Positions 1 to 64,000 of a DNA stretch of 64,000 bases are shown here, piece by piece. Below the pieces are notes generated by a model. That model saw only the letters and a program-made list of their open reading frames with translations. It was not told where the DNA came from and did no database searches. Position numbers and translations under genes: made by a program. Each line of letters opens with the position of its first letter. Position 1 is the stretch's first letter. This DNA comes from an uncultured Gammaproteobacteria bacterium (GTDB lineage: Bacteria > Patescibacteriota > Microgenomatia > UBA8517). The stretch lies in contig CAZWNZ010000001.1 in the NCBI GenBank assembly GCA_964635715.1, positions 248,122 through 312,121 on the forward strand, read 5' to 3'.

Positions 1-606
1 GCATTATCAGTCAGTGTGGATCGTTTTCCTTCGGCACTTTTTATTAATTCGACGAATCTTAGAAAGTTTATTGACGAAAATTTTAAATCTACAACACAAT
101 TTTCTACGTGGTTTCTGTTAAATCCTGTTTTTACTCCAACGAAAGGTGATAGTAACTTTAAAGAAAGGTATTCCTTATACTCAAACCTATTAAAGGAAGT
201 GGCTAAAGATTATCTCGATGATTTTGATCTACTAAATGCATATAAACATGGTTACCGAATTAAAGCTAAACATGACCAAGCAATCCTCTCGATTGTCACA
301 AATAGTGGTCAACATTTTAAATTGAATGAATCGGATAGCACGATTATCTATTTTTCTAAGGAGACCATAAACGGCACCCCAATTATCTTTGAACATTCAT
401 TGAGTTTTAAGATTGGTAGAATTTTTGTTAAGTGTATCTTTGTATGTTCATTATTGAATAACATAAGAGCAAGTACACTTTTGTATTACAAGAAGAAATT
501 ACGAGGTAAAAGTATCTCTAGATTTTATATAGACGATAAAGAGGCATGGAGTAAGACATTTGGGGGCTCACATTTTAAAAGTACTGTTTTTTCGTTGGTT
601 AAATAA
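1..606 (+). CDS. hypothetical protein; the frame is open to the window edge (GTG at 16) and is probably 5'-truncated
   Basis: 196-aa ORF in the six-frame track; no recognisable motif; overlaps the next ORF by a few bases (operon-like). Confidence 0.3.
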   Translation, partial: ALSVSVDRFPSALFINSTNLRKFIDENFKSTTQFSTWFLLNPVFTPTKGDSNFKERYSLYSNLLKEVAKDYLDDFDLLNAYKHGYRIKAKHDQAILSIVTNSGQHFKLNESDSTIIYFSKETINGTPIIFEHSLSFKIGRIFVKCIFVCSLLNNIRASTLLYYKKKLRGKSISRFYIDDKEAWSKTFGGSHFKSTVFSLVK

Positions 607-611
607 CATAT

Positions 612-1388
612 ATGGCATTAAGTGATAATTACAAGGAAATTGCTACAACAATAACTAATGTTATTAAAAACTATTCGCTAAATTCAGAAAGAGAGGTTGA
701 TGAAAAATTCAAAATACAACTTGCTCACAGTATTCTTCTGCTTACCCATATTTATGTATTACTCAAGTCAGTTGCCGACCATCCAAAACAAAATGAAGTG
801 ACAGATGAACTTTTTGATTCTCAGATACTAATTTGGCAAGCGTGTAATAGTATGCTCGCAGCAATCCAATTAATTAGGCAGGGATACCCATTAGAGCCAC
901 AATTCCTTATGAGGGTAGCTATTGAAAGCCTGTCTTTAGCAATAAGTTTTCATTTTGACGAAAGATCATACTCACAATACAAAAATATGAAATTAAGTGG
1001 AAAAGATTGTATAGGCATTGCAAAAAAGGCACTAAAGGAAATCGGCCAAATTTACGGATTATTAAGTGAGGTTACCCATCCATCCAAAAAGACTACTGGC
1101 AATAATTATAATGAGCGAACTGGTTCAATAATAATCGGCGGTGGATATACCGATCATCTCTCTCATAGAGTACTTTTTAACTTCTCGTTGCTTAATTATT
1201 TACTTTTAACTCTTTGGAAAGGTTCGGAGCTTATATTCTATTCTTTTGAAGATGAACCAAAGTTCTGGGTCGAGAATGACGGTGGTTACAACTTAAAACT
1301 AGACAATTCTATAAAAGAGCTCGTGAAAACCATTGGAGAAGATTTTAGAAGTGCTATTGCCGCTGTAGATAAGAACGGTATCACCTAA
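612..1388 (+). CDS. hypothetical protein
   Basis: 258-aa ORF tightly coupled to the upstream ORF; no recognisable domain. Confidence 0.35.
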   Translation: MALSDNYKEIATTITNVIKNYSLNSEREVDEKFKIQLAHSILLLTHIYVLLKSVADHPKQNEVTDELFDSQILIWQACNSMLAAIQLIRQGYPLEPQFLMRVAIESLSLAISFHFDERSYSQYKNMKLSGKDCIGIAKKALKEIGQIYGLLSEVTHPSKKTTGNNYNERTGSIIIGGGYTDHLSHRVLFNFSLLNYLLLTLWKGSELIFYSFEDEPKFWVENDGGYNLKLDNSIKELVKTIGEDFRSAIAAVDKNGIT

Positions 1389-2035
1389 GGCGTCGGAACG
1401 TCTGACCAACCGTCTTTGCCTTGAGTAAATTCTCTACCGTCGGGAGCGACACATCTTTTTATTCCAGTTCTTTGGTAATACTGCTCTGAAGAGAGCTGTC
1501 CACCGTCGTGTCCAATTGCTTTTGTGCAATCTTCGTAAGTTTTAACCCAAGAGTACTTTTCTTTCAAAGTGGGTGCTAAGTCGCCACCTGGAAGAAGCTC
1601 TGGATCAAAATTACTATCAGGACAGCCGTGGTCGCAGGTACTGAGTTCACCTTGGTTAAGGAGCACATTCGCTATTTGCCAAGCAGTCATACTTTGGGAG
1701 ATCTTATATCTGGCTTCTCTTTCTATTGTCTTACTACCTCTACCCACTTTGATAAAATTTGTTCCACCTTTGGTTGTATCTTGTGTGTGCTCTAAAGCGA
1801 ATTTAAATGCATTCTCATCCTTAATGAATCCGTAGTAATGAAGATCACCGACTATAGCCATTAAGGTAGTATCTTTCTTAATTGTATATCCTATTAATTG
1901 CGTGTTTTGTCTTGGTGCCTCAAATTTGTTTTGCCAGTTTTTATACCATATACCGAATCCCAATCCGAGGACTACTAAGGCAAAAACAAGATAGGATACT
2001 AATCTTCTTTTTGAGACTTGTTTCTTCTTTGCCAT
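1385..2035 (-). CDS. membrane-anchored hypothetical protein (possibly MltG/YceG-like)
   Basis: N-terminal Lys-rich segment followed by one TM helix (LVSYLVFALVVLGLGFGIW), then a soluble domain; the family assignment is only a weak resemblance. Confidence 0.35.
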   Translation of the reverse strand: MAKKKQVSKRRLVSYLVFALVVLGLGFGIWYKNWQNKFEAPRQNTQLIGYTIKKDTTLMAIVGDLHYYGFIKDENAFKFALEHTQDTTKGGTNFIKVGRGSKTIEREARYKISQSMTAWQIANVLLNQGELSTCDHGCPDSNFDPELLPGGDLAPTLKEKYSWVKTYEDCTKAIGHDGGQLSSEQYYQRTGIKRCVAPDGREFTQGKDGWSDVPTP

Positions 2036-2271
2036 ATTCTTACTTAAGTATAGAACTTAACTAGTTTCCATGCCACAATCAAGTATGTCAAACTACATCA
2101 GTCTCAAATTTGTGAGACGCCCTTTTTATAGTGTCTCATTTGTCTCATTTAGCCTTGATATGAGACAATCAGTTATAGGGATAAGAAGGTCCGTGACCGT
2201 CCCGCTCAGCCATTCGACTCCTTGCAGTCGCTCATGGCCTTCGGCCCTATAAATAATGTCGAATGTCCTGA

Positions 2272-2574
2272 GTGAGCAAGGCGAATCGAAGGAAGCCCAG
2301 AATGTCCTATTACCTTTATATTCTCCGTACCACCTCTAACACTCTATATATTGGTCAAACAAATAACTTGGAGAGAAGATTAAAGGAGCACCAAACTAAA
2401 AATTCAAAATCTGCAAAATATGTTAGATATTTTGATTCAGTTAGTTTGGTTTACCAAGAAGAATATAAAACTAGAACCGAAGCTATGAGGAGGGAGTCTC
2501 AACTTAAAAAGTGGACGAAAGCTAAAAAAGAGGCGTTAATAGGTGGAGATTTAAGTTTATTGAAGAAATCATAG
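2272..2574 (+). CDS. GIY-YIG nuclease superfamily protein (YhbQ/UPF0213-like); the true start may be M at 2302
   Basis: YYLYILRTTSNTLYIGQTNNLERRLKEHQ plus a conserved K/R-rich C-terminus (ESQLKKWTKAKKEALI) is the classic small GIY-YIG (URI) domain. Confidence 0.8.
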   Translation: MSKANRRKPRMSYYLYILRTTSNTLYIGQTNNLERRLKEHQTKNSKSAKYVRYFDSVSLVYQEEYKTRTEAMRRESQLKKWTKAKKEALIGGDLSLLKKS

Positions 2575-2898
2575 ATTAGTGAATCCAGGCTCTCAAACAC
2601 AACTTTTGACTTATAGTCTGCAAAGTACTACAATTGCTCCATATAATCAGCACGACTTGATTATTATGTAGCTTAATAAAACCCTTGAAACAATTTTGCT
2701 GCTTCAAGGAAGAAGCCGGAGCGAAGCATCTTGAAATACTCGGTGCCCGCAAAGCTTATAGATTGAGAGGAGACTTAAAATGGGTCCAAAGTTACATTTA
2801 TTTAGTTTTGCTGAAGATCCGGATCCGAATGGTACCTATACGGACAGCGATCCGAACGATTCAGACGCAACCTGCCCGGAGGATTTTGACTCATAGCC

Positions 2899-4041
2899 TT
2901 GAGATCCGATCCTCAACCGGTCACTTATGTTAATTGTATCTACAAATACAAACCTCTAAGTGACCGGATTTTTTTTAGTTCTCTTCGCTATTCAATTTGC
3001 TTCATCTTTAAAGGTTGGAGTACTATTTTATTAGTGAGAATTCTCAAACAAATTCTTCCGTTGATTTTTATAGTCGCAGTCTGCGCTGCCTATTACTTCT
3101 ACATTCCCAAATCCGTCAAGGTTATGAATGAAAGGATCGACATATCTGATCCTGAAATTTTGAATGAGGGGAGGATGAAGCTCTCCGAGGATCTGGCAGA
3201 CTATTTGGCTAAAGGGCTTCCCAAAAATCCCGGTAAAACTCCGACAATTTTGCATCTTTTTATTGGCAATCAAAGAAAGCTTGTGGACTTGAGGATTAAG
3301 AAGGCGATAGAAGAAATTAAAAATACGGAAGTTGGCCAAGGAAGTATCAGGATTTGGAGCACTATTAATATGGGTGCTGTCATAAAAACCGAAAAAAGAG
3401 TGATTGCATTTGATATTTCTGATATGGCTTTATCTTCCGCCCAAAGGGAACTGGCGGAAGTTGTGGATATTTTTTTGGTAACGCATAGCGACGGAGATCA
3501 TTATGGCCCCACACTTCTTAATAAAGCGCTGGCTTCGGGAAACAGCGTAGTTTTACCCGAAGGTATGGGATTTTTGTATGGAGATAGTCAAGCCAATTTG
3601 TATCATTTGGAGTATGATACGGAAACAGAAGTTGACGGAGTTAAAATTACAGCTTTCCAGACGGATCACAGGGGAGATAGAAATTTTGAAGAGCCAAATG
3701 CCTGGTATCTGGTTAAAATTGACGGGTTTACTCTTTTGCATACGGGAGACGGAATGAACCTAAAAAATGCAAAAGATAAAGAAAATATGGGCGGCAAATA
3801 TGATATTGATATCTATTTGGCCAACAGGAAGAATCATCCAAATGATGCCAAGAATGTGAGCCCGAAAGTTTTTGTGCCTCTCCATCTTTATAAATTTATT
3901 CATAGCAGGGAGGAACTTGAGGAAAGTACTTTTGGGTATGTTACGGAAGCTTACAGTAAGTACGAAGGTGAGTTAAAAGGGATTGGTATAAAGCTTCTTT
4001 TTATGGGGGAGAGTTTTGAGTATCCCGGCAATTTGTATTAA
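2899..4041 (+). CDS. membrane-anchored MBL-fold hydrolase-like protein (start uncertain)
   Basis: N-terminal TM; VTHSDGDHYGP resembles the HxHxDH metallo-beta-lactamase motif (second His replaced by Asp). Confidence 0.45.
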   Translation: MRSDPQPVTYVNCIYKYKPLSDRIFFSSLRYSICFIFKGWSTILLVRILKQILPLIFIVAVCAAYYFYIPKSVKVMNERIDISDPEILNEGRMKLSEDLADYLAKGLPKNPGKTPTILHLFIGNQRKLVDLRIKKAIEEIKNTEVGQGSIRIWSTINMGAVIKTEKRVIAFDISDMALSSAQRELAEVVDIFLVTHSDGDHYGPTLLNKALASGNSVVLPEGMGFLYGDSQANLYHLEYDTETEVDGVKITAFQTDHRGDRNFEEPNAWYLVKIDGFTLLHTGDGMNLKNAKDKENMGGKYDIDIYLANRKNHPNDAKNVSPKVFVPLHLYKFIHSREELEESTFGYVTEAYSKYEGELKGIGIKLLFMGESFEYPGNLY

Positions 4042-4298
4042 TATTAATTTATGGTAAGGAGGTGGAAAAATAAAAGTATGAAAGGAGAAGCTTGCGGAGT
4101 GTATGGAGTCGGATTCATTGGTGCTTTGATTTACTTTATTCAAAATGCCAGTACTTTTGGCGAGGGAGTTTTAGGTGTGCTAAAAGCTATTGTCTGGCCG
4201 GCTTTTGTTGTTTATAAACTGCTTGGTTTTTTGAAATTATAAGCCGATGCCCAAAAATCCCCTTATGACAGGGGATTTTTGTGCCCAAAGTGGGAGAA

Positions 4299-4781
4299 TT
4301 AATTACCTTGCGGTCCTTGCCCTTGTGGAGCTGTTCCGCCAAGCTGCATCAATTCTCCTCCAATAGTAATAGTAACTGCACTAACTGTGCCGTCAGAACC
4401 AGTTGTTCCGTTGACGACAACAGTATCGCCTTCAGTAAGGTCAGAGATTGAGCCTTCGTTGGCAATCTTGATGGCAGTTGAGCTTGAAAGAGTTACTATT
4501 TTGCTCCCTCCATCTTGAGTCTTTATAGTAATACTGCCGTCATCAATACTTGTTATTTCACCGCTAACGGGCTGGTTGCCTGCAGACCCGGCTCTTCCGT
4601 TGGTAGACCCTTTTCCGTTGGGAAGAGTGTTTTGCTGAACGTTATCCGGCATGTCTTTAGACTTCTGGCTGCCTTGATATTTCATGCCGGCAAAAAATCC
4701 GGCTCCGAGACATATTAAAGCAGCAATAATAATTGCTATTGCTTTTTTATTGTTTCTTTTTACTTCTTTTACCTCATTCAT
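4299..4781 (-). CDS. signal-anchored Gly/Thr/Ser-rich secreted protein
   Basis: Start MNEVKEV at 4781 with a GGAGGGGG RBS 8 nt upstream; TM (AIAIIIAALICLGAGFFAG); low-complexity body. Confidence 0.4.
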   Translation of the reverse strand: MNEVKEVKRNNKKAIAIIIAALICLGAGFFAGMKYQGSQKSKDMPDNVQQNTLPNGKGSTNGRAGSAGNQPVSGEITSIDDGSITIKTQDGGSKIVTLSSSTAIKIANEGSISDLTEGDTVVVNGTTGSDGTVSAVTITIGGELMQLGGTAPQGQGPQGN

Positions 4782-4913
4782 AATAATCACCCCCTCCCAG
4801 TTGGATAGCCCTTTGGGCATCCAACGGGATCCCGTGAGATGGTAAAGCCTATCTCACTGGGATCTTACAACGATAAGATTTTCATCTTAAAAAATACTGA
4901 GAATTATAAGTGT

Positions 4914-6140
4914 TTACTCATAGCGTAACGCTTCAATTGGCTGAAGGTTTGCCGCTTTTCTTGCAGGATACCACCCAAATACTATTCCAATTCCTGCAGA
5001 AACAGTAAAAGCTAAAAGAACTGAACTGATTGAAACAAAAAACGAAGAATCGTTTAGTTTTGTGTAGATATAAAAACCGGCAAGTCCGAAAATGACTCCC
5101 AATATTCCGCCCGCAAAAGTTAGAATAACCGATTCTGCTAAAAATTGAGCGATAATTGTTTTTTTCTTGGCGCCAAGCGCTTTCCTAAGACCGATTTCGC
5201 GGGTTCTTTCGGTGACTGACATAAGCATAATATTCATAATTCCAATTCCTCCAACGAGTAGGGAAATGGCTGCAACCCCGGCCAACATGGAAGTAAATGT
5301 ACCAGTGACAGCAGTAGCGGTTTCTAATATATCCGATTGGGACATTATTGTGAAATCTGCATTAGCAATTTCGCTGATGTTATGTCTTTTGAGCAGTAGA
5401 TATCCAACCTGATTTGCTGCCTTGTTCATCAAAGTATCGCTTTTTGCCTCAACCGCAATTGTAGATAAATATTTGACACCAAAAACTTGCTTTTGGGCGG
5501 TCGTCAAAGGAATATATATTCTGTCATCGGCGTTGTCCATACCACTTCCACCTTTGCTTTCGGTAACGCCAATTACAAGAAAAGTTTTTCCATTAATTCG
5601 AATCGATTGACCTACCGGATTTGCACCGGTTCCAAAAAGATCTTCGGCAGTAGTCGGTCCGAGTACTGCCACTTTGGAAATGGCTTCAACATTCTCATCG
5701 GTGATAAATGACCCTGAATCAATTTCCAACTTTCTGACTTCAGTATAGCTTGGTGTGACTCCGATGATTGTTGTGTTTGTATTATTACCGCCTGCGGTTA
5801 CCTGAGAACGGCTGGAATATTCCGGTGACACATTTTTGATCGTAGTTACGGAAGTCGAATCAAGAATTGCCAAAGCGTCATCGTAAGTCAGGGTTTGAAC
5901 ACTGGACGCACTGCGAACCCCGGCGGTTGTACTCCTGGTAGGGGAAACGGTTAGTAAATTTGAGCCAATTGATTGTATCTGATCTTGTACAGATCTTTTA
6001 CTGGATTCACCCATAGACATAAGGGCAATGACACTTCCTATGCTAATAATAATCCCAAGCATTGCAAGACCTGTTCTGGTCTTGTTCATACCTAAATTTT
6101 TAATGCCGGTTTTAAGTAATTTGACGAGTATCATTTGCAA
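4914..6140 (-). CDS. ABC transporter permease, MacB/FtsX-type
   Basis: N-terminal TM, large extracytoplasmic domain, then the C-terminal FtsX motif (REIGLRKALGAKKKTIIAQFLAESVILTFAGGILGV) with 3 TM. Confidence 0.8.
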   Translation of the reverse strand: MQMILVKLLKTGIKNLGMNKTRTGLAMLGIIISIGSVIALMSMGESSKRSVQDQIQSIGSNLLTVSPTRSTTAGVRSASSVQTLTYDDALAILDSTSVTTIKNVSPEYSSRSQVTAGGNNTNTTIIGVTPSYTEVRKLEIDSGSFITDENVEAISKVAVLGPTTAEDLFGTGANPVGQSIRINGKTFLVIGVTESKGGSGMDNADDRIYIPLTTAQKQVFGVKYLSTIAVEAKSDTLMNKAANQVGYLLLKRHNISEIANADFTIMSQSDILETATAVTGTFTSMLAGVAAISLLVGGIGIMNIMLMSVTERTREIGLRKALGAKKKTIIAQFLAESVILTFAGGILGVIFGLAGFYIYTKLNDSSFFVSISSVLLAFTVSAGIGIVFGWYPARKAANLQPIEALRYE

Positions 6141-6846
6141 TTTTTTGTATTAGACGTTGCTTATGCCCATTGCCTTCGATAATTTTCCCGTCCTTGATAT
6201 GAATTATGCGTTTGGCATGCTCTGCTATGTCCGGTTCGTGGGTAATCATTATTATCGTTCTGCCCTGTTTGTTTAATTTTTGGAAGATTGACATAACTTC
6301 TTCAGCCTGAGCTGATGCAATGTTACCGGTTGGCTCGTCTGCCAAAAGCATGGCAGGGTCCATAGTAAGACTCCGTGCGATGGCCACTCTTTGCTGTTGG
6401 CCTCCGGAAAGTTTGTTGGGAGGAAAATTAATTCTTTCCTGCAGTCCGACAACAGAGAGAAGTTGTTTTGCCTTCGCCCTGGCTTCATCTTCAGGGATAC
6501 CGGCATATTCCATAGGGACAACAACATTATCGATTGCGGAAGTTCTTGGCAGTAAATTATAAGCTTGGAAAATAAATCCGATTTCCTTATTTCTTATTTC
6601 CGCAAGCTCATCGTCGGAGAGCTTCCCCACATCTTTGCCGTTAAGCAGATATGTTCCGCTTGTAGGCTGATCAAGCGCGCCGAGGATGTGCATAAGAGTA
6701 GATTTTCCGCTTCCGGATGGGCCCATTATGGCTACAAATTCACCCTCGTTAATTGTCAGGGAAATATCTTGAAGAACCATGGTTTCCAGATCATCGGTTT
6801 TATAAGATTTCACAAGATGAGAAATCTCAATAATAGGTTTGGACAT
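6112..6846 (-). CDS. ABC transporter ATP-binding protein (MacB/LolD-type); start chosen at [11 protein letters not shown]
   Basis: Walker [13 protein letters not shown] signature [15 protein letters not shown], Walker [10 protein letters not shown]; the upstream 59 in-frame codons overlap the adaptor gene and are probably not translated. Confidence 0.85.
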
Positions 6847-6850
6847 AACT

Positions 6851-8293
6851 TTAGAAGCCTCCCGGCATACCACCTCCCGGCATTCCACCTCCCATATTAG
6901 AACTGCCCGAAGAAGAGCTCTTTGTGCCGGAAGTGGTTGTGTTTCCAGTGAAGAGAGAGGAGTCGTCATCTTCGGTGCTGTTGTCAACAACAATAATTGA
7001 TGTAACGACAATTTCTCCTTCATTTATTCCAGAAGTAATTACGGTATAAAAATCGTTAGATGTTCCAACTTCTACGGTTGTGGTAACGGGTTTACCATCT
7101 TTCATTATTTGAACGGTTGAGACACCGCCTGCTGTGTTTATTGCGTTTGAGGGCACCATGACAGCGTCTGCAACGGAGTTGGTAATAATCTCAACATTAA
7201 TTGCCATGTTTGGATAGATATCAACACTGGATGAGTCAAGCAGTATTGTGACAGGGTAAGAAGTAACGCTTGATGTGACACTTCCGCTGGTGTTTACTGC
7301 AAGAACTTTTCCGGTGAATGTCATATCCGAATACGCATCTATTGTAATGACCACTTTTTGATTTGCCTTAATATTTAATACGTCCGTTTCGGACATGCTT
7401 ACTGTAGCAATAAGCTGTCCATCCGGGTCGTTGATTTTGCCTACAGTCTGCGATGAGATAATAGTAGAGCCAGTAGTAGAACTGGTTGAAGAGTTTGCGG
7501 ATACGGACAATCCCTCAAACAATGCAAGATCCGAGACGGTTCCGGATGCCGGTGCGTAAATAGTTGCAGAATTTTCCTGGTAATCACGGAGAGCTGAAGT
7601 TATGCCTGCCTGCGCTTTGGCTATATCGGCAGTTGAGTTTGTGTATTTTGTCTGATTTGCCTCGAATGTTAATTTTGCGGCTTCATATTCTTTGGTCAAG
7701 ATAGCCTTTTCGTTATATGTGTATTCCGCATTTGTATCGGGATTCCAGGCTCCTGCAATCATGTTGTTGTATTCTTCTTCCGTATCGAGCCATGTTTGAC
7801 GGGAAGTCCACATATCTTTATCTGAGTTTATCTGCGCGATTTTGGCAGTGTTAACTGCTTCGACAGCGTCAAGATAACTTGCCCAAGCATCAGCTTGGCG
7901 TTTAACAGCATACTCATCAAGAGTAACCTCTGCTAATTTTTGACCTTTGGTGACAGTATCACCATTGGTTACATATACTGTTTTAACAGTACCGGAAACC
8001 TTGGTTGTAATGTTGGTGTAATTGCCTGAAGTAATAGTTCCTGATCCTGAAGTTGAAACAATAAGAGTTCCTTTTACTGCCGCCTCTGTTTCGTAGGTAG
8101 TTTTGGGTTTTTGAATTTTATCAATGAAAATCCAAATTCCGGCAGCCAACAAGACAGGAATTAAAGGGAAAATTATCTTTTTTGTCAGAGAAAGATCATG
8201 ATAATATTTCTTAATATCGACAGCTTTCTCTTTCAGAGAAGTTCGAAACAACCACTTGGCCGTTTTTTTGTTTGCCTTTTTAATAAATTGCAT
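6851..8293 (-). CDS. HlyD/MacA-family periplasmic adaptor (membrane fusion protein) with a Gly/Pro-rich C-terminal tail
   Basis: N-terminal TM, long coiled-coil region (AKIAQINSDKD...EYEAAKLTFEANQ), beta-barrel-like C-terminal half; forms an operon with the ABC ATPase and permease. Confidence 0.65.
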   Translation of the reverse strand: MQFIKKANKKTAKWLFRTSLKEKAVDIKKYYHDLSLTKKIIFPLIPVLLAAGIWIFIDKIQKPKTTYETEAAVKGTLIVSTSGSGTITSGNYTNITTKVSGTVKTVYVTNGDTVTKGQKLAEVTLDEYAVKRQADAWASYLDAVEAVNTAKIAQINSDKDMWTSRQTWLDTEEEYNNMIAGAWNPDTNAEYTYNEKAILTKEYEAAKLTFEANQTKYTNSTADIAKAQAGITSALRDYQENSATIYAPASGTVSDLALFEGLSVSANSSTSSTTGSTIISSQTVGKINDPDGQLIATVSMSETDVLNIKANQKVVITIDAYSDMTFTGKVLAVNTSGSVTSSVTSYPVTILLDSSSVDIYPNMAINVEIITNSVADAVMVPSNAINTAGGVSTVQIMKDGKPVTTTVEVGTSNDFYTVITSGINEGEIVVTSIIVVDNSTEDDDSSLFTGNTTTSGTKSSSSGSSNMGGGMPGGGMPGGF

Positions 8294-8373
8294 ATTTTAA
8301 CCGGATACTTACGAGTCTAAATTTGAAACCTGAGGATTTCCTTAAGATTTGACGATATATAATTAAATATAAA

Positions 8374-9459
8374 ATGAAAAAGATTCTTCCTTACGTTTTG
8401 ATATTCTTTGTTTTTGCAATGATGCTGTTGATTACCCACAAAGACTCTTTCAGTTACCGATTTGATCAAAATCTAATCCGTAATTATTTAAGAAGCCAGG
8501 ACATTGAAGACTTGAGGGGGGAGATAAAAGACAGGGTAATAATAAGCGACAGTGATATTTATATTGCATCGGGATATCTTTATACCATAGGCGAGAACCC
8601 TGCCAAATATAATTTTCAGCACCCTCCATTTATAAAATATTTGTTTGGCTTTTCGACTCTTTTAACAGGAAATCCTTTATGGGTGCAGATGTTTTTTGGT
8701 TTGATATTTCTATTTTTAACTTATTTTTTGTCTGCAAAGTTGATTAAAAACAAATTTTTGTCTTTGATCCCTGTCGGACTTCTGCTTTTTGACCCTGTTT
8801 TTGGAGAAATGATGAATGGTGCTTATTTGGATTTAGGACAGGCGGTTTTTGCTCTAGTGTTTATAATTTTGGTATTGTATTACCCCAAAAAATGGCTTTT
8901 GACTGGGATTGCTCTTGGACTTTTTGCGACATCAAAATTCTGGAGCACTACAATAATATATATTATTGTAGTGACGGCATATAAGTTTATTAGGAAGGAA
9001 AAAATAAACTTCAAAAATCTAATTTTTACTTTTGGGATCGCATTTTTTGTTTTCGTTTTAACTTACATTAAGTTCTTCATAGATGGGGGAGGGATAGTCG
9101 GTTTTATTGAAATTCAGGGAAGGATTTTGAAATTCATGCTTTCTCATAATTCTGCAGGAACTGTTGGAGGATCTATTCTTTTATTTTTGACAGGATTTTT
9201 CTCACCCTGGTGGGAAGAAGGGGTTGAAAGAGCCCTGGATTGGAGTTTTCTTTGGCCACTGGGGCTAGTCAGCTCGATTATTTTGGTAATAAAATCTAAA
9301 CTAAAATCTGCGGAATCTGTCCTTTATCTTTTACCGTTTACCTATTTACTGCTGATAGGAACAGGCGTTCCTTTTACCAGATATTTTTTGATAACCCTGC
9401 CCTTTGTCCATATAAGTTTGGTAAAATTAATTGCTGGTTTTAGACAGTTAAATAAGTGA
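8374..9459 (+). CDS. polytopic membrane glycosyltransferase, GT39/ArnT/PMT-like
   Basis: About 10 TM helices; the QHPPFIKYL motif resembles the HPPL(G)KYL signature of GT-C family 39 enzymes; ends with a TGA stop. Confidence 0.45.
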   Translation: MKKILPYVLIFFVFAMMLLITHKDSFSYRFDQNLIRNYLRSQDIEDLRGEIKDRVIISDSDIYIASGYLYTIGENPAKYNFQHPPFIKYLFGFSTLLTGNPLWVQMFFGLIFLFLTYFLSAKLIKNKFLSLIPVGLLLFDPVFGEMMNGAYLDLGQAVFALVFIILVLYYPKKWLLTGIALGLFATSKFWSTTIIYIIVVTAYKFIRKEKINFKNLIFTFGIAFFVFVLTYIKFFIDGGGIVGFIEIQGRILKFMLSHNSAGTVGGSILLFLTGFFSPWWEEGVERALDWSFLWPLGLVSSIILVIKSKLKSAESVLYLLPFTYLLLIGTGVPFTRYFLITLPFVHISLVKLIAGFRQLNK

Positions 9460-9475
9460 CGTATATAAGATTATT

Positions 9476-11278
9476 ATGAAAAAAATTTTTCCGGGGCTAA
9501 TTTCCCTTTTTCTGCTTTTAACACTTCCGGCAACAGTTTTGGCTAAAGACTATACAATAGATAAAGCAAACATTGTTGCAGAAATAACACCCGACGGATC
9601 GGCCAATATTACTGAAACGCGTACATACAATTTTTCCGGTAGTTTTTCCTGGGCGGATGAATGGATACCGAAAGAAGAATATGGAATCACGAATTATGAA
9701 TTGTGGGAGGGAACACTAAAATATAAACAAGATGACTCAGGGGCAGCAGGAACGTATTCCGTGACCGATGAGGGGGACAATGTCTATGTTAAATGGTTTT
9801 ATACCGCTACGGATGAGACAAAGACTTTTAAACTTTCTTACACAGTTAAAAATGCCGTTGTTAATCACAAAGATATCTCCGAATTCTACTGGCAATTGAT
9901 CGGTGATGGATGGGCAAAAGGGGTGGGGGAGGTAGATGCAAAAATAATTTTGCCGTATATAGCGCCTGATGACCAAATATGGGCTTTCGGACATGGGCCT
10001 CTAAACGGGACTGTAAATATAGTATCGGGAAACGAGGTGTATTTCCGTGCAACAGATTTTCCTCCCGAAACATTTTTTGAAGTGAGGGTTCTATTTCCTA
10101 CTAATACGACATTTGTCATGGCCAGAAATGGCAATGAAACTCTAAATTCGATTTTAGAAGAGGAAAAAGGCTTCATTGATAAAACTAGGGCAAAACAGGT
10201 ATGGAAATTCGTTCTGGCGTGCTTTTTTATTGCTGTAATTTTATGGAGAACTATAGTTTGGATTATAAACTGGAGTAAATATGGAAACGACGAGGAATTG
10301 CCCGAAGTGAATTTGGCCGGGACCTTGCATGAACCTCCGAGTGATCTGGCTCCGGTTTTGGTTGAAACTATGCTGAATCAGACTCCGACAGGCAAATCCA
10401 TCGTTGCTACTATTTTAGAACTGACTCGTCGCAAAATTTTGGCGATAGAATTTGTAAAAGGCGGCAAAAAGACATTTTTTGGTTCAAAAGATAAGTACTT
10501 TTTGGCCCTTAAAGACGTCAGTTATAAAAATAAAACTTCGAAAATGGAGAAAGATTTAATTGATTTTCTTTTTTCCGATTATTTGATCGGGAGCATAAAA
10601 ACTGACCTGAAAATAGATTTTGATGAAATAAAAAACAAATCTCAATCCAGCCCCACAGTTACCCGGAGTTTTTGGACCGAGTGGATAGAGGATGCTAAAA
10701 AGAATTTGAAGGATATGGATTTTTATGAAAAGAAAAGTTTAGATATGCAAACACGCGGACTTGTTGAATTGTCACTTTTGACAGTTATTAATTTTTTATA
10801 CTTTATTCTTGTGGCTTCCGCTTGGCCTTTAGGAATACTGATTATTATCATCTGTGATATTCTCCTGGTTATTTTTATAGGTTCGATGCGCAAGAAAAGC
10901 AAATGGGGAGATATGGAATTGGCCGGATGGAAGGCATTTAAAAAATGGTTGAAAGATTATTCGGTTACAAAAAATTATCCGATAGACTCCGTAATCCTTT
11001 GGGAGAAATATTTGGTTTACGGAACGGTTTTAGGAATTTCTGCTAAGGCGCTTTCACAACTTCCCGTCAACTTTTCAAAAGCGGTAGAGAAAAGCTCGGC
11101 AATATATACGGCTTTTTATCATGGAGCAGGGATGTCCGGAATGCAAAATTTTGCCTCTTCATTTTCAGCACTCTCCAACTCATTCGGTAGTTATGGCGCC
11201 TCGGGTGTTGGGAGTTCCGGAGGTTTTTCCGGCGGAGGGGGTGGAGGAGGAGGCGGGGGCGGAGGAGGAGCAGGTTAG
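9476..11278 (+). CDS. DUF2207-like membrane protein with a poly-Gly C-terminus
   Basis: Signal peptide, large N-terminal extracytoplasmic domain, 2-3 TM and a tail GGFSGGGGGGGGGGGGGAG, as in DUF2207 proteins. Confidence 0.5.
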   Translation: MKKIFPGLISLFLLLTLPATVLAKDYTIDKANIVAEITPDGSANITETRTYNFSGSFSWADEWIPKEEYGITNYELWEGTLKYKQDDSGAAGTYSVTDEGDNVYVKWFYTATDETKTFKLSYTVKNAVVNHKDISEFYWQLIGDGWAKGVGEVDAKIILPYIAPDDQIWAFGHGPLNGTVNIVSGNEVYFRATDFPPETFFEVRVLFPTNTTFVMARNGNETLNSILEEEKGFIDKTRAKQVWKFVLACFFIAVILWRTIVWIINWSKYGNDEELPEVNLAGTLHEPPSDLAPVLVETMLNQTPTGKSIVATILELTRRKILAIEFVKGGKKTFFGSKDKYFLALKDVSYKNKTSKMEKDLIDFLFSDYLIGSIKTDLKIDFDEIKNKSQSSPTVTRSFWTEWIEDAKKNLKDMDFYEKKSLDMQTRGLVELSLLTVINFLYFILVASAWPLGILIIIICDILLVIFIGSMRKKSKWGDMELAGWKAFKKWLKDYSVTKNYPIDSVILWEKYLVYGTVLGISAKALSQLPVNFSKAVEKSSAIYTAFYHGAGMSGMQNFASSFSALSNSFGSYGASGVGSSGGFSGGGGGGGGGGGGGAG

Positions 11279-11812
11279 ATTTTTTGGATAATCAGCGTAC
11301 CATTTATATAGATGAGTGTTGAGTGCGAAATTCTTGAGCGAGCCGTAAAGATACGTGGCAGGATAAACTGCCGCGAAATTTGCAAAAATGATTTGATGTG
11401 TCCTTTTATTGATGATGCGAAAGTTATTCCCGACAAAAAGGGTTCTTCTTCTCAGGGTGTTCCGAATGAGACAATTCCTTACAATCAAAGTATTCTCCAA
11501 TTGATTAGGGGTGAAAAATAATTTTTGGCAATTTGTGCTAATATATGCCATCGCGAGGCCAATTGCGGCCTTTTAACAAGCTAATTACAAAATTGGAGGG
11601 ATATAATGAGATTTATTGGCTTTTTGCAGTGGTTTAAAATCTTCTTTTTCCCGACAGGTGCTATGATCCCCGGAATTTTTGGGGTGTATGGGAAGGAAGC
11701 ACTTGAAGCTGCACTGACGGCACTGTTGGTCAAAATTTTGGTTCCTGTGGTAATAATAGGAATCGTCTGGTGTTTAACAAAATAAAATCAGAAATCAGAT
11801 AAGGAGGGAAAA

Positions 11813-12049
11813 ATGGTTTTACCGCTAGTGAATAATGCTTTGTTCGTGGTAGGGCAGGTGGTGCTTTACGAAAGCCATTACGTAGGTAGATTGGCTCTCA
11901 GAGCAAAAGTGATAATCAAGATGGCAGGTCATCAAGCCTCCGAAGTAAGGGTGATTGAGATCCTGGAGAAAGGAGAAGATAACACTACCCTGGATGGAGA
12001 TTTACTAGTGGTTCCAAACATCGAACTTTTGTTTTTTTCTGATCTATAA
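11813..12049 (+). CDS. hypothetical small protein
   Basis: AAGGAGGG RBS directly upstream; 78 aa. Confidence 0.25.
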   Translation: MVLPLVNNALFVVGQVVLYESHYVGRLALRAKVIIKMAGHQASEVRVIEILEKGEDNTTLDGDLLVVPNIELLFFSDL

Positions 12050-12075
12050 CATTGTTGCAGTTAAGGCCAGGAGGC

Positions 12076-12112
12076 ACAACTTTTACTAAAAAGCTGTGCC
12101 TTTTTTTTGGAA
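12076..12112 (+). terminator. putative intrinsic terminator
   Basis: aggcaca...tgtgcct stem followed by T8. Confidence 0.4.
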
Positions 12113-12342
12113 AAAAGGAGATAAAAAAAGTTGGGAATGAGAATTCGGAGTAAATCTAGCCTCAAGAATTATCAGGAAAAACAGCTTCAGATTGTTATTA
12201 CAAACCGGAATTAATTCGCATAACAATCAAAAACGTTCGTGTTGTTAAATATCCATAGCGTTTTGATAGTAAAGATGTTTTGAGACTGCTGGTTATTTAG
12301 GACAGGGAAATTCCGTTTATCAAAGCATAAAAACGGTAAGTG

Positions 12343-12816
12343 TTATTTGTGGAGCTGTGTTTGTACTTGGACGCCTAAAGATTGCAGAAAATCGTTAGGT
12401 GAATCACATCCAAAAATTTCGTTAAATTCCTCGATTGCATATTTTGAAGGCTTTCCTTTTAAACTAAGTCCCAAACCTCTGCAGTCAATATTGGCACTGA
12501 CTCTTGTATCGGAGTGTAGGCTGAATTTAGGACTGTCAGAATCATTTTTGAGTATTTTGTCGGCCTTCTCAACAGCTTCCCCTAGATTTTTAGAGTAATT
12601 TTTTATGCCTCTGTCCCCGGAGCGGCCAATATAAACAAGAACAATACTGCTGCCGGTTTGTGCTACTAGGAAATCAGAGAGGAAAATAGCTGTAGCCTCG
12701 GTTGCTTTTTGTCTGAAATCAAATGCGTCTGTTCCGGAGATTTGAACAACAGGAACACTTTTGTTGTCGGCAGATTCAACTATTCCAATGTTTACTGCGG
12801 TTTCAACCTGTCCCAC
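12343..12816 (-). CDS. hypothetical protein, flanked by imperfect direct repeats
   Basis: 157-aa ORF; the repeats tagc(c/t)tcaagaattatca...agcttcagattg lie at 12156-12197 and 12951-13075. Confidence 0.3.
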   Translation of the reverse strand: MGQVETAVNIGIVESADNKSVPVVQISGTDAFDFRQKATEATAIFLSDFLVAQTGSSIVLVYIGRSGDRGIKNYSKNLGEAVEKADKILKNDSDSPKFSLHSDTRVSANIDCRGLGLSLKGKPSKYAIEEFNEIFGCDSPNDFLQSLGVQVQTQLHK

Positions 12817-13163
12817 TGAGACAAATATATAATAAAATCCCCAAAAGTCAAATTTCTTGTCTTCCTTTATGCGGACTTTTTATGCAAATATAAAAGTAAC
12901 ACATAAACACTTTAATAAATTAAATTATTAAACTCTTGGAAAAGTGGGTGAATTTAGCTTCAAGAATTATCATGCATTGATGCATGATAATTGGGAGTGT
13001 CCTAATGATTCGAATCATTAGGACAAGTAGCACTGGATGGGAATTTGGTGGGGTGGGGAAATAGCTTCAGATTGACCGATAGTGTATAATAATTGCCTGA
13101 TTAGCTAATTGCAGCTAACTAATATTTAAGTTGCTCTTAAAAAAAACCAAAAAGGAGGCAGTG

Positions 13164-13487
13164 ATGGCTTGGAAAGGCGATGTTCAAAGGATTGTATCTG
13201 AAAAAAAGAAACGGGAAGAGGAAGAAGAGAGTGCTAGGCAAACTGCTCAGGTAGAAACAAACCGTGAGGGTTTGAAAAAGTTTAAATGCCATATTTGTGA
13301 TAAACCGGCAAGTAAGCCAAAGATGGTTCCTGTTATCCAATATGGAAATAACCATATGGCTCCTGACTGGACCCAACCGGGGGATTTATACACATGCATC
13401 AAATGCGGTGGATTAACGTGCGACGACTGTCAATATGACGGCGTGTGTAAAACTTGTTGGGAAAAAGAACTGGGGATTAAGCTTTAA
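13164..13487 (+). CDS. Cys-rich zinc-ribbon-like small protein
   Basis: CHICD...CIKCGGLTCDDCQYDGVCKTC; AAGGAGG RBS upstream of MAWKGD. Confidence 0.4.
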   Translation: MAWKGDVQRIVSEKKKREEEEESARQTAQVETNREGLKKFKCHICDKPASKPKMVPVIQYGNNHMAPDWTQPGDLYTCIKCGGLTCDDCQYDGVCKTCWEKELGIKL

Positions 13488-13510
13488 AAACAATTGAATA
13501 ATAGTTAAAG

Positions 13511-13550
13511 ACCACTCTTGCGAAAGCAAAAAAAGAGTGGTCTTTTCTTT
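13511..13550 (+). terminator. intrinsic terminator
   Basis: gaccactct/agagtggtc stem followed by a T-rich tract. Confidence 0.45.
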
Positions 13551-13671
13551 TGGGAAAAACGCGATAACTTGAGGCTAAAAACTATGATATATCGATATAT
13601 AATATTCTTGAAAAGTTTGTACTGGTGATTTGAATCATTGATACAAAATTAAGTTGGTATAATTACTTCTG

Positions 13672-14358
13672 ATGGGGGACTATCAAGATAAACAGTTTCA
13701 GATTATTTCCAAAATTGAAGATAAAATAAAAAATAATAGTGGAAATTTTAGTGTAGTTACTCCTGTAACCGACTTTGAGAATGATGAAAGAATATGTCTG
13801 ACAAGCGTGCACTTGCCGTCAAACGAGTTTAAGGAAAAGATCCAAAGATTGACCACGCCTTTGAAAGACAAATACCCCGATCATTATTATTACGAACCTG
13901 AATCGACACATATAACAATAAAAAACGTTCGTGTAATCAATAAACCCCCACATTTTAATGAAGGTGATATCAAAAAAGCCAGGGAAATATTTTCGAGTGT
14001 TATTCCAAATCACCTGAAATTTAGTGTTTATTATTACAGATTAATGCTTTTCCAAAATAATTTAGCCATAATAGGTACGACAGATGAGGAATATGGAAGA
14101 ATAATTTTGGATTTGGATGAAAAGATGAATCTGGCCGGCCTGAAAGACGATAAGACATATATAGATTCAAAAGTGTTTTTCAGTAATATTACTCTGGCAA
14201 GATTCTCAAAACCAACAAGCTCTGAATTCAAAAAGAGAGTAGAGGAGATTTCTAATTCCTTAAAATTTGAACCCTATGAAGTTGATTCTGTGAGTTTAGT
14301 AACTGCCAATGCAGTCCTTAAAAAACTCAATGTTATTAAGACCTGGAAACTTAAGTAG
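13672..14358 (+). CDS. possible 2H phosphoesterase (LigT/CPDase-like), uncertain
   Basis: HITIKNV (HxT motif) present; the second motif is degenerate (NITLARF). Confidence 0.3.
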   Translation: MGDYQDKQFQIISKIEDKIKNNSGNFSVVTPVTDFENDERICLTSVHLPSNEFKEKIQRLTTPLKDKYPDHYYYEPESTHITIKNVRVINKPPHFNEGDIKKAREIFSSVIPNHLKFSVYYYRLMLFQNNLAIIGTTDEEYGRIILDLDEKMNLAGLKDDKTYIDSKVFFSNITLARFSKPTSSEFKKRVEEISNSLKFEPYEVDSVSLVTANAVLKKLNVIKTWKLK

Positions 14359-14401
14359 ATTTAATTGACTTTCTCTGTCTTTTTTTATATCTTTCTTCCA
14401 T

Positions 14402-14941
14402 ATGACTCCAGATAGAAAATTGAATGAAATTGAGAAACCGTTCGTGGGTAGCGAAATATACTTTTCTAATTCAATCGTGGGTGTATTAAACCAAGACCCA
14501 GAGTTTGGATGGCAGATAGTTAACTATATGATAGAAAATGGGGCCCATGTTTTAGATAAACATGTTGCTGGGAGGACCTCGGAAGAAAAAGACCTACTTT
14601 TTATTGAAGACAATGGATTTGATTACAAACTTTCCAAAAACCCTAAGACTGCGATCGAGTCCTCTGATATTGCACAAGTTGATCAGGCAACCCACGTAAT
14701 TGCTTTTGTTGATGGACCAAGTCATGGAGTGGGGAATGAGATACAAAGGGCAATAGATAGATATGAGTTTAAGGGAGAAAATGTCCAAATTCTTTGTCTG
14801 GTGAGTGAAGAAAGAGCTGGTAAACTTTCCTGGATGATAAGTGGCAAAGAATGCCCAAAATATCCAAATTTTCATCTCAGCGTCTACAAAGACATCGAAG
14901 ACGTCAAAAAACACATATTTAATTTTTTAACCTCAAAATAG
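14402..14941 (+). CDS. nucleoside 2-deoxyribosyltransferase-like (Rossmann/SLOG-like) protein
   Basis: THVIAFVDGPSHGVGNEIQRAI resembles the NDT-family DG(s)SGtxfExGyA motif. Confidence 0.35.
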   Translation: MTPDRKLNEIEKPFVGSEIYFSNSIVGVLNQDPEFGWQIVNYMIENGAHVLDKHVAGRTSEEKDLLFIEDNGFDYKLSKNPKTAIESSDIAQVDQATHVIAFVDGPSHGVGNEIQRAIDRYEFKGENVQILCLVSEERAGKLSWMISGKECPKYPNFHLSVYKDIEDVKKHIFNFLTSK

Positions 14942-14950
14942 TAATTTTGC

Positions 14951-14993
14951 CAATAAAAAACCGCCGAGGTCTAAATTGCACCTAGGCGGTTTT
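14951..14993 (+). terminator. intrinsic terminator
   Basis: aaccgcc...ggcggtttt hairpin plus T-run after the stop at 14941. Confidence 0.5.
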
Positions 14994-15018
14994 CCACTCT
15001 TTCTTTGTCTATTTATTG

Positions 15019-15414
15019 CTAGTTTGTTTCCAGGTTTTTCCCGGTCTCGATGAATATTGCAAAAAAGCGGATCAGATATTTAAATCTGTTCCATTTGCCG
15101 ACAATGTTTTCCGGAAACCGGAAAGGTAGAATTGACATTGGTGTTAGGTCAATAGCGCCAAGGTATTTTTCAATTTGATCAATTAGAATCAACACCTCTT
15201 TGTATTGACCTTTTGCCTCGATGAAATAGGCATCCCATGGATTTGCGCAATGTGCAGCTTTCAGTTTAGCGTTTTTGGAATGAATGTTGATGATTGGCAT
15301 ATATTTTTTAGGCAGCACATGGTGAATAACATCGATGTAGCTTACTTCATCTCCGGGCAATGGATTAATTCCGTTTTCCAAAAGCCGACCGTTAGCATAT
15401 CTCCAACTAGACAT
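15019..15414 (-). CDS. hypothetical protein
   Basis: 131-aa ORF. Confidence 0.3.
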   Translation of the reverse strand: MSSWRYANGRLLENGINPLPGDEVSYIDVIHHVLPKKYMPIINIHSKNAKLKAAHCANPWDAYFIEAKGQYKEVLILIDQIEKYLGAIDLTPMSILPFRFPENIVGKWNRFKYLIRFFAIFIETGKNLETN

Positions 15415-16528
15415 TTTAAAGATCCTTTCTTCTTTCTGTCCTGAGTGGTCTCAAGATCAGTGAGTGGAATTTGATCGCCGAATCGCAATCAATAGGGGAA
15501 TAATACACTTTTAGGTGCGAATAATCAAGTTATAGGATATATAAAATTTCTAGGTGCGACTTCAATGGAGATTTGAACACCAGAATCACTTCAAATTTCA
15601 GGAGCGTATTCAGATGGGTTTTTGGGAATAGAGCGACTTCAAGGGAGATAAAAAACCGGTAGTTTGCGTCTATGTGACTCGGGAAGTAAAATTGCAGTAT
15701 GAGCCTTGAGGAAAGAGTCAAAAAAATTGAGGAGAGGAATAGGCGGGTAGAGGTGGATAAGGCTTGGGAAGTGAGCCTCGTCAGGAGAGCGCTTCTTGTT
15801 GTTTTTACATATCTTTCAATCGGAATTTATTTAAATGCGATAAAAATAGCAAACCCCTGGTTAAATGCTATCGTTCCAGCTTTTGGATTTCTTCTTTCCA
15901 CCCTCACGCTCCCTTTCTTCAAAAAGATGTGGATGAAATATAGGAGAAAGTAAAAATTTGGGAAATTTGGCCTCAAGCGTTGACAACGCCTTTTCCACGA
16001 GTCATTATGAAAGTATCGAGCGCTTGCTAATTGAATGATGCAAGCCTATAATGTTCAAGCTCTTTTAATCGCTAGTTAGGTTGGCAAGAGATGCTGTTGT
16101 TATGCGGAGGAAGAGGGATTTAAACCCTCGGATGTGCTTTAACACATCAACCGTTTTTAGGACAGTTCCGGAGAACATCACATACCGGGTTTCCTCCCAA
16201 TCTCTTGCCAGCTTAGCTAGCGATCTTTTGTTTTCTTCTTAGGTATGTTAAAGAGCTGCACCTTTTCAAGACCTGGAAACCTCACATTCAAACTATGATT
16301 AGTAGAATTAGTTCAAGACAATAGGTATTTTTCCCAACAAAAAACCGCCCTAAATTGGCGGTTCGGCTCAGCAGCTATAACTTACGTTTCTAACTATTGT
16401 GCAGGACGGTTAAGCTACAAAATAGCTGAACCGCTATACTCTTATTATAACATATTTGCAGGCTAATTATAAGGGAATTTTGGTGGAATTATTGGAAAAA
16501 GAGGAGTAAGATTTGGCGAAATACCACA

Positions 16529-17032
16529 ATGTTTGAAAAATTAGTAACAAAATTAGAAGATTTCATATACAAAATAGTTAAAAGGGGGATTTTTGGAATT
16601 TCCTTTAGAGCATTGTCCTCAAGGGACTGGGACATTGTCGAGAGCAGAATATTTGATATGGATAAAATATTAATGACAGTGTCAGCCTCTGCCCTCGCGC
16701 TATCTCTCCTTCTAATTAATTCTAGAAGCGTAGCACCGAAGTTAACATTTTTTATCTTTTCGTGGGTACTCTTTTGGATTGCTATCTCCATAGGAGCGCA
16801 GATCTATCTTTTTGGAGTTAAATACTCTTTAGGTAATGTGATTCTTAAAGGGAGAAAAAATAAAAACTGGTTCCTAAAAAAGTTTGGTAAATATTCAGGA
16901 GACTATTTTTATAAGCTCAACAGGGGAATAATTTTCTGGTTATCTACTATACAAAATTTTGCCTTTATTTTAGCTTTTATCTTTTTATTCCTTGGTGTAC
17001 TTGAAAACTTTACTCCACAAACAGTAAAGTAA
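16529..17032 (+). CDS. hypothetical membrane protein (conflicts with the antisense ORF 16489-16791)
   Basis: 3-4 predicted TM helices; weak RBS; a minus-strand terminator at 16340-16372 argues that some minus-strand transcript also ends here. Confidence 0.25.
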   Translation: MFEKLVTKLEDFIYKIVKRGIFGISFRALSSRDWDIVESRIFDMDKILMTVSASALALSLLLINSRSVAPKLTFFIFSWVLFWIAISIGAQIYLFGVKYSLGNVILKGRKNKNWFLKKFGKYSGDYFYKLNRGIIFWLSTIQNFAFILAFIFLFLGVLENFTPQTVK

Positions 17033-17308
17033 TCTATGGTTTTAAGGTGCTTTGCCCTCCTGTGCCAAGGCTATGGAAGGGTGAAGAGGTTATATAGGAT
17101 TCTTAGAACTCTGAATATCTAGCATGAACTCTATGCGTTTTTCATATTTTAGCTCTGGATTCGGCCATGCTCACCATTCGCTCAAGTTTATTAAGCTTGA
17201 GAAATTCTTTTTTGATACTTGAGCTCACCTCTGTCTTTGTAAACAACTGGTTCGGCGAGGTGGAGGGTGACAAGTTCCTTGGTTCGATATGACTCACCAC
17301 GTCGCTGA

Positions 17309-17890
17309 TTATTTCAGACTTTTGAGTAAGTCTTCATATTTCAATTTTCCTCTGTCTTGATATGCAACAACGTCTGCACAATCTTTTTTGACCAGCTCCG
17401 CATTCACTAGTTTTCCTTTTTTACATCCTTCAGGATTATCTATTAAACCTTCATTACTTTCATTATCACTTTTGTGCATATAGTCACTCGGTAAGAATTG
17501 GGGAGTGGTTTCGCAGTCTATCCAAACCCATGCAAGGACCCTGCCATACTTGTCATCCTGGTATCTGTCGTATTCTAAGTAAACTTTTTTATTAGTTAGA
17601 TTTTCCTCTAAATAGGCCTTGGCAGGCGTCTTTCCCGCCTCAGCATCAATGCCCAGAAGACGGACTTTTACACCATTTTTGAGCACAAAAGTATCGCCAT
17701 CCTCAATCTTTGTAACTACACCACTTTTTGGAAAAAGGGTTTTGAGTTCATAGTAGTTTTTTACCTTTTCAAAAGCTTTTGCATTCCATCCCAGTGCTTG
17801 GGTAGTTAATATTCCTGCAATTAAAACTGCTGGAACGCCAAGTTTTGCAAGAGATTTGGCAGTTAGTTTTTTCTTTGAAGTTTTTGGCAT
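17309..17890 (-). CDS. secreted thermonuclease (SNase/micrococcal nuclease family)
   Basis: GDTFVLKNGVKVRLLGIDAEAG...KYGRVLAWVW matches the SNase fold signature; N-terminal signal/TM. Confidence 0.8.
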   Translation of the reverse strand: MPKTSKKKLTAKSLAKLGVPAVLIAGILTTQALGWNAKAFEKVKNYYELKTLFPKSGVVTKIEDGDTFVLKNGVKVRLLGIDAEAGKTPAKAYLEENLTNKKVYLEYDRYQDDKYGRVLAWVWIDCETTPQFLPSDYMHKSDNESNEGLIDNPEGCKKGKLVNAELVKKDCADVVAYQDRGKLKYEDLLKSLK

Positions 17891-18377
17891 TAATTAAATT
17901 TACCATTTCTATGATGATTAGTTAATTTCAGAAAAATTGAAGTGGGGCATTGACCAAAATACGATTCTAATATATAATACCCATACACTGAAGGAATAAG
18001 TTGATCCCAATTAGAAAGCTAAAGCTTCTAACGGGACAGGTTCGTCTTCAGTAATATAGAGGTTAACTTTCCGTTCGACTCCAAAGTCGCTCAGGATTAA
18101 CAACTTCATTTTTTAGTTGGTACACTTACATTTAGGCGACAGAATACAGTTTTGAATAATAGGGACCCGAATTAGTTTATTTTAAGTTAGTCCGTTAGTA
18201 TTTACGACTGTCGTTTGTTACTTAAATTATCTGCACTTTAATATCCAAAGATGACAGGTTAATACAATTTTCCAGACCTCAGTGCGAAGTCTGGAAAGAA
18301 AACGTTTTGGAATTCAAAACGTGATTGAAAGCAGGATTATCCCATTGGATGCGTAAGCTATCCAAATTGGGAACTAT

Positions 18378-19970
<1,593 letters not shown>

Positions 19971-20294
19971 TAAGGAGATGACTTTCCCGCCAAATTGGCG
20001 GGACTGTTTCACCCCCATTTTAAGTTAAGGGTTTTTTGGTTAAAAAACTATAAACATAGCTTTCAATCACATTTGGAGTTCCAAATAAATTAATCTAAAT
20101 CTTTGGAGAGTCAACGAGAAATCCCGCTACAACGCGGGATTTTTTGTGTCCTTCGATTTCACTCAGTATCTTTGAGGAAAAATATAAAAATAGGAGAGTG
20201 AGGAGCTGGGATATTGAAGTGTAAGTTCTTTGGCGGGCTTTTTTGTTTGATTAATATCAAAAAGCCCGCCAAGAGCAATGAAACAAAAAGAGAT

Positions 20295-20963
20295 TTATTG
20301 TTTACGAATTTTTTTGATGATCCCCGTCGCAATAAGGCAGAGGCCAACAATGCCCAGTGCCGGGAAAGGCCAAGAAATCTGTCGATCGACACCCGTGACA
20401 GGTATCAGAGCGGCAGCCGCGGTTTCAGCCGGAGGATCATATGGTTCCGGAGTTTCGGACGGCTCAACCGTTGGTTCATCGGTTGGTTCGTCGGTGGGTT
20501 CTTCAGTAGGTTCCGGAGTGCCAGTAGGTTCCTGAGTTGGGTCCTCGGTAGGCTCATCGGTTGGTTCTTGTGTTGGTTCATCAGTTGGCACTTGTTGCTG
20601 AATTGCCTCCAAGTGGCTGATGTCTTTACAATCAGAACCGCTTCCAACTTTCGTCACTGTGACAGAGTTGGTTCCAAGACCACTCACAGAATAACAGCTG
20701 TTGCTTCCGGTGAGAGTGATGCACTCATTGCCACCAGTTGACATTTCTGACCCTGCCTTTACTATGACCGAATTGATCACAAAACCTGGGTCGGCATTAA
20801 TGGTAACAGACGTTCCACCCGAATCTTCTTTGATGTAACCATCCGAACTGGGGTTTAAACAATTACCCGCCCCTTGAGCACTTACTGACGTGGTATTGAG
20901 TAAACCCGCCGTGAGACATGTGATGGCCAAAACGGCCACAAACACGAACACTATCTTTTTCAT
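20295..20963 (-). CDS. secreted surface protein with a Pro/Thr/Glu-rich linker and a sortase-type C-terminal sorting signal
   Basis: Signal peptide; (PTDEPTQE)n linker; C-terminal LIPVTG, then a hydrophobic helix, then KKIRKQ. Confidence 0.55.
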   Translation of the reverse strand: MKKIVFVFVAVLAITCLTAGLLNTTSVSAQGAGNCLNPSSDGYIKEDSGGTSVTINADPGFVINSVIVKAGSEMSTGGNECITLTGSNSCYSVSGLGTNSVTVTKVGSGSDCKDISHLEAIQQQVPTDEPTQEPTDEPTEDPTQEPTGTPEPTEEPTDEPTDEPTVEPSETPEPYDPPAETAAAALIPVTGVDRQISWPFPALGIVGLCLIATGIIKKIRKQ

Positions 20964-21625
20964 AATCTCCTCCTTTGGGGGAACTAAAATAGGTTTGTCC
21001 TTTTTTAAATCTCTTTTGTTTTAAAAGGGCTAATTAACTAACAATAAATTAAATAAATCCGCTGTGGATTTATATATTTTCTGATTGGAATTATAGACTA
21101 AGAAGTCAAATTTTACAAAATTATGGGCTATTTATTCATATACATTTCTTATATCCCAAGAAGCAATCTATCATATATTCTTTGCTCGTCCAAAGAATGT
21201 AAATCCAATTTCTTGCTTCTCCAAGAAATTGGAGAAAGAAAGAGCCCCATGATACTTTTTAGGTAGTCACTCCATTCGTTCATACAATACAAAAGAACTT
21301 CTTCGGGACAAGCCCTCGTCAAACATCTTTTGTTTCTTGATATGTATTCACTCATTTCATTCGAATCTAAAAAGTAAATGGGATTTGGTGAACAAAAGTA
21401 AATTTTATAGGCGGAATTGGAATACAAATACAAAAATCTGAAGCTAAATTTATTATGCATTAATACATCGTTAAAGCATTCAAATTTTCTTTCGGAGAGA
21501 GTTTGTGATAATATCGTTGCCTAGTGGAGAATTCCAATAAATGCATTCGGCAATTCTCTTTAACATTATTAATAAAACGATTCCGATTAAATCAAATTAA
21601 ATCCATAAAACTTAAGGAGGAAGAA

Positions 21626-21886
21626 ATGGGAATATTCGATAAAGTTACTATTGCGGGAGGCTTATGCTCGACTGGGTTTTGGGGTTTAATACCCGGAACT
21701 ACACTTCTTTTTAAACGCGGTTACGGAGCTGCGCTCGCTGCGGCCGAAGTGACGGTCGTGGAAATACTGTATGAGGAAGAGAAGTGTAAGGTGAAGATCG
21801 ATCAAATCGTAAGCCAGGGAGCGGCAACCAATTACAAAATTGGAGACGTTTTGGTTGCAACCTCTGACGAGCTCACCGCGGTGTAA
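21626..21886 (+). CDS. hypothetical small protein
   Basis: AAGGAGGAAGAA RBS directly upstream of MGIFDK; 86 aa. Confidence 0.35.
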   Translation: MGIFDKVTIAGGLCSTGFWGLIPGTTLLFKRGYGAALAAAEVTVVEILYEEEKCKVKIDQIVSQGAATNYKIGDVLVATSDELTAV

Positions 21887-21927
21887 TTTTCGATGAATTG
21901 TCAGTTTTGTAGTATTAGTTTTTTGCC

Positions 21928-21972
21928 CCCAAAAGGCCAACTTTGAAATTTAAGGTTGGCCTTTTTTCTTGG
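21928..21972. terminator. bidirectional intrinsic terminator between convergent genes
   Basis: aaaaggccaac...gttggcctttttt, with A/T runs on both sides. Confidence 0.45.
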
Positions 21973-21973
21973 C

Positions 21974-24109
21974 TCAAACCCCTTTTCTTGCCCAATGCTG
22001 TCTACTGGCTGCAATAACTTTTTCTTTATTTTGATTACTTGATATAGGCAAGGGGAGGGTGGTGGAAACAAAAGGTCTGGTAATCTGTCCGTCAATCGTC
22101 ATCTTGGTAGCAATCTGGTATTTTCCAAGATTGATCAAATCCTGTGCAGTGAAAACTTCGGCAAATTCTTTATTTAAAACGTCCGCGTCGTTTGCTCCAA
22201 CAGCAAAAGTCATAACAGTACCCGCATTTCCCAAAATTGCCCTTGTCACTTCCTCAGGAATCTGAGCCATGTATTGATTGGCAAGCATGATATCGAGTCT
22301 GTACTTTCTGGCCTCACTCATGATTTTGATAAAAGATCCTGTGGCAAAGTTTTGGAACTCGTCGACATAAAGATAAAAATCCCGCCTCTTTTCCTCATCC
22401 ATAGAAACTCTGTGCATAGCTGCAAGCTGGAATTTGGTAATAAGCATGGCGCCAAGAAGAGCCGCATTGTCCTCTCCAAGCCGACCCTGAGAAAGATTGG
22501 CAAGTAAGATTTTCCCGCCGTTCATAACATCATCCAGTTTAATTGAGCTTTTGGGCTGACCTATGACGCTTCTGATGAGAGGTGAGGCAACAAACTGCCC
22601 GACTTTATTTAAAATAGGGGAAATTGCCTCTTGTTGTAATTTCTCCGGCATTTTGTCAAACTCGTTAACCCAGAAATTTTTCAAAACTTCATCTTTAAGC
22701 TCCATTTCCACTTTGGTTCTGAAAGCTTTATTAGTTAGGATTAAAGGAACATCTTTCAGTGTTGAATTCGGAACTTGTGCAAGAGTTGAAAGGGAATTGC
22801 GAAGCACATATTCCAGTCTCGGGCCCCAGGAGAAGCCGAATATTTTATTGAAAATTGAAACAATTCCGGAAACCACAAGCTCCGCCTCTTCTTTGTTGGT
22901 TACCTCCAGGGGGTTAATTACAACGGGGTAGTTGATATCTGCGGGGTTAAAATAAATAACGTCATTAATTCTATGCTTGGGAATATAGTTTAAAATAATG
23001 TCGCAAAGATCTCCGTGAGGATCGATTATGGCCAAACCGCGATCTTTCTTAAGATCATCGATAGCCATATTGGCAATAAGAGTGGATTTACCTGTACCCG
23101 TTTTTCCGATTGCCCAAATGTGACGGCGCCTGTCAATATCTTTTATACCGAAAATTGTATCCTTGTTCTTAAATACAGTCTTGCCAAAGAAATTGACATG
23201 AGCGCGTTCTTCTTCACGGGTTGTGATTGCGTTCGGAAGGTTTTCAGGAGGTTCGGATAAAACTTTTGTGCCCCAAGCAATTCCTGTCGTTTTAATTTTT
23301 TCGGAAGGTAGATGCCATAGGGTAGCTAATTCTAATATGTTTAGGATATTGTTATCGGTTACTCGCCTTAAAAGAGTATTCTTTGAAACATTTGACGAAT
23401 TACGAATCTTGAATAATGAATTATGAATAGTGGAAAAATGGTTTGCATCTGCTCTGTTGAAAACTCCAAAAGCAGAACAAAGCTCTGTTAGGTATTTCTT
23501 CGTATTGTTTACCAGGCGAATGGATGTCTTAAAACCCGGGTAAGAAATTTTCTCAGTTATTATGTTTTTGTCCGATCTTGGCTGATAAGTTCCATCCTCA
23601 TTTTTGGTACCGCAATCGGCATAAGAAGCACCTTGCGACTGCCATTTAGTACTGATTGCCTCAAGAGCTATTTGGATCAAAACAACATCAGTTGGCTCAA
23701 CTTTTGATAGAACTGAGAGGACGGAAGAAAGAGGGTCGACATCTGTAAACTTATCATAAGTAGCAATAGGATAAAAATTTCCTTTCGAAAGCTTCAGCTC
23801 TTTAATGTCCAAGTTTGTGGCCTCCGCCAGCGGGTCTGCGACTTTTTCAATAACGACAAGTGGGTAGTTGCTTTGGATTTGAGCTTCCAAAAAAGGAACT
23901 AAAGAGGGATCACAAGTTATCAAAAATCTGATTTGTTGATTTACTGAGGCTATTTCAAGAGATAGGGATAAGGATTCTGTTCCAAGAAATTTTTGGAAAT
24001 TGGAGACGCCATTAATTTGGGTTAGAGCAGAAAGAAAAGTCTTCGCTGCTTCAGGAGTAACTTCCTGATTTCTTGGAAGCTTCAAAAAAAGTGTAGTAAG
24101 CTCGGACAT
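21974..24109 (-). CDS. VirB4/TraC-like type IV secretion ATPase (FtsK-HerA superfamily, DUF87/AAA_10-like)
   Basis: Walker A IGKTGTGKST; IIDPHGD; Walker B LYVDEFQNF followed by the ARKYRLDIMLANQ motif typical of VirB4/TraC; 711 aa, no TM. Confidence 0.65.
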   Translation of the reverse strand: MSELTTLFLKLPRNQEVTPEAAKTFLSALTQINGVSNFQKFLGTESLSLSLEIASVNQQIRFLITCDPSLVPFLEAQIQSNYPLVVIEKVADPLAEATNLDIKELKLSKGNFYPIATYDKFTDVDPLSSVLSVLSKVEPTDVVLIQIALEAISTKWQSQGASYADCGTKNEDGTYQPRSDKNIITEKISYPGFKTSIRLVNNTKKYLTELCSAFGVFNRADANHFSTIHNSLFKIRNSSNVSKNTLLRRVTDNNILNILELATLWHLPSEKIKTTGIAWGTKVLSEPPENLPNAITTREEERAHVNFFGKTVFKNKDTIFGIKDIDRRRHIWAIGKTGTGKSTLIANMAIDDLKKDRGLAIIDPHGDLCDIILNYIPKHRINDVIYFNPADINYPVVINPLEVTNKEEAELVVSGIVSIFNKIFGFSWGPRLEYVLRNSLSTLAQVPNSTLKDVPLILTNKAFRTKVEMELKDEVLKNFWVNEFDKMPEKLQQEAISPILNKVGQFVASPLIRSVIGQPKSSIKLDDVMNGGKILLANLSQGRLGEDNAALLGAMLITKFQLAAMHRVSMDEEKRRDFYLYVDEFQNFATGSFIKIMSEARKYRLDIMLANQYMAQIPEEVTRAILGNAGTVMTFAVGANDADVLNKEFAEVFTAQDLINLGKYQIATKMTIDGQITRPFVSTTLPLPISSNQNKEKVIAASRQHWARKGV

Positions 24110-24243
24110 ATTTCTATTATATATGGTTAATGGCTAATGGTTAATGGTTGATGGTTAAAGAATGATTGTGGAGCCTGTACCATAGATATCTAATTTCTAG
24201 ATACTTTTGATTGGCAAGGCTCCACAATGAGGAGGGGGAAATA

Positions 24244-24405
24244 TCTATGTTAAAAAAATAATTGCTATCACCGCAATCAGGATAACAATTGCCAATATGA
24301 TGCAAAAAACACCCGACCTTTTGAGTGATTTTATGAGGCACGCAATAAAAAAAATTGCGGCCAACGAAATTAAAACGGCGGCCGGGTTGAGTATTCTTCC
24401 TTCCA
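24244..24405 (-). CDS. small two-helix membrane protein (possible VirB2/VirB3-like), not in the ORF track
   Basis: AGGAGG RBS upstream of MEGRILNPAAVLISLAAIFF...; sits directly upstream of the VirB4-like gene. Confidence 0.3.
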
Positions 24406-24417
24406 TTTTTCCTCCTT

Positions 24418-24925
24418 TCAGCCAGTTTTGATTTGGTAGATTTTGTAACCCGAGCAGACTTTTACTAGAATATCATCCGTTTCCGGGCCGTGGGAACATG
24501 TGTCGGAAACAACAACCCAGTCAGGGTGTTTTTTGAGTTCTTCCTCATCCCTTTTTGTTATCTCGACCCTGATCTGACAGAATCTCCAGCTACAACCGCA
24601 TGTGATTTCTGACACTTTTCCAACCCACCTTTCTTTGTTTTGTTCAAAAAAAGATATGAACTTTATTATTAGTAGGACAACCCATGCACACGACATTTAG
24701 CCACATTCCATAACGGCTAATTTTATAGGTGAAGGTATTTCCCCGCCACTTCCGCAATCTCTCGTTCAACGTTTTTTCGAGGGATTCAATATTTTCTTGA
24801 CTGAGCACAACCATGTTGCCGTTCTCGTCATGAAATTTAAAAAATTTTTTATTGCCAGGATTCATTCTTGTACAGTATTTGATTGTGTCTGTACAACAAC
24901 AAGATCTGATGGGTATAGCTACCAT
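24418..24925 (-). CDS. Cys-rich hypothetical protein split into two overlapping frames (frameshift or pseudogene)
   Basis: ORFs 24644-24925 and 24418-24696 overlap by about 50 nt in different frames; strong GAGGAGGAG RBS at 24930. Confidence 0.3.
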
Positions 24926-25146
24926 TTTCTCCTCCTCTTTTAATTTTTAGGTACCTTCCAAAAAGCAAATTTTTTGAAATTGCTGCAAGTTTACTATTAT
25001 GGGGTAGGGAAGTCAAACTGGGTTAGTAGCTAGTGGTTAGTAGATAGGAGGCGGAGACAAAATTTGAAAAATGCACATAAGTAAAGAACAGTGAATTTAA
25101 CACTGTGGCTAACAAATCAACCTTATGTTAAAATATGCGTCGATGG

Positions 25147-25218
25147 GGGTGCGTGGCTCAGTGGTAGAGCGCGTTCCTGATAAGAACGAGGTCCATGGTT
25201 CGATCCCATGCGCACCCA
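25147..25218 (+). tRNA. tRNA-Ile (anticodon GAT)
   Basis: Cloverleaf folded by hand: acceptor GGGTGCG/CGCACCC, D arm GCTC-AGTGGTA-GAGC, anticodon loop CTGATAA, T arm CATGG-TTCGATC-CCATG. Confidence 0.9.
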
Positions 25219-25325
25219 CTAAATCTTCTCGTTCGGCATTTCGTTTTGCTCAATGAAAGAACGAGGTTGGGGAATGATCCTCTTTCGACAGGCTCAGGAT
25301 CATGACATGCGCACCCACCAATTAG
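25219..25325 (+). other. partial duplicate of the tRNA-Ile 3' half, ending ...catgcgcacccacca
   Basis: gaacgagg and catgcgcaccca of the tRNA recur 90-100 nt downstream around an 8-bp hairpin (atgatcct/aggatcat). Confidence 0.4.
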
Positions 25326-25609
25326 TTTAATTAGTTTTCTTCAGCGGTACCTTTCTTCCTTGGCAAAAAACACTATACACACCTTTAAAGGTCCGACCTT
25401 GTAAGGTGTGTAAAATCTAGAGTAGTCGGTTTGATTCTATTTGAATTTAGGGGTAGAATCGGGGTGTTTTCAATTTGCGGAAACAAAAATTGTCAGGAAT
25501 TATTTCCTGTTTTTATTTATCGGCTATAGCCTTGAGCGTAGTCGAAAGGTACTTTAACTTTTCAATCAAATTCATATTCAATTCTTTTTCAGAATGAGGA
25601 GGGAGAAAG

Positions 25610-25873
25610 ATGAAAACAGTAATGAGGGTAATTTGGATGGTTTTTGTGTTTTTGTTTGGGGAGGTGATTTTGATAACTATTTTAGGAGATGCTTTCTACC
25701 TCTGTTTTTATAACCACCTGGAATCTATTCCAAAAGGATTTGTCTTTTTAGGTGTGATTTTGTGGGCTCTATCAACATGGTTTTTAGTAGATGAAATAAA
25801 AAAAATGTGGAAGTGTGACCTGAAAAATACTAAGGATTATGACAAGATTTTGCCCCCAAGCTGTTTTAGCTGA
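25610..25873 (+). CDS. small hypothetical membrane protein
   Basis: GAGGAGGGAG RBS; 2 TM. Confidence 0.3.
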   Translation: MKTVMRVIWMVFVFLFGEVILITILGDAFYLCFYNHLESIPKGFVFLGVILWALSTWFLVDEIKKMWKCDLKNTKDYDKILPPSCFS

Positions 25874-25885
25874 GAAGGAGAAAAA

Positions 25886-26149
25886 ATGTCTTTTTTGACG
25901 AAATTAAAAAACTGGATTGGTATTTTTTCCCTGCAAATAAAATTAGGAAAAATTACCAGAAACGTTCAGAGACTGGAACAAGAGCCAGATATTTCGCAGG
26001 GTATGTTGGGATATGCGGTATATCTGAAAAATCAAAAGGAAAAAATACTTGTCCAAATATCCAAGTTAGAGGAGGAGAATTATGGAAAAAATAACGGTTT
26101 ATTTAAACGAATTAAAGAAGAGAGAAAGCCTGATTTGTTGTCTGAATAA
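25886..26149 (+). CDS. small hypothetical protein
   Basis: AAGGAG RBS; operon with its neighbours. Confidence 0.25.
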   Translation: MSFLTKLKNWIGIFSLQIKLGKITRNVQRLEQEPDISQGMLGYAVYLKNQKEKILVQISKLEEENYGKNNGLFKRIKEERKPDLLSE

Positions 26150-26405
26150 TGTTTCCTGGGGAGAAGGATACCACTCAAAGACAGCTTTCGGCAAATCCGA
26201 ACGGGTATCTTTTCCGGGGGACACAAACCTTTATTGGTGGGCTTTGGTTAATGATCTTGGTGCCATGGTTTTTGGTGTTCTCGAAGAAAGAACAGATAAA
26301 ATCATTATTATTGCCAACTGTGATCTTTCGGTTCGGCAAAAACTAATGGATGTCTTGGCCAATGTCTTTAAGGCCCCAGTTTTTTCAACCATAACGATAA
26401 ATTAG
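26082..26405 (+). CDS. small hypothetical protein
   Basis: GAGGAGGAG RBS; overlaps the previous ORF. Confidence 0.25.
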   Translation: MEKITVYLNELKKRESLICCLNNVSWGEGYHSKTAFGKSERVSFPGDTNLYWWALVNDLGAMVFGVLEERTDKIIIIANCDLSVRQKLMDVLANVFKAPVFSTITIN

Positions 26406-26628
26406 GAGGAAAGATGAGAAAAAATATCGGAAAGATTATCGCATGGTTTGTTGTGATTTTGTTCACCCTTTGTGCGATAGGTTCACTGCTTTTGTTCTAA
26501 AAGATATTTGATTGAAATTGTTGGGTAGTAGGCGGGAGCCGATCTTTGTAAAAAGACCGGCTCTTTTTTTGGCAAAATTACTCTTACATTAGAAGGGTGA
26601 AATCACACAGATTTATAATTTGTTGGTC

Positions 26629-26657
26629 TTGACGCCCAAATCCATTCAGGATATAAT
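26629..26657 (+). promoter_or_regulatory. sigma70-like promoter TTGACG-17-TATAAT inside the rRNA spacer
   Basis: Perfect 17-nt spacing; lies upstream of ORF 26815, tRNA-Ala, 23S and 5S. Confidence 0.5.
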
Positions 26658-26780
26658 ACGCTTACCTTGAAAAAGGTAAATCTTTTGAGTTCGGAATTTT
26701 TAATGAGAATCAACTTAATTTCTAAAAAACAAAGCGCGGCCCTGCGTGGTTAACGGAAATTAGTATCTTCTTTTTGAATT

Positions 26781-26808
26781 TACCGGCTCAAAAGCCGGTT
26801 TATTTTTT
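26781..26808 (+). terminator. hairpin plus T-run (attenuator or terminator) just before ORF 26815
   Basis: ccggctcaaaagccgg followed by tttatttttt. Confidence 0.35.
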
Positions 26809-26814
26809 GTCAAA

Positions 26815-27057
26815 ATGAAACACCTGTCCGACAAAGAAAAACTGGAAGCACTTTACATAAAGATAAATGAGGCTGAAACTAAATATCGGGAACGTCTGAA
26901 AAACTTCAGAGGTGTCCCGCACGAATCAGCCATGGGTGAACTTAATTTTTCCGAGCTTAAGGTTCGTGAAGATTTTGTTCGCTCTCTGAGGGAAGAGATC
27001 TCGCAATTAGAGAAAAAACTGGGACTGTCTACAAAATTGTCTCCGCATTTTCCCTAA
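26815..27057 (+). CDS. hypothetical protein encoded inside the rRNA spacer
   Basis: 80-aa ORF. Confidence 0.3.
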   Translation: MKHLSDKEKLEALYIKINEAETKYRERLKNFRGVPHESAMGELNFSELKVREDFVRSLREEISQLEKKLGLSTKLSPHFP

Positions 27058-27064
27058 TAGGTGA

Positions 27065-27137
27065 GGGCTCGAAGTTTATCTGGCTGAACACCTCATTTGC
27101 AATGAGGAGGTAGGCGGTTCGACCCCGCCCGAGTCCA
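27065..27137 (+). tRNA. tRNA-Ala (anticodon TGC) with a G3:U70 pair
   Basis: Acceptor GGGCTCG/CGAGTCC (G3-T70), D stem GTTT/GAAC, anticodon loop TTTGCAA, T arm GGCGG-TTCGACC-CCGCC. Confidence 0.8.
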
Positions 27138-27170
27138 CAAAATTTTTGAGTAGTGGAATATACCGCCACG

Positions 27171-27213
27171 GGGCTTAAAGGTAACTAAGTAGGTTCGATT
27201 CCTACTAAGTCCG
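27171..27213 (+). ncRNA. tRNA-like minihelix (acceptor stem plus T arm only) with G3:U70
   Basis: gggctta-aaggtaactaa-gtagg-ttcgatt-cctac-taagtcc-g; no D or anticodon arm. Confidence 0.3.
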
Positions 27214-27706
27214 CATTAATTCTGTTAGCGCAGAATTCTAGAACGTTAAAATTTGAAGATTTAAGGTTTTTTTAAAATGTGTAGGTAAGTGATAGGGAAT
27301 TTTAGATGAAGAAGTTTTATATTTCTTTTATCTTTTACCCTTTATCTTTTACCTATTATTAGAAGAGGAAGGTCGCGTCCCAAACTCGAATTTATTCGAG
27401 TTGTGTGGGATCGCAAGTAAACAACGCAGACAGTGAATGCCTTGCTTTTCGTCTCCGAAGAAGGACGTACATAGCCACGAAAGTCGCCGGTTAGCTGCTA
27501 CGAAGCTTTGACCCGACGGTGTCCGAATGGGGAAACCCATCCCGCTTTGCGGGATATCTTGAGGCCAAAATGTTGACGCAAGTTAATATATAACTTTAAG
27601 TATGGAAACCACCTGAACTGAAACATCTAAGTAAGGTGAGGAATATAAATCAACGAGATTCCGCCAGTAGCGGCGAGCGAAAACGGAACAGTCTAAACCA
27701 TTGTGC

Positions 27707-27835
27707 ATAGCACAAGGAATGTCACACAAATAAATACCAATAAACCAATAAATACCAATTTACAATGGAAACATTTAGAATTGGGCATTGGTGCACATTG
27801 GTACTTATTTGAAATTTGGCGTTTCCTGCGCTGTG
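27707..27835 (+). other. 23S intervening sequence 1 (5' domain)
   Basis: The 22-nt block cacaaggaatgtcacacaaata is identical to the 16S insertion; shares taccaat repeats and ggaaac...gggcattggt. Confidence 0.6.
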
Positions 27836-28029
27836 CAGGATGGGGTTGTAGGACTCTAATGTGAGATCTCTATTTTAGTAGTAGAACAGTCTGGAATGGC
27901 TGATCAAAGAAAGTGAAAATCTTGTATACAAAACTAAAATAGGCTCTAGGAGTATCCTAAGTACCACGGAACACATATTCTGTGGGAATCCGGGGGAACC
28001 ATCCTCCAAGACTAAATAAGACGAAAGAG

Positions 28030-28066
<37 letters not shown>

Positions 28067-28656
28067 CTGAGTGAGACACTCAATGAAATAGAACCTGAAA
28101 CTGTTTGCGGTCAAACCGTGAGAGCTGGTCGTAAGACTGGTGATCGCGTGCCTATTGAAGAATGAGCCGGCGAGTTTTCAGTTACTTCTTATGTCTAACT
28201 CCAATTTGGAGGGAGGCGAAGGGAAACCAAGTGTGAATAGCGCGTTTGGAGTAACTGGAAGACCCGAAACTGGGTGAGCTAACCATGAGCAGGGTGAGCT
28301 CCGATGAAAATCGGAGGGAGGCCCGAACCCGTTGTCGTTGTAATGACATGGGATGACTTGTGGTTAGGGGCAATATACTTATCGAACCCAGAGATAGCTG
28401 GTTCTCCCCGAAAGGTCTATGGGGACCGTGGTCCGTCACGTTCTGCTGGTTGTAGAGCACTGGCTGGGTTGGAGAGCGCAAGCAATTCAATCTAATCAAA
28501 CTCCGAATACTAGTGTGAGCTATCGGACTAAAAAGCCGCATCGGGCTAAGCTGATGCGACGAAAGGGAAACAACCCTTGACTCTCAGTTAAGGCCTCTAA
28601 ATTACATCTAAGTTTGAAAGGAAGTTTTCTTTCTCAGACAGCCAGGAGGTTGGCTC

Positions 28657-28694
<38 letters not shown>

Positions 28695-28771
28695 TGGTCG
28701 ATTGAGAGGATGCGCCTAAGATTTATCGAGGATAAGATGTATGCCGAAGCTAGAGATATCCGTGCCTTGCA

Positions 28772-28874
28772 CAGGAATGATTAATAAATACCAATAAACC
28801 AATAAGTATCAATCTCCAATTAAAACTGGAATTGGGAATTTGGAATTGGATTATTTGTAATTTGTCATTCCCGT
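28772..28874 (+). other. 23S intervening sequence 2 (helix-45 site)
   Basis: Inserted between ccgtgccttg and agagcgcgggtgtggtaggggagcgttcc; aataaataccaataaaccaataa is identical to IVS 1. Confidence 0.6.
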
Positions 28875-30263
28875 GCAGAGCGCGGGTGTGGTAGGGGAGC
28901 GTTCCAATTGCGGTGAAGGTGAACCGGAAGGTTTGCTGGAGCGGTTGGGAGTGAGAATGTCGGCTTGAGTAGCGTACAATACTAGTGAGAATCTAGTACG
29001 TCGAATGTCCAAGGTTTCCACTGCAAGATTCGTTCACAGTGGGTTAATCGGTTCCTAAGGCGAGGCCAAATGGCGTAGTCGATGGACAATTGGTTAAAAT
29101 TCCAATATATGTGTTAAATCGAAAGATCCCGCAAGGGATGAGCTAGGGATTGACTGAGCAGGAGTTTTGAAGCTTTTTCGTGAAGTAGAGTGCAGAAATC
29201 GAAGTAGTTCTGACTGGAAAATCCGTCAGAATGTTTAATTAAGATGGTGCAAAGTTCTCCGCGAGGAGGGCGATTTCAAACGCTTCAGCTTACAAGAAAA
29301 GATTCGTAGCGAGAGTTAACATATGCCGTACCGCAAACCAACACAGGTGGACTGGGGGAGCACCCTAAGACGATCGAGAGACAAATCCTCAAGGAACTCG
29401 GCAAAAAAACTACCCGTAACTTAGGGAAATGGGTTGTCCAGCGCAAGCTGGATTGCAACTAAAGTTTATTGGTCGACTGTTTATCAAAAACACAGGCCCG
29501 TGCAAAAGCGAAAGCTGAAGTATACGGGCTGACGCTTGTCCAGTGCCGGTAAGTTAAGAGGAGGGGTGTTCTGAACTTGTTTCAGGATGCTCTGAATTTA
29601 AGCTCCGGTGAACGGCAGCAGTAACTATAACTGTTCTAAGGTAGCGAAGTTCCTTGCCAGGTAAGTTCTGGCCCGCATGAATAGCGTAACGAGCTAATAA
29701 CTGTCTTGAGGGTTTACTCGGCGAAATAGCGATGGCTGTGAAGACGCGGCCTACTTCCACATGGACAAAAAGACCCCGTGGAGCTTTACTGCAGGTAGAT
29801 ATTGCTTTCATATTTTTTGATTGTCTAGAATAGGTGGGAGCCGCAAGGCGATCTTGTAATACCACTCGTTGAGAAATGTGAGGCTAACTCAATTCCGATG
29901 GAAACTCGGAAGAGGAACGTGTTTGCCGGGCAGTTTTACTGGGGCGGTACCCTGCCAAATTGTAACGCAGGGACGCAAAGGTTGGCTTTCTACCGATGGA
30001 AACGGTAGTTTTAAGCGTAAAGGTTTAAGCCAGCTTGACTGCGAGGGAGATGTCCCGAGCAGGTACGAAAGTAGGTCTTAGTGATCCTCCGAAGCACAAT
30101 GGGTGTGCTCGGAGCTTAATGGATAAAAGCTACCCCGGGGATAACAGAGTAGTCGCGCCCGAGCGTCCATAGCGACGGCGCGGTTCGCTACCTCGATGTC
30201 GGCTCATCACATCCTGGCGCTGAAGAAGGTGCCAAGGGTCGGTCTGTTCGCCCGTTAAAGTGA

Positions 30264-30301
<38 letters not shown>

Positions 30302-30428
30302 ACTCTATCCTGTGGAAGCGTTGGAATCTTGAGGAGAGCTGGGGACAGTACGAGAGGACCTCCCTGGAGGAATCCCTGGTGTGCCGGTTATTGCGTCAGC
30401 AGTAACGCCGGGTAGCTATATTCCTAAC

Positions 30429-30464
<36 letters not shown>

Positions 30465-30600
30465 TCCAAGATTAGGATTCCATATTAAATCCCCCGTAGA
30501 AGACGGGGTTGATCGGCAGGCACTGGAAGATCTGTAAGGGTTTAAGGTAACCTGTACGAATAGATTGATTCTTGCGATCCCACACATGTGGGGCGCGACC

Positions 30601-30718
30601 TTCCTTTTCTACGAAATAGTACAGAGTACAGGAGTACATAGTACTTAGAAAAACAAAAAATCTAACGTCTTAGTCTCTGTACTTTTGTACTTTGTACTAT
30701 GTACTAGTTTCAAGGCAA
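30601..30718 (+). repeat. 23S-5S spacer with inverted arrays of the AGTACAN heptad
   Basis: agtacagagtacaggagtacatagtact on the plus strand and tgtacttttgtactttgtactatgtact in inverted orientation. Confidence 0.5.
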
Positions 30719-30840
30719 TGTTCTGGTGGTCAGTGCGAAGTGGCACCACCTGATCCCTTTCCGAACTCAGAAGTGAAACGCTTTAGCGCAGACGATAGTT
30801 TACGGGCAACTGTACGCGAAAATATGTCACCGCCAGAACA
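30719..30840 (+). rRNA. rrf: 5S rRNA
   Basis: gttctggtggt...ccgaactcagaagtgaaacg...cgccagaaca. Confidence 0.9.
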
Positions 30841-31018
30841 TTTTCTTGAAATAAATCTTCAGATTGCTATAAACCTCGAATCAAATCGAGGTTTTTTAGT
30901 GGGAAAAAAGGCGGCCTGCCCCGACACTTTTGCCCTTGCGACGCAAACACGTAGTATTTGGGAGCAAGTAAAAACAGTGTGGGGGATTTTTTGTGAAAAA
31001 ATATACTATAATAATCTC

Positions 31019-31900
31019 ATGTCTAAGAAGAGCTTGGGATTTTTAGCATTGGTGGCGGCGGCTATCATTTATTCAACCTTCGGCATTTGGATGAGACTAC
31101 TTGGAAGTGAGTTGGGAGCATATCAAACAACCGCACTAGCTAATATTTTTGCAGCAATTATTTCACTTGTAATAGTACTTATCCAGAAAAAGAAAATAAT
31201 TCTTGAAAAAGGTCTAAATTATAGAAACCTTTCACTATTTATCCTCGTTGTGCCTGCAGCTATTATCTTTTATAACTTTTCAGTCATGAATACTAAGGTG
31301 GCGACAGCCACTTTTGCACTTTACGCAGCTTCATTTATCGTCTCTTTCTTAGTTGGGAAGTTTATATTTAAAGAAAAAATATCCAAATTAAAAGTAATCG
31401 CACTGTTAATTGCTTTTGTAGGTCTTTCTTTTCTTTCGTTCCCATTTAGCTTTAATTTTGGTTTTTTGATGGGGCTTGCTAGTGGGGTAGCGGACACTTT
31501 TGCTAACAGTTTAAAGAAAGATTTGTCGGGAAAAATAGAAAGAATGTTTTTAGTTTTAGTTTCCAGAGTGGCTGCTGTTGTTGTGTCACTTGTGATGGTG
31601 GTGGGAACTGGAGAAAAATTGATAATTTTTTCGGCATTACCGTTAAAAACTTATTTAATAGCATTTCTTTTTGGCGTCCTTTTTGTGGGAGTAATTTACC
31701 TAACAATTGTTGGTTTCCAGTATTCAGATGTTTCGGTAGGGACAATAGTATTGTCTTCTGAGCTTTTCTTTACTCCAATAGTTGCATTTCTAGCTTTCAA
31801 AGAAATTCCGGTATCAACAGAAATTATCGGTGGTTTTTTGATATTGGTAGCAATGATACTTCCAAATTTAAGCCTACTAAAGAGAAAAACATCTTCATAA
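31019..31900 (+). CDS. DMT superfamily (EamA-like) transporter; start set at MSKKSLGF
   Basis: 10 TM helices in two 5-TM halves; the ORF-track start at 30692 would overlap the 5S gene. Confidence 0.6.
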   Translation: MSKKSLGFLALVAAAIIYSTFGIWMRLLGSELGAYQTTALANIFAAIISLVIVLIQKKKIILEKGLNYRNLSLFILVVPAAIIFYNFSVMNTKVATATFALYAASFIVSFLVGKFIFKEKISKLKVIALLIAFVGLSFLSFPFSFNFGFLMGLASGVADTFANSLKKDLSGKIERMFLVLVSRVAAVVVSLVMVVGTGEKLIIFSALPLKTYLIAFLFGVLFVGVIYLTIVGFQYSDVSVGTIVLSSELFFTPIVAFLAFKEIPVSTEIIGGFLILVAMILPNLSLLKRKTSS

Positions 31901-32333
31901 ATGGGGGATTTTTTGTGGGAAAATGCTATAATCGCCCTAATGACAATTGAATCTGATTTTTTGAGTTTTAAAGATCCTGAGAAGTTTGTTGCCTCGGTGC
32001 AAGTTAAACCTATTTGTGTAAAAGACGTTGTAAATGCGGCTTTGCAAAAAATTGTCAGAAAAGAAAATTGGCTAGAGAAAGATAACCACCCAGTAGCCTC
32101 CGAAAGTCCTATCCACGAAATTGAATATTAGGGTACGTACAAGGTCTGACCTTGTATGTATTATATTGCTCTGCGAGCTAGCTGAACCAGACCCAATCAT
32201 GACTCCGACAGATCCTGAAATTGAGACTCCAAAATGGGTAAAGCCGGAAGAAATTCCAAGCTATTTTACCTCCAATTTCGACCCCAAGGTTAAAAAGTTT
32301 TTGGATATTTAAAGAAACTAATCTGTGAGGAAC

Positions 32334-33074
32334 TTAAATTTCTGCTATTCCTTTTGTACTTCTCTCTTCTGAGGAAAGCTCCTTATATCTTTTATAGAGT
32401 TTTGGTGCGTGTTTCTTAACCTCTTTTAGTAATTGTTCGTATAATTTATAAACATTTTCTTCTTTCAGATATCCTTTCGAAAAAGCTTGTTTTAGAACAT
32501 CGTCAATTAATTTTGGATCCCTGTTAACGATTTTTTCACCCAAAATAGCAATCATGGAGAGCGGGCTTTTTGATTCTTTAACAGATTGCTCAAGTAAGTT
32601 GTAACCTTCGAGCATTCGGGATTGTGTTCTTTTTGCTTTATCACCAAAAAATACTATCAACTCTCGTGGAACGGAATACCCCCAAGGTGTGTCATTTGAG
32701 CTAATTTGGGTAAGATGAGATTCTGGGGTTGAATTCGGTTCATGTTCACCAGCAAGTTCACCTTCGTCTCTTTCTAAAGGTTGGTTGATCAGCCAATAAA
32801 GTTCAGGATTATGTTCAGCTGCTTCCATTTTGAAGATTTGCCTAGTCATAATGACGTCACCATATCTATCCCTTGCCTCCTCAGGGCCATTCCTTCGGAT
32901 AACTTTATCTTTGACTATGCAGCCTTCAGACCAAGCCATTCTATTAACTTGATTTTCAACAGGTTGATTAAAAAAATCTTGACCATTATCGCCCAAGAGC
33001 ACATTATCGCTCCATTTACGGTCATATCTTCGGTCTCCTCCATAACTTGCTTCAGTCATGCTTGTATTATACAA
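32334..33074 (-). CDS. hypothetical protein
   Basis: 246-aa ORF, acidic. Confidence 0.35.
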   Translation of the reverse strand: MYNTSMTEASYGGDRRYDRKWSDNVLLGDNGQDFFNQPVENQVNRMAWSEGCIVKDKVIRRNGPEEARDRYGDVIMTRQIFKMEAAEHNPELYWLINQPLERDEGELAGEHEPNSTPESHLTQISSNDTPWGYSVPRELIVFFGDKAKRTQSRMLEGYNLLEQSVKESKSPLSMIAILGEKIVNRDPKLIDDVLKQAFSKGYLKEENVYKLYEQLLKEVKKHAPKLYKRYKELSSEERSTKGIAEI

Positions 33075-33110
33075 CTTTTGTAAGGGTGGGGAATTTGGGG
33101 GGAAAAGAGT

Positions 33111-33671
33111 TTAAAAGCCGTTTTTCCTTTTGTAATCCAACCGTTTTATGAGTAAATTTTCGTTGTAGCCGCCCTCCCGTGTGTGTTTTTCTTCCAGTGC
33201 ATTCATTTGCCGATCAAGAAGATAGCCACAGCGAATAAGCAGATCTATCAGGTAGTTTACTGTGGTTTCTAATCCCTCTTTTCCTTCTAATCCTAAAACA
33301 GAAGGAATAGAGGTGGTAGATGGGTAGGGAGGATTAGGCGTTTCAAAGAACCGACGCAATTTAAAAAGCCGCCTGTCATTTTTGTTCCAGCGCGGTAGTT
33401 TTTCCCTTCGCAATATATCTTCAAAGTCTTCAAGTGCCTCCATTCCAGAGGATTTTGCTACATTATACAAGTTTAGCTTACGGCTCAAGCTTCTTTCGGA
33501 AGACCCTTCGACAATATTTTGCTTTAGGCTTCTTAGTGCCTGTTTAATTTAGTCTCTTTGTCTTCCATCTTCAACTCTCCCGTAGTATTTAGGGGTAAAA
33601 TCCCAGCCCAAATCAAAGGCTATTTGGGAAAGTTTATAGCTAATAAGCTCTTTATATCCGCTCTCAGCCAT
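33111..33671 (-). pseudogene. four-helix-bundle protein ('23S rRNA IVS protein' family) with a suffix domain, interrupted by one in-frame TAA at about 33550
   Basis: MAESGYKELISYKL...QNIVEGSSERS...LNLYNVAKSSGMEALE; a single frame runs from the ATG at 33671 to the stop at 33111, apart from TAA at codon 41. Confidence 0.45.
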
Positions 33672-33758
33672 AATTTATTTTATCATCCTAATTCATCTTG
33701 TCCTTCTAATCCTTCTGGGGTATAATACCCATACCAATAAGAAAGGTGGATATGATCA

Positions 33759-34880
33759 GTGACAACAAAATCAACTTCTAAAACAGAACCAACAATGGCT
33801 GAGCTCTTGGCTCGTGCCAAGAACAAAATTCAAAGGTTCACAAAAGGCCAAAGAGTTGAGGCAGTGGTTCTCTCCAAAACACCTTCCATGGTCATTTTTG
33901 ATATTGGTGGAAAAAGTGAAGGTTTAGTTAAAGAAAAAGGCTACACAGACGCAAAAGAGTTTATCGAAGGGCTAAAAATAGGGGATAAAGTTTCTGTTAC
34001 TATTTTAGTGCCTGAATCCCGCGATGGAACAATAGTACTAGGCCTTAAAGATGCCATGCATGACGTTTCTTGGGACAAACTTGAAGAAGCCAAAAAGTCT
34101 GGTGAGGCAGTTCCTGTTTTGGGTAAGGGAGTTGGAGCCCCCGGGTTTGTGGTTGAAGTAATGGGCATTGAAGGATTTATTCCAACCTCTCAAATGGGCA
34201 AGGAAATCACCGGAAATGCACAAAACTTGGTTGGAAAGTACTTCAAAGCCCGTGTTATGGAAGTTAATAAAATGGATAAAAAAGTAGTTCTTTCAGAGAA
34301 AGAAGTGTCAGAAGCAGGGGATATTGCCTTAACAAAAGAAGCATTAAAGAAGATTAAGGAAGGGGATGTTTTTGAGGGCGAAGTTAGCACGGTTGCAACT
34401 TTCGGGGCATTTGTTAAAATCGAAGTCCCTGTTGAAGTTAAACTAAAAACCAAAAGCCAAAAGCAAATAGCTGCCGTGGAAGGCCTTGTCCACGTTTCAG
34501 AGCTTTCATACTCCCGAGTCAATCTTCCGTCTGATGTCATTAAAGTCGGCGATAAGGTAAAAGTCAAAGTATTGGCAGCTCATGAAGGAAAATTGGCGTT
34601 TTCTATCAAGCAGGCTAAAGAAGATCCTTGGCTGGGAATTGAGAAGAAATTTAGGCCTGAGGAAAAAGTTTCCGGTAAAATTGTCAGAGTTTCTGACTTT
34701 GGATACTTTGTTGAACTTCTCTCTGGAGTTGAAGGACTTATTCATATTACCCAAGTTCCTCCTTCCATGAAGCTTGGGATTGGAGACGAAGTAAAGTGTA
34801 ATGTAGAAGAAGTCAATGTAAAAGACAAACGTATTGCTTTAGGTTTAGTTCTCACCTCAATTCCGCTCGGGTATAAATAA
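33759..34880 (+). CDS. rpsA: 30S ribosomal protein S1 (four S1 domains)
   Basis: Repeated S1 folds: GQRVEAVVLS..., GKYFKARVMEVN..., GDVFEGEVSTVATFGAFVKI, GKIVRVSDFGYFVEL. Confidence 0.7.
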   Translation: MTTKSTSKTEPTMAELLARAKNKIQRFTKGQRVEAVVLSKTPSMVIFDIGGKSEGLVKEKGYTDAKEFIEGLKIGDKVSVTILVPESRDGTIVLGLKDAMHDVSWDKLEEAKKSGEAVPVLGKGVGAPGFVVEVMGIEGFIPTSQMGKEITGNAQNLVGKYFKARVMEVNKMDKKVVLSEKEVSEAGDIALTKEALKKIKEGDVFEGEVSTVATFGAFVKIEVPVEVKLKTKSQKQIAAVEGLVHVSELSYSRVNLPSDVIKVGDKVKVKVLAAHEGKLAFSIKQAKEDPWLGIEKKFRPEEKVSGKIVRVSDFGYFVELLSGVEGLIHITQVPPSMKLGIGDEVKCNVEEVNVKDKRIALGLVLTSIPLGYK

Positions 34881-34887
34881 GATTTAT

Positions 34888-35202
34888 TTGACAATTCCTT
34901 TTTCGTATTATTTAATGTGCCTGATGACTGAAGGGGAAAACAATAAAGACGAAACACCTCGACTGGATTATTTTGTAAATAATCACTATTTGGAAATATC
35001 AAGACGGCCACAGGAGGAGATTGATGAATTCAAACAATTAGTTTTGCAGTTTATGCAAGTAACACAAAAACTTGCTCGATTTTTACACCCTGATAATACA
35101 AGCAGGTCAATAGATTCTTTTGAAAAATTATTTAAATTCCCCCTGGATGTTCTAACTTCGATTGTGAGAAAAATAAACGAGTCGAAAGAAATGAATAAAT
35201 AA
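34888..35202 (+). CDS. hypothetical protein
   Basis: 104-aa ORF. Confidence 0.25.
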   Translation: MTIPFSYYLMCLMTEGENNKDETPRLDYFVNNHYLEISRRPQEEIDEFKQLVLQFMQVTQKLARFLHPDNTSRSIDSFEKLFKFPLDVLTSIVRKINESKEMNK

Positions 35203-35534
35203 AATTTGACTTCTTTCTTCCTAAATTGTATAAAACTATATGGCTGGAATCGAAATTCCACGAATAAATGATGATAGAATAATATTCCCAGAGGGAACCC
35301 AGAAAGGGAATGTCAAGATTTACTGCGGAACCTGTCCATTAAATATTGACTGTCACGGTTATGATTCAAAAGGATTTGCAGAGATAGATAGGCCTCGCAA
35401 TATCAACCGCGGCCAATCACTTGCTACCTACATAGAGGAAAACGCTTCTTGCATAAAACAATAATATTTCTTGATAAAATATTCAATATTAATATTGGTA
35501 CTTATTGGTATTTATTGGTATTATTGCCTTAATG

Positions 35535-36971
35535 GCATTTCACTCAAAATACGTTTGTCAGCAATGCGGTTATGAATCTACAGGCTGGATGGGCAAATGC
35601 CCCGAGTGCGGAACATGGAATTCTCTTGTTGAAACGGTAGTTGAAACAAATTCCAACTCACAATCTCCAAGTTCCAAAAAATTTTCAAATTCCAAATCAC
35701 AAACTATCAAACTTTCCGATATCAAATCTTCATCAATTAAGCGTATTTCGACCAATATTTCGGAACTGGATAGGGTACTTGGTGGGGGTTTAGTTCCCGG
35801 ACAAGCTGTTCTTATTGCAGGAGAACCGGGGATCGGCAAGTCTACTCTTCTTACCCAATTAGCAGCAGAGTTGTCAGTCGGAGTTAGTCAAAGTCGGTCG
35901 GCTGAGCCGTTAGTTAAAACTAGTCAGAAGTTAGCCAAAGTTAGCTATGATACTAACCGCGCTAGCGGACCAACTATGACTAATTTTAACCGAAAAACCG
36001 TTCTCTATGTTTGTGGTGAAGAATCATCCTCGCAGGTTGCTGTGAGAGCCAAAAGGCTAGGTGTAAAAGGTGAAAGTATAGAACTTTTAGAAGAGACTGA
36101 TGTTGATAGTGTGATCAATCAGCTATCAACAATTAACAATCAACTATCCGCTGTTATTGTTGATTCTATTCAAACTATGACTACAGGTGATTTAACGGGG
36201 ATGGCAGGAAGTGTTGGACAAGTACGAGAGTGTGCGTTTCGGTTGCTTAAAGCCGCCAAAGAGAAAAACATTCCTTTATTCCTGGTAGGGCATGTTACCA
36301 AAGAAGGAACGGTGGCCGGCCCTGCGGTACTGGCCCACATTGTTGACACAGTACTCTGGTTTGAAGGAGACAAGACTTTAACCACACGCATTTTGAGGGC
36401 CGTTAAAAATAGGTTTGGCCCCACAGATGAGGTTGGGGTATTTGAGATGGTAGATAGCGGATTAAAACCAATGGATAATATATCAAAAGCCTTTTTGGAG
36501 AAAGGTAAAAAGCAAGTTTCCGGAAGTATTGTGACGTCAGTTTTGCAGGGAACCCGCCCAATTTTAGTTGAAATTCAGGCTTTGGTTGTACCCACAAAAC
36601 TGGCCTTTCCGCGCCGTATTGCGCAAGGAATTGACTCAAGACGATTGGAACTCCTTTTGGCAGTATTAACAAGGCGCTCCGGACTCCCGCTTTATGATAG
36701 TGATGTTTTTATAAATGTTGCGGGAGGTTTCAAAATCATGGAGCCCGCGAGTGATTTGGCAATTTGTATCGCAATTGCCTCTGCTTTTTATGATAAACCC
36801 CTGTCCGGTAATATTATTGCGGTTGGGGAAGTAGGGCTTTTGGGAGAAATCCGGGAGGTAGTTGCAGAGGAAAAACGCATTAAGGAAGCTAAACGCTTAG
36901 GTTTTACTGAGGCTGTTTCCTCAAAAAATTTTGGATATCTTAGTCAAGTTGTGAATCGGTTGCTGAAGTAG
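35535..36971 (+). CDS. radA: DNA repair protein RadA/Sms carrying a ~40-aa in-frame insertion after Walker A
   Basis: Zinc finger CQQCGY...CPECGTW, Walker A GEPGIGKST, KNRFG motif, Lon-like C-terminal domain. Confidence 0.9.
   Translation, partial: AFHSKYVCQQCGYESTGWMGKCPECGTWNSLVETVVETNSNSQSPSSKKFSNSKSQTIKLSDIKSSSIKRISTNISELDRVLGGGLVPGQAVLIAGEPGIGKSTLLTQLAAELSVGVSQSRSAEPLVKTSQKLAKVSYDTNRASGPTMTNFNRKTVLYVCGEESSSQVAVRAKRLGVKGESIELLEETDVDSVINQLSTINNQLSAVIVDSIQTMTTGDLTGMAGSVGQVRECAFRLLKAAKEKNIPLFLVGHVTKEGTVAGPAVLAHIVDTVLWFEGDKTLTTRILRAVKNRFGPTDEVGVFEMVDSGLKPMDNISKAFLEKGKKQVSGSIVTSVLQGTRPILVEIQALVVPTKLAFPRRIAQGIDSRRLELLLAVLTRRSGLPLYDSDVFINVAGGFKIMEPASDLAICIAIASAFYDKPLSGNIIAVGEVGLLGEIREVVAEEKRIKEAKRLGFTEAVSSKNFGYLSQVVNRLLK
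35872..35992 (+). repeat. MITE-like repeat element inserted in-frame within radA
   Basis: gtcagtcggagttagtcaaagtcgg ... actaaccgcgctagcggaccaactatgactaattttaacc; near-identical copies at 44138-44215. Confidence 0.55.
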
Positions 36972-37497
36972 TGTTTTTGTCATAAAAACATCTAGTCATT
37001 ACCTCTGCATTTTCTGAGTATCCACTTAAGCATCCATATTCACGAGCCAAGGTTCCACCTTTGTCATAGCTTATTATTTTGGTTCCTACTGCTATTCCTA
37101 TGGCTATGGCAGAATTCATTTCATCGGCTCCGTAAACGCTGATAACTAAATCATCAATATGTATAGCTCCGTCGTGCTTTGGAAGTTCGTTATTCGGTTT
37201 ATTGAGTGAATCGCACCGTTCCAGATCCTGCCTCTGCGAATATGCATGTAATAAAGCCATGCGTTTTGAACTTTCACTGACGTTTTCTCCAATTTCCTCA
37301 GTTTTTATAAATGCTGAATTTTTCCAGGTAATAGATACGGCAAAGTTAATGCCATGAAATTTTGGCAGAGAATCAAGTGAATCACGTACAACTCGTGCCG
37401 AACCGACAATGTTATTGGCAAGAAACTTTTTCTCTTTAGATATTGTTTTTGATTTTTCAAAAGATAAGTTTTCCAACCCAAATATCTCTTTAAACAT
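36940..37497 (-). CDS. hypothetical protein
   Basis: 185-aa ORF; overlaps the radA 3' end. Confidence 0.3.
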   Translation of the reverse strand: MFKEIFGLENLSFEKSKTISKEKKFLANNIVGSARVVRDSLDSLPKFHGINFAVSITWKNSAFIKTEEIGENVSESSKRMALLHAYSQRQDLERCDSLNKPNNELPKHDGAIHIDDLVISVYGADEMNSAIAIGIAVGTKIISYDKGGTLAREYGCLSGYSENAEVMTRCFYDKNTTSATDSQLD

Positions 37498-37640
37498 ACT
37501 TGTATTATATTCTATAGTGTCAATATTAACAAGTTATCCACATTTATTTTTGAGGAATTTTTTTGCCCGAAAATACGGAATGAAAGCTAGTTAAAAAAAC
37601 TATGGGGAAGTATATTTTATAGTATATTTACGTTATAGGG

Positions 37641-37670
37641 TTTGACAAATTTGACAGCGGGGTGTAACAT
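37641..37670 (+). promoter_or_regulatory. putative promoter TTGACA-17-TAACAT
   Basis: Motif spacing; followed by ~660 nt lacking ORFs before the sortase gene. Confidence 0.35.
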
Positions 37671-38335
37671 TTCTTTGAACCTTGAAAATTAAGGGAGGAT
37701 ACCCGTCCTGACCTTACCGTTCGCCTTCAGGTACTATTCGTACACGGCCCACGGAGCAGTTTCAGGAGGGTTTCACAAATTGCTGAAGCTAATTTTGGCA
37801 ATTTGCTCAAAAAAAGAGCATCGCCATCGTTGGGTTCTCCTCTAAAATAACCTTAGCGGAACTCGCCACGAGTAGAGATGCTCTTTCAATTACTTAACCA
37901 GACCTTTCGTAAAAAATGTCTGGACATGGGATTTGTCTTGCGGACAGGAAACTTTACTAACAATCAAGACAAATCGTAATCAGACTAAAACGATTATCAT
38001 GGCTTGTCAAGCCCCTTTGAGTGGCAAAATTGGCTTTGGTAGGGACGGGTGGAATATAAGCGAAGCTTGGCACTGAGCGCATAGCGCTCATTGTAGGGCA
38101 AAAAAAAGAGAGCGCTTTGTTCTGGATTTGAGGGACGGGTGGAATTTAGGGCAGGAATTCTACCCGCTCCTCAAGCTTAGAATGGGCGCTCTTTTTTTGC
38201 GGAATTCTACATAGATCCTATGACAGGATTCAAGAGCACTCGCAATTCATTGCGAGGATGAATTGAACGCTGACAGGCGTTCTAACCAGAACGCCATTGG
38301 AGCCGATTTTTTGTGATTAAATTAATATAATCAAC

Positions 38336-39022
38336 ATGTCTGGATACAATTTTATAAATTTGATAGAAGGCATAACTCCCCAAGAGGTTAATGTTGTTGC
38401 GGCTTCAAAAAAGGAAGATACAGAGCCCAAAAAAAAGCGTTTTTCAATAAAATTGACCAAGATGCTGGCTTTAATTGGTATTGCTATTTTGTTGATTTAT
38501 TTTGCTCCGATAGTATTTAATTTTATTAAATACAGACTTTCCAACAACGAAGTTAATAAGCTTACCGAGGCGGCTCAAAACGCCACAGAAAGAGCCTTGC
38601 CGCCTCCGGACCCAACTCTGCCCAAAACCAACCGTTTGTCCATCCCTTCAATTGGTGTGGATACGGAGATAGAGGAGTCGACCTACGACAATTACGAGAC
38701 AGCACTCAGGAAGGGGGTCTGGAGAGTATCCAATTTTGGTGAACCTGACATAACAGGGGCTCCGATTATTCTAGCTGCTCACAGGTTCGGATATCTGGCT
38801 TGGACTAATTCATACAGGCACTATAACTCTTTTTACAACCTACCAAAAGTTAAAGAGGGAGATATTGTTACCATAGCCTGGGAGCAAAGGGAGTATAGAT
38901 ACGGTGTTTATAAAACTGAGCAGGGCGAGGAAATTACCGATTACTCAGCTGATCTTATTCTTTATACATGCGAAAGCTTAAGTGGTAGTGAGAGGATTTT
39001 TGTATACGCAAAACTGATTTAG
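38336..39022 (+). CDS. sortase (cysteine transpeptidase)
   Basis: N-terminal TM; catalytic His in ILAAHRFGY; TLxTC motif LILYTCESL; RLSIPSIGVDTEIEE beta-strand signature. Confidence 0.75.
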   Translation: MSGYNFINLIEGITPQEVNVVAASKKEDTEPKKKRFSIKLTKMLALIGIAILLIYFAPIVFNFIKYRLSNNEVNKLTEAAQNATERALPPPDPTLPKTNRLSIPSIGVDTEIEESTYDNYETALRKGVWRVSNFGEPDITGAPIILAAHRFGYLAWTNSYRHYNSFYNLPKVKEGDIVTIAWEQREYRYGVYKTEQGEEITDYSADLILYTCESLSGSERIFVYAKLI

Positions 39023-39049
39023 TCCTGTAGTATTGACAAAATAATAATT

Positions 39050-39310
39050 ATGAGATACAATGCAGCCCTGATGAAAAAGTTAATAGCGATAGTACTTAGT
39101 ACTATGTACTTAGTACTTGGCGCAAACACAGTCAAAGCTGAAGACACAGTTACCGTCTGCACCCAGTATTACGGGGGCGGAGTTGTTTGTGGAGTTCACA
39201 CCCCTGTTGAAACCGGCATTGCAGACAACATTCCTCTTATAGCTTCAGGTTTTCTTGGCGCCAGCGGCGTTCTTGCATACTTGTCAAGAAAATTCAAAAA
39301 AACCGAATAA
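39050..39310 (+). CDS. small secreted sortase-substrate-like protein
   Basis: Signal peptide; C-terminal TPVETG, then a hydrophobic segment, then SRKFKKTE. Confidence 0.45.
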   Translation: MRYNAALMKKLIAIVLSTMYLVLGANTVKAEDTVTVCTQYYGGGVVCGVHTPVETGIADNIPLIASGFLGASGVLAYLSRKFKKTE

Positions 39311-39410
39311 GTAGTTAGTTAGAATCAGTCGAAGTTGGTCAAAGTTAGAGATTTGCTCTAACCAATTTCAACCAACTCCGACCAGTTTTAACTAAAAACT
39401 AAAACTAGGG
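39311..39410. repeat. palindromic copy of the MITE-like element
   Basis: gtcgaagttggtcaaagttagag and its reverse complement ctctaaccaatttcaaccaactccgac. Confidence 0.5.
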
Positions 39411-39672
39411 TTCTTTAACAAATCGAGGCAAAGCAAAGCGGAGTCCCTCTATAATTTTGGCACAAAGCGTGAACGAATAGTTCCAAAAAGCTGAGTGCGA
39501 AAATATGTGGGACAAAATTCTTTGGCAGATTATTAATCTGACGGTGAGATTCTGAAAATTAGAAGCTTAAGTTATTTTTTATTTTTCGTGTTTAGTTTTC
39601 AGACACTCACCGTTAGGTGGGTTCTCTGGCCAGAGAAATTTTATTTCAATCACACAAATAAGGAGGTGTGAG

Positions 39673-40725
39673 ATGAAAAAGACACTCTTTTTCATTTTTG
39701 TAATTCTTGTATTGGTTTCGAGTGCATCCTGCACTCAATCTGCAACCAAAACACAAGTTGCAGATATTGGTATTGACAGGGAAGCAACCGTTGTTCTAAC
39801 AGAAGTTGTTGAGGCAACGGAAGCACCCGCTACAAGTGAACCGGCAGCTGTAAATACAGAATCGGTTGTATACACCGTACCCAAGAACGCGATTCCTTTA
39901 ATAGATGGAAAGATAGGAGCTGTAAAAGGTTTCTTCTACGTTCTGAATAAGGAAGATCCGTATACCGCCGAATATCCATACCAGTCGCTCGTTATGATCA
40001 CTCTTGGCAACGGCAAGATCGAGATCGGAAAATACAGCGAAGCACTCACCGCCAGCGAAACTGAAGGCAATATTTTTGCAGATGTTTGCGCTGAGGTAGG
40101 CGGTTGCTCGGCTGTCATCTCCGGCTATACCGCTGGGCATGTTGGTATCACCGTCATTTTCGCCGGGTATGAAAACCCTGACGACTCATTGATTGGTGGT
40201 ATCAAAAATATGTTTGAACCCAGCAATTGCGGCGGATCGGGATGCAACACAATTTTTGCTCATAACATAAAAGGCAATGCATTAACCTTCGAAAAGAAGG
40301 CCAATGTCGTCGTAGCAAAATTCCTGACCCCGGCCGAATCGCCGTATGCAAGCGTCAATTTCAGATATGATGGTGTTCCTTCGGGAGCAATCGTCATACG
40401 GGATGATGCTAAAAACATCATCGGCCACGAGTATTTTCTGACCGATAAGGACGCATTCGTTTCTGTTCCTGAGGGCGGTGGCACTCTTATCTATTGCGGT
40501 GCAAAAGCCACAATTGACGATGTAAATTGCCCAGCGGGAACAGCGATGCTCTTTAAGGGCATAAAATCTGATGGTGCTACACCCTCAGATTTAAACTACA
40601 CGATTAATCTCGTGACCACTGACTCTTCAGCAATCCGGGTTGTGATGATCTACGCTGCTGAATCGTTCGAAGGTCAAATCGCCCAGTTTAAGGCGCAATA
40701 TCCTGACTGGGACTGGCCAGAGTAA
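39673..40725 (+). CDS. putative lipoprotein / secreted protein
   Basis: Signal peptide with a lipobox-like LVSSASC. Confidence 0.4.
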   Translation: MKKTLFFIFVILVLVSSASCTQSATKTQVADIGIDREATVVLTEVVEATEAPATSEPAAVNTESVVYTVPKNAIPLIDGKIGAVKGFFYVLNKEDPYTAEYPYQSLVMITLGNGKIEIGKYSEALTASETEGNIFADVCAEVGGCSAVISGYTAGHVGITVIFAGYENPDDSLIGGIKNMFEPSNCGGSGCNTIFAHNIKGNALTFEKKANVVVAKFLTPAESPYASVNFRYDGVPSGAIVIRDDAKNIIGHEYFLTDKDAFVSVPEGGGTLIYCGAKATIDDVNCPAGTAMLFKGIKSDGATPSDLNYTINLVTTDSSAIRVVMIYAAESFEGQIAQFKAQYPDWDWPE

Positions 40726-40873
40726 TAAAGTAACAAATGTTTGCCTCGATTAGGCCCTGCTTAAGCATTTTGCTTTTTCTTTCACCGTTTTGGTGTTTGA
40801 TTAAGTAATTTGTTTTTGCAGGGCCGTTCGACTTAGCGAATAATTTCACTTATTATTAATTAAGTCGAACGAA

Positions 40874-43780
40874 ATGAAAAAATACTGCTCAAATCTCCTT
40901 TACCCATTATTAATTATTTTTTTGGTAGGCTTCTTGGCTTTCAAAAATTATGTTCCCGGTACTTTTCTTTCCGGTTGGGACACACTCCATCCTGAGTTCA
41001 ATTTTCATCTTTATTTAAATAGAATTTTATCCGGTGTTTGGCAGGAACACCAAGGGGTAGGGGCCGTTGCCGCCCAATCCCACGCAGCAGAACTTACAAG
41101 AATAACTTTCCCTTATTTTTTATCTTTAGTTTTGCCTATTAATTTAGTTAGATACGCTTTTATATTTTTGACTTTAGCTATTGGGGGGATAGGACTTTAC
41201 TATCATGCAAAATATATACTTTCAATTTCTTTGGAAAAATCCGTAAAACCGGCGGCTTTTTTAGCCTCAATTTTCTATATTTTAAACCTCGCGACAATTC
41301 AGCAATATTATGACCCATTAGAAATGTTTACGGTTCATTTTGCTACACTTCCGTGGCTATTTTTCCTCGCAATTAAATATCTTCGCGAAGGTAAAAAGAA
41401 AAATATAATTTGGTTTTCAGTTGTTACGATTCTTTCATCATCCATTTCTCACACAGCAACACTTTTTTATGTTTATTTCGGTTTGTTTTCCTTATATGTT
41501 TTAACGGTTGCTCTTTTGACAAAAAGTAAAGGCAGATTTAAGAGAGGAGGATTTTTGGTTGGATTAACTCTAATATTAAACCTCTTTTGGTTGGGACCAA
41601 ATGTCTATTATGTTACAAAAGAGTCTCAGACAGTTAGCAATTCGCAGATTAGTAAAACCTTTTTGACAGAGGCGTTCCTGCAAAGTCGCGCTTTTGGAGA
41701 TTCCCAAAATCTGGCTCTTTTAAAGAACTTTCCATTTAACTGGCGGGAGTTTGATTTTTCAGAAAATGCTTTTGTCGATCAAATGGCTCCTTGGATCTCT
41801 CATTTGGGAAAACCTTATATAAAGGAGATTGGCTATGTTTTTATGGGTTTGTCGCTTTTGGGAATTGTTGTGGCCCTTTTTCGAAAACAAAAATATGCCC
41901 TTTCATTTTTGCCAATTTTGGCCGTTTGTGTGATTTTCTGGATTAATGAAAATCCTCCATTTACGGTAGTTTTTGCATATTTGAGGCAAAATATTCCTCT
42001 TTTTGCAGAAGCGCTGAGATTTCCATTTACTAAATTTTCAATACTACTCATCACCTGTTTATCTGTTTTTCTAGCATTTTCTTCTCATTTTGTTTTAAGA
42101 ATTTTTGCCAAAATCAAGTTGCAATTTCTAGTTGTTCCGGCAATTTTGGCTTGTTTTATCTATTACACACTACCTGCCTTTAATGGATATTTTATTGATC
42201 CGGCCATGAAGGTTGATATTCCAAATGAATATTTCCAGGTTTTTTCTTGGTTTGAGAAGCAGGATTCTAATGCTCGTGTGGCAAAGTTTCCCATTCAGTC
42301 TTTTTGGAACTGGGTTTATTATTCGTGGGGTTATCAAGGTGCGGGCTTCACTTGGTTTGGAATTCCCCAAGCAACAATGGATCGTGAGTTTGACCGCTGG
42401 GGTCTTTACAATGAGGACTTTTATTATCAGGCTTCAAACGCTCTTTATTCGGGTAATAGCCAGGCACTCTATAACGTTTTTGACAAATATCAAATTAAAT
42501 ATTTTCTTCTTGATGAGTCTGTGATTAATGCGGGAGGGAATTCCAAAATCCTCTACACAGAAGAGCTGAAAAAAATGATCGCTGAATATCCCGATTCCAT
42601 TCATGAAGTAGCAAAATTTAACTTTTTAACGGTTTATGAAACTAAATTTGGTGATTATGACAAATATGTTTGGGCTCCAAGTGAATACAAAGAAATTAAT
42701 ACGGACATGACATATGCAAAAGTAGATCCCTTGTATGCAACTTATGGGGATTATATAGAGGATGGAAATATTAGTTTTCCATTTGTAAATATGGATAAAA
42801 GGGGAGATATAAAGATTTTTGTTGTTGAATCTAACCCTGCAACAAGCTCAGCTAAGCTAACAATTGAAAATATAGAAACAAATGATAAAGTAGATCTAAA
42901 TATATCAAATACTATTAAAACGAGCCTGGAGAGTGGCAACGGTTTTGAAACGGCACATAACTGCGATATTAAAGGAATCGGAAGTGTCTATAGGGACTAT
43001 GTAACAGATGGGGTATTGTATAGGGCGGAGGATGGCGGAGTTTCCTGTGATTATGCAAATTATCCGGATTTGAAGTATTCCCAGGCATATATCCTTCATA
43101 TAGTTGGAGAAAATAAAGAAGGTCGGAGTTTAAAAATTTATCTAATTAATTACCAGACTGAAAGAGCAGATCTAGAAGAACTGCTGCCGGAAGGTAAGTT
43201 TGATGAAACATATTTTATTTATCCGTCTGTTTTGGATGGGTCGGGATACACTCTTGATTTTGAGACGCGTTCCTATGGGAAAATTGCTTCGGAGAATCTC
43301 ATTTCTACAGTTGAATTTTATCCTGTTGATTATGCTTACCTGGCGAACTATAAAACCAGTGGCTCAAAGATAATACTTGAGGAAAGTGTTTCTAATGAGA
43401 TTGGTCGGATTCAAAATAACCTCCAAATTAAATCGGTTAAAAAATACGTGACGTGGGGGTACTCGGTTGAGACCGAAGGAGCAGGTCTCATGGCCCTAGG
43501 GCAAGGCTACGAGCGCGGTTGGATCGCAGTCGGAGTTCAAGGTTCTAAATTCAAGGTTCTGGATCACAAAATGGTCAACAGTTGGGCAAACGGATGGATA
43601 GTAGACAATAATCAAAGTTGGTCAAAGTTAGTCGGAGTTGGTACTAACGGCAAAGCCGACCAATTACAACCAGTTTCAACTATTTACTTGTTTTTCTGGC
43701 CCCAGGCCCTGGAGTGGGGAGGAATGGCGGCAGGGGTGATTACACTAATATTTATTTTGGTTAAAAATAGTCGAAGTTAG
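40874..43780 (+). CDS. large polytopic membrane protein (GT-C/YfhO/arabinofuranosyltransferase-like) with an extracytoplasmic C-terminal domain
   Basis: About 14 TM helices in the first 480 aa, then a ~480-aa soluble domain and a C-terminal TM; the last 60 codons and the stop codon come from MITE-like repeats. Confidence 0.4.
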   Translation: MKKYCSNLLYPLLIIFLVGFLAFKNYVPGTFLSGWDTLHPEFNFHLYLNRILSGVWQEHQGVGAVAAQSHAAELTRITFPYFLSLVLPINLVRYAFIFLTLAIGGIGLYYHAKYILSISLEKSVKPAAFLASIFYILNLATIQQYYDPLEMFTVHFATLPWLFFLAIKYLREGKKKNIIWFSVVTILSSSISHTATLFYVYFGLFSLYVLTVALLTKSKGRFKRGGFLVGLTLILNLFWLGPNVYYVTKESQTVSNSQISKTFLTEAFLQSRAFGDSQNLALLKNFPFNWREFDFSENAFVDQMAPWISHLGKPYIKEIGYVFMGLSLLGIVVALFRKQKYALSFLPILAVCVIFWINENPPFTVVFAYLRQNIPLFAEALRFPFTKFSILLITCLSVFLAFSSHFVLRIFAKIKLQFLVVPAILACFIYYTLPAFNGYFIDPAMKVDIPNEYFQVFSWFEKQDSNARVAKFPIQSFWNWVYYSWGYQGAGFTWFGIPQATMDREFDRWGLYNEDFYYQASNALYSGNSQALYNVFDKYQIKYFLLDESVINAGGNSKILYTEELKKMIAEYPDSIHEVAKFNFLTVYETKFGDYDKYVWAPSEYKEINTDMTYAKVDPLYATYGDYIEDGNISFPFVNMDKRGDIKIFVVESNPATSSAKLTIENIETNDKVDLNISNTIKTSLESGNGFETAHNCDIKGIGSVYRDYVTDGVLYRAEDGGVSCDYANYPDLKYSQAYILHIVGENKEGRSLKIYLINYQTERADLEELLPEGKFDETYFIYPSVLDGSGYTLDFETRSYGKIASENLISTVEFYPVDYAYLANYKTSGSKIILEESVSNEIGRIQNNLQIKSVKKYVTWGYSVETEGAGLMALGQGYERGWIAVGVQGSKFKVLDHKMVNSWANGWIVDNNQSWSKLVGVGTNGKADQLQPVSTIYLFFWPQALEWGGMAAGVITLIFILVKNSRS

Positions 43781-43803
43781 TCAAAGTTGGTTGGAACTGG
43801 ATT

Positions 43804-44142
43804 ATGGAAAAACTTAGAATCTATCAAACAGCTTTGGATTTAGTTTTGGAAATCTATAAGCTCATACAGCAAGATTCAAAACTTGCTAGAGATTGGTCGC
43901 TTTGCGATCAAATAAAGAGAGCATCTATTTCTGTGGTTGCCAATATCGCTGAAGGATATCTAAGATCCAAAAAACAATTCAAAAATTACTTACAAATAGC
44001 CTCAGGTTCAGCTAATGAAGTTGTAGCTCACTTGCAAGTGATAACAAAAGTTTATGGAAATAATACCGATAAATTACAAGAATCATACAAAGTTCTTGCA
44101 CGTCAAATAGGTGCATTCTCCAAGACTCTCGGCCAGAGCTAG
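43804..44142 (+). CDS. four-helix-bundle protein (TIGR02436, '23S rRNA intervening sequence protein')
   Basis: VANIAEGYLRSKKQFKNYLQIASGSANEV signature; flanked by repeat copies at 43768-43800 and 44138-44215. Confidence 0.8.
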   Translation: MEKLRIYQTALDLVLEIYKLIQQDSKLARDWSLCDQIKRASISVVANIAEGYLRSKKQFKNYLQIASGSANEVVAHLQVITKVYGNNTDKLQESYKVLARQIGAFSKTLGQS

Positions 44143-44215
44143 TCAGGAGTTAGTCAGAGTTGGTTTGCAGACTAACCGCAATAGCGGACCAACTTGACTA
44201 ATTATAACTAACTAT
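44138..44215 (+). repeat. MITE-like repeat copy that also supplies the stop codon of the upstream gene
   Basis: agctagtcaggagttagtcagagttgg...actaaccgcaatagcggaccaacttgactaattataac. Confidence 0.55.
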
Positions 44216-44389
44216 TGACCCAATACCCCATAATTCTTGACTTTTAGCCTCAAAAATGATAGTATGTCAACCTTAGGTGAATATTTGCTCTTTAAAATTT
44301 TTCCTCAGAAACACACCCTAAATTCATTTTAGAGGTGTTCGAACAATCTAAAAGAATTCAATTTTTGAAACACTGCATGGAGGTGCAGA

Positions 44390-45115
44390 ATGACAACCTC
44401 AAAAATAATTCCGTTCTACGAAGTTCCAATTGAGCTACTTGTTGCAAAGCAAGAACAATTGGCAAATAATGGCCATCGCCCGTTTTATTCGCCGGATGGC
44501 CAAGTTGCAGGGTTTATTAGCCCGTTTTCCGCGACCCGGCATGTTGCCCAGGTGCAAGTCGATGATGACGGTAAAATCGTCGCTTTTGACTTTGATCAAA
44601 TGGAACGTACTGATGGTCGAATGAATGTTCATGATCCTTGGGGTCATGCAACACCCAACGCAATGGTAGTTGTTTTGGAACGAACCAATGATGGTACGCT
44701 TCTTGTTCACTCGGTAAAGGAAGTCCGTCCATTCATGTATGATCACCGATCGGGTGTCAAAGGCATGACTATCATTGGTGTAACTGGTAAATGGGCAAAA
44801 TCACTGGGTGCAAATCCGGCTGAAACAGCTCTCCAAGGACTGATGGCAGATTCCGGCATTGAAGTCGACGAAGGTTCTGTCGAACTTCTCGGGATTCATA
44901 ATCCCAATCGTGCCTGGGTTGAGACCTGCAACGAAGTCTTCGTGGCGATTTTTAAGCGCAAGATTGTGCCTGTAGCAGATGGTACTCACGATCAGGTCTT
45001 GCCTGATGGTGTTTATCCCCTCGCGGATTTTCCGCTTGGACCAGATGCTTTGGTCAACTCTGTTCTTTGGCTTACCGCCAAGCATTTTGGCTGCATTTCA
45101 TCCAAACCCTTGTAA
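44390..45115 (+). CDS. hypothetical protein
   Basis: 241-aa ORF. Confidence 0.35.
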   Translation: MTTSKIIPFYEVPIELLVAKQEQLANNGHRPFYSPDGQVAGFISPFSATRHVAQVQVDDDGKIVAFDFDQMERTDGRMNVHDPWGHATPNAMVVVLERTNDGTLLVHSVKEVRPFMYDHRSGVKGMTIIGVTGKWAKSLGANPAETALQGLMADSGIEVDEGSVELLGIHNPNRAWVETCNEVFVAIFKRKIVPVADGTHDQVLPDGVYPLADFPLGPDALVNSVLWLTAKHFGCISSKPL

Positions 45116-45299
45116 TTTTGTTCGAACACTTCTGGCGCCAGTACTCCGGAAATAAATTGCAGCTTGCTGCTTTTGAAATAAAGAGACATTGGTTGTCATG
45201 AAGGTTTGCTAGTGCGGTAGAGACATTAATCTAAAAATTAATAACAACTCTACCGCACAGCAATAAAAATAAAGTTTGTGATAAACTCTTCTTAAATCA

Positions 45300-45875
45300 A
45301 TGGACAAACTGGACAGCATCCATCAAGCACATGGTGAGTGGCCACAGGCAGTCAGTCTATCTGAAACTGGAATTTCTTCAAACGATTTATTTAATTCCGA
45401 CCTGACTCAAATTGCTCTTAATTTGGCCGAAAAGAATCCACGTAAGCGTGCCATTGTTCGTATTCATGAAAAACTTAGTGATGAAAATCATTTGATGATT
45501 AATGCAATTTTAGGTGAATCTTATGTTCAACCTCATAAACATGATGAATTAGAAAAAACTGAAATATTTCGGATTATTAAAGGAAAAGCCCTAGTTGTGT
45601 TTTTTGATGAGGAGGGAAGAGTTGAAGATAAAATTGAGATGGATAGTGATCCTGATGGAAGAAAAATTGTGACAGTACGGCCGGGGAAGTGGCACACAGT
45701 GATACCGATGAGTGATGAGACTGTTCTTTTGGAGGCCAAAAAACAGCCTGCCGGCGGCTATAATCCCGAAACAGATAAGGAAATGGCTCCTTGGGCACCA
45801 GATCAGAAAGATATCGAATTCGGACTTAAATACATAATGAAATTAAAGGGAGAGCTTGACATATCAAGAGAGTAG
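45300..45875 (+). CDS. cupin-fold metalloprotein, WbuC-like
   Basis: YVQPHKHDELEKTEIFRIIKGK...VRPGKWHTV...LLEAKKQP cupin motifs. Confidence 0.45.
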   Translation: MDKLDSIHQAHGEWPQAVSLSETGISSNDLFNSDLTQIALNLAEKNPRKRAIVRIHEKLSDENHLMINAILGESYVQPHKHDELEKTEIFRIIKGKALVVFFDEEGRVEDKIEMDSDPDGRKIVTVRPGKWHTVIPMSDETVLLEAKKQPAGGYNPETDKEMAPWAPDQKDIEFGLKYIMKLKGELDISRE

Positions 45876-45972
45876 GCTATACTAATACTTGTTATCTTCG
45901 AGTTCTGTCCGGATTTCGCAATTTTTATGTTTTTGCATAATTCATGATTCATAATTCCTAATTCTATTTTGT

Positions 45973-47349
45973 ATGCCAAGAAAAACTGTTAGTAAAATTC
46001 AAAGAGAAGAAAAAGCTGATATACAGTCTTTAGTTGGAACCCCGAGCACGACCGAGGGGATTTCAGCTGTGGCAGAAAATGTTGCAGACGCTGATAGTGG
46101 GGTAGCAATGGCTCCTGTTACAGAAAAACCTCTAGTCGAAAAGCCGCTCATAGTTGATGACAGAATGATTCCTGATGCAGGTCTTCCGACAGAGAGCGTC
46201 ACCGGAGTACTCGACATTGCCAATGAGGGAAGCGGACTTCTAAGACCTGTAAGTTTTGCCCCAAGTGATCGTGATATCTATATTTCAGCATCCCAAATCA
46301 GGAGATTTAGCCTTAGGGTTGGTGACACAATTACCGGACAAGCAAGACGTCCGAAGGAGAATGAAAGATATTGGGGACTTCTGAAAGTTGAAAAGGTGAA
46401 TGATGAGCTGGTTGAAAAAGTCGGTCAAAGGCCGGATTTTGACAGTATGACAGCCGTATACCCTGATGCACAAATTGTACTTTCGACCGATAAAGATACA
46501 TTAACTACCAGAATGATAGATTTAGTCGCTCCAATCGGTTTTGGACAGCGCGCATTAATCGTTTCTCCTCCCAAAGCGGGTAAAACTTGGCTTGTAAAAG
46601 ACATTATCAAAGGCATTGCTGGTAATTATCCTGAGGAAGGGAAACTAAAAGAAGTTAATGGAAAAGAAAGACCGGTTCACATAATGGCAGTCCTTATTGG
46701 TGAGCGCCCTGAGGAAGTAACTGATATTGTAAGGACAATGAAAGAAGTAACGGGAGGTTGCGGAGAAGTTGCCGCAAGCAATTTTGATGAAGCACCATCC
46801 GATCAGACAAGGGTAGGAGAATTGGCTCTTGAGAAAGCCCGACGCATGGTTGAAATGGGACATCATGTTGTAATAGTCCTGGACTCCATTACCAGAATGG
46901 CCAGGGCTTACAATTTAGCCCTTCCAACAAGCGGTCGCACTCTTTCGGGAGGTTTTGACCCGATGGCTCTTTTTCCGGCCAAGAAATTCTTTGGCGCTGC
47001 CAGGAACATTGAAAACGGGGGAAGTTTGACCATTATCGGAACATGCCTTGTTGATACGGGCTCCAGAATGGATGATCTTATTTATGAGGAGTTTAAAGGA
47101 ACTGGTAATATGGAGCTTCATCTCGATAGGAAATTGGCTGAAAGAAGGATATTCCCGGCAATAGATATTGCACGTTCTGGTACAAGACAGGATGAGCTTC
47201 TTTTCGGAATGGAGAAGTTAAGAAAAGTTAATACTTTGCGCCGTATGATTGACTTGATGAACGATGATGAAAAAACTCTTACTCTTACCGACAAGCTTTT
47301 GAAGTATGAAACCAACGACGAGTTTTTAGACTCCCTAAAAACTGCTTAA
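45973..47349 (+). CDS. rho: transcription termination factor Rho with an N-terminal low-complexity extension
   Basis: GQRALIVSPPKAGKT Walker A, GERPEEVTD, RMARAYN, FFGAARNIENGGSLTIIGT, FPAIDIARSGTR. Confidence 0.85.
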   Translation: MPRKTVSKIQREEKADIQSLVGTPSTTEGISAVAENVADADSGVAMAPVTEKPLVEKPLIVDDRMIPDAGLPTESVTGVLDIANEGSGLLRPVSFAPSDRDIYISASQIRRFSLRVGDTITGQARRPKENERYWGLLKVEKVNDELVEKVGQRPDFDSMTAVYPDAQIVLSTDKDTLTTRMIDLVAPIGFGQRALIVSPPKAGKTWLVKDIIKGIAGNYPEEGKLKEVNGKERPVHIMAVLIGERPEEVTDIVRTMKEVTGGCGEVAASNFDEAPSDQTRVGELALEKARRMVEMGHHVVIVLDSITRMARAYNLALPTSGRTLSGGFDPMALFPAKKFFGAARNIENGGSLTIIGTCLVDTGSRMDDLIYEEFKGTGNMELHLDRKLAERRIFPAIDIARSGTRQDELLFGMEKLRKVNTLRRMIDLMNDDEKTLTLTDKLLKYETNDEFLDSLKTA

Positions 47350-47400
47350 TTTCTTCAGAATGTGATTGACAAGTTAATTCAGGTGATCCATATTTAATTT

Positions 47401-48150
47401 ATGGATCCTACATTTACTCAAAAAATCCAAACTCCCGTATCTCAAGAGAGTTGTTGTTGTTCAAATTTTACCTTTAAGAAAGTTTTGGCAATTCTTGGAT
47501 TTGTTTTTGTGGTTTTAGTTTTATGGCAGTGGATCAGTTCTCCTATGGTGGTAACAGTTACAGGGACAGGGGAGGTTTCAGTTCCTGCGACGAGTGCCAC
47601 TGTGACCACCACAATTTCAGTAAATTCCGATTCAGCCCAAAATGCGATTAACGCAATTAAAGACAAGTCGAATTCTATTAAAACCGTACTTATGAACAAT
47701 GGAGTTGCCGAATCGGACATTTCAGAATCCCAAATTACTTCCTATCCTGCAGGATTAGTTACAACAGGTGCAACAGGTTATCAGGCAGCAATACAAGTGG
47801 ACGCAAAAACAGATCATGTCTCAACTATTGATGGTCTAATTGCCAATCTATACTCGGCTGGAGCCACATTAGTTTCCCAACCGGTTTTAAGTGTTGAGAA
47901 CCAAGGCGAACTGGAACAACAGGCATCGGATGCTGCAATCAAAGATGCAAAGACTCAAATTTCAAAAATTTCCTGGAAAAATTTAAGATTTATTAGGAGA
48001 AAGGTGGCTCTTTATGAAGATGAAGGTGAAACAACATCGACGACCACTTCAAAGGCTGACGTTGTGACAGGCTCTCAAAATCAACTGGCTGTTCAGAATG
48101 GGGTATTTAAGATAACTAAAACTGTATCCGTCTCCTACAAACTGTGGTAG
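47401..48150 (+). CDS. SIMPL/DUF541 (YggE-like) domain protein
   Basis: TM anchor, then VTGTGEVSVPATSATVTTTISV...; family resemblance. Confidence 0.5.
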   Translation: MDPTFTQKIQTPVSQESCCCSNFTFKKVLAILGFVFVVLVLWQWISSPMVVTVTGTGEVSVPATSATVTTTISVNSDSAQNAINAIKDKSNSIKTVLMNNGVAESDISESQITSYPAGLVTTGATGYQAAIQVDAKTDHVSTIDGLIANLYSAGATLVSQPVLSVENQGELEQQASDAAIKDAKTQISKISWKNLRFIRRKVALYEDEGETTSTTTSKADVVTGSQNQLAVQNGVFKITKTVSVSYKLW

Positions 48151-48204
48151 ACAATTGTAGTGGCGGTAATTGTTTCCATTTTTGCATTTTCCCCTTGACG
48201 ATTA

Positions 48205-50151
48205 TTATTTACGTATTGTAGTTGGCGTGTAGTTATAAAAAGCTGGGAATTCATTATAAGTTGTTGGAATAGAATAGACATTAAATAGGGACTGATTTTG
48301 GTTTATTTCCTGAATCATAGTTTGTTGAATTTGTGGAAGTTGTTCAAATTGGGTTAGTTTATAAGAAACTAGTGACTCTCCTGATTGTAAGGTTGCTGTA
48401 ACCCTATTTGCGCCATCAACAGTATATATCTTTCCTCCATATTGAGTTATTCTGATTGGATCCAAAGTTCCACCCTCTTGTAATATTTGCTTTAATTGTG
48501 GAACTGTTTGCATATTGTAACCTGGTTCATGAGGGCTTAATAAGTTGATATCGATTTGTCCAGTTGAATTTAGTGAAAAAGTTGTTTTCTTTGTTGCAGT
48601 ACCTATTAAATTGCTTGTAGAATTTGTTAGCTGGATCATTGCCATAGGATCTCCTTGAATAGCTGCAACATATGCAACACAGGCATCAGAATATGGATTA
48701 TTAATACATGAGGCTGTTCCGACACCGACCCCTGCATATCCAACTACAGCACCTGTTATGGCAGCAGCAGTTTGTACACTTGCAGGAAGCGTGGTAAGGT
48801 ATGCCGTTCCGTACGAGTACGCCAACAGACCCAACTCTCCTAACGCTGGGCCTGCCAAAGCGGTAAGTATTGCAGTATCTCCAATAGCAACCGCCGTATT
48901 TAGATTTGTTTGGGTTGTGTCTATTGTGACAATCGGGTTGGCCTTGCAGGTTTTGCTTGTGTCAAAAATACTTCCACCTAAAGTTTGGCTTCCTGAGTAA
49001 CAATTACCTGATTCACATTCATTGTCGCTGCCGCAAGTTAACCCATTTGCCTTGAGTTTTATTGATCCACAGCTACAAAATCCGGACAAGCACGTTCCCG
49101 TATTTCCCGGTACCTGACTTGCGCAATTGGAGGCACATGTGATTGTTTCACATACATTTTGAGTTGTTGTACATGGGTAACCAGACGAGTGTCCGCATGC
49201 CCCAACATAAATATTATTAACACAAAGACACCCTGCATTTACTATTGGCACAGAAGTTGGTACAGGAGTAGGTGTCGGGCTGGGTGTCATGATTTTGCAA
49301 TCACTATCACTGGCACAATATGATGTAGGGCAAGTTTGAGAATATGGAACTGTTGTAGAAGTTGCTACACATGATACTCCGGAACAATTTCTCACAGTAC
49401 AATTCCTACTCGACGGTGTGGGAGTGGGGGGTGTCGGCCTGCGACAATAACAGTAAGAAAATGATCCGGACGCTGTACAATCTTTCTTTTCAAGCCCCTC
49501 ACAACAGTCTCCCATACCACTTGCAATAACGGAACCTTCTCCTATGCATGTTGTACTATCATCATCGTTACCGCCAGTTATGGGTGGATCTGTTGGTTGG
49601 GGATCGGAATTGCAGTCGGAATTATCTTCACAGTCATTTAAGTATGGATCACAATGACTGCTTTTTTTAACACAACTTCCTGACGAACATGTGTTACAAG
49701 GCAGAATGTCGTTGTCGCTATCATCATCTTCACTGTCGTCATCTGATGAATCGTCATTGGGTGGATCTGCTCCGCAATCTTGGTTGTCTGCGCACTGAGA
49801 CGATGGACAAGAACTGCCCCTTGCAACATATACGGTAGTAGCTATGCAGGAAACTCCACTACATTTTTTAATTGAGCAAGGTGTGGTGGAAGGGGACGCA
49901 CTGGGACTTGGAATTTCAACACACACTTTACAACCTCCGGATGTGGCACATCTGTATCCGGTGCCACAATCAGAATTAACCTCACATTCATTATCCAGAC
50001 AAATTGCTTTCTCTGCAAAATTTAGGCTGATATTTCTGTTGTTGGCAACGACCGTACCAACAATAGCAGTAATCAAAAGAAATCCAATGCCAATCAAACT
50101 CAAAGGATCAATAAATCCTCTTGAATATTTTGATTCATTTTTATCAGGCAT
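48205..50151 (-). CDS. signal-anchored Cys-rich surface protein with an acidic poly-Asp/Ser linker
   Basis: N-terminal TM; repeated CxxC/CxC modules; DDSSDDDSEDDDSDND tract; PTPTP linkers; ~230-aa C-terminal Cys-free domain. Confidence 0.5.
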   Translation of the reverse strand: MPDKNESKYSRGFIDPLSLIGIGFLLITAIVGTVVANNRNISLNFAEKAICLDNECEVNSDCGTGYRCATSGGCKVCVEIPSPSASPSTTPCSIKKCSGVSCIATTVYVARGSSCPSSQCADNQDCGADPPNDDSSDDDSEDDDSDNDILPCNTCSSGSCVKKSSHCDPYLNDCEDNSDCNSDPQPTDPPITGGNDDDSTTCIGEGSVIASGMGDCCEGLEKKDCTASGSFSYCYCRRPTPPTPTPSSRNCTVRNCSGVSCVATSTTVPYSQTCPTSYCASDSDCKIMTPSPTPTPVPTSVPIVNAGCLCVNNIYVGACGHSSGYPCTTTQNVCETITCASNCASQVPGNTGTCLSGFCSCGSIKLKANGLTCGSDNECESGNCYSGSQTLGGSIFDTSKTCKANPIVTIDTTQTNLNTAVAIGDTAILTALAGPALGELGLLAYSYGTAYLTTLPASVQTAAAITGAVVGYAGVGVGTASCINNPYSDACVAYVAAIQGDPMAMIQLTNSTSNLIGTATKKTTFSLNSTGQIDINLLSPHEPGYNMQTVPQLKQILQEGGTLDPIRITQYGGKIYTVDGANRVTATLQSGESLVSYKLTQFEQLPQIQQTMIQEINQNQSLFNVYSIPTTYNEFPAFYNYTPTTIRK

Positions 50152-50283
50152 AATTTATTATGTCTTATTGATTGGAATATTCAAGAAGATTCAAATGGGT
50201 ACATTTTTTGAACCCCGCTTAAGTTTGCTTCACTCATTTTCATAATGTATTATCAAGACTCTGTACAAAGTACTTTGTCTTAG

Positions 50284-51387
50284 GTGCTGAAATCTATGGA
50301 AAAAAATTTTGAAATTATTCTCGAGATCTGGGAAGAATTAAAAACCTTCTTTTTTGAGTTAATAAATTTTATTTTTAAAAGTTTGCACATTAGTTTCCTG
50401 AAGATCGAAGAAAGAAAGGGCATTGTTGTTACAGCCCTGTATAAGAAAAGAGGTAAACTGTCCAGAACCTTGAGTCATTCGGGGATGGCGGCGATCGCTG
50501 CACTGGGAGTCATGTTGGCACCTCTTATTGCGCAAGAATTTCCCGGAAAATCAGTTGATCCATGGGAAATATCCGCTGCTCCATCAGTACTTTCTGCCTC
50601 AACAGACGATCCGACAGTTGATACACAAATATCTAGTAAGGTAAGGGATAGTATTATTGATTATGTTGTTCAGGAGGGTGATACAGTTGCGTCAATTGCT
50701 GAAAAATTTGGTGTTTCGGAAGATACTATCCGTTGGAAAAATGATTTAACAAAAGACAGAATAAAAATCGGAGAGACTCTTAAAATTTTACCGACGACGG
50801 GTGTTGTTCATACGGTTGTAAAAGGGGATACTGTTTACTCCATAGCTAAAAAGTACGATGCGGTGGCACAGGCGATAGTTGATTTTCCTTTCAATACTTT
50901 TACTAACGATGAGACATTTGAATTAGCAATTGGGCAAACAGTAATTGTACCTGATGGCGTTATGCCTTCTGTCCAGACAACCACCAGAACCAGGCAGATA
51001 ACTCCAAACGCCGGTACCGTAACTGCTTCGGGACAATTTGTTTGGCCAACCAATGGATCCATCACTCAGAGATTCTCTTGGTATCATCCCGGACTTGATA
51101 TTGCCAATCCAAGTGGTCCGACAGTTGTTGCGGCAGACTCCGGTAGAGTTGTGTTTGCGGGTTGGGATTCGACAGGCTATGGATATATGGTTCTTATCGA
51201 TCACGGTAACGGATATAAGACTCGTTACGGACATCTTTCCCAGGTAATGGTTATATCGGGTCAAACTATCGGTAGAGGACAGGCCGTCGGCAGAATGGGA
51301 AATACGGGACATTCGACCGGTACTCACCTTCACTTTGAAATTTACTTTAATGGAGTAAGATATAACCCCCTGAATTACCTCAAATAG
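50284..51387 (+). CDS. LysM-LysM-M23 peptidoglycan endopeptidase
   Basis: Two LysM motifs (GDTVASIAEKFGVS, GDTVYSIAKKY) and M23 motifs HPGLDIA ... GNTGHSTGTHLHFEI. Confidence 0.8.
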   Translation: MLKSMEKNFEIILEIWEELKTFFFELINFIFKSLHISFLKIEERKGIVVTALYKKRGKLSRTLSHSGMAAIAALGVMLAPLIAQEFPGKSVDPWEISAAPSVLSASTDDPTVDTQISSKVRDSIIDYVVQEGDTVASIAEKFGVSEDTIRWKNDLTKDRIKIGETLKILPTTGVVHTVVKGDTVYSIAKKYDAVAQAIVDFPFNTFTNDETFELAIGQTVIVPDGVMPSVQTTTRTRQITPNAGTVTASGQFVWPTNGSITQRFSWYHPGLDIANPSGPTVVAADSGRVVFAGWDSTGYGYMVLIDHGNGYKTRYGHLSQVMVISGQTIGRGQAVGRMGNTGHSTGTHLHFEIYFNGVRYNPLNYLK

Positions 51388-51456
51388 AGTAATATTATTA
51401 GCTTTTGGTGCCTAGATTCTAATTCCTAATTTCTAGCTACTAGCTACTTGTTGTCC

Positions 51457-51617
51457 TAGTGAGTGGACTCGCCGGGAATTGTGTGCACAATATCACACCC
51501 GAGCACTATCGATTCCCAAGAGGGCACGAACTTTAGTGAGTGGACTCGCCGGGAATTGTGTGCACAATATCACACCCGAGCACTATCGATTCCCAAGAGG
51601 GCACGAACTTTAGTGAG
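51457..51617. repeat. two tandem 77-bp direct repeats plus a third partial copy; each begins with the 3'-terminal 17 nt of tRNA-Ala(CGC) plus 7 nt of trailer
   Basis: Units at 51457-51533 and 51534-51610 are identical by eye; the third copy at 51611 runs into the tRNA. Confidence 0.85.
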
Positions 51618-51688
51618 TGGACTCGCCGGGAATTGAACCCGGAACTTATCAATGCGAATGATACGGTATACCGTTTGCCTACGAGCCC
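51618..51688 (-). tRNA. tRNA-Ala (anticodon CGC) with G3:U70; the D arm is atypical
   Basis: Reverse complement: GGGCTCG ... anticodon stem-loop TATCA-TTCGCAT-TGATA ... T arm CCGGG-TTCAATT-CCCGG ... CGAGTCC-A. Confidence 0.65.
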
Positions 51689-51897
51689 GAATCGAAACCT
51701 ATATTCTTTTGGGTATTGAACCAAATCTGGCTAGATTATATCATCTTACTTTTCCTTCTGTAAGAAGTTTTGAGCGTGCTAGGCCTCAAAGGGGATTGAC
51801 AGGGGGTGTAAAATGTGCCAAATATTTTATATATAGTATTAAGTATTTGTAAATACTTGTAAAAACAAAGCCATGATCCTTTGTAAAAACTGCCAAA

Positions 51898-53745
51898 ATG
51901 CCCAAAAATACATATACAGTTAAAGAGGTTGCCAATCTTCTGGAATTTTCTACAAATACAGTTTACAAGTATCTTGATGATGGCAGTATTAAGTCGGTTC
52001 GTTTTGGGAGTGAGGGCCGATTCAGGATTCCCAGGACAGAAGTCGAACGTCTTCTTCAAGAGAGAGGGAAAACTTTACCTGAAGATTCAACCATATCAAA
52101 AAACCAAAATTTACATGGAATAAGAGGAATCCCTAGTTTATTTGATTGGTTTGTTGCATTTTTATCTATTTCGATAGGGTTTTCAATTTTTATCTTTCCT
52201 GTTCCAAGCGCTGTTCGGGTGGTCTTTGATCTAAATAAGTTTGTCATTCCGCTTCAGGTGATTTTATTGCTTGGTGGTTTTCTCATCTTGGTCTTGGATA
52301 TGTTTAGGATGCATGACAGCCGCCTACGCAAATCTATAAATTTAATTGTTGGAATTGACTACTTGGTAACAGCTCTTGTGTTTGCTTTTGCGGACAATTT
52401 TCCCTTGACCGTCGGTTATTTGGCGGTTGCATTTATTGTTATATTGTCAGTTTTTATAAAAATGGGCCAATATACAAGATTTCTGCTTTTTATAAACCTA
52501 TTGCTTGTTTTTCTGGGGATAGGAGTTTTGGGTTGGCCTGATACGTTTTTTCTTGCCGGTGTAATCGGAGTAAATTCAAAAAACTTAATAATTTTCTTTT
52601 CGATATGGTCACTTTTGATGATATTTAATGTTTACATGACATATTTTGCAATCAGAAAAAATAAACACCTTGTTTGGTTTCTTGCATTTCCAACAGCTCT
52701 AACATCTCTTTTGTATGCAACGATTAGTTTTACACAAGGGCTTTGGGCTAAGGCGATTTATTGTGTTGTTTTGTCGTCTTTTGCCGTAATTTTCCCCTTT
52801 GCTGACGAATTTGAAGCATTTACTCTGAAGTCAAAAAAAGAGGTGGCTGCCAGTTTTGCATGGCTTCTTGGTCTTTTCCTGGTCGGATCACTCATGCTTT
52901 ACTATATCTTTCGTTCATTTCAAAGTTATGGCTTCTTAGAACTGACTAATAGAGTCGATACCGCTAGTGATATTGTCACAAATTTCATGGATGGAAATAT
53001 CGCAAAGATCTCTGCATTTGCTGTCGACGAGGAGTTGATCGGTGCTATAGAAAACTATTCCGGGGACAATATCAATTTGGCAAATAATAAATTGAAACAA
53101 CTATACCAAGCGTCCAATTGGTCGATTCGAAGAGTGGTGTTAGTTGATAAGAACGGGATAATTCTCGATACATATCCTCTGAACCCATCAAGTCAGGGTG
53201 TAGATATTAGTAAACGTGACTATTTTGAAAGCGTTAAGGTAGGTGGTCAAACTTTCGTGTCGGGGATCGAGCAACCAAGCTCATCAGGACTCAGCCCTGT
53301 GGTTTTGGTTTCAGTTCCCATAATCGATTCTAGCGGAGATTTTTTGGGAGTTGTTATGGGAGATACCGATTTGGATGAACTTACAAGAAGAGTTAATCAA
53401 ATTAAATTTGGACAAAGTGGAAGTTATTTATTAGTAGATCAATTGGGTAAATATATCATTCCACCAACTAAGGATCAGATAATGGCAAAAGCCTCTGCCG
53501 GAAGTCCCGCATCGATGGTAGTTTTGGGTGAAAAAGGTACTTTGCAAGGAGAAGATTCTTTGGGAGAACTTTCTTTAATTGCCTATGTAAAAGTTAATAA
53601 ATACAGTTGGGGTATAGTGGCTCAACAACCGGTTGATGAGGCATTCAATCCATATAGCAAAACTGTCTTTATCACGTTTCTGATATATGTAACAGCAGGG
53701 GTAGGAAGTTTAATTCTTGTATTTTCGTCACAGAGAAAGCAATAA
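51898..53745 (+). CDS. fusion protein: excisionase-family HTH, then a polytopic membrane domain, then an extracytoplasmic Cache-like sensor domain and a final TM
   Basis: N-terminal VKEVANLLEFSTNTVYKYLDDGSIKSVRFGSEGRFRIPRTEVERLL (HTH_17 / excisionase-like); about 10 TM; the C-terminal ~230 aa look like dCache; last TM VFITFLIYVTAGVGSLILVF. Confidence 0.5.
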   Translation: MPKNTYTVKEVANLLEFSTNTVYKYLDDGSIKSVRFGSEGRFRIPRTEVERLLQERGKTLPEDSTISKNQNLHGIRGIPSLFDWFVAFLSISIGFSIFIFPVPSAVRVVFDLNKFVIPLQVILLLGGFLILVLDMFRMHDSRLRKSINLIVGIDYLVTALVFAFADNFPLTVGYLAVAFIVILSVFIKMGQYTRFLLFINLLLVFLGIGVLGWPDTFFLAGVIGVNSKNLIIFFSIWSLLMIFNVYMTYFAIRKNKHLVWFLAFPTALTSLLYATISFTQGLWAKAIYCVVLSSFAVIFPFADEFEAFTLKSKKEVAASFAWLLGLFLVGSLMLYYIFRSFQSYGFLELTNRVDTASDIVTNFMDGNIAKISAFAVDEELIGAIENYSGDNINLANNKLKQLYQASNWSIRRVVLVDKNGIILDTYPLNPSSQGVDISKRDYFESVKVGGQTFVSGIEQPSSSGLSPVVLVSVPIIDSSGDFLGVVMGDTDLDELTRRVNQIKFGQSGSYLLVDQLGKYIIPPTKDQIMAKASAGSPASMVVLGEKGTLQGEDSLGELSLIAYVKVNKYSWGIVAQQPVDEAFNPYSKTVFITFLIYVTAGVGSLILVFSSQRKQ

Positions 53746-53785
53746 ACCGACAAATAAATTGGAAAAACAAAAGTTAAAAAATAAA

Positions 53786-56700
53786 ATGGCGGGAAAAAAG
53801 GAAAAATATCAAGCGGGAATAACACCGCTTTTAGTTTTAATAACAGTGGCAACATCTTCAATCCTGGTGTTTACCGGTGGATTAACGTTTAATAATTTGA
53901 AAAACAAGGGAATATTAAATTTTACGGATCCAACTCTTAGAAATATTATTAGCCAACAAGCTGATTATTTGGATTCCTCCAAGCTTAACAAGTCACGCAT
54001 TGAAGGAGGCCTTGTTGGAACAGTACTTTTGCCGGACGGATCATACTCGGCTTATAAGATTCTGGATGGGAACATAGAAAGTAAAGGATCGAAGTTTACC
54101 GGTGAGGTAAGGATTTCATTTTTTTCCGATGATGTAGGGCTTAGTAATTACACAGACGGAAACATTAACCCATTTTATTTAATGGATGGGACTAAAACGG
54201 TGGGGGTAATTGTAGACAGGATGCTTGCGAATTTGAACGATGGGGATACAAGTCATGCAATTAAAATATTAAAAGGAACCGTTAAAAACAATTCTCTTAC
54301 AGGAGAATTTGTAGCCCAGACGTTGGATACAGGATATTATATTGGAGGTTTTGTTGAGGATGATGGTCGAATAACGAGTGCTACAGTACTCACCGGTGCT
54401 CCGAGGCTTACGGAAGCTCAGATTTCGATAGCAGAAAATGCTCTTTCAGTTCTGCCTTTATTTAAAAATGTTACCGCTGACCTTGCCACACCTAGCGATG
54501 CCAACATTTTAGGAGAGTCAACCATTGCTACATCAAAATCTGATTTAGGGAAGCTAAATAAGCCGGTTTTTAATAAAAAAACAGGTACATGGACTTTCGT
54601 TGGGTCAGGAGATGGGGGAGCGGTTTCAACCTCTGCAATGCAGGGAGTTGTGAATTATATTCAAAATATCGCCGAAACCATTTCGACATCGCCTTCTGCA
54701 GGACAGGTTGTACAGCAAATTGTCCAGAATGTTGTTCAGGGTATAAGTGAAATAAAAAGTGCAAATTCAAAACTAACTGTATCGACAGAAAACAATGTCT
54801 CAACTCTTTCACTTGATCTATCCGGGATTACAGCATCGGGGGTAAATGACGGATCAGTTAATCCCTCAGGACTCGTTCATTCAAATACCCCCATAGACGG
54901 CCAGTGCTTGACCTACAACAGTTCTACAGGAGGTTTTACATGGAGTTCTTGCGGTTCGGGTGGAGGAGGAACAATAACCGATGTAATAGCCGGTGATGGT
55001 CTGGTGGGCGGAGGAACAACCGGAAGTATTGACTTGGCGATTAATCCGCAAACAGGCGGGGGATTGGAAGCGGCCACGTCAGGAATTTCTTTAAACAGAG
55101 AATGTGCAGATGGAGAAATTCTGAAATGGACAGAAAGCACCTCCTCTTGGGATTGTGCTGCAGACAACGGAGGAGTGGGGGGGGGAGTTTCAACTCTCCA
55201 AGTTGACGACTCGACCATTGTTTCGTCAGCAACTGTGATTGATTTTTTGGGTTCAGATTTTGATTTAACAAATTCGCCGACTGGTGAGGGTAATTTGTCA
55301 ATTGACTACACTAACTCCAAAATAGTCAGAAGTGATCAAAATCAATCAATAAACGGCACCTGGACATTCTCTACGGCTCCTGTTATCTCAACAATTTCAA
55401 ATACTGGAGTCCTGACGCTTCCGACTTCAACAGATACTCTTGTAGGCAGAAATACCAGCGACATATTGACCAATAAAACAATCACAGCGGGATCAAATAC
55501 TATTTCGGGTCTTACAGCAAGTAATCTAACCGCCGGTGATTTTTCGACTAAGATTAATTCCGGTACTTATTCAATTAATATTTCGGGCAATGCCGGAACT
55601 GTTACAAATGGTATTTATACAACAGGAAGTTATTCCAACCCTTCCTGGATCACAAGTCTTTCTCCTGCAAAAGTTCTTCCCGACCAAACAGGAAACAATG
55701 GAAAGGTCCTTAGTACAAATGGTTCGGCTTTGTCCTGGATCACCGATTCTTCAGGGGTTGCCTGGGGAGCAATCACAGGGACTTTGTCAGACCAGACAGA
55801 TTTAAATACAGCCCTTTCAGGAAAACTTTCAACAACTGGATCTGCCGCCAATTTGACCAATTTCCCGACATTCAATCAAAACACAACTGGAACTGCAAGT
55901 AATATCACAGGAGTACTTGGTGCCATATCATTTCCGGCTCTTGATGGAGATGTGACAACTATACAGGGAGATCTGACAACAACAATTGCCAGTGGGGCAG
56001 TAACTTTAGGTAAGATGTCCAGTTTGGCGGCAAATTCAATAATCGGTAATAATACGGGAAGCTCGGCAACACCGGTTGCATTAACAACCACACAAGTTAA
56101 GTCTTTGTTATCAATTGCAAATACTGATGTGTCAGGATTGGGTACAATGTCTACCCAAAATGCAAATAACATATCCATTACGGGCGGAAGCATCTCTGGG
56201 CTTAGCTCAGTTGGGGCGACTACGTTCACGGGTGCATTGACGGGTAATGCAAGTAGTGCCACAACTGCCACTACCGCAACCACAGCCAACGCTCTCGCCA
56301 ATTCAGATTCTGCGGGTCAATCCGCAATCACAGCCATTAATTCGGCTACTGCGGGCACCCTTAACACAGCACGTCTTAACTCGTCTGTTACAACCCAGGG
56401 AAATACATTTAACGGAGTTTCCCAACTGGTTAAACTTGACACATCAGGATATCTTCCGACTATTAATGGATCATTATTAACAGGACTTGCCAAATCTCAA
56501 GTTGGCCTTTCTTTAGTTGAAAATACAGCCCTTTCTACTTGGGCGGGGACTACTAATGTAAATACAATTGCGGATAAAACAGTCACTTTAGCCAGAATGG
56601 CTGATATGGCAACTGCGTCATTCCTCGGAAGAAATACTGCAGGAACAGGATCACCTGAAGTTCTATCAATTTCGACTGCTAAATCAATACTATCCCTTTC

Positions 56701-59700
56701 TACGGGTGATATTTCAGGTCTTGGAACGATGGCCACTCAAAACTCAAACAATGTTTCCATTTCCGGAGGATCTTTATCGGGTCTAACCTCAGTTGCTTCC
56801 ACCACTTTTACAGGTGCATTAACCGGAAATGCCTCAACAGTTACAAACGGAGTCTACACCAATGGTTCCTATTCAGACCCTTCCTGGATTACAGCAATAT
56901 CTCCAACTAAAGTTTTGCCAGATCAAACAGGACAAAATGGAAAAGTACTTTCAACTAACGGTTCAACTTTATCCTGGATTACCAACTCATCAGGTGTGGC
57001 TTGGGGAGCAATCACAGGGACTTTGTCAGACCAGACAGATTTAAATACAGCCCTTTCAGGAAAACTTTCAACAACTGGATCTGCCGCCAATTTGACCAAT
57101 TTCCCGACATTCAATCAAAACACAACTGGAACCGCCGCAGGACTTTCATCAGTGTTGGTTTCAACCATGGGTGGATCAGGAGTGAATAATGCTGGAACTC
57201 TAACCTGGGGAGCAGGTGGAACTTTAGGAACAGCGGCCTATACCGCCAGTACCGACTATGCAACTTCAGCCCAGGGAACATTGGCAACAAATGCATTACC
57301 ATCGGCGTCATTCACTGATGCGGCGGTTACGGGAAAACTTTTGACAGGTTACATTAGTGGTGCAGGTTCAGTTTCCGCCACCGACACAATTCTTCAAGCC
57401 ATTCAGAAACTGAACGGAAATGATGCCACAAATGCTAACTTAACGGGAGTTGTTACCTCAATCGGAAATGCAACATCCATTGCCGATGGTGCAATTACTA
57501 ATGCAATGCTTGCAAACGGTGCTGTTGCCAATCTTTCAGGCACGAACACAGGCGACAATGCGGTAAATTCCAATTACGCTTCCGATTATCGTGCAGCTAA
57601 TTTTGTTGCGGGGACAAATTATCTAACTCCTACAGGATCAGCCGCCAGCCTAACCAATTTTCCAATTCTCAACCAAGATACAACGGGGAATGCGGGAACG
57701 GTTACAAACGGGGTATATACAAGCGGCAGTTACTCAGATCCAAGCTGGATTACTTCGCTTTCACCGACAAAAGTCCTTCCTGATCAAACAGGACAAAATG
57801 GAAAAGTACTTTCAACTAACGGTTCAACTTTATCCTGGATTACCAACTCATCAGGTGTGGCTTGGGGAGCAATCACAGGGACTTTGTCAGACCAGACAGA
57901 TTTAAATACAGCTTTATCAGGCAAATTAGGTACCGGACTTACATCTGCCAACGTCTTTGTAGGTAACGGATCGGGTGTTGCGACAGGAGTTTCCATGAGT
58001 GGAGATGTAACAATTGATAATACCGGGGCTACGACTATTGGAAATTCCAAAGTTACACTTGGAAAAATTGCAAGTATTGCAAATAATACCATTCTGGGAA
58101 ATAGATCGGGTAGTGCGGCAGCACCCTCCGAACTTTCTGCGTCGGATGTTAAAAGTATTCTATCGTTGTCAACCTCTGATATCTCAGGTCTGGGAAGTAT
58201 GGCAACTCAGAACGCAAATAGCGTTTCTATATCAGGTGGATCTTTATCAGGTCTTACTTCAGTTGCTGCAACTACATTCACAGGTGCTCTGACGGGCAAT
58301 GCATCTACTGTTACAGGTCTTTCCGTCACAAGCGGCAAGACCTTAACTGTCCAAAAATCAATGACACTTACATCAGCCGATGACACAGGTGTCTACACAT
58401 TCCCAACAGGAACAGCCACACTTCTTTCAACAACAGGATCAGCAGCCAGCCTTACAGACTTCCCAACATTTAATCAAAATACAACAGGTACTGCTGCAAA
58501 TATCACGGGAGTTTTGGGTGCAAGTTCTTTCCCAGCCATGTCAGGCGATGTTACAAACACACAAGGAAGTTTAACTACGGCCATTACTTCCGGGGCGGTC
58601 ACTTTAGGCAAAATGGCTAATTTAGCAGCCAACTCCATCATAGGCAACAATACCGGGAGTCCTGCAACACCTGTTGCTCTTACCAATACTCAAGTTAAGA
58701 CCCTTCTTTCTATCGCCAATACCGATGTTTCAGGCCTTGGAACAATGTCTACCCAAAACTCCAACAATGTCTCAATCACAGGCGGCTCATTATCTGGTCT
58801 TACATCGGTTTCTGCAACAACATTTACCGGTGATTTAACAGGTAATGCCGGAACTGTTACAAATGGAGTTTATACAAATGGTTCGTATTCAGATCCTTCT
58901 TGGATCACAGCTCTTTCCCCAACAAAAGTCCTTCCTGATCAAACAGGACAAAACGGAAAAGTATTGGGTACTGACGGATCCAATCTTTCTTGGGTAACCA
59001 ACTCATCAGGTGTGGCCTGGGGAGCAATCACAGGAACATTATCCGATCAAACAGACTTAAATACCGCATTGGGGCTAAAAGCAAATACTTCCAGTCTTGG
59101 GACAATTTCTTCTCAAAATGCTAATGCAGTTAACGTCACAGGGGGAACAATCGCCGGACTGACAGGATTTTCAATCAGATCATCAGGTTCAGGTGCTTTT
59201 GATTTAACGATAAACAATACCGAAAACTTGACGGCAGGTCGGGCTCTTACAATTACAACAGGAGACGCTGCAAGAACTTTGACATTGACGGGCGACTCAA
59301 GTATTTCAGGCACGAACACAGGTGATAATGCGGTAAATTCCAATTACGCTTCCGATTATCGTGCAGCTAATTTTGTTGCAGGAACGGATTATTTAGCACC
59401 GAGTGGAAGCGCTGCCAGTCTCACTAATTTCCCGACATTCAATCAAAACACAACTGGAACCGCAAGTAATATCACAGGAGTACTTGGTGCCACATCATTC
59501 CCGGCTCTTGATGGAGATGTGACAACTATACAGGGAGATCTGACAACAACAATTGCCAATGGGGCAGTTACCTTAGGCAAAATGGCTAACCTTGCCGCAA
59601 ACTCAATAATAGGAAATAACACGGGAGACCCGGCAACACCAATCGCTCTGACTGCTACTCAGGTAAAATCTCTTCTTTCCATTGCAAATACTGATATTTC

Positions 59701-62700
59701 CGGATTGGGGACCATGTCTACCCAAAATTCCAACAATGTTTCAATTTCTGGAGGTTCATTATCTGGTCTTACTTCCGTTTCGGCTACAACATTTACAGGG
59801 GCACTAACTGGAAATGCCAGTTCAGCAACTACTGCCACAACTGCGACAACCGCAAACGCTTTGGCAAACACCGATTCCGCAGGACAATCTGCTATTACAG
59901 CAATCAATTCAGCTACAAGCGGAACGATTAACGCTTCAAGAATTGCATCTCTCCCATATATTTCAACAACCTTAAATTCCGGAAATGTATTAGTAGGGAA
60001 TGGAAGCAATGTTGCAACGGGTGTATCAATGAGCGGGGATGTAACGATTGACAACACCGGAGCTACAAGTATAGGAAACGGCAAAGTAACTTTAGGAAAG
60101 ATTGCCAATATTGCAAATAGTACAATTCTTGGAAATAATTCAGGGAGTGCAGGAGCACCAATTGCATTAACAGCCTCACAAGTTAAATCGGTTCTTGGAA
60201 TATCAACAGGTGATGTATCAGGTCTTGGAACCATGGCTGCACAAAATTCCAACAGTGTTTCGATTTCTGGTGGATCGATCAGTGGTGTGACTGTTGGAGG
60301 AACCGCTACGGGGTTATCAATTTCAGGATCGTCAAACACTTTATCAAATATCGGCAACTCCAGCCTTACCAATTCTTCAGTCACAATTAACACCAGCGGG
60401 ATCCTGTCGGGCGGCGGAAGTTTATCACTTGGGGGAACTCTCAATCTTTCTGCAACCGAGGCAGATACTCTTTCTGCAGTTACAAACAGAGGAGCGTCAA
60501 CCTCTGATGGTATTACTCTTTCTTCGGCCTCTCCGTTAACTCTTTCTGATTCTGCTCCGGTCTTAACTTTGGGCACAGGTGATGCTGAAGGTGTACTAAC
60601 CATCAAAGATTCTAATGGCACACCACATACACTTTTAACTTTAACTGACATAGGTACAACTGGTAATTTGTCGGTTACAGGCACACTTAATGGAGCAACT
60701 ATCACGGGTGGTTCTTTATCGGCAACCGCAGTTAATGGAGTTACAACAGGAAATATTGTTTTGACAAGTGGTTCGTATTCCAATCCGAGCTGGATTTCAG
60801 GACTTACAGCCAGTCACCTAACGGCAGGAGATTTTTCTTCTAAAATTAATTCCGGAACTTATTCTATTGATATATCAGGAAATGCATCAACTGCAACAAC
60901 TGCAACAAGCGCAACAAGTGCAACTTCTGCCACCAGTGCAGACTCAGTTACAGGACTATCAGTTACGGCAGGCAAAACTCTTACCGTACAAAAATCTATG
61001 ACATTTACGTCCGCTGACGATACTGGGGTTTACACTCTTCCGACGGGCACAAAAACGCTTGTATCGACAGATGTTTCAACTCTTTCCTCCCTGACATCAA
61101 TCGGAACCTTAACTGATCTTACGGTGACAAATGCAATTACCGGTTCGGTTACGGGCAATGCCGGAACTGTTACAAATGGTATTTATACAACAGGAAGTTA
61201 TTCCAACCCTTCCTGGATTACAAGTCTTTCTCCTGCAAAAGTCCTTCCTGATCAAACAGGACAAAACGGAAAAGTATTGGGTACTGACGGATCCAATCTT
61301 TCCTGGGTAACCAATTCTTCAGGTGTTGCCTGGGGAGCGATAACGGGAACTCTTTCTGATCAAAGTGATCTAAATACAGCTCTTTCAGGAAAGCTTAGTA
61401 CTTCTTTAACTTCAGCCAATATCTTTGTTGGTAATGGGTCTGGAGTGGCAACAGGTGTTGCCATGAGTGGGGATATCACAATTGACAACACAGGAGCGAC
61501 AACAATTGGTAATTCCAAAATTACTCTGGGGAAGATTGCCAACATCGCAGATGGAACCATATTAGGAAATAACTCAGGAAGTAGTGGAGCTCCAATTGCT
61601 CTTACCGCGTCTCAAGTTAAATCGCTTCTTTCTATCGCCAACACCGACGTATCAGGCTTGGGGACTATGTCCACTCAAAATGCTAACAATGTCTCAATTA
61701 CAGGTGGAAGCATGTCAGGATTAACGTCTGTATCAGCAACTACATTTACAGGGGCACTAACTGGAAATGCCAGTTCAGCAACTACTGCCACAACTGCAAC
61801 AACTGCGACAACTGCAAACGCTTTGGCAAACACCGATTCCGCAGGACAGAGTGCTATTACTGCTATAAATAGTGCAACAACCGGTACTATTAATGCGGCC
61901 AGAATTGCATCTCTTCCTTATATCTCAACATCCTTGGCTTCGGCCAATATAATCGTTGGTAATGGATCAGGAGTTGCCACTGGTGTTGCCATGAGTGGAG
62001 ATATAACTATCGACAATACCGGAGCAACAACAATTGGAAACAGTAAAGTCACCCTTGGAAAGATTGCAGATATGGCAACAGCCTCATTTATTGGAAGAAA
62101 TACTACAGGAACAGGTGCTCCTGAGGTTCTTTCAGCCTCAACTGCCAAATCCATCCTTGCCATTGCCAACACAGATGTATCAGGTTTAGGGACCATGTCT
62201 ACCCAAAATGCCAATTCGGTGTCAATTTCTGGAGGATCAATCGGCGGAGTGACAATAGGAGGGACTGCATCAGGTCTTACCCTCGCCGCGGGAAGCAATA
62301 CTTTAAGTGGAATAACAGCATCCAATATGACAGCGGGGGATTTTTCGGGCGTAGTTAATACAGGAAGCTATTCCATTAATGTATCAGGTAGCGCCGGATC
62401 AGTTACGGGACTTTCTGTTACAGGAGGTAAAACTCTAACTGTTCAAAAATCTATGACATTTACGTCTGCTGACGATACTGGGGTTTACACTCTTCCGACG
62501 GGCACAAAAACACTTGTATCAACAGATGTTTCAACACTTTCTTCTTTAACTTCGGTCGGAACATTATCAACTCTGGGTGTCTCAGGTGCAATAAGCGGTG
62601 CGACTTCTACAAATACTATTAATGGAATAATTATTAATTCGGGAGCCGTCTCGGGTGTTACAACACTGGGAGCATCCAGTACTGTGACTATCGGAAGCGG

Positions 62701-63286
62701 CGGAAATACTTTTACATTTAACCCCGCAAGCGGTCCAACCTATGCAGGTGCAGCCAGACCTGACAGACGGGAAGAATTGATTCCCGAATTCCCCGGAGCT
62801 GTTTTAACCGGTAGTGGAACAGGTACTATGACATCTGATTTCTGTGCAGCATCAGCGGGTGTTGGTGGACTTACCGCAACCAATACTACGGTTTGTAACA
62901 CCTCAGGAGACACACACAATTATTATAATTGGACAACTTCTCAAGGGACTGCTCAAACATATTCAATCTATTTGAAATGGAGAATCCCGGATAATTTCTC
63001 GGCATGGGATGCCAGTAATTCAGTTCAAGCGTATGCTAAAAGGAGTGACGCCACAAATGGGCATGTAAATATAAAAGTTTACGATACTGCAAATGCTCTA
63101 AATAATTCCGGCGGAACTGAAGTTGCAGGAACTGCAAATACCTGGGTGCAAAATGGAATTAATATATCCGGCGGTACTTGGACAGCCGGTAGCTACATGA
63201 CTATCCAGATAGATATTACGGCAGCTGCAAGTGGTGGAGTGACGGATGTGGGGGAAATCAATCTTAATTATTTCACTACGAACTAG
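53786..63286 (+). CDS. giant (~3170 aa) modular repeat surface protein: N-terminal signal anchor, shuffled repeat modules, C-terminal jelly-roll/lectin-like domain
   Basis: Single ORF; recurring modules NPSWITxLSPxKVLPDQTGQNGKVL, SSGVAWGAITGTLSDQTDLNTAL, QNANNVSI(T/S)GGS(L/I)SGLTSV and VQKSMTFTSADDTGVYTLPTGT; several copies are nucleotide-identical. Confidence 0.7.
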   Translation: MAGKKEKYQAGITPLLVLITVATSSILVFTGGLTFNNLKNKGILNFTDPTLRNIISQQADYLDSSKLNKSRIEGGLVGTVLLPDGSYSAYKILDGNIESKGSKFTGEVRISFFSDDVGLSNYTDGNINPFYLMDGTKTVGVIVDRMLANLNDGDTSHAIKILKGTVKNNSLTGEFVAQTLDTGYYIGGFVEDDGRITSATVLTGAPRLTEAQISIAENALSVLPLFKNVTADLATPSDANILGESTIATSKSDLGKLNKPVFNKKTGTWTFVGSGDGGAVSTSAMQGVVNYIQNIAETISTSPSAGQVVQQIVQNVVQGISEIKSANSKLTVSTENNVSTLSLDLSGITASGVNDGSVNPSGLVHSNTPIDGQCLTYNSSTGGFTWSSCGSGGGGTITDVIAGDGLVGGGTTGSIDLAINPQTGGGLEAATSGISLNRECADGEILKWTESTSSWDCAADNGGVGGGVSTLQVDDSTIVSSATVIDFLGSDFDLTNSPTGEGNLSIDYTNSKIVRSDQNQSINGTWTFSTAPVISTISNTGVLTLPTSTDTLVGRNTSDILTNKTITAGSNTISGLTASNLTAGDFSTKINSGTYSINISGNAGTVTNGIYTTGSYSNPSWITSLSPAKVLPDQTGNNGKVLSTNGSALSWITDSSGVAWGAITGTLSDQTDLNTALSGKLSTTGSAANLTNFPTFNQNTTGTASNITGVLGAISFPALDGDVTTIQGDLTTTIASGAVTLGKMSSLAANSIIGNNTGSSATPVALTTTQVKSLLSIANTDVSGLGTMSTQNANNISITGGSISGLSSVGATTFTGALTGNASSATTATTATTANALANSDSAGQSAITAINSATAGTLNTARLNSSVTTQGNTFNGVSQLVKLDTSGYLPTINGSLLTGLAKSQVGLSLVENTALSTWAGTTNVNTIADKTVTLARMADMATASFLGRNTAGTGSPEVLSISTAKSILSLSTGDISGLGTMATQNSNNVSISGGSLSGLTSVASTTFTGALTGNASTVTNGVYTNGSYSDPSWITAISPTKVLPDQTGQNGKVLSTNGSTLSWITNSSGVAWGAITGTLSDQTDLNTALSGKLSTTGSAANLTNFPTFNQNTTGTAAGLSSVLVSTMGGSGVNNAGTLTWGAGGTLGTAAYTASTDYATSAQGTLATNALPSASFTDAAVTGKLLTGYISGAGSVSATDTILQAIQKLNGNDATNANLTGVVTSIGNATSIADGAITNAMLANGAVANLSGTNTGDNAVNSNYASDYRAANFVAGTNYLTPTGSAASLTNFPILNQDTTGNAGTVTNGVYTSGSYSDPSWITSLSPTKVLPDQTGQNGKVLSTNGSTLSWITNSSGVAWGAITGTLSDQTDLNTALSGKLGTGLTSANVFVGNGSGVATGVSMSGDVTIDNTGATTIGNSKVTLGKIASIANNTILGNRSGSAAAPSELSASDVKSILSLSTSDISGLGSMATQNANSVSISGGSLSGLTSVAATTFTGALTGNASTVTGLSVTSGKTLTVQKSMTLTSADDTGVYTFPTGTATLLSTTGSAASLTDFPTFNQNTTGTAANITGVLGASSFPAMSGDVTNTQGSLTTAITSGAVTLGKMANLAANSIIGNNTGSPATPVALTNTQVKTLLSIANTDVSGLGTMSTQNSNNVSITGGSLSGLTSVSATTFTGDLTGNAGTVTNGVYTNGSYSDPSWITALSPTKVLPDQTGQNGKVLGTDGSNLSWVTNSSGVAWGAITGTLSDQTDLNTALGLKANTSSLGTISSQNANAVNVTGGTIAGLTGFSIRSSGSGAFDLTINNTENLTAGRALTITTGDAARTLTLTGDSSISGTNTGDNAVNSNYASDYRAANFVAGTDYLAPSGSAASLTNFPTFNQNTTGTASNITGVLGATSFPALDGDVTTIQGDLTTTIANGAVTLGKMANLAANSIIGNNTGDPATPIALTATQVKSLLSIANTDISGLGTMSTQNSNNVSISGGSLSGLTSVSATTFTGALTGNASSATTATTATTANALANTDSAGQSAITAINSATSGTINASRIASLPYISTTLNSGNVLVGNGSNVATGVSMSGDVTIDNTGATSIGNGKVTLGKIANIANSTILGNNSGSAGAPIALTASQVKSVLGISTGDVSGLGTMAAQNSNSVSISGGSISGVTVGGTATGLSISGSSNTLSNIGNSSLTNSSVTINTSGILSGGGSLSLGGTLNLSATEADTLSAVTNRGASTSDGITLSSASPLTLSDSAPVLTLGTGDAEGVLTIKDSNGTPHTLLTLTDIGTTGNLSVTGTLNGATITGGSLSATAVNGVTTGNIVLTSGSYSNPSWISGLTASHLTAGDFSSKINSGTYSIDISGNASTATTATSATSATSATSADSVTGLSVTAGKTLTVQKSMTFTSADDTGVYTLPTGTKTLVSTDVSTLSSLTSIGTLTDLTVTNAITGSVTGNAGTVTNGIYTTGSYSNPSWITSLSPAKVLPDQTGQNGKVLGTDGSNLSWVTNSSGVAWGAITGTLSDQSDLNTALSGKLSTSLTSANIFVGNGSGVATGVAMSGDITIDNTGATTIGNSKITLGKIANIADGTILGNNSGSSGAPIALTASQVKSLLSIANTDVSGLGTMSTQNANNVSITGGSMSGLTSVSATTFTGALTGNASSATTATTATTATTANALANTDSAGQSAITAINSATTGTINAARIASLPYISTSLASANIIVGNGSGVATGVAMSGDITIDNTGATTIGNSKVTLGKIADMATASFIGRNTTGTGAPEVLSASTAKSILAIANTDVSGLGTMSTQNANSVSISGGSIGGVTIGGTASGLTLAAGSNTLSGITASNMTAGDFSGVVNTGSYSINVSGSAGSVTGLSVTGGKTLTVQKSMTFTSADDTGVYTLPTGTKTLVSTDVSTLSSLTSVGTLSTLGVSGAISGATSTNTINGIIINSGAVSGVTTLGASSTVTIGSGGNTFTFNPASGPTYAGAARPDRREELIPEFPGAVLTGSGTGTMTSDFCAASAGVGGLTATNTTVCNTSGDTHNYYNWTTSQGTAQTYSIYLKWRIPDNFSAWDASNSVQAYAKRSDATNGHVNIKVYDTANALNNSGGTEVAGTANTWVQNGINISGGTWTAGSYMTIQIDITAAASGGVTDVGEINLNYFTTN

Positions 63287-63306
63287 CGGGAATAACTTAA
63301 GGTATT

Positions 63307-64000
63307 GAAAATAAAATATGTTCATTAATTCGGCCAAAATTCGATTAAAAAAAAGATCCAAAAGGATTATAAAAAGTTTGGCTGTTTTTCTTCTGGTTGC
63401 TTCCTGGCTTTTGACAGGATACCCCGGTTTTTGGCTGAGTCCGGTAAGGGCCGCAACCACTACGGTTTTCTTGACAACGGCAGATTCTTCCCCTTGGACA
63501 GTTCCCAACAACTGGGGAGGAATGGTATCAATTGAGGTAATTGGAGGGGGGCAAGGCGGAACTAAAGGTGTACAAGGAGGCAATGGAGGAGTGGGAGGAG
63601 ATGGCGGGGGCTACGCAAAAATAACATCGGGAATTACTACAACAGCAGGAAGTACGATTTCTTTTCAAGTAGGTACAGGGGGGAGTGGTGGCTCGTCTCC
63701 CGGCAATGGTGGTGATACTTGGTTTAGTTCGACATCGACTGTTTTGGCGAACGGAGGGGGAAGCTCTACCTCGAGGGTCGGGTCGGTAACTTATGCGGGT
63801 GGAGCTGGGGGAACAGCTTCCTACAAGGGAGGCGGAGGTGGAGGTGGGGCTGCTGGTCCGATTAAAACAACAACGGGTATCGGTAAAGATGGGGGAGACT
63901 CTCTATCAAGTGCTTTAGGTGGCGGCGGCGGAGGCGGAGCGGAGGGAGATAGTGCTACTGCCGGCGGTACCACAATTGACTCATCTTTTGGATCGGGCGG
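63307..64000 (+). CDS. Gly-rich secreted protein, 3'-truncated by the window end
   Basis: MFINSAKIRLKKRSKRIIKSLAVFLLVASWLL signal anchor, then GGGQGGTKGVQGGNGGVGG... repeats; not in the ORF track because no stop falls in the window. Confidence 0.45.

What the first reader, a model, noticed from the sequence alone, without database searches (positions are those of the whole stretch)
37560..38335. A 770-nt ORF-free region with a promoter, repeats and nested hairpins upstream of the sortase gene (candidate ncRNA or long leader)
No ORF longer than 60 aa lies between 37600 and 38335. A TTGACA-17-TAACAT promoter sits at 37641. There are two copies of agggacgggtggaat (38044 and 38131), a perfect palindrome gagcgcatagcgctc, a gggtggaatt/aattctaccc hairpin, and a long-range stem aagagagcgc/gcgctcttttttt ending in a T7 run at about 38212. 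I could not match RNase P, tmRNA or SRP signatures by eye.
Basis: seen in the sequence. Interest (0 to 1): 0.5.

Follow-up and report, generated by a model that had tools for sequence, protein, structure and literature searches.

The report
New structured RNA gene beside sortase
The gene-free stretch upstream of the sortase gene is the gene for a large, intricately folded non-coding RNA that is conserved in about fifty species of the ultra-small Woesebacteria, matches no known RNA family, and has an unknown job.

Summary
The window comes from a Candidatus Woesebacteria (CPR/Microgenomatia) genome. The 838-nt gap between an orphan gene and the sortase gene has no conserved ORF.

It has a sigma-70-type promoter (TTGACA 37642-47, TAACAT 37665-70). 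Downstream lies a strongly structured + strand RNA (MFE z = -8.7) that ends in a long hairpin plus U7 (38103-38198).

The same element lies between radA and sortase in 48 of 80 related genomes, one copy each. Its core is 76-89% identical in DNA, against 65-75% for the flanking coding genes. Its helices covary. The 26-bp 3' hairpin is 93% paired, and 19 of its pairs change on both sides. Its loop UAGGGCAGG is almost invariant.

Rfam 15, ARAGORN and manual checks give no RNase P, tmRNA, SRP, 6S, T-box or riboswitch match.

Most likely it is a stand-alone stable RNA ended by its own terminator. About half the loci have a separate -10 element 4-13 nt before the sortase ATG. A leader or attenuator role for sortase is the main rival. 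Function is unknown.

The parts
37534..37542 (+). TTATCCACA, a perfect DnaA-box-like 9-mer. It sits about 100 nt (98-109) upstream of the TATAGGGTTTGACA promoter anchor in the 17 loci that carry the exact 9-mer.
   Evidence: Searches show the fixed spacing. One search shows it is the only perfect copy in the 64-kb window. Its role is inferred only.
37567..37578 (+). CCG-N6-CGG small palindrome or hairpin in the conserved region upstream of the promoter.
   Evidence: variants such as CCCG/TGGG, GCC/GGC and TGCC/GGCA keep complementarity. Read by eye, not scored.
37600..37640 (+). Two copies of a CTATRGGG / TTATRGGG motif (37600-37607 and 37633-37640). The second abuts the -35 hexamer.
   Evidence: alignment (ACTATrGG ... 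GTTATrGGgTTTGACA conserved).
37642..37670 (+). Sigma-70-type promoter: -35 TTGACA (37642-47), 17-nt spacer, -10 TAACAT (37665-70). The inferred start is near 37677.
   Evidence: scores it 10 of 12. Searches show the -35 is invariant (GGGTTTGACA) and the -10 keeps TANNNT at 17-nt spacing in the 12 aligned loci. The start site is inferred.
37677..37806 (+). Lineage-specific 5' extension module. It has a start-proximal GAACNUUGAAA, then ACCCGUCCUGA (37701-11), which can pair locally with UCAGGAGGGU (37762-71) or long-range with 38041-50.
   Evidence: Absent or short in most relatives. Shared with L011, L015, L016, L022 and L026. An inner 56-nt block is 93% identical to a block at a different position in L016.
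37809..37815 (+). A7 run, nearly invariant across the family, at the 5' edge of the conserved core. It could pair with the terminator U-run.
   Evidence: Searches show the conservation. (I2) shows 37803-19 complementary to 38188-204. The pairing is inferred.
37813..37886 (+). HP1, the 5' domain hairpin. It comprises P1 AAAGAGCAUC/GAUGCUCUUU, P1b, CG/CG, P2 UGGN/NCCA, a 3-nt bulge and a variable apical hairpin P3. It is nearly invariant in sequence.
   Evidence: 20 pairs, 89% paired, 10 pairs changed on both sides, 0 of 500 shuffles. Searches show P3 covarying freely. The helix is also in the MFE fold.
37898..37923 (+). Optional hairpin CCAGAC...GUCUGG.
   Evidence: it covaries (CGAAGC/GCUUCG, CCAAAC/GUUUGG, CCAGGU/ACCUGG) and is missing in many distant members.
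37930..37975 (+). HP3: stem GAUUUGUCUUG/CAAGACAAAUC enclosing the near-invariant GGACAGG (37942-48).
   Evidence: Searches show G-C to A-U and G-C to A-U/G.U changes in the stem. In minimal homologues the loop is exactly GGACAGG. Absent in L028.
37976..38013 (+). Joining region with conserved AGACUA (37982-87), then hairpin GGC-UUGUCAA-GCC (38001-13) carrying the conserved GUCAA element.
   Evidence: Pairing partners are unresolved. GACAG with UUGUC is a possible pseudoknot, with no covariation available to test it.
38024..38110 (+). Window-specific insertion. It holds the first copy of AGGGACGGGUGGAAU (38041-55, a duplicate of the 3' hairpin's 5' strand) and the palindrome hairpin (38075-89).
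   Evidence: Absent from most relatives. Pairs with 37701-13 in the MFE fold (I9, 7).
38103..38198 (+). P7, the long 3' hairpin and intrinsic terminator. The conserved 26 bp span 38121-46 and 38156-81. The loop UAGGGCAGG is 38147-55. A lower stem pairs 38103-15 with 38186-98. The U7 run is 38192-98.
   Evidence: 93.2% paired, 19 of 26 pairs changed on both sides, 273 such cells, 0 of 500 shuffles, and slid controls at 44-55% paired; one + strand hit per locus at 50-85 bits, against 20-36 bits on the minus strand.
38199..38313 (+). Tail shared only with L014. It has a partial repeat of the P7 3' strand (GGAAUUCUAC 38201-10), three small hairpins and the relic ancestral terminator UUGGAGCCGAUUUUUU (38297-312).
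   Evidence: One search gives 81% identity to L014. One search shows the same GGAGCCGATTTTTTGTGATTAAAT directly after P7 in L024 and L026. One search gives repeats D4 and D12.
38326..38338 (+). TATAAT (38326-31) 4 nt before the sortase ATG (38336), with no Shine-Dalgarno sequence. This is probably the sortase gene's own promoter giving a leaderless mRNA.
   Evidence: 22 of 46 loci have a strong -10 ending 4-13 nt before the ATG, against 7.3 +/- 2.3 in shuffles. Only 4 of 46 have an SD-like sequence. Function is inferred.

Best explanation
The region is the gene for a previously undescribed large structured non-coding RNA, specific to Woesebacteria and related Microgenomatia.

Shown:
- A conserved TTGACA/TANNNT promoter lies upstream.
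- The + strand RNA folds into a row of conserved hairpins: HP1, an optional hairpin, HP3 with GGACAGG, a GUCAA hairpin, and the long 3' hairpin P7 with loop UAGGGCAGG.
- P7 is followed by a U-run, so it has the form of an intrinsic terminator.
- There is one copy per locus, always between radA and a sortase gene.
- The sequence is more conserved than the neighbouring coding genes.

Inferred:
- Transcription starts near 37677 and mostly stops at 38198. That gives a discrete RNA of about 525 nt here and about 200-300 nt in minimal relatives.
- The RNA acts on its own, as a scaffold or binding partner. The two similar G-rich motifs GGRCAGG and the near-invariant internal loops would be recognised by a protein or another nucleic acid.
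- The sortase gene just downstream is usually a separate, nearly leaderless transcription unit. It may also receive read-through.

The biochemical function is not known.
For: - Conservation and synteny: blastn and nhmmer find the element upstream of sortase in 46 of 80 GTDB species loci, and a covariance model adds L028 and L078. radA lies upstream and sortase downstream.
- Conservation at the DNA level: the core is 76-89% identical over about 215 nt, against 65-75% for sortase, radA and S1 coding DNA.
- Structure: z = -8.7. P7 covariation is and HP1 covariation. G.U pairs and covariance-model scores (50-85 bits on +, 20-36 on -) fix the strand.
- Promoter: conserved, with a variable TANNNT -10.
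- Terminator: a run of at least four T begins within 45 nt after P7 in 39 of 46 loci.
- Independence from sortase: a strong -10 lies 4-13 nt before the sortase ATG in 22 of 46 loci, against 7.3 expected, with an SD-like sequence in only 4. Full TTGnnn-17-TATAAT promoters lie between the RNA and sortase in L006, L008 and L010, with near matches in L003 and L014. In L037 the RNA keeps its promoter and terminator 2.6 kb from sortase, with an opposite-strand gene between.
- No antiterminator: the P7 strands have no conserved alternative partner in minimal forms.
- Not a known family.
Against: - No transcript data exist. The start, the 3' end and the stability of the RNA are all inferred.
- The RNA ends a median of 32 nt before the sortase start. 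In 24 of 46 loci I could not find a convincing separate promoter.
- L009, L012, L018, L022 and L039 lack a U-run, so there the RNA must be co-transcribed with sortase or run into its promoter.
- Synteny with sortase holds down to about 43% sortase identity, and in L041 it survives inversion of radA. That would also suit a cis role.
- No partner protein or target was identified. No conserved CCUGYCC complement lies downstream or in the rRNAs.
Confidence: 0.55

Rival explanations
1. The RNA is a cis-acting leader that controls the sortase-substrate operon by transcription attenuation. The structured RNA would sense a signal (metabolite, protein or tRNA) and set how often RNA polymerase reads through the P7 terminator into sortase and its small PVETG substrate gene.
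For: - The RNA is on the same strand as sortase and directly upstream of it in 48 loci.
- The median gap from the base of P7 to the ATG is 32 nt, and 26 of 46 gaps are 45 nt or less.
- A hairpin plus U-run lies just before the start codon in most loci.
- L009 and L012 have no U-run, and a GAGG lies 14 nt before the ATG.
- In this window, duplicated P7 strands (37701-13, 38041-55, 38131-46, 38160-70) allow alternative pairings.
- The downstream gene encodes a sortase substrate, so the operon is coherent.
Against: - The upper part of the terminator hairpin and its loop are the most conserved part of the RNA. That is unlike riboswitch expression platforms.
- No conserved antiterminator partner exists in minimal members.
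- About half the loci have a separate -10 or full promoter for sortase, yet keep the RNA equally well conserved.
- The L037 arrangement separates the RNA from sortase.
- The alternative pairings in the window lie in lineage-specific insertions.
- No Rfam riboswitch or T-box match was found.
Confidence: 0.3
2. It is a highly diverged copy of a universal housekeeping RNA (RNase P RNA, SRP RNA, 6S RNA or tmRNA) that standard models miss in CPR genomes.
For: - CPR genomes do carry diverged RNase P RNAs that needed RF00010 thresholds lowered to 5 bits (PMC8172020).
- The RNA is single-copy, strongly conserved, and has a promoter and terminator like a stable RNA gene.
- The loop UAGGGCAGG resembles AUAGGGCAGG in E. 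coli M1 RNA. This is from my memory, not a test.
Against: - No RNase P, SRP, 6S or tmRNA hit appeared at the gathering threshold in the window.
- None appeared at E <= 10 in three family members scanned alone.
- ARAGORN finds no tmRNA.
- I found no CR-I (GNAANNUCNGNG) or CR-V (ACNNNANNNNGNNUA) pattern and no long-range P4-type pairing (read by eye).
- Minimal members are about 200-250 nt of simple hairpins, shorter than any bacterial RNase P RNA.
- The same paper found recognisable RNase P RNAs in all 35 circular CPR genomes, Microgenomatia included.
Confidence: 0.05
3. It is not an RNA. The conservation would reflect DNA-level function (an extended regulatory region, operator array or origin-like element with a DnaA box) or an unannotated small protein.
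For: - A perfect DnaA-box-like TTATCCACA and other conserved motifs lie upstream at fixed spacing.
- UUGUCAA is palindromic at the DNA level.
Against: - Compensatory changes keep 26 stacked pairs, including conserved G.U pairs that would be A.C on the other strand.
- The covariance model scores 50-85 bits on the + strand against 20-36 on the - strand.
- Hairpin loops vary in length by non-multiples of 3, and no ORF over 47 aa exists.
- There is only one perfect DnaA box in the 64-kb window, so no origin-like cluster.
Confidence: 0.02

Closest known systems
OLE RNA, and the other large 'ornate' bacterial ncRNAs of unknown function (raiA motif, GOLLD, ROOL, HEARO)
   Same: It is a large, multi-hairpin RNA with long stretches of near-invariant nucleotides. 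It is confined to one bacterial lineage and sits at a fixed genomic position next to envelope-related genes. It has its own promoter and terminator. Its function cannot be deduced from sequence.
   Different: There is no sequence or structure match to any of these families in Rfam 15. It occurs in a different phylum (CPR). It is smaller in minimal form (about 200-300 nt). Its 3' terminator hairpin is itself the best-conserved element. No partner protein gene is evident next to it.
Transcription-attenuation leaders (riboswitches, T-box leaders, protein-dependent attenuators)
   Same: It has a promoter, then a long structured RNA, then an intrinsic terminator, then a start codon within tens of nucleotides on the same strand.
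   Different: The terminator stem and loop are conserved in sequence. No conserved antiterminator was found. The downstream gene often has its own -10 and lacks an SD sequence. No Rfam riboswitch or T-box hit was found. Sortase is not a known riboswitch-controlled gene class.
Multi-hairpin protein-sponge sRNAs (CsrB/RsmZ type)
   Same: Two hairpins display nearly the same G-rich motif (GGACAGG and GGGCAGG), as sponge RNAs repeat GGA loops.
   Different: There are only two such motifs. GGA is not conserved in the second. In some lineages GGACAGG is base-paired with a local CUUGUCC. No CsrA-type partner was examined. This resemblance is a lead only.

Membership tests
Bacterial RNase P RNA (Rfam RF00010/RF00011) | Match to the covariance model | tested here: not met
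   No hit at gathering in the window. No hit at E <= 10 on the window region, L018 or L020. Hits scoring below roughly 12 bits would not be seen.
Bacterial RNase P RNA (Rfam RF00010/RF00011) | Universal CR-I and CR-V sequences forming the long-range P4 helix | tested here: not met
   By eye on alignments A2 and core: no GNAANNUCNGNG or ACNNNANNNNGNNUA, and all supported helices are local hairpins. Minimal members are about 200-250 nt.
tmRNA | tRNA-like acceptor/T-arm domain plus a tag reading frame | tested here: not met
   ARAGORN finds only three tRNAs in the window. No Rfam hit.
SRP RNA / 6S RNA | Match to the Rfam models (domain IV hairpin; rod with central bubble) | tested here: not met
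   The architecture is a row of hairpins, not a rod.
T-box leader | Stem I with specifier loop, T-box sequence in an antiterminator that competes with the terminator, and a downstream aminoacyl-tRNA-related gene | tested here: not met
   No RF00230 hit at E <= 10. The downstream gene is a sortase. GGGUGG in P7 and the UGGN/NCCA pairing in HP1 are superficial resemblances only.
Attenuation-type cis-regulatory leader (generic) | Same strand, directly upstream of the regulated gene, ending in an intrinsic terminator | tested here: met
Attenuation-type cis-regulatory leader (generic) | Conserved alternative (antiterminator) pairing that excludes the terminator | tested here: inconclusive
   None seen in minimal members. 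Possible alternative pairings exist only in lineage-specific insertions. No systematic search for mutually exclusive helices was run.
Attenuation-type cis-regulatory leader (generic) | No independent promoter between the leader and the gene | tested here: not met
   22 of 46 loci have a strong -10 ending 4-13 nt before the ATG, against 7.3 +/- 2.3 expected. Full or near-full promoters lie in L003, L006, L008, L010 and L014. These are sequence predictions only.
Stand-alone bacterial ncRNA gene | Own promoter and own terminator, conserved across species | tested here: met
   (promoter). (hairpin plus U-run in 39 of 46 loci).
Stand-alone bacterial ncRNA gene | Evolutionarily conserved secondary structure supported by covariation | tested here: met
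   with shuffle and slide controls.
Stand-alone bacterial ncRNA gene | A discrete transcript detected | not testable with these tools
   No expression data are available.
OLE / GOLLD / ROOL / HEARO / raiA large ncRNAs | Match to the family covariance model | tested here: not met

The most novel reading that the evidence does not exclude
This would be a new class of large functional RNA retained in the tiny genomes of Woesebacteria. It would be an OLE-like ribonucleoprotein or ribozyme tied to cell-surface biogenesis through the sortase/PVETG-substrate locus. It would grow by duplicating its own helix strands and by accepting a roughly 60-nt structured module at different sites.
Probability: 0.25. 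Interest if true: 0.85.

Novelty: categorically new. Interest (0 to 1): 0.72.

Why it matters
CPR/Patescibacteria have genomes of about 1 Mb that have shed many 'essential' functions, and almost nothing is known about their regulatory or structural RNAs. Here an RNA of 200-640 nt is kept at one position in about fifty species and is conserved more tightly than radA, S1 or sortase coding DNA. It is therefore likely to do something important.

It adds a new family to the short list of large bacterial RNAs of unknown function. It offers a first handle on RNA-based biology in Woesebacteria. It sits beside the sortase/substrate pair that probably builds a surface structure used in their episymbiotic lifestyle.

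It is also a neat case of RNA growth by strand duplication and module insertion. The family can now be searched for with a covariance model and tested in metatranscriptomes.

Tried and rejected
1. Rfam at the gathering threshold on the window, and at E <= 10 on three family members. Only microRNA-type hairpin noise appeared.
2. ARAGORN found no tmRNA.
3. A homologue search with the upstream 185-aa protein found only itself, so it is an orphan and useless for synteny. Weak tblastn matches appear only in L007.
4. A metagenome-contig scan with the P7 pattern GGGTGGNNNTNGGGCAGGNNNNCTACCC gave five hits. All are chance matches in GC-rich sequence, apparently coding. That scan is now spent.
5. RNAalifold on a full-length MAFFT alignment recovered P1, HP3 and P7 only. 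Its inner HP1 pairing (UCGU/ACGA, GGGUU/GACUC) was rejected by eye. U-to-C changes at the fourth position (window 37830) leave C.A mismatches in more than 10 sequences, whereas the P1b/P2 model covaries. My first re-test of the rejected model was mis-registered and is not informative.
6. A brute-force scan of all column pairs was too noisy to use.
7. I searched for targets complementary to the GGRCAGG motifs (CCUGYCC) in the downstream operon of 46 loci and in the window's rRNAs. No conserved site was found.
8. I looked for rRNA mimicry or other copies in the window. blastn-short gave nothing above noise, and nhmmer found a single copy.
9. An origin-of-replication reading of the DnaA box is rejected: it is a single perfect box with no cluster.
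10. The 12-nt repeat AAnATGTCTGGA (37913 and 38333) suggested pairing between the optional hairpin and the sortase start. It is not conserved in other loci, so it is treated as chance.
11. Literature searches found no description of this RNA. The supplements of PMC8172020 give no RNase P coordinates.

Full report
**What is in the sequence**

The finding lies in an 838-nt gap (37498-38335). On the left is a minus-strand 185-aa orphan gene (36940-37497). On the right is a plus-strand sortase gene (38336-39022, Pfam PF04203).

- No ORF in the gap exceeds 47 aa.
- TTGACA-17-TAACAT lies at 37642-37670 (10 of 12 consensus positions).
- AGGGACGGGTGGAAT occurs at 38041 and 38131.
- The palindrome lies at 38075-38089.
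- The gggtggaatt/aattctaccc hairpin is there.
- A long stem pairs 38103-38115 with 38186-38198 and ends in T7 at 38192-38198.

Two coordinates were slightly off. The first repeat starts at 38041, not 38044. The T-run is at 38192-98, not about 38212.

The plus strand of 37675-38205 folds at -197.1 kcal/mol, against -146.1 +/- 5.8 for dinucleotide shuffles (z = -8.7). The minus strand gives z = -6.6.

**Whose genome it is, and whether the region is conserved**

The sortase has about 1,200 homologues. The few that carry source names are labelled Candidatus Woesebacteria. I scanned one genome per GTDB species with a sortase alignment and obtained 80 loci. They come from Woesebacteria, other Microgenomatia and a few mislabelled MAGs.

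blastn and nhmmer with the intergenic DNA hit the region just upstream of sortase, on the same strand, in about 45 of these loci. A covariance model of the 3' hairpin added two more distant members, L028 and L078. There is exactly one copy per locus.

Gene order is conserved: S1 - radA - [RNA] - sortase - an 86-aa protein - ... - a 968-aa membrane protein. The 86-aa protein has a signal peptide, a PVETG sorting motif, a hydrophobic segment and an RKFKK tail. I infer from this that it is a minimal sortase substrate.

The RNA core (37808-38024) is 76-89% identical in DNA to the closer relatives. The best-aligned parts of the sortase, radA and S1 coding sequences in the same loci reach 65-75%.

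**Promoter**

In a 12-locus alignment the -35 hexamer and its 5' flank (GGGTTTGACA) are invariant. The -10 varies but always keeps TANNNT at 17-nt spacing: TAACAT, TAGTAT, TACACT, TAATAT and others. This is how a promoter evolves, not how an RNA helix evolves. It puts the start near 37677.

In the shortest members (L009, L018) the -10 abuts the conserved core directly.

Upstream lies a further conserved block. It holds a DnaA-box-like (T/A)TATCCACA about 100 nt (98-109) before the promoter anchor, a CCG-N6-CGG palindrome, and two CTATRGGG/TTATRGGG motifs. The window has no other perfect TTATCCACA, so this is not an origin.

**Anatomy of the RNA (window coordinates)**

- An A7 run, nearly invariant across the family (37809-15), opens the core.
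- HP1 (37813-37886) is an irregular hairpin. It comprises P1 AAAGAGCAUC/GAUGCUCUUU, a 4-bp P1b, CG/CG, P2 UGGN/NCCA, a 3-nt bulge and a freely covarying apical hairpin.
  - On 28 distinct sequences the 20 lower pairs are 89% paired.
  - Ten pairs change on both sides, and 0 of 500 shuffles reach that value.
  - Slid controls give 35-53% paired.
- An optional hairpin (37898-37923) covaries and is absent in many members.
- HP3 (37930-37975) has a conserved stem around GGACAGG (37942-48). In minimal relatives GGACAGG is the whole 7-nt loop.
- A joining region carries AGACUA (37982-87).
- A small hairpin presents UUGUCAA (38001-13).
- P7 is the 3' hairpin.
  - On 46 gaplessly aligned sequences its 26 pairs are 93.2% paired.
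  - 19 pairs change on both sides, in 273 cells, and 0 of 500 shuffles reach that value.
  - Slid controls give 44-55% paired.
  - The core GGGCAGG of its loop U(A/U)GGGCAGG is invariant.
  - Two conserved G.U pairs would be A.C on the other strand. The covariance model scores 50-85 bits on the plus strand against 20-36 on the minus strand. The functional strand is therefore the plus strand.

A U-run follows P7 in 39 of 46 loci. P7 therefore has the form of an intrinsic terminator.

HP3 and P7 display nearly the same G-rich heptamer, GGRCAGG.

**What is special about this genome's copy**

Two segments are missing from most relatives: 37688-37806 and 38024-38110.

The second segment contains a duplicate of the P7 5' strand. 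The first segment contains ACCCGUCC, which resembles the P7 3' strand. The two pair in the MFE fold and close the whole core. ACCCGUCCUGA can also pair locally with UCAGGAGGGU at 37762-71 (read from the sequence).

The 5' module is shared with L011, L015, L016, L022 and L026. In L016 a 56-nt block 93% identical to the window's copy sits at a different place, inside a P7-like hairpin.

The tail 38199-38313 is shared only with L014. It ends in UUGGAGCCGAUUUUUU. In L024 and L026 the same sequence directly follows P7, which marks it as a relic of the ancestral terminator.

The 'repeats and nested hairpins' are thus real. They are lineage-specific growth by strand duplication and module insertion on a smaller conserved core.

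**Comparison with known families**

- Rfam 15 gives only rRNA and tRNA hits in the window at the gathering threshold.
- It gives only microRNA-like hairpin noise at E <= 10 on the region and on two other members scanned alone.
- ARAGORN finds no tmRNA.
- A paper on circular CPR genomes reports diverged RNase P RNAs. Those still matched RF00010 at low score and kept RNase P features, and they were found in all 35 genomes, Microgenomatia included (PMC8172020).
- In this RNA I see no CR-I or CR-V motif and no P4-type long-range helix. Minimal members are 200-250 nt of simple hairpins.
- Literature searches found no description of the element.

I therefore treat it as a new family.

**Stand-alone RNA or leader?**

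For a leader:
- The RNA always lies just upstream of sortase.
- The gap from the base of P7 to the ATG has a median of 32 nt.
- A few loci lack the U-run.

For a separate gene:
- The best-conserved element is the terminator hairpin itself, including its loop. Riboswitch terminators are not conserved in this way.
- Minimal members show no conserved antiterminator.
- 22 of 46 loci have a strong -10 (often TGn-extended) ending 4-13 nt before the sortase ATG. Shuffles give 7.3 +/- 2.3, with a maximum of 16 in 1000.
- Only 4 of 46 loci have an SD-like sequence. This suggests a leaderless or near-leaderless sortase mRNA from its own promoter. In the window TATAAT lies at 38326-31, 4 nt before the ATG.
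- Full or near-full TTGnnn-17-TATAAT promoters lie between the RNA and sortase in several loci.
- In L037 the RNA keeps its promoter and terminator but is 2.6 kb from sortase, with an opposite-strand gene between.

The RNA is equally conserved where sortase clearly has its own promoter. Its function therefore cannot be only cis attenuation. My estimates are 0.55 for a discrete, trans-acting stable RNA, 0.30 for a leader or attenuator (possibly a dual role), and small residues for a diverged housekeeping RNA or a DNA-level element.

**How it might work (inferred)**

The near-invariant internal loops of HP1, the two GGRCAGG motifs and the conserved G.U pairs in P7 look like recognition surfaces for a protein or for tertiary contacts.

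I found no conserved complementary target in the downstream operon or in the rRNAs. I found no similarity to the rRNAs.

GACAG in HP3 could pair with UUGUC in the next hairpin as a pseudoknot. The A7 run could pair with the terminator U-tail. Both partners are invariant in each case, so covariation cannot test either idea.

**Limits**

- There are no expression data.
- The start site, the 3' end, the stability of the RNA and the sortase promoter are all predictions from sequence.
- The alignments are MAFFT or anchor-based, not covariance-model-based over the full length.
- Helices other than HP1, the optional hairpin, HP3 and P7 are unresolved.
- RNase P hits below about 12 bits would not have been reported by the scans I could run.

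Noticed in passing
window 37534-37640; same positions in L004-L019, L022, L025, L034, L041: A perfect DnaA-box-like TTATCCACA sits about 100 nt (98-109) upstream of the RNA promoter anchor in 17 loci. Between them lie a CCG-N6-CGG palindrome that keeps complementarity and two CTATRGGG/TTATRGGG motifs. It looks like a conserved regulatory region upstream of the promoter.
   Followed up: partly
window 38326-38338 and the equivalent sites in 22 of 46 loci: The sortase genes mostly lack a Shine-Dalgarno sequence and have a -10 (often TGn-extended) ending 4-13 nt before the ATG. This suggests leaderless or near-leaderless sortase mRNAs. Other genes in the window, such as the one at 39673, have a strong AAGGAGGTG.
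   Followed up: partly
window 39050-39310: The 86-aa ORF after sortase has a signal peptide, about 30 mature residues, then PVETG, a hydrophobic segment and RKFKK. It looks like a minimal sortase substrate, and it is conserved downstream of sortase in most loci.
   Followed up: partly
window 37707-37762; L016 5612-5667; L011 5295-5376: A structured module of about 60 nt (CCUUACCGUUCGCCUUCAGGUACUAUUCGUACACGGCYCACGGAGC) is 84-93% identical between genomes. It sits in the 5' extension in some genomes and inside a P7-like hairpin in L016, as if it were an insertable RNA module.
   Followed up: partly
L063 6839-6911: In Microgenomates GW2011_GWF2_46_18 a hairpin with the loop AAGGGCAGGU matches the P7 model (25.8 bits, E 4.5e-5). 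It lies downstream of the sortase-substrate gene instead of upstream of sortase.
   Followed up: no
window 18374-30838: The rRNA genes are unusually arranged. 16S (18374-19969) and 23S (27410-30580) are 7.4 kb apart, with several ORFs of up to 711 aa and tRNA-Ile and tRNA-Ala between them. The 23S match is about 250 nt longer than the 2925-nt model, which suggests an insertion.
   Followed up: no
window 43804-44142: A 112-aa ORF matches the family of proteins encoded in 23S rRNA intervening sequences (PF05635, from the precomputed annotation of the identical contig L001). It lies far from the 23S gene.
   Followed up: no
window 36940-37497; L007 4693-5199; L037 2233-2874: The minus-strand gene between radA and the RNA is an orphan. 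Its only database hit is a 99%-identical copy of itself, and only weak tblastn or by-eye similarity appears in two other loci. It overlaps the end of radA by 32 nt.
   Followed up: partly
window 39311-39672: Another gap of about 360 nt without ORFs follows the substrate gene. It contains a long inverted repeat (GTCGAAGTTGGT...ACCAACTCCGAC) and short tandem motifs. It may be a terminator or another RNA element.
   Followed up: no
window 53717-63286: A single ORF of 3189 aa occupies 9.6 kb at the right end of the window.
   Followed up: no
window 37913-37924 and 38333-38344: A 12-nt direct repeat AAnATGTCTGGA makes the 5' strand of the optional hairpin complementary to the first codons of sortase. 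The repeat is not conserved in relatives, so it is probably chance.
   Followed up: yes

Follow-up and report, generated by a model that had tools for sequence, protein, structure and literature searches.

[quoted passage not shown] The origin of rRNA IVSs, their spread and the role of the protein encoded by some have been an open question since the early 1990s (PMC4990558), and the idea that the ORF serves mobility has been credited to Ralph and McClelland (1993, as cited in PMC4990558). We analysed a 64-kb stretch of DNA, the window, and consider it rather probable that positions 43760-44221 are a hairpin-armed gene cassette of the kind represented by ORF-bearing rRNA IVSs, lying here between protein-coding genes (Table 1).

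Table 1. Coordinates of the cassette, its repeat relatives and the rRNA IVSs in the window.
Feature	Position	Strand	Basis
ORF-less IVS hairpin, 16S rRNA	18465-18565 (approximate limits)	+	repeat D12
ORF-less IVS hairpin, 23S rRNA	27707-27836	+	130-nt insertion, hairpin at Rfam model positions 274-296
Second ORF-less IVS hairpin, 23S rRNA	28776-28875 (approximate limits)	+	repeat search
Four-helix-bundle-plus-suffix gene with one TAA (33549-33551)	33111-33671	-	ORF reading; homologues
Gene-less copy in RadA, left half and full hairpin	35873-35992	+	in frame; nhmmer, fold
Empty version of the slot between the sortase and 86-aa genes (TAG, then TCCTGTAGTATTGACA...)	39020-39050	+	comparison with filled slots
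Intergenic gene-less hairpin, 3' of the 86-aa gene	39316-39395	+	nhmmer; fold
Gene-less copy in the 968-aa gene, in frame near the C-terminus	43609-43683	+	nhmmer; comparison with relatives
Left arm, ~2.5 decamers of type AGTYRGTCRR	43760-43795	+	nhmmer 43760-43792; direct repeats D1-D3
Intact four-helix-bundle gene, 112 aa	43804-44142	+	TIGR02436 / PF05635
Second, internal left arm, overlapping the gene's stop codon	44139-44166	+	direct repeat of 43760-43795
Downstream hairpin centre, small CCGC/GCGG stem	44167-44187	+	common to the copy inside RadA
Right arm, ACCAACTTGACTAATTATAACTAACTATTGAC	44188-44221	+	RNA folds; pairing scores
Promoter of the downstream 241-aa gene (TTGACT, 17 nt, TG-TAGTAT)	44222-44265	+	promoter scan

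The gene had been recognized in the original prediction as an intact member of the TIGR02436 type, and its product scores 83.9 bits against the TIGR02436 HMM profile (cut-off 24) and 82.3 bits against PF05635 (cut-off 33.8). The AlphaFold model (pLDDT 96.7) consists of four long helices arranged as a four-helix bundle, the fold of XCC0516 and BT_0352, and its best PDB matches with Foldseek are 2GSC (TM 0.85) and 2RLD (TM 0.81); phmmer relates the protein to 2GSC at E = 1.7e-7. The polar motif DQ..RA..S...NIAEGY.R ... GS.NE is present, and the columns D35, Q36, R39, S43, N47, E50, Y52, R54, G68, S69, N71 and E72 are invariant across 39 sequences. Solved relatives of this protein are small, pentameric helical rings, and we know of no catalytic activity in the TIGR02436/PF05635 family. 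For 2GSC a homopentameric ring has been reported (Lin et al., 2006, as cited in PMC4990558). Purifying selection on the protein is strong, with a dN/dS of 0.068 against the orthologue in L003; identity between the window and L003 is 94% for this protein and 42-87% for those of the neighbouring genes, and the cassette is conserved as much as, or more than, RadA and S1.

A nhmmer profile of the palindromic repeat found exactly four full copies in the window (35913-35992, 39316-39395, 43609-43683 and 44139-44212) and two left halves (35873-35898 and 43760-43792), and therefore a left half lies directly 5' and a full hairpin directly 3' of the gene, the arrangement that had been noticed from the sequence at the outset. 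All six copies fall inside 8.4 kb in a single orientation, and the 17-mer AGTTAGTCAAAGTTGGT, allowing up to three mismatches, occurs 10 times against 0.22 expected. The left arm, which places short tandem repeats immediately 5' of the ORF, matches model positions 4-36 (E = 1.6e-4), and the upstream 968-aa gene also ends in it, with its final codons and its TAG stop (43778-43780). The internal left arm is 94% identical to it over 18 nt (direct repeat D2), and at this point L003 carries one extra unit. The downstream copy (44139-44221) folds at -28.6 kcal/mol (z = -4.7), the inner part of the right arm pairing with the internal left arm and the outer part with the upstream one; likewise, in the minimum-free-energy RNA fold 43780-43793 form a stem with the outer right arm. 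Tested as ungapped DNA, the upstream half and the window's own right arm score 8.5, which is chance level, whereas the left arm pairs with the right arms of the orthologues in L007 and L009 at 12.5-14.5, and the right arm pairs with the left arms of L007 and L003 at 19.5 and 14.5 respectively. Terminal inverted repeats that pair around the ORF are thus seen in the RNA fold, against these orthologues and at loci of the wider family. On the right the insertion is bounded by the promoter of the 241-aa gene, which L007 has in unaltered form at its empty site (L007:10960-11000); the sequence there reads CCCTGTAGTCTTGACTTTCAGCCTCAAAAATGGTATTATG.

All orthologues (57-94% identical) show a left arm, the gene and a right arm, the left arm being upstream and the right arm overlapping or following the stop codon in L007, L009, L003 and L093-L105, and for this reason the bracketing of the gene is not a coincidence. 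Left and right arms co-vary between groups of relatives, with a block structure and mean scores of 14.7 for own pairs and 9.8 for cross pairs. Within the conserved S1-RadA-sortase synteny the cassette was found in three states. Four related genomes, one sampled twice (L009/L093, L095, L098 and L099), have it in antisense orientation in the slot that separates the sortase gene from the 86-aa gene; in L007 it is inverted within that slot, and in the window and L003-L006 it stands behind the 968-aa gene. The antisense position is probably ancestral, and the gene keeps it in the four genomes despite 50-60% divergence of the neighbours. The slot that is filled in L007, L009, L095, L098 and L099 is clean and empty in the window, as is L007:10960-11000 at the other position. 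The cassette was therefore inverted in place in one relative and shifted by ~4.7 kb in the window lineage, where it landed directly 5' of the promoter of the next gene, and gene and arms behave as one discrete unit. Of the suggestion that this is a mobilisable cassette, the part that stands is the discrete unit, found flipped and relocated; frequent hopping does not, as inheritance is mostly vertical at one locus. Most relatives hold the cassette at one locus, and a single inversion with a single relocation could reflect ordinary rearrangement between repeats and not dedicated mobility. No transposase, integrase or target-site duplication was found for the cassette. Outside the synteny, relatives that are 57-76% identical (L094, L096 and L100-L105) have neighbours dissimilar to the genes of the window. 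Most relatives have a TATAAT box that follows the left arm and precedes the start codon by 7-12 nt; the window gene has lost it and would probably be co-transcribed with the 968-aa gene.

The arm-gene-arm layout is a property of the family as a whole. A flanking inverted repeat with a score of at least 13 was found at 79% of distant family loci (n = 78) and at 1% of control ORFs (n = 594; Mann-Whitney p = 2.6e-32), and at the same threshold 94 of 131 non-redundant family loci (72%), from many phyla, have inverted tandem-repeat arms, with unit periods of 7, 8, 10 or 11 nt and about 3-6 units per arm. Mismatches between the arms were G.U-compatible in 119 cases and of the A.C type in 126, and without a G.U excess there is no strand-specific signature of RNA-level selection. 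The genome had been noted to have IVSs as well as the protein family, and ORF-less IVS hairpins are indeed present in its 16S and 23S rRNA genes; the arms of the 16S IVS are built from roughly 10-nt tandem units of the ACCAATA type. At the site of the second 23S IVS, six other sequences (L019, L114, L116, L121, L124 and L125) have a four-helix-bundle gene inside the 23S rRNA, and another Patescibacteria genome, L035, has one in the 16S rRNA in the same region as the window's IVS. Family members occur inside rRNA helices and in rRNA spacers in unrelated phyla, and those borne by rRNA carry inverted tandem-repeat arms too. The proposed link to ORF-bearing rRNA IVSs is thus upheld by members at the window's own IVS sites with the same type of arm. 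The repeat family around the cassette and the rRNA IVS families of the window have a common architecture with no detectable sequence similarity. The window cassette is not inserted in an rRNA helix; its neighbours are the 968-aa gene on one side and the 241-aa gene on the other, and the rRNA operon is 13 kb away.

The gene-less hairpins nearby consist of the same repeat units as the cassette arms. The copy in RadA adds ~40 residues between the Walker A loop and the VLYVCGEES strand, and its segment 35920-35975 is 80% identical over 56 nt to the downstream hairpin of the cassette (44139-44194; repeat D19). L007 has an insert of diverged sequence at this site, and L009 and L095 have none; the repeat units of the L007 hairpin are somewhat unlike the arms of L007's own cassette, which weakens the idea that every hairpin was spawned by the resident cassette. 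The insert in the 968-aa gene provides ~23 extra residues that L003 and L007 do not have, and the intergenic hairpin at 39316-39395 folds at -32.7 kcal/mol (z = -8.2). Of the traits of a MITE, the repeat has multiple copies with terminal inverted repeats (four full ones and two halves) and varies in its presence among relatives, the inserts in RadA and the 968-aa gene being polymorphic. No target-site duplication was found at the filled and empty junctions compared, and the genes of the surrounding 14 kb include no transposase domain.

A second four-helix-bundle gene in the window, at 33111-33671, is one frame interrupted by a single TAA at codon 41, exactly as first read. The TAA, which is also the commonest true stop codon in the window, aligns with the invariant Gln of a DQIKRA motif. 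A sequencing error had been raised as a possible refutation, but an independent assembly, that of SRR8925806 in Logan, matches the window at 100% identity over 14,059 bp and has the same TAA. More than 500 homologues match the reconstructed protein; the 120 listed are about 67-79% identical and 184-213 aa long, with E values as low as 1e-90, and include several that bear the name 'four helix bundle suffix protein' and many with PF05635, so that the protein has full-length similarity to proteins named by their source as the suffix family. The profile search that had been recommended for both genes gave a divided outcome: the intact gene passes TIGR02436, whereas the paralogue falls under the curated cut-offs of TIGR04258 (35 against 40), TIGR02436 (19.1 against 24) and PF05635 (23.3 bits against 33.8). 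It is a distant relative of the 112-aa protein (35% identity over 49 aa) and lies in a 1.66-kb segment (32064-33720) that L007 does not have between the 5S rRNA and S1. The paralogue has neither a flanking inverted repeat nor repeat arms, and no IVS- or MITE-like repeats flank it in the window or in two other genomes; the 'ccaataa' and 'ggaatttgg' fragments that had seemed IVS-like are at chance level when compared with the IVS sequences.

One alternative is that the gene is an ordinary resident of the host, its flanking repeats acting in cis as an operator or attenuator bound by the ring protein, or as an insulator or terminator, with the inversion and the relocation as incidental, repeat-promoted rearrangements. 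The slot retained by the four genomes with diverged neighbours, the very strong purifying selection, the position of the TATAAT box in the relatives and arms of a length compatible with a multimeric binder would all fit such a gene. We nevertheless hold this account to be rather unlikely, as it leaves the family members inside rRNA helices and spacers of unrelated phyla unexplained, and the dissimilar neighbours of the more distant relatives and the gene-less hairpins scattered nearby, some in coding regions, also speak against it. A mobilising role for the protein, comparable to that of a RAYT, with the gene unit as the autonomous element and the gene-less hairpins as its MITEs, is distinctly unlikely. 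Inverted copies of a locally dispersed repeat do flank the gene, and the clustering of six copies in one orientation, the match between the RadA and downstream hairpins and the co-variation of arms and protein between groups of relatives point the same way; however, the family is without known catalysis, its solved members are small helical rings, target-site duplications were not found at the junctions compared, and the RadA insert is old, being common to L007 and drifted from the arm units of the cassette there.

The weak pairing of the upstream half with the downstream right arm in the window, and the insertion of MITEs of the same repeat family at several nearby sites, might suggest that independent MITEs landed on both sides of an unrelated small gene, intergenic DNA being where MITEs survive. 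This is contradicted by orthologues that have the same layout at other sites and in the other orientation and by arms that are present at 72-79% of the loci in the family but at 1% of the control ORFs, and we judge such a coincidence highly improbable. It is scarcely credible that the gene encodes the Avd accessory protein of a diversity-generating retroelement (DGR): there is a weak fold match to Bordetella phage Avd (4DWL and 8UB7; Foldseek E ~0.2, 11-13% identity), but the closest solved structures, 2GSC and 2RLD, are non-DGR proteins, the genes called in the 14 kb around it include no reverse-transcriptase domain, and no template/variable repeat pair lies near the gene.

For a hairpin-armed cassette, which we prefer, a mechanism can be proposed at two levels. 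In DNA, the inverted arms would permit flipping of the segment, and the direct repeat in the order left arm, gene, left arm, right arm could let recombination add or remove the gene, its removal leaving a gene-less hairpin. In RNA, a read-through transcript from either direction would fold so that the gene forms the loop of a long stem of the type cut by RNase III in rRNA IVSs, and such folding and cutting would make the cassette tolerable in rRNA, in operons and beside promoters. We speculate that the protein is most likely a ring that binds nucleic acid and acts on the repeat arms. A broader proposal, which we advance only tentatively, is that PF05635/TIGR02436 genes across bacteria are as a rule the cargo of one type of hairpin cassette with inverted arms of lineage-specific short tandem repeats, the ring protein being its own repeat-binding factor; this would account for ORF-bearing IVSs, free-standing genes and, by gene loss, gene-less IVSs and MITEs, including in-frame protein inserts, and might perhaps extend to some heptamer repeat arrays of cyanobacteria and Beggiatoaceae. 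In the present case the gene-in-hairpin unit is seen outside rRNA, in a conserved neighbourhood that permits a base-by-base comparison of its filled, inverted, relocated and empty sites. If the layout seen in about three-quarters of the family loci sampled holds, it would give a large family a defining cis-feature, link IVSs to hairpin MITEs, explain in-frame palindromic inserts in essential genes such as radA in these reduced genomes and make direct tests possible in cultivable hosts.

Several described systems have features in common with the cassette. Avd is a pentamer that binds nucleic acid and has a related four-helix-bundle fold at 11-13% identity, but the window has neither the reverse transcriptase nor the template/variable repeats of DGRs. 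In the REP/REPIN-RAYT systems (REPtrons) a single-copy gene likewise lies between inverted short palindromic repeats that are also dispersed without the gene; here a 112-aa helical bundle takes the place of the Y1 (IS200/IS605-like) transposase as cargo, tandem arrays and not a single hairpin form the arms, and dispersal is seen only locally. Integron cassettes with attC appear similar in that they have a small gene and, 3' of it, an imperfect palindrome conserved in structure over sequence, and the left-gene-left-right order would be expected if a circle had entered a resident hairpin by a single crossover; in contrast, no integrase or attI was seen at this locus, and its arms are on both sides of the gene and in tandem units. 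Rickettsia palindromic elements (RPEs) are in-frame palindromic inserts in essential genes, where the added peptide is tolerated, and the inserts in RadA and the 968-aa protein resemble them; to our knowledge RPEs have no associated gene, whereas in the window the same repeat brackets a conserved one. ORF-less rRNA IVSs, of the Salmonella type and the three in the window, are also hairpin extensions with complementary arms, made in the window of roughly 10-nt tandem units like the decamers of the cassette, but they have no gene and no detectable similarity to the cassette arms or MITEs. The ORF-bearing 23S IVSs ('S23p') of C. burnetii, Leptospira and Brucella encode the same family, PF05635/TIGR02436, and as in the window cassette have the gene in the loop of a terminal-inverted-repeat stem. 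The tandem repeats just 5' of the ORF are GACAGAT heptamers in Coxiella and decamers here, and the total size is about 430-460 nt in both (PMC4990558). RNase III processing, known for the Coxiella IVS (PMC4990558), is proposed for the window cassette by analogy. The window cassette differs from the S23p IVSs in lying outside rRNA, between protein-coding genes and abutting a promoter, in its additional internal left arm, and in its protein, on which purifying selection is strong; the ORF of Coxiella, in contrast, is in decay and probably unexpressed (PMC4990558).

The intact gene of the four-helix-bundle (4HB) family belongs to TIGR02436, as had been predicted, with profile scores well over the curated cut-offs. 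AlphaFold modelled its product as a four-helix bundle (pLDDT 96.7), for which the top solved-structure matches were XCC0516 (2GSC) and BT_0352 (2RLD), with the DGR protein Avd far behind. A DGR (Avd) reading of the gene was rejected, as the genes called in the 14 kb around it include no reverse transcriptase and no pair of template and variable repeats lies close by, and searches of PADLOC and PHROGs gave no meaningful match. The gene was also expected to be bracketed by repeats, and this proved correct: a left half lies directly 5' of it, from which the preceding 968-aa gene takes its stop codon, and a full hairpin lies directly 3' and overlaps the stop codon of the 4HB gene itself. These repeats are built from decamers of type AGTYRGTCRR; a 17-mer of the decamer-periodic motif had 10 matches against 0.22 expected, and the full palindromic copies fold into strong hairpins. 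All six copies have the same orientation and fall within 8.4 kb (35873-44212) of the 64-kb window, which suggests local spread around the cassette, that is, the gene with its left and right arms. The region 43500-44450 gave noise alone against known RNA families, and no intrinsic terminator was found.

Features of the window, and placements of the 4HB gene at loci of other genomes that carry family genes (L numbers)
Feature	Position or loci	Strand	Detail
4HB gene, 112 aa	43804-44142	+	TIGR02436 83.9 bits (cut-off 24); PF05635 82.3 bits (cut-off 33.8)
Full palindromic repeat copies, four	35913-35992, 39316-39395, 43609-43683, 44139-44212	+	profile search
Left halves, two	35873-35898, 43760-43792	+	profile search
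Suffix-type 4HB gene, broken	33111-33671	-	single frame, one TAA at codon 41
rRNA operon	16S 18374-19969, tRNA-Ile, tRNA-Ala, 23S 27410-30580, 5S		long 16S-23S spacer, rRNA insertions
ORF-less rRNA IVS hairpins, three	18465-18565, 27707-27836, 28776-28875		ACCAATA-type units of ~10 nt
Cassette behind 968/977-aa gene	window, L003-L006		left arm, gene, left arm, right arm; 4HB 94% identical (L003-L006)
Cassette between sortase and 86-aa genes	L009/L093 (one genome), L095, L098, L099		antisense to both genes; 4HB 62-76%
Cassette in sortase/86-aa slot, reversed	L007		4HB ~77-78% to window
4HB gene inside 23S	L019, L114, L116, L121, L124, L125		position of the window's second 23S IVS
4HB gene inside 16S	L035		position of the window's 16S IVS
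4HB gene in rRNA spacers	L034, L108, L109, L113		

Repeat copies without a gene are tolerated within coding sequence. The copy in RadA (35873-35992) extends the stretch from the Walker A loop to the VLYVCGEES strand by ~40 in-frame residues; the related contig L007 has an insert of diverged sequence at the same site, and L009 and L095 have none. A second copy (43609-43683) gives the 968-aa membrane protein ~23 in-frame residues close to its C-terminus and was present in the window only; the L003 orthologue has, a few residues from that place (L003 ~5230-5300), an in-frame insert of another repeat-derived sequence (WSELVASETNSLADKLRLISTN). Over 56 nt the RadA copy is 80% identical to the hairpin 3' of the 4HB gene, small central CCGC/GCGG stem included. 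The genome does contain both rRNA intervening sequences (IVSs) and the 4HB family, as originally predicted, with three ORF-less IVSs of one sequence family in 16S and 23S in addition to the intact gene. In sequence, the rRNA IVSs resemble the MITEs and the cassette arms no more than expected by chance; their architecture is alike.

To place the cassette, the contigs that carry the nearest homologues of the 112-aa protein were identified and set against the neighbour genes of the window. The sortase slot is empty in the window (39020-39050), where the next promoter follows directly after the sortase stop, and the second slot is empty in L007, where the promoter found at 44222-44265 in the window follows directly after the stop of a 937-aa gene. 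As both slots are known in the empty state, the ~455-bp unit has sharp edges. In both slots the cassette abuts the 5' side of a promoter region of type CCTGTAGTnTTGAC, and no target-site duplication was seen at its junctions. In L007 and L009, AGTTGGTC-type units make up a left arm 5' of the gene, and a complementary right arm overlaps or follows the stop codon. These comparisons show one inversion and one relocation of the cassette. The proposal that it is mobilisable is thus supported in part, by the inversion, the relocation and the empty slots in relatives, but the divergence of the gene fits vertical descent. Between the window and L007, identity was ~77% for the 4HB protein and 77-80% for S1, RadA and sortase, a parallel consistent with vertical inheritance plus a move within the genome and not with a new acquisition. 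Against L009 the values were 76% for 4HB, 68% for S1, 72% for RadA and 51% for sortase, and against L003 the 4HB protein was 94% identical and its neighbours 42-87%. With a dN/dS of 0.068 against L003, the gene is strongly constrained and is no decaying passenger. On a 38-kb metagenome contig (L094), two family genes (634-960 and ~1256-1590) lie on opposite strands less than 1 kb apart.

The arm units vary among close relatives (AGTTGGTC, AGAATTCG, AATCAGT, GTCGGAW, CATCGGA and TTATAAATNG), and for every one of these types the downstream arm complements the upstream arm. A cross-matrix of left against right arms showed that compatibility is group-specific; the arms evolve as a pair. A test for strand-specific selection on an RNA was negative, the arms showing no asymmetry between G.U and A.C mismatches (119 G.U-type against 126 A.C-type). 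The pairing may be kept at the DNA level by arm-arm conversion; alternatively, transcripts from either strand may make use of it. Most relatives have a TATAAT box 7-12 nt 5' of the start codon, between left arm and gene; this box is absent from the window and L003, where 23 nt separate the preceding stop codon from the start of the gene. At L096 and L100 the arms are built of (TCAGTTA)n, which complements the TAACTGA heptamer, unexplained arrays of which occur in Beggiatoaceae, cyanobacteria and Bacteroidetes (PMC4679880). It is possible that these Microgenomates arms and the TAACTGA arrays are linked.

The arrangement extends well beyond these genomes. The matches listed in a genome-contig scan were distant members of the family (29-51% identity) that span many phyla; taken as an unbiased sample, they were examined for inverted repeats pairing the 120 nt 5' of the start with the 120 nt 3' of the stop, with neighbouring ORFs as control. 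A strong flanking inverted repeat was present at 79% of 78 family loci, compared with 1% of 594 control ORFs (p = 2.6e-32), and when metagenome loci were added, 94 of 131 non-redundant loci (fetched loci L012-L161) had inverted arms. The arms consist of short units in tandem, such as (TAGGCAG)x6 facing (CTGCCTA)x6 in Mesorhizobium or the GGGTGTA heptamers of cyanobacteria; where clear, the unit period is 7 nt in most cases and 8, 10 or 11 nt in the rest, and the unit sequence is lineage-specific. Free-standing cassettes are carried by cultivable bacteria such as Chryseobacterium, Mesorhizobium and Nostoc (loci L029-L031, L065, L080, L059). We tentatively read inverted tandem-repeat arms as a family-wide rule. 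At least 11 of the fetched loci lie inside or beside rRNA genes, and as these placements also have arms, rRNA-borne and free-standing copies have one layout. That common layout matches the Coxiella IVS, which has a 28-bp inverted-repeat stem and GACAGAT heptamers 5' of its ORF and is excised by RNase III (PMC4990558). In a CRISPR survey, a figure on CRISPR-associated proteins includes '23S rRNA IVP' among its domain abbreviations (PMC10910872); if this domain was scored there as array-associated, one could speculate that the tandem-repeat arms might be the cause.

The second family gene of the window is a continuous frame with a single TAA, as first described. This TAA aligns with the family-invariant Gln of the DQIKRA motif and is therefore read as a CAA-to-TAA change. 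Sequencing error is contradicted by an independent Logan assembly, which repeats the TAA and in which gene calling splits the frame into pieces of 40 and 119 aa; window 30874-44932 is 100% identical to Logan contig SRR8925806_55291. Stop-codon reassignment was rejected, as TAA terminates 15 of 27 long ORFs and is the commonest genuine stop in the window. The TAA is therefore a real, recent nonsense mutation and not recoding. Family membership of this paralogue is less straightforward: the unrestored sequence scores just under the cut-offs of TIGR04258, TIGR02436 and PF05635, but with the Gln restored the product has more than 500 full-length homologues (67-79% identity among the matches listed), several of them named 'four helix bundle suffix protein'. 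The two 4HB genes of the window are only distantly related (35% over 49 residues). The suggestion that the paralogue has IVS-like flanks was not borne out, similarity to the three rRNA IVSs being at chance level, and no flanking inverted repeat was found at the suffix-type gene in the window or at two further loci, L011 and L162. A 1.66-kb segment (32064-33720) with the pseudogene and a 246-aa ORF is missing from L007 between 5S rRNA and S1. A second segment of this interval, 30866-31904, with most of an EamA-family gene, is likewise absent from the syntenic part of L007.

The genome is of Microgenomates type (Patescibacteria/CPR), a placement supported by the long 16S-23S spacer and the rRNA insertions of its operon and by the nearest homologues of the window proteins, which are from Gottesman-, Davies-, Roizman- and Levybacteria. 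Its 16S-23S gap of ~7.4 kb (19970-27409) contains tRNA-Ile, tRNA-Ala and several ORFs, one of 711 aa (21974-24109) reverse to the rRNA genes. At 51457-51635 there is a perfect 77-nt direct repeat in two copies, the initial 25 nt of which occur a third time, overlapping the end of tRNA-Ala(CGC) (51617-51688, minus strand); the repeat may have been left by an integration event at this tRNA. A 3189-aa ORF (53717-63286) is built from many diverged ~300-nt internal repeats (families D1-D11).

We propose that the inverted arms would permit flipping of the cassette, and that recombination at the direct left-left repeat would let the cassette gain or lose the gene, with loss leaving a hairpin. In read-through transcripts the unit would form a stem sensitive to RNase III, so that it would do no harm within rRNA or operons. 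The 4HB protein is, at a guess from its pentameric relatives and Avd, a putative repeat-binding ring. No description of inverted tandem-repeat arms at free-standing family members was found in the literature, of which our coverage was incomplete, and there may be an earlier one. Among known systems, the cassette works like the ORF-bearing rRNA IVSs but without the rRNA residence that defines that family, and its arrangement is similar to that of REP/RAYT, although the transposase is absent. Rickettsia palindromic elements are inserts tolerated in frame, as are the gene-less copies described here.

Follow-up and report, generated by a model that had tools for sequence, protein, structure and literature searches.

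The locus described here lies in a 64,000-nucleotide (64-kb) stretch of DNA, which was analyzed as a whole and is referred to below as the window. A tRNA-Ala(CGC) gene on the minus strand is followed at its 3' end by a short repeat array and stands between two protein-coding genes on the plus strand. We use A for the 25-nt block that includes the tRNA 3' end and B for the filler between copies of A. In plus-strand order, the features are as follows.

50296..51387, plus strand: flanking gene for a protein with LysM and peptidase M23 domains, converging on the tRNA and orthologous in all relatives.
51388..51456, strand not applicable: AT-rich spacer of 69 nt (33% GC) that separates the array from the M23 stop codon.
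51457..51481, minus strand: A3, second displaced copy of the tRNA 3' end and trailer (repeat search).
51482..51533, minus strand: B, distal copy, 100% identical to the proximal copy (TRF; repeat search).
51534..51558, minus strand: A2, first displaced copy of the tRNA 3' end and trailer, 100% identical to A1 (repeat search).
51559..51610, minus strand: B, proximal copy, a 52-nt filler with 50% GC that holds a GTGTG-N8-CACAC hairpin.
51611..51635, minus strand: A1, the native 25-nt block, which spans T-loop C56 through discriminator A73 and the trailer CTCACTA (repeat search; reading of the sequence).
51618..51688, minus strand: intact tRNA-Ala(CGC) gene, 71 nt (ARAGORN; Rfam RF00005).
51735..51764, minus strand: sigma-70-like promoter match, CTTACA-18-TATAAT with a TG, 47 nt upstream of the tRNA.
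51898..53745, plus strand: flanking gene for an HTH_17 and dCache_1 membrane protein of 615 aa, a conserved chromosomal gene.

The tRNA gene was called on the minus strand at 51617-51688 by ARAGORN and matched the full-length Rfam model RF00005 at 51618-51688 with 57.7 bits, in agreement with an earlier sequence-only reading of this DNA. It has the G3:U70 pair, and CCA is not encoded. In the sense of the tRNA, the gene body is followed by the array in the layout A-B-A-B-A, the 69-nt spacer and the stop codon of the convergent M23 gene. TRF reported a perfect tandem array at 51457-51635 with a period of 77, 2.3 copies, 100% matches, 0 indels and a score of 358, while a repeat search resolved it into two 77-nt copies (51457-51533 and 51534-51610, as the earlier reading had them) and three 25-nt copies (starting at 51457, 51534 and 51611), all 100% identical. 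The total length is 2x77+25 nt, or 179 bp, and the units run head to tail without a single difference, as in VNTR-type loci.

Block A, with the plus-strand sequence TAGTGAGTGGACTCGCCGGGAATTG, comprises 18 nt of tRNA and the 7-nt trailer, and its start falls within the T-loop TTCAATT, between positions 55 and 56 (window position 51635). Filler B occurs in the window only at 51482-51533 and 51559-51610, and no further site was found within 3 mismatches. The earlier reading was right about the 7-nt trailer and one nucleotide off in both lengths, with a block of 24 nt (17 nt of tRNA plus 7 nt) and a filler of 53 nt. The third partial copy that it described is real as a sequence but is the tRNA's own 3' end with its trailer, which leaves two displaced copies rather than three. 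The 77-bp repeat exceeds chance: the 17-mer of the tRNA end, TGGACTCGCCGGGAATT, occurs three times in the window versus 0.13 expected, and the filler taken as a 53-mer occurs twice versus 0 expected. The previously described hairpin was found twice, at 51481-51498 and 51558-51575, where a 14-nt near-palindrome, ATTGTGTGCACAAT, overlaps it. This near-palindrome spans each A|B junction and consists of the last 3 nt of A continued into B. The array contains no ORF and is not coding. Since nothing terminator-like separates the tRNA from the array, the two may be co-transcribed.

Because a perfect array of 179 bp cannot be counted from short reads, the number of fillers in the window is a minimum; there are at least two. 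The tandem junction can be followed in two Logan contigs from run SRR8925806 (k=31 assembly) that carry the flanking genes. Contig L002 ends with A followed by TGTGC and contig L001 starts with AACTT followed by A. These ends are the two 30-mer nodes of the k=31 graph that branch only given B-A-B in the reads, and with a single filler neither node would branch. Since both contigs end exactly at these nodes, we infer from the contig ends that the B-A-B junction exists in the reads. The junction is real, and the run may share reads with the source of the window. An assembly or library artefact, in which a chimeric read or a mis-resolved repeat masks a true locus with one filler or none, is highly improbable. 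The window is indeed metagenome-assembled, reads of 150 bp cannot span the array with its flanks, and shared reads would leave room for such an error. However, two contigs break at both nodes that need B-A-B k-mers, and an error would more likely have underestimated the copy number than invented it.

Three orthologous loci (L003, L007 and L009-L011) were compared with the window, and orthology on both sides of the tRNA was confirmed by alignment. The order of LysM/M23 peptidase, tRNA-Ala(CGC) and HTH/dCache gene is shared among these loci of the closest homologues. In L003 (72% aa identity), which belongs to a MAG labelled Ca. [quoted passage not shown] L007 (69% identity) has a 34-nt spacer between M23 and tRNA, with which the first ~30 nt of the 51388..51456 spacer align weakly, and L009-L011 (54% identity) have the tRNA inverted and alone; neither has the array. 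A second copy of its own tRNA 3' end was found at no relative's locus. As the array is missing at these orthologous loci, the insert of ~230 bp that separates the tRNA from the M23 stop codon is lineage-specific. The T-arm and acceptor sequences of tRNA-Ala(CGC) differ in each relative.

The gene next to the tRNA had been taken for an excisionase-type HTH. A role as excisionase (Xis) was rejected for this gene, which encodes a 615-aa membrane sensor composed of HTH_17, membrane segments and dCache_1, has 61 homologues and stands beside the same tRNA in relatives without the array. An Xis gene that marks a mobile element would instead encode a small HTH_17 protein standing alone, would be linked to an integrase and would be missing from empty loci. 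Its nearest non-self homologue is just 72% identical, and an identical protein was found in one Logan sample only. The gene is uninformative on mobility, and "excisionase family" labels on HTH_17 proteins should not be taken as markers of mobile elements.

Several other features of this neighborhood were recorded during the comparison. The orthologous tRNA-Ala(CGC) of L009 (9759-9830), L010 (9759-9830) and L011 (8096-8167) lies on the opposite strand between the same M23 and HTH/dCache neighbors, and this arrangement indicates that a small inversion of the tRNA gene alone took place in the history of this lineage. A block that is strongly conserved in all three genomes (window 51784-51850, L003 ~255-320 and L007 ~1540-1600), GGGGATTGACAGGGGGTGTAAAAT...TTTTATATATAGTAT, lies upstream of the HTH/dCache gene and is probably the promoter or operator region of that gene. 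Directly downstream of the HTH/dCache gene lies an ORF of 3189 aa (window 53717-63286) that is built of long internal repeats with nearly the same sequence, as would fit a surface protein. Relatives carry large ORFs at this position as well (1929 aa in L009 and 1529 aa in L013).

Filler B is compositionally foreign to its surroundings: its GC content is 50%, compared to 33% in each adjacent spacer and 40.6% in the window. Smith-Waterman alignment with shuffling revealed no significant similarity of B to the tRNA body or its 5' part, the leader, the flanks, the rest of the window or the loci of relatives (p = 0.4-0.75 for the tRNA 5' part and leader), and the possibility that B derives from the tRNA body, the leader or the flanks by divergence was rejected on these grounds. 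The combination of deviant GC content and no local similarity indicates that B is imported rather than locally duplicated DNA. If arbitrary DNA had simply been duplicated in tandem, only complete copies would be expected. The length of 2x77+25 nt, with its terminal redundancy of 25 nt, implies a precursor of the form A-B-A, in which inserted sequence was flanked on both sides by a duplicated 25-nt stretch of the target.

An A-B-A precursor could also have formed independently of any integrase or mobile element, by stalled or template-switched replication at the T-arm hairpin or by break repair that captured a filler, and slippage would then have doubled the unit. Hairpin loops are plausible endpoints of slippage. 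The 100% identity of the copies includes the 7 nt of non-functional trailer, as would be expected after recent local copying, and it thus reaches into an unconstrained part of a fast-evolving, lineage-specific tRNA. This requires either an attP highly matched to the host or an endogenous origin. Recombinase genes are likewise missing from the window, and no donor element appeared in the collections searched (see below). The integrase-independent route nevertheless seems unlikely to us, though it deserves serious consideration: B has no local template in the tRNA, leader, flanks or window, its GC content is unlike that of local intergenic DNA, and plain tandem duplication gives no 25-nt redundancy around novel sequence.

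At its far end, B can partly pair with A through GGGAAT/ATTCCC and three 3-bp blocks, in a pattern of 3-bp stems every 5 nt, and each unit can therefore be folded into a long interrupted hairpin. On the plus strand, the predicted fold of the unit has -26.1 kcal/mol (z = -3.2; 0/200 shuffles as stable), and the effect persisted when A was fixed and B shuffled (p = 0.008). The fold of the tRNA-sense strand was not significant (z = -1.2, p = 0.13), and alignment gave no significant inverted match between B and A either (p about 0.2). The complementarity is suggestive only.

One possible role of such a structure is that of a selected element, with A-B hairpins acting as a bidirectional terminator or insulator or as an RNA stabilizer between the convergent M23 and tRNA genes, or affecting 3' processing of the pre-tRNA. 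We regard this as improbable. The plus-strand fold, the high GC content of B, as in structured RNA, and the lack of a canonical terminator between the convergent genes would fit such a role, but the strand that carries the tRNA sense does not fold significantly, the inverted similarity is not significant, and the units have no Rfam match or tRNA-like score. Nothing comparable was found in relatives, and the spacer of zero length in L003 indicates that no conserved function is needed there. The array is also a single occurrence, which offers no covariation.

Several specific identities of the array were tried and rejected. The idea that the end of B repeats A in inverted form (as core-type sites or a TIR) was discarded given the alignment p value of about 0.2 and folding that is significant on one strand only. 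The unit is not a tRNA gene, pseudogene, tRNA-like or minihelix RNA, since Rfam/Infernal at E<=10 sees only the single true tRNA; as for a minihelix, the acceptor 3' strand and discriminator are not presented in a tRNA-like manner in the MFE fold, and the GTGCTCG motif in B resembles a 5' acceptor strand but is unused in the predicted fold. The closeness of the unit length of 77 to that of tRNA plus trailer (78) appears to be a coincidence. A CRISPR array was rejected because the two would-be spacers do not differ, the repeated block is the end of a tRNA and Pfam scans show no cas domains. An attC site (no R'/R'' motifs) and a PBS-like site (no complement to CCA) were rejected as well.

The sequence-only reading had proposed looking for an integrase nearby, and none was found in the window. 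Among 30 ORFs of at least 130 aa in the window, no Pfam hit to PF00589, PF00239 or PF07508 was obtained, so that neither a tyrosine nor a serine recombinase is represented. PHROGs returned nothing for the 10 unannotated ORFs, and a re-scan with code 25 (TGA as sense) revealed no hidden large ORFs. Overall, Pfam, PHROGs and Logan Pfam marks showed no recombinase, phage-like or ICE gene in the window. Its genes are ordinary (ABC/MacB/HlyD transporter, RadA, S1, sortase, Rho, SIMPL, EamA), together with a VirD4/TraG-like ATPase inside a stretched rRNA operon. A search for the filler elsewhere had been proposed as well, and it gave no match in the collections covered. No exact match to A (25-mer), the two halves of B or the 18-nt tRNA end was found in IMG/VR, and none to a 30-mer of B in JGI metagenomes, where a 20-mer of A matched unrelated high-GC contigs only (L004-L006). 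The array found nothing among GenBank phages and PLSDB plasmids by blastn in a distant setting.

One of these unrelated high-GC contigs (L005, 1-1783; Ga0207797_1041752) has a tRNA-Ala(CGC) gene at 1693-1764 on the minus strand. A perfect 76-nt direct repeat (1-76 and 1631-1706) spans the last 14 nt of this tRNA and its trailer, and two more displaced 3'-end fragments (63-79 and 138-154) lie just 75 nt apart. This contig is an independent case of tightly spaced tRNA-end fragments with almost no cargo between them.

Alternatively, the array could still be active, either as a minimal, non-autonomous att cassette or as a landing pad of tandem attB sites, which a recombinase encoded elsewhere in the genome integrates, excises or amplifies in trans. 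It would then be a live recombination hotspot or landing pad at the tRNA-Ala T-loop rather than a dead scar. This is decidedly improbable. The att-like geometry of A, the near-palindrome ATTGTGtgCACAAT at every A|B junction and the perfect identity of the units, which suggests recent activity, are in its favor, but the 64 kb carry no recombinase and B is found nowhere else in the window or in the collections searched. A double-stranded circle of 77 bp is, moreover, a physically implausible intermediate. The landing-pad function, raised in the sequence-only reading, drew no support from anything tested here.

The array was compared with known systems for classification. The Islander definition of a tDNA island comprises a full tDNA and, on the same replicon, a cognate terminal fragment downstream in the same orientation, with an integrase between them and a length of 2-200 kb (PMC4383910). 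At this locus, the tDNA (51618-51688) is accompanied by two 100% identical fragments (51534-51558 and 51457-51481), both on the minus strand, both downstream and both including the discriminator and the 7-nt trailer. Such displaced same-orientation 3' fragments beside an intact gene favor integration, and together with the lineage-specific insert and foreign filler GC they uphold the att-type signature seen in the first reading. The block starts at T-loop C56, and the T-loop is one of the accepted crossover sublocations along with the anticodon loop and the T/acceptor junction. However, the copies are separated by 52 bp (in units of 77 bp) with no integrase between them, far from the 2-200 kb range, and the locus is therefore not classifiable as a tDNA island.

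Likeness to tDNA islands and prophages nevertheless extends beyond the order of an intact tRNA gene and same-orientation copies of its 3' end. The attP core of mycobacteriophage Ms6, which also targets tRNA-Ala, has 26 bases including a 7-base T-loop (PMC1762012), compared to a block of ~25 nt that starts in the T-loop here. The differences are that our locus has no integrase, no cargo and no cognate element found, and that its "island" of 52 bp is well below the 2-kb Islander minimum. [quoted passage not shown] This 3'-end fragment is serially duplicated downstream and some of the intervals have no integration module, as in our array, but the islands there are non-identical, of kilobase scale and accompanied by the serine recombinase DsiB, whereas the window has two identical 52-bp fillers and no recombinase.

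CIMEs, the att-flanked remnants of ICEs or IMEs without recombination genes (PMC5704250; PMC3146451), resemble the array in that attL- and attR-like repeats flank DNA without integration or transfer functions. They differ in being kilobases long and in lying beside, or sharing att sites with, identifiable ICEs, while no partner was found for the array in the window or in viral, metagenome, phage and plasmid collections. Bacterial minisatellites and VNTRs that arise by slippage are similar in their perfect head-to-tail copies and would accommodate the 77-bp period, but slippage accounts for the second unit only and not for the first A-B-A around foreign sequence. The description that fits the locus best is that of an extreme, CIME-like remnant between att sites that turned into a minisatellite.

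The explanation that we consider best, with a probability of roughly 0.5, is Campbell-style integration at a T-loop att site, followed by deletion down to 52 bp and a later doubling of A-B by slippage. The established way in which such an arrangement arises at tRNA 3' ends is Campbell-type integration of a circle carrying the same block, which regenerates the tRNA gene and displaces the original end (PMC4383910). In this model, a circular element would have carried an attP containing the 25-nt block A, from T-loop C56 to the tRNA end plus 7 nt. Its recombination with the tRNA gene would have restored an intact gene and moved the original 3' end downstream, in the order tRNA-A, element, A; A3 would then be the original attB-side copy that abuts native downstream DNA. 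The interior of the element, including any integrase gene, would have been deleted down to 52 bp, with B as a fusion of leftover attP arms. Finally, slippage or unequal crossing-over between the 25-bp repeats, 77 bp apart, would have produced the second A-B unit and thus A-B-A-B-A.

The last of these steps would be an easy one. Flanking homology of 25 bp is enough for RecA-independent slippage, and slippage or unequal exchange is expected to be frequent once 25-bp repeats exist. We infer all three steps (integration, deletion and duplication) from the A-B-A form at a tRNA 3' end, the start in the T-loop and a block length like that of known cases. "Scars of repeated integration and excision", as the array had been called, are unlikely in that wording: precise excision leaves no scar, so a single remnant that was later duplicated better explains the 100% identity of the units. 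Counting against integration are the absence of an integrase, recombinase, phage or ICE gene from the 64 kb, the absence of a donor element from IMG/VR, JGI metagenomes, GenBank phages and PLSDB, and the extreme shortness of a 52-bp remnant. In its present state, the array is probably a neutral, length-variable (VNTR-like) scar with no current function.

Additional observations were made elsewhere in the window. The rRNA operon is stretched over 18374-30838, with 16S at 18374-19969, tRNA-Ile at 25147, tRNA-Ala(TGC) at 27065, 23S at 27410-30580 and 5S at 30722. The 23S region of 3171 nt compared to a model of 2925 nt indicates insertions in the 23S. The 5.2-kb gap between 16S and tRNA-Ile holds minus-strand ORFs for the VirD4/TraG-like ATPase (21974-24109) and a PT-repeat protein (20295-20963). 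A gene for a "23S rRNA-intervening sequence protein" (PF05635, E = 3e-23) lies at 43804-44142, 13 kb from the 23S, and this gene and the neighboring ORFs 44390-45115 and 45300-45875 are missing from the syntenic block of L009-L011. The 31 main ORFs of the window end in TAA (17), TAG (12) and TGA (2). Since this usage fits and reading TGA as sense yields no new large ORFs, the standard bacterial code (code 11) applies, though the nearest named relative is labelled Ca. Gracilibacteria.

The array shows how displaced tRNA 3' fragments can persist nearly free of cargo and then act as a minisatellite that breaks short-read assemblies; in other respects it is a genomic scar of an ordinary kind. Provided that the integration reading holds, the 25-nt att core would be a probe for the elements involved, which the model expects to carry the signature ...GTGTGATATTGTGCACAC-[A]-AAGTTCGTGCC... 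beside a recombinase gene. To our knowledge, few integrative elements have been documented in the CPR/Patescibacteria lineage. Under the same condition, the locus would provide indirect evidence of site-specific integrative elements that target tRNA genes in these ultra-small uncultured bacteria.

Follow-up and report, generated by a model that had tools for sequence, protein, structure and literature searches.

The gene at 51898-53745 of the window (the whole 64-kb stretch of DNA that was analysed, 64,000 nucleotides) encodes on its forward strand a 615-aa membrane protein. We consider this protein probably a transmembrane one-component regulator, specific to Microgenomates-type Patescibacteria, that regulates its own gene and controls the adjacent giant surface-protein gene. 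Patescibacteria (CPR bacteria) have tiny genomes in which few regulators can be recognised; regulons defined by experiment are all but lacking, and attachment to host cells is the presumed role of their giant surface proteins. The protein class itself is unsurprising; a regulator-operator-target triplet of this kind is rare in CPR bacteria. Taken together, the conserved sensor-regulator family, its predicted operator (AACTTGTAAAAAC, with helical phasing) and its predicted target, the adjacent giant gene, form a testable unit. The features of the locus are the following:

51617-51688, reverse strand: tRNA-Ala(cgc); two extra 77-nt units repeat its 3' end
51796-51825, forward strand: probable promoter, recognised by reading the sequence; TTGACA (51796-51801), 18-nt spacer, AAATAT
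51806-51815: weaker GTGTAAAATG copy within the promoter spacer
51844-51891, forward strand: operator-like array of three direct repeats, from the PWM, the exact pattern and family-wide conservation
51847-51856, 51857-51866 and 51881-51890: repeat cores TTGTAAATAC, TTGTAAAAAC and TTGTAAAAAC, respectively
51898-53745, forward strand: HTH_17 / nine-helix / dCache_1 / TM protein gene, from the ORF, domain matches, an identical protein (P0001) and 60 full-length relatives
51907-52065, forward strand: cytoplasmic excisionase/MerR-like winged HTH, aa 4-56, with HTH_17 and TIGR01764 above cut-offs
52066-52137, forward strand: disordered linker, aa 57-80, length-variable and poorly conserved, from pLDDT, pairwise identity and the alignment
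52138-52911, forward strand: nine-helix membrane module, aa 81-338, almost confined to this architecture
52912-53631, forward strand: stalk helix and extracytoplasmic double Cache (dCache_1) sensor domain, aa 339-578
53632-53730, forward strand: tenth TM helix, aa 579-611, then a short basic cytoplasmic tail, from hydropathy, AlphaFold2 and K+R counts
53786-63286, forward strand: giant N-terminally membrane-anchored surface protein, 3189-aa ORF; ATG at 53786, mechanical ORF start TTG at 53717

The reading frame is present in the ORF listing of the window as the first-pass annotation described it, and so is the proposed N-terminal domain. The first 50 or so residues, taken there for an excisionase/MerR-like fold, match HTH_17 in Pfam (PF12728; aa 6-56, 43.5 bits against a cut-off of 27) and the excisionase-family DNA-binding model TIGR01764 ('excise') in NCBIfam (aa 5-53, 43.6 bits against 28.8); assignment of the N-terminus to a non-DNA-binding fold, named in advance as a refutation, did not occur. 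The BldC family model NF033787, also from NCBIfam, gives 16.2 bits against a cut-off of 77. In a sequence search of the PDB, the sole match outside the Cache domain is the mycobacteriophage excisionase Xis Gp37 (4j2n). The Cache-like domain is a dCache_1 (PF02743; aa 353-575, 87.8 bits against 45 in Pfam), with a double PAS-like fold, a long N-terminal stalk helix and TM helices on both flanks. The residues conserved in it across the family are R412, Y426, R440-D-Y-F, G484, D514 and W571.

An AlphaFold2 model of the 615-aa protein, built from an alignment of 26 sequences (mean pLDDT 83.6), has a winged HTH at aa 4-55, a linker with pLDDT below 50 at aa 62-76, and a ninth TM helix that runs on as the stalk into the dCache domain (aa 378-578). 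Hydropathy and the model agree on nine TM helices between aa 81 and ~338 (81-99, 113-135, 142-164, 168-186, 191-212, 227-253, 256-279, 283-~302 and 316-~338). The membrane part is thus polytopic and a final helix follows the Cache domain, both as first described, but nine helices rather than about ten precede it. The loops obey the positive-inside rule in the window protein and in 26 relatives, with mean K+R per loop of 1.9-3.5 for predicted cytoplasmic loops versus 0.1-0.9 for those predicted outside (26 relatives). These counts place the HTH inside and the Cache domain outside, which is the topology that had been anticipated. Pfam gives no match to MCPsignal or HAMP in the 615-aa protein, and only four residues follow TM10 at the C-terminus; the name methyl-accepting chemotaxis protein, given at source to the relative P0029, was rejected on both grounds.

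Relatives are readily found. Besides the identical protein, a word-indexed search returned 60 full-length relatives (607-704 aa), with identities reaching down to 23% and with HTH_17 and dCache_1 in every one. A genome scan gave 64 loci, upstream regions were analysed for 57 family-gene loci, and the identical protein is also encoded on a second independent contig. Wherever a record has an informative label, it comes from the Microgenomates group of the Patescibacteria (Woese-, Gottesman-, Ames-, Collier- and Roizmanbacteria). Several TPA records tagged 'uncultured Gammaproteobacteria' share the gene neighbourhoods of these loci and appear to be mislabelled. The names that the relatives carry at source are either generic or mistaken ('cache domain-containing protein', 'excisionase family DNA binding protein', 'methyl-accepting chemotaxis...').

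Conservation is strongest, by a wide margin, in the HTH, where mean pairwise identity within the family is 0.66, against 0.25 for TM1-9, 0.30 for the Cache domain and 0.10 for the linker, whose length varies from ~20 to ~100 aa in the alignment. Invariant in the HTH are L15, S18, T19, N20, Y23, I31, R35, G37, G40, R43, I44 and E48, and the surroundings of the recognition helix, LGFSTN[TS][VI]Y, are almost invariant. The nine-helix module has a narrow distribution: its profile, searched against 1.84 billion representative proteins, gives 251 matches at E<=1e-3 (a count of about 250 clusters at 50% identity), nearly all of them in proteins of 600-700 aa in which the module spans about aa 80-370. 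From these matches, the module is essentially confined to this architecture. Foldseek returned no match to it at E<=0.001, and it has no solved structural relative.

Upstream of the gene, the operator-like ttgtaaaaac repeats pointed out in the first-pass annotation turn out to be part of a family-wide pattern. In the 64-kb window, TTGTAAAWAC occurs three times, all at 51847-51890, where 0.83 copies would be expected over the whole window. The three repeats have PWM scores of 14.4, 17.6 and 11.2 bits, and the window has no strong PWM cluster other than this array at 51844-51891. The -10 of the window promoter (AAATAT) is weak and is absent from the output of the consensus promoter scan. Across the family, TTGACA lies upstream of 54 of the 57 genes and is followed by two to five direct copies of AACTTGTAAAAAC; in 41 loci the first copy begins 30-59 nt past TTGACA, that is, at or just after the -10/TSS. 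Because the array sits at or after the -10, repression is suggested as the sign of regulation.

In an unbiased 8-mer count, ACTTGTAA is found in 43 of the 57 upstream regions versus 0.56 expected. PWM sites number 12.7 per kb per strand in the 57 own-upstream stretches and ~0.17 elsewhere in the 1.05 Mb scanned; the training set of the PWM was these upstream regions themselves, a circularity from which the 8-mer count and the exact-pattern search are free. An array of at least two copies is present in 50 of the 57 loci, raw repeat counts being inflated by kinship among loci, and in 23 of the 25 protein clusters formed at 40% identity. The repeats are almost all in direct orientation, and they start 10 bp apart (41 cases) or 22 bp apart (19 cases), also ~32 and 42 bp, so that the spacings are whole helical turns.

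Several observations tie the repeats to the HTH. The motif also lies upstream of a second, unrelated architecture (L060-L064), whose proteins of 153-223 aa consist of the HTH, a Pro-rich linker and two TM helices. The two architectures are alike only in the HTH, which is therefore the common denominator of the motif-bearing loci. In ~1 Mb of flanking sequence there are almost no arrays beyond the immediate neighbourhood of these genes. The AACTTGTAAAAAC consensus is the same in both major HTH clades, with the G of TTGT at a frequency of 1.00 in each, and a search for operator variants by HTH clade (STNTVYKY versus STNSIYTF) found no difference. From the co-occurrence of HTH and motif, we infer that this same HTH is the likely reader of the AACTTGTAAAAAC repeats.

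The gene directly downstream of the regulator encodes a large protein with an N-terminal TM anchor in 52 of 52 testable loci. Those with a complete ORF are ~320 to more than 3300 aa long, and BLAST links the N-terminal 420 aa of all 52 into a single family; the 3189-aa protein of the window matches 37 of the 52 N-domains directly. Past the N-domain they are repeat-rich and variable, with collagen triple-helix repeats in the Gottesmanbacteria versions. A supposed conserved neighbour, 'cl1', was discarded: it arose from translating, in the wrong frame, the collagen-like G-X-Y repeats of the giant genes downstream.

In the clade of the window, the regulator and giant genes abut. In the window itself the gap after the regulator's stop codon is 38-41 nt and holds no terminator-like site, and the giant surface-protein gene is probably the regulator's co-transcribed target in this clade. 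Where the gap is longer (20 loci, median 137 nt), a hairpin comes first and then, directly before the giant gene, a motif array in inverted orientation. Such opposite-orientation arrays would yield a different RNA sequence, so a reading of the repeats at the RNA level was judged unlikely; Rfam found nothing at the repeat region. Gottesmanbacteria-type loci have further arrays by GT4 glycosyltransferase genes and a degenerate Fic-like gene. The first-pass annotation had placed the regulator between a tRNA with att-like repeats and the giant surface protein. Both do flank it, but the neighbour of importance is the giant gene and not tRNA-Ala, to which we return below.

The presence of a sensor and a DNA-binding domain in one protein, the repeat array and the constant position upstream of a giant gene lead us to conclude that the protein is most likely a dedicated sensor-regulator of the giant surface protein. 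The idea of a membrane-tethered one-component regulator with an RDF-type HTH had been put forward already, and the domains, the topology, the more than 60 relatives and the family-wide phased repeats all favour it. In the mechanism that we propose, the dCache domain between TM9 and TM10 would bind an external ligand or surface cue, and the signal would pass via TM9/TM10 and the ten-helix membrane bundle to the N-terminal, cytoplasmic Xis/BldC-like HTH on its flexible linker. The HTHs of several protomers would then bind the AACTTGTAAAAAC direct repeats head-to-tail along a single DNA face, at the TSS of the protein's own promoter or just past it, with the Cache ligand presumably modulating this binding. 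Binding would control both the regulator gene and the giant surface-protein gene directly downstream, the latter by co-transcription in the clade of the window and through its own inverted repeat array in other clades. The layout raises the question of how an N-terminal HTH receives, across ten helices, a signal from a Cache domain at the C-terminal end.

Proteins that combine a DNA-binding domain with at least one TM region make up the TTR class, surveyed in PMC10269533, and the protein belongs to it by this definition, with both parts predicted in one polypeptide. That census finds HTH_17 in 151 of 50,302 TTRs (0.30%) and does not name Patescibacteria in its text; dCache_1 is mostly paired there with a C-terminal AraC-type HTH (PMC10269533). 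The class is thus known, and what is new is the Xis/BldC-type DNA-binding domain, the family-specific nine-helix module and the layout from N-terminal HTH to C-terminal Cache, together with a predicted operator and target that come with the regulator family. The class is widened twofold, by the type of DNA-binding domain and by a polytopic module almost exclusive to this architecture. In the literature, we found nothing specific on this architecture, its operator, the link to giant surface proteins or regulators of giant CPR proteins.

Like ToxR, CadC and TcpP, the protein combines in one polypeptide a cytoplasmic DNA-binding domain at the N-terminus, an anchor in the membrane and a sensor outside it, and it is predicted to share their action on DNA from the membrane. 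Those regulators have an OmpR-type wHTH, a single TM helix and non-Cache periplasmic domains, whereas here there is a Xis/MerR-like HTH_17, ten TM helices and a dCache between TM9 and TM10. The dCache_1,HTH_18 (AraC-type) regulators of the census likewise join a dCache_1 sensor and an HTH in one membrane protein, but in the reversed order (TM-Cache-TM, then the C-terminal AraC HTH) and with two TM helices; the HTH here is N-terminal and of another family, and nine helices separate it from the Cache domain. In BcrR, an N-terminal cytoplasmic XRE-type HTH is joined to membrane segments, and the polytopic membrane part is itself the sensor, with no Cache domain. In RodZ, a cytoplasmic XRE-type HTH, which binds MreB, precedes a TM helix and a periplasmic domain. 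The protein resembles both in fusing an N-terminal cytoplasmic HTH to membrane-spanning segments, and it differs from both in its HTH type and its Cache domain; in RodZ, moreover, the partner of the HTH is MreB and not DNA.

The DNA-binding domain is of the same HTH_17 / MerR-like winged-helix fold family as those of BldC, Xis, TorI and RdfS, which are soluble proteins of 50-70 aa with no sensor (BldC is a wHTH of ~68 aa and nothing more). BldC forms head-to-tail cooperative multimers on direct repeats along one helical face, with 9-bp AATTNNNNC units (PMC5859096), and Xis-like wHTH proteins oligomerise on DNA (PMC11963761). The predicted targets here are also direct-repeat arrays on one helical face, a likeness in predicted mode only: the unit is 10-11 bp, its sequence is unlike that of BldC, and there is no recombinase partner.

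A sensor-regulator acting as a simple, single-mode repressor does not account for the inverted arrays before the giant gene as against the direct ones before the regulator. Two TM helices also suffice for a classical Cache sensor, and the protein has eight more, with no role in the model. Alternatively, the main job may be structural, with ligand-controlled transcription secondary or absent: the membrane module and Cache domain would contact the N-domain of the giant protein, and the HTH would pin the operon to the membrane for transertion of the 3189-aa product. The strict gene pairing (52/52) fits such a locus-tethering or assembly partner, as do the arrays on both sides of the regulator gene in many loci and a nearly architecture-exclusive module with no sensor or transporter relatives; for Vibrio T3SS2, transertion driven by a membrane-bound regulator has been reported (PMC9977878). 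Against it, the dCache fold is a canonical small-molecule sensor, and an array in this position, at the promoter -10 or beyond it, is what one expects of transcriptional control. Tethering is compatible with all of the data and overlaps the main model without excluding it; as the principal function we think it unlikely.

A further reading we offer tentatively and with low confidence: the protein would sense contact or the state of the surface and would link the giant, adhesin-like surface protein physically to its own gene. The Cache domain and nine-helix module would read the conserved membrane-proximal N-domain of the giant protein (or a host-derived ligand), and HTH multimers on the phased repeats would hold the operon at the membrane for transertion under feedback control. 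If true, this would be a 'sense, tether and express' device that episymbiotic CPR bacteria dedicate to their giant surface proteins, resting on a membrane module with no known relatives.

It is less likely still that the HTH binds a protein, as in RodZ, with a cytoskeletal or envelope-synthesis factor as its partner, and that the AACTTGTAAAAAC arrays serve another factor or A-tract curvature. Besides the precedent of the RodZ HTH and MreB, this reading could draw on the envelope-related neighbours, namely the LysM/M23 peptidase in the clade of the window and the GT4 glycosyltransferases in Gottesmanbacteria-type loci, and on the capacity of phased A-tracts to bend DNA unaided. What disfavours it is that the motif follows the HTH across two different architectures and that its TTGT core, with the invariant G in both clades, points to base-specific recognition beyond curvature. 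In addition, HTH_17/Xis/BldC domains are established DNA binders on direct repeats, and arrays are almost lacking away from these genes in the ~1 Mb of flanking sequence.

Returning to the sensor-regulator and its other neighbour, the 3' end of tRNA-Ala is present three times at 51457-51635. This threefold end and the match to the TIGR01764 excisionase family model could suggest that the protein is an RDF, or is left over from a mobile element that had integrated at tRNA-Ala, with an HTH that acts on the att-like repeats. The proposal is effectively refuted, and we give it hardly any probability. Excisionases and RDFs are small stand-alone proteins that accompany an integrase in a mobile element and work on att arm sites; the protein here has 615 aa and 10 TM helices, and no integrase or recombinase is encoded within 10 kb on either side of the gene (41.9-63.3 kb of the window). 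Relative to the tRNA, the gene is 5' and the tRNA-end repeats are 3', and the repeats adjoining the gene differ from the latter in sequence. Adjacency to tRNA-Ala is seen only in the closest clade (L001-L004, L048), where Rho, the LysM/M23 peptidase, tRNA-Ala and the regulator follow one another in a conserved order on the chromosome; around most family members there is no tRNA. The adjacency is vertical, clade-level synteny, and the 'att-like' repeats have no functional link to the regulator gene.

The remaining concern, raised at the outset as a possible refutation, was that the ORF is two genes fused by a sequencing or assembly error; nothing but the unusual architecture speaks for this, and its probability is negligible, because the same architecture is kept in more than 60 relatives (61 full-length proteins of 607-704 aa with identical domain order in independent assemblies, 57 genomic loci, the identical protein on the second contig) and recurs in more than 100 independent sequences.

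The upstream regions have one further conserved element, CTGCC, which lies 5-10 nt ahead of the start codon in 27 of the 57 family genes versus 4% of other ORFs. A variant Shine-Dalgarno sequence was considered and rejected, since the 3' end of the window 16S is the canonical CCTCC.

Two kinds of sequence flank the tRNA-Ala(cgc) gene in the window, a tandem repeat on its downstream side and promoter-like sites before its 5' end:

51457-51635: two identical 77-nt tandem units, downstream of tRNA-Ala(cgc)
51735-51764, minus strand: promoter-like site
51824-51863, minus strand: promoter-like site

Each 77-nt unit opens with 25 nt copied from the tRNA-Ala 3' end plus its trailer. A similar arrangement is seen at two loci from other genomes, L003 (5203-5302) and L004 (9681-9777), where the tRNA sequence differs from that of the window and the locus's own tRNA 3' end is copied once more, at 76-nt spacing. 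The unit is the size of a tRNA, but neither ARAGORN nor Rfam called it, and its fold is unremarkable (z -1.2). A tandem tRNA copy that has since decayed is one possible source, a recurrent att scar another. About 40 nt before the 5' end of tRNA-Ala, the minus strand reads CTTACA-18-TATAAT preceded by a TG, which is probably the promoter of that gene. The TTGTAAAAAC-type operator repeats upstream of the regulator gene, when read as the reverse complement, supply TTTACA boxes resembling a -35 element.

The regulator gene itself is preceded by CTGCC (51890-51894), a motif found upstream of 27 of the 57 family genes (L001-L058). At 5-10 nt 5' of the start codon it occurs in 47% of the family, as against 4% of other ORFs; just 16 of the 57 genes have a Shine-Dalgarno-like sequence. 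The 16S 3' end carries a canonical anti-Shine-Dalgarno (19958-19966), to which CTGCC is not complementary.

In L002-L004 a syntenic block runs Rho, M23 peptidase, tRNA, regulator. The window's version has two further genes inserted after Rho and ahead of the peptidase, at 47401-50151:

47401-48150: SIMPL/DUF541 protein
48205-50151, minus strand: 648-aa cysteine- and Pro/Thr-rich protein, no Pfam match

Gottesmanbacteria-type loci (L012-L057) have a different neighbor. In 32 of them, a divergent gene for a protein of about 317 aa lies upstream of the regulator:

L033, 8740-9693: example of the ~317-aa protein, no Pfam match

This protein resembles a degenerate Fic domain (HAMIAGDFGRVAR) followed by a C-terminal winged helix. 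Ahead of its gene stand 2-4 GT4 glycosyltransferase genes in tandem. Arrays of the motif are found here too, at the 3' end of the Fic-like gene and in front of some GT4 genes.

Neither the first nor the last 600 aa of the 3189-aa surface protein downstream of the regulator (53786-63286) gave a Pfam match. The ~420 aa at its N-terminus are nonetheless conserved throughout the downstream-partner family, and Gottesmanbacteria relatives have collagen triple-helix repeats in place of the repeats seen in the window.

About 20 TPA MAG records (L004, L007, L010, L017-L019 and others) are titled 'uncultured Gammaproteobacteria/Pseudomonadales bacterium'. These labels look wrong, because the records contain the CPR-specific regulator/giant-protein gene pair and its neighborhood. 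The closest relative, L001, is labeled Gracilibacteria, whereas the ORFs of the window are open throughout under table 11 and contain no TGA in frame.

The rRNA operon (within 18374-30838) is also unusual. The gap between the 16S (18374-19969) and tRNA-Ile (25147) is about 5.2 kb, and the 23S match covers 3171 nt against a 2925-nt model, which points to insertions in the 23S. The window also has this gene:

43804-44142: '23S rRNA-intervening sequence protein' (PF05635), far from the 23S

Finally, a second Microgenomates family, with no copy in the window, consists of short proteins (153-223 aa) that have the HTH signature in common with the regulator:

L060, 534-995: short HTH protein
L061, 9989-10462: short HTH protein
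L062, 1290-1829: short HTH protein
L063, 6042-6557: short HTH protein
L064, 9989-10537: short HTH protein

Each has a Pro-rich linker and, at its C-terminus, a pair of TM helices ending in LLTYQYGG. Repeats of the operator type again lie 5' of these genes, and the genes 3' of them, a set encoding small membrane proteins, are conserved.
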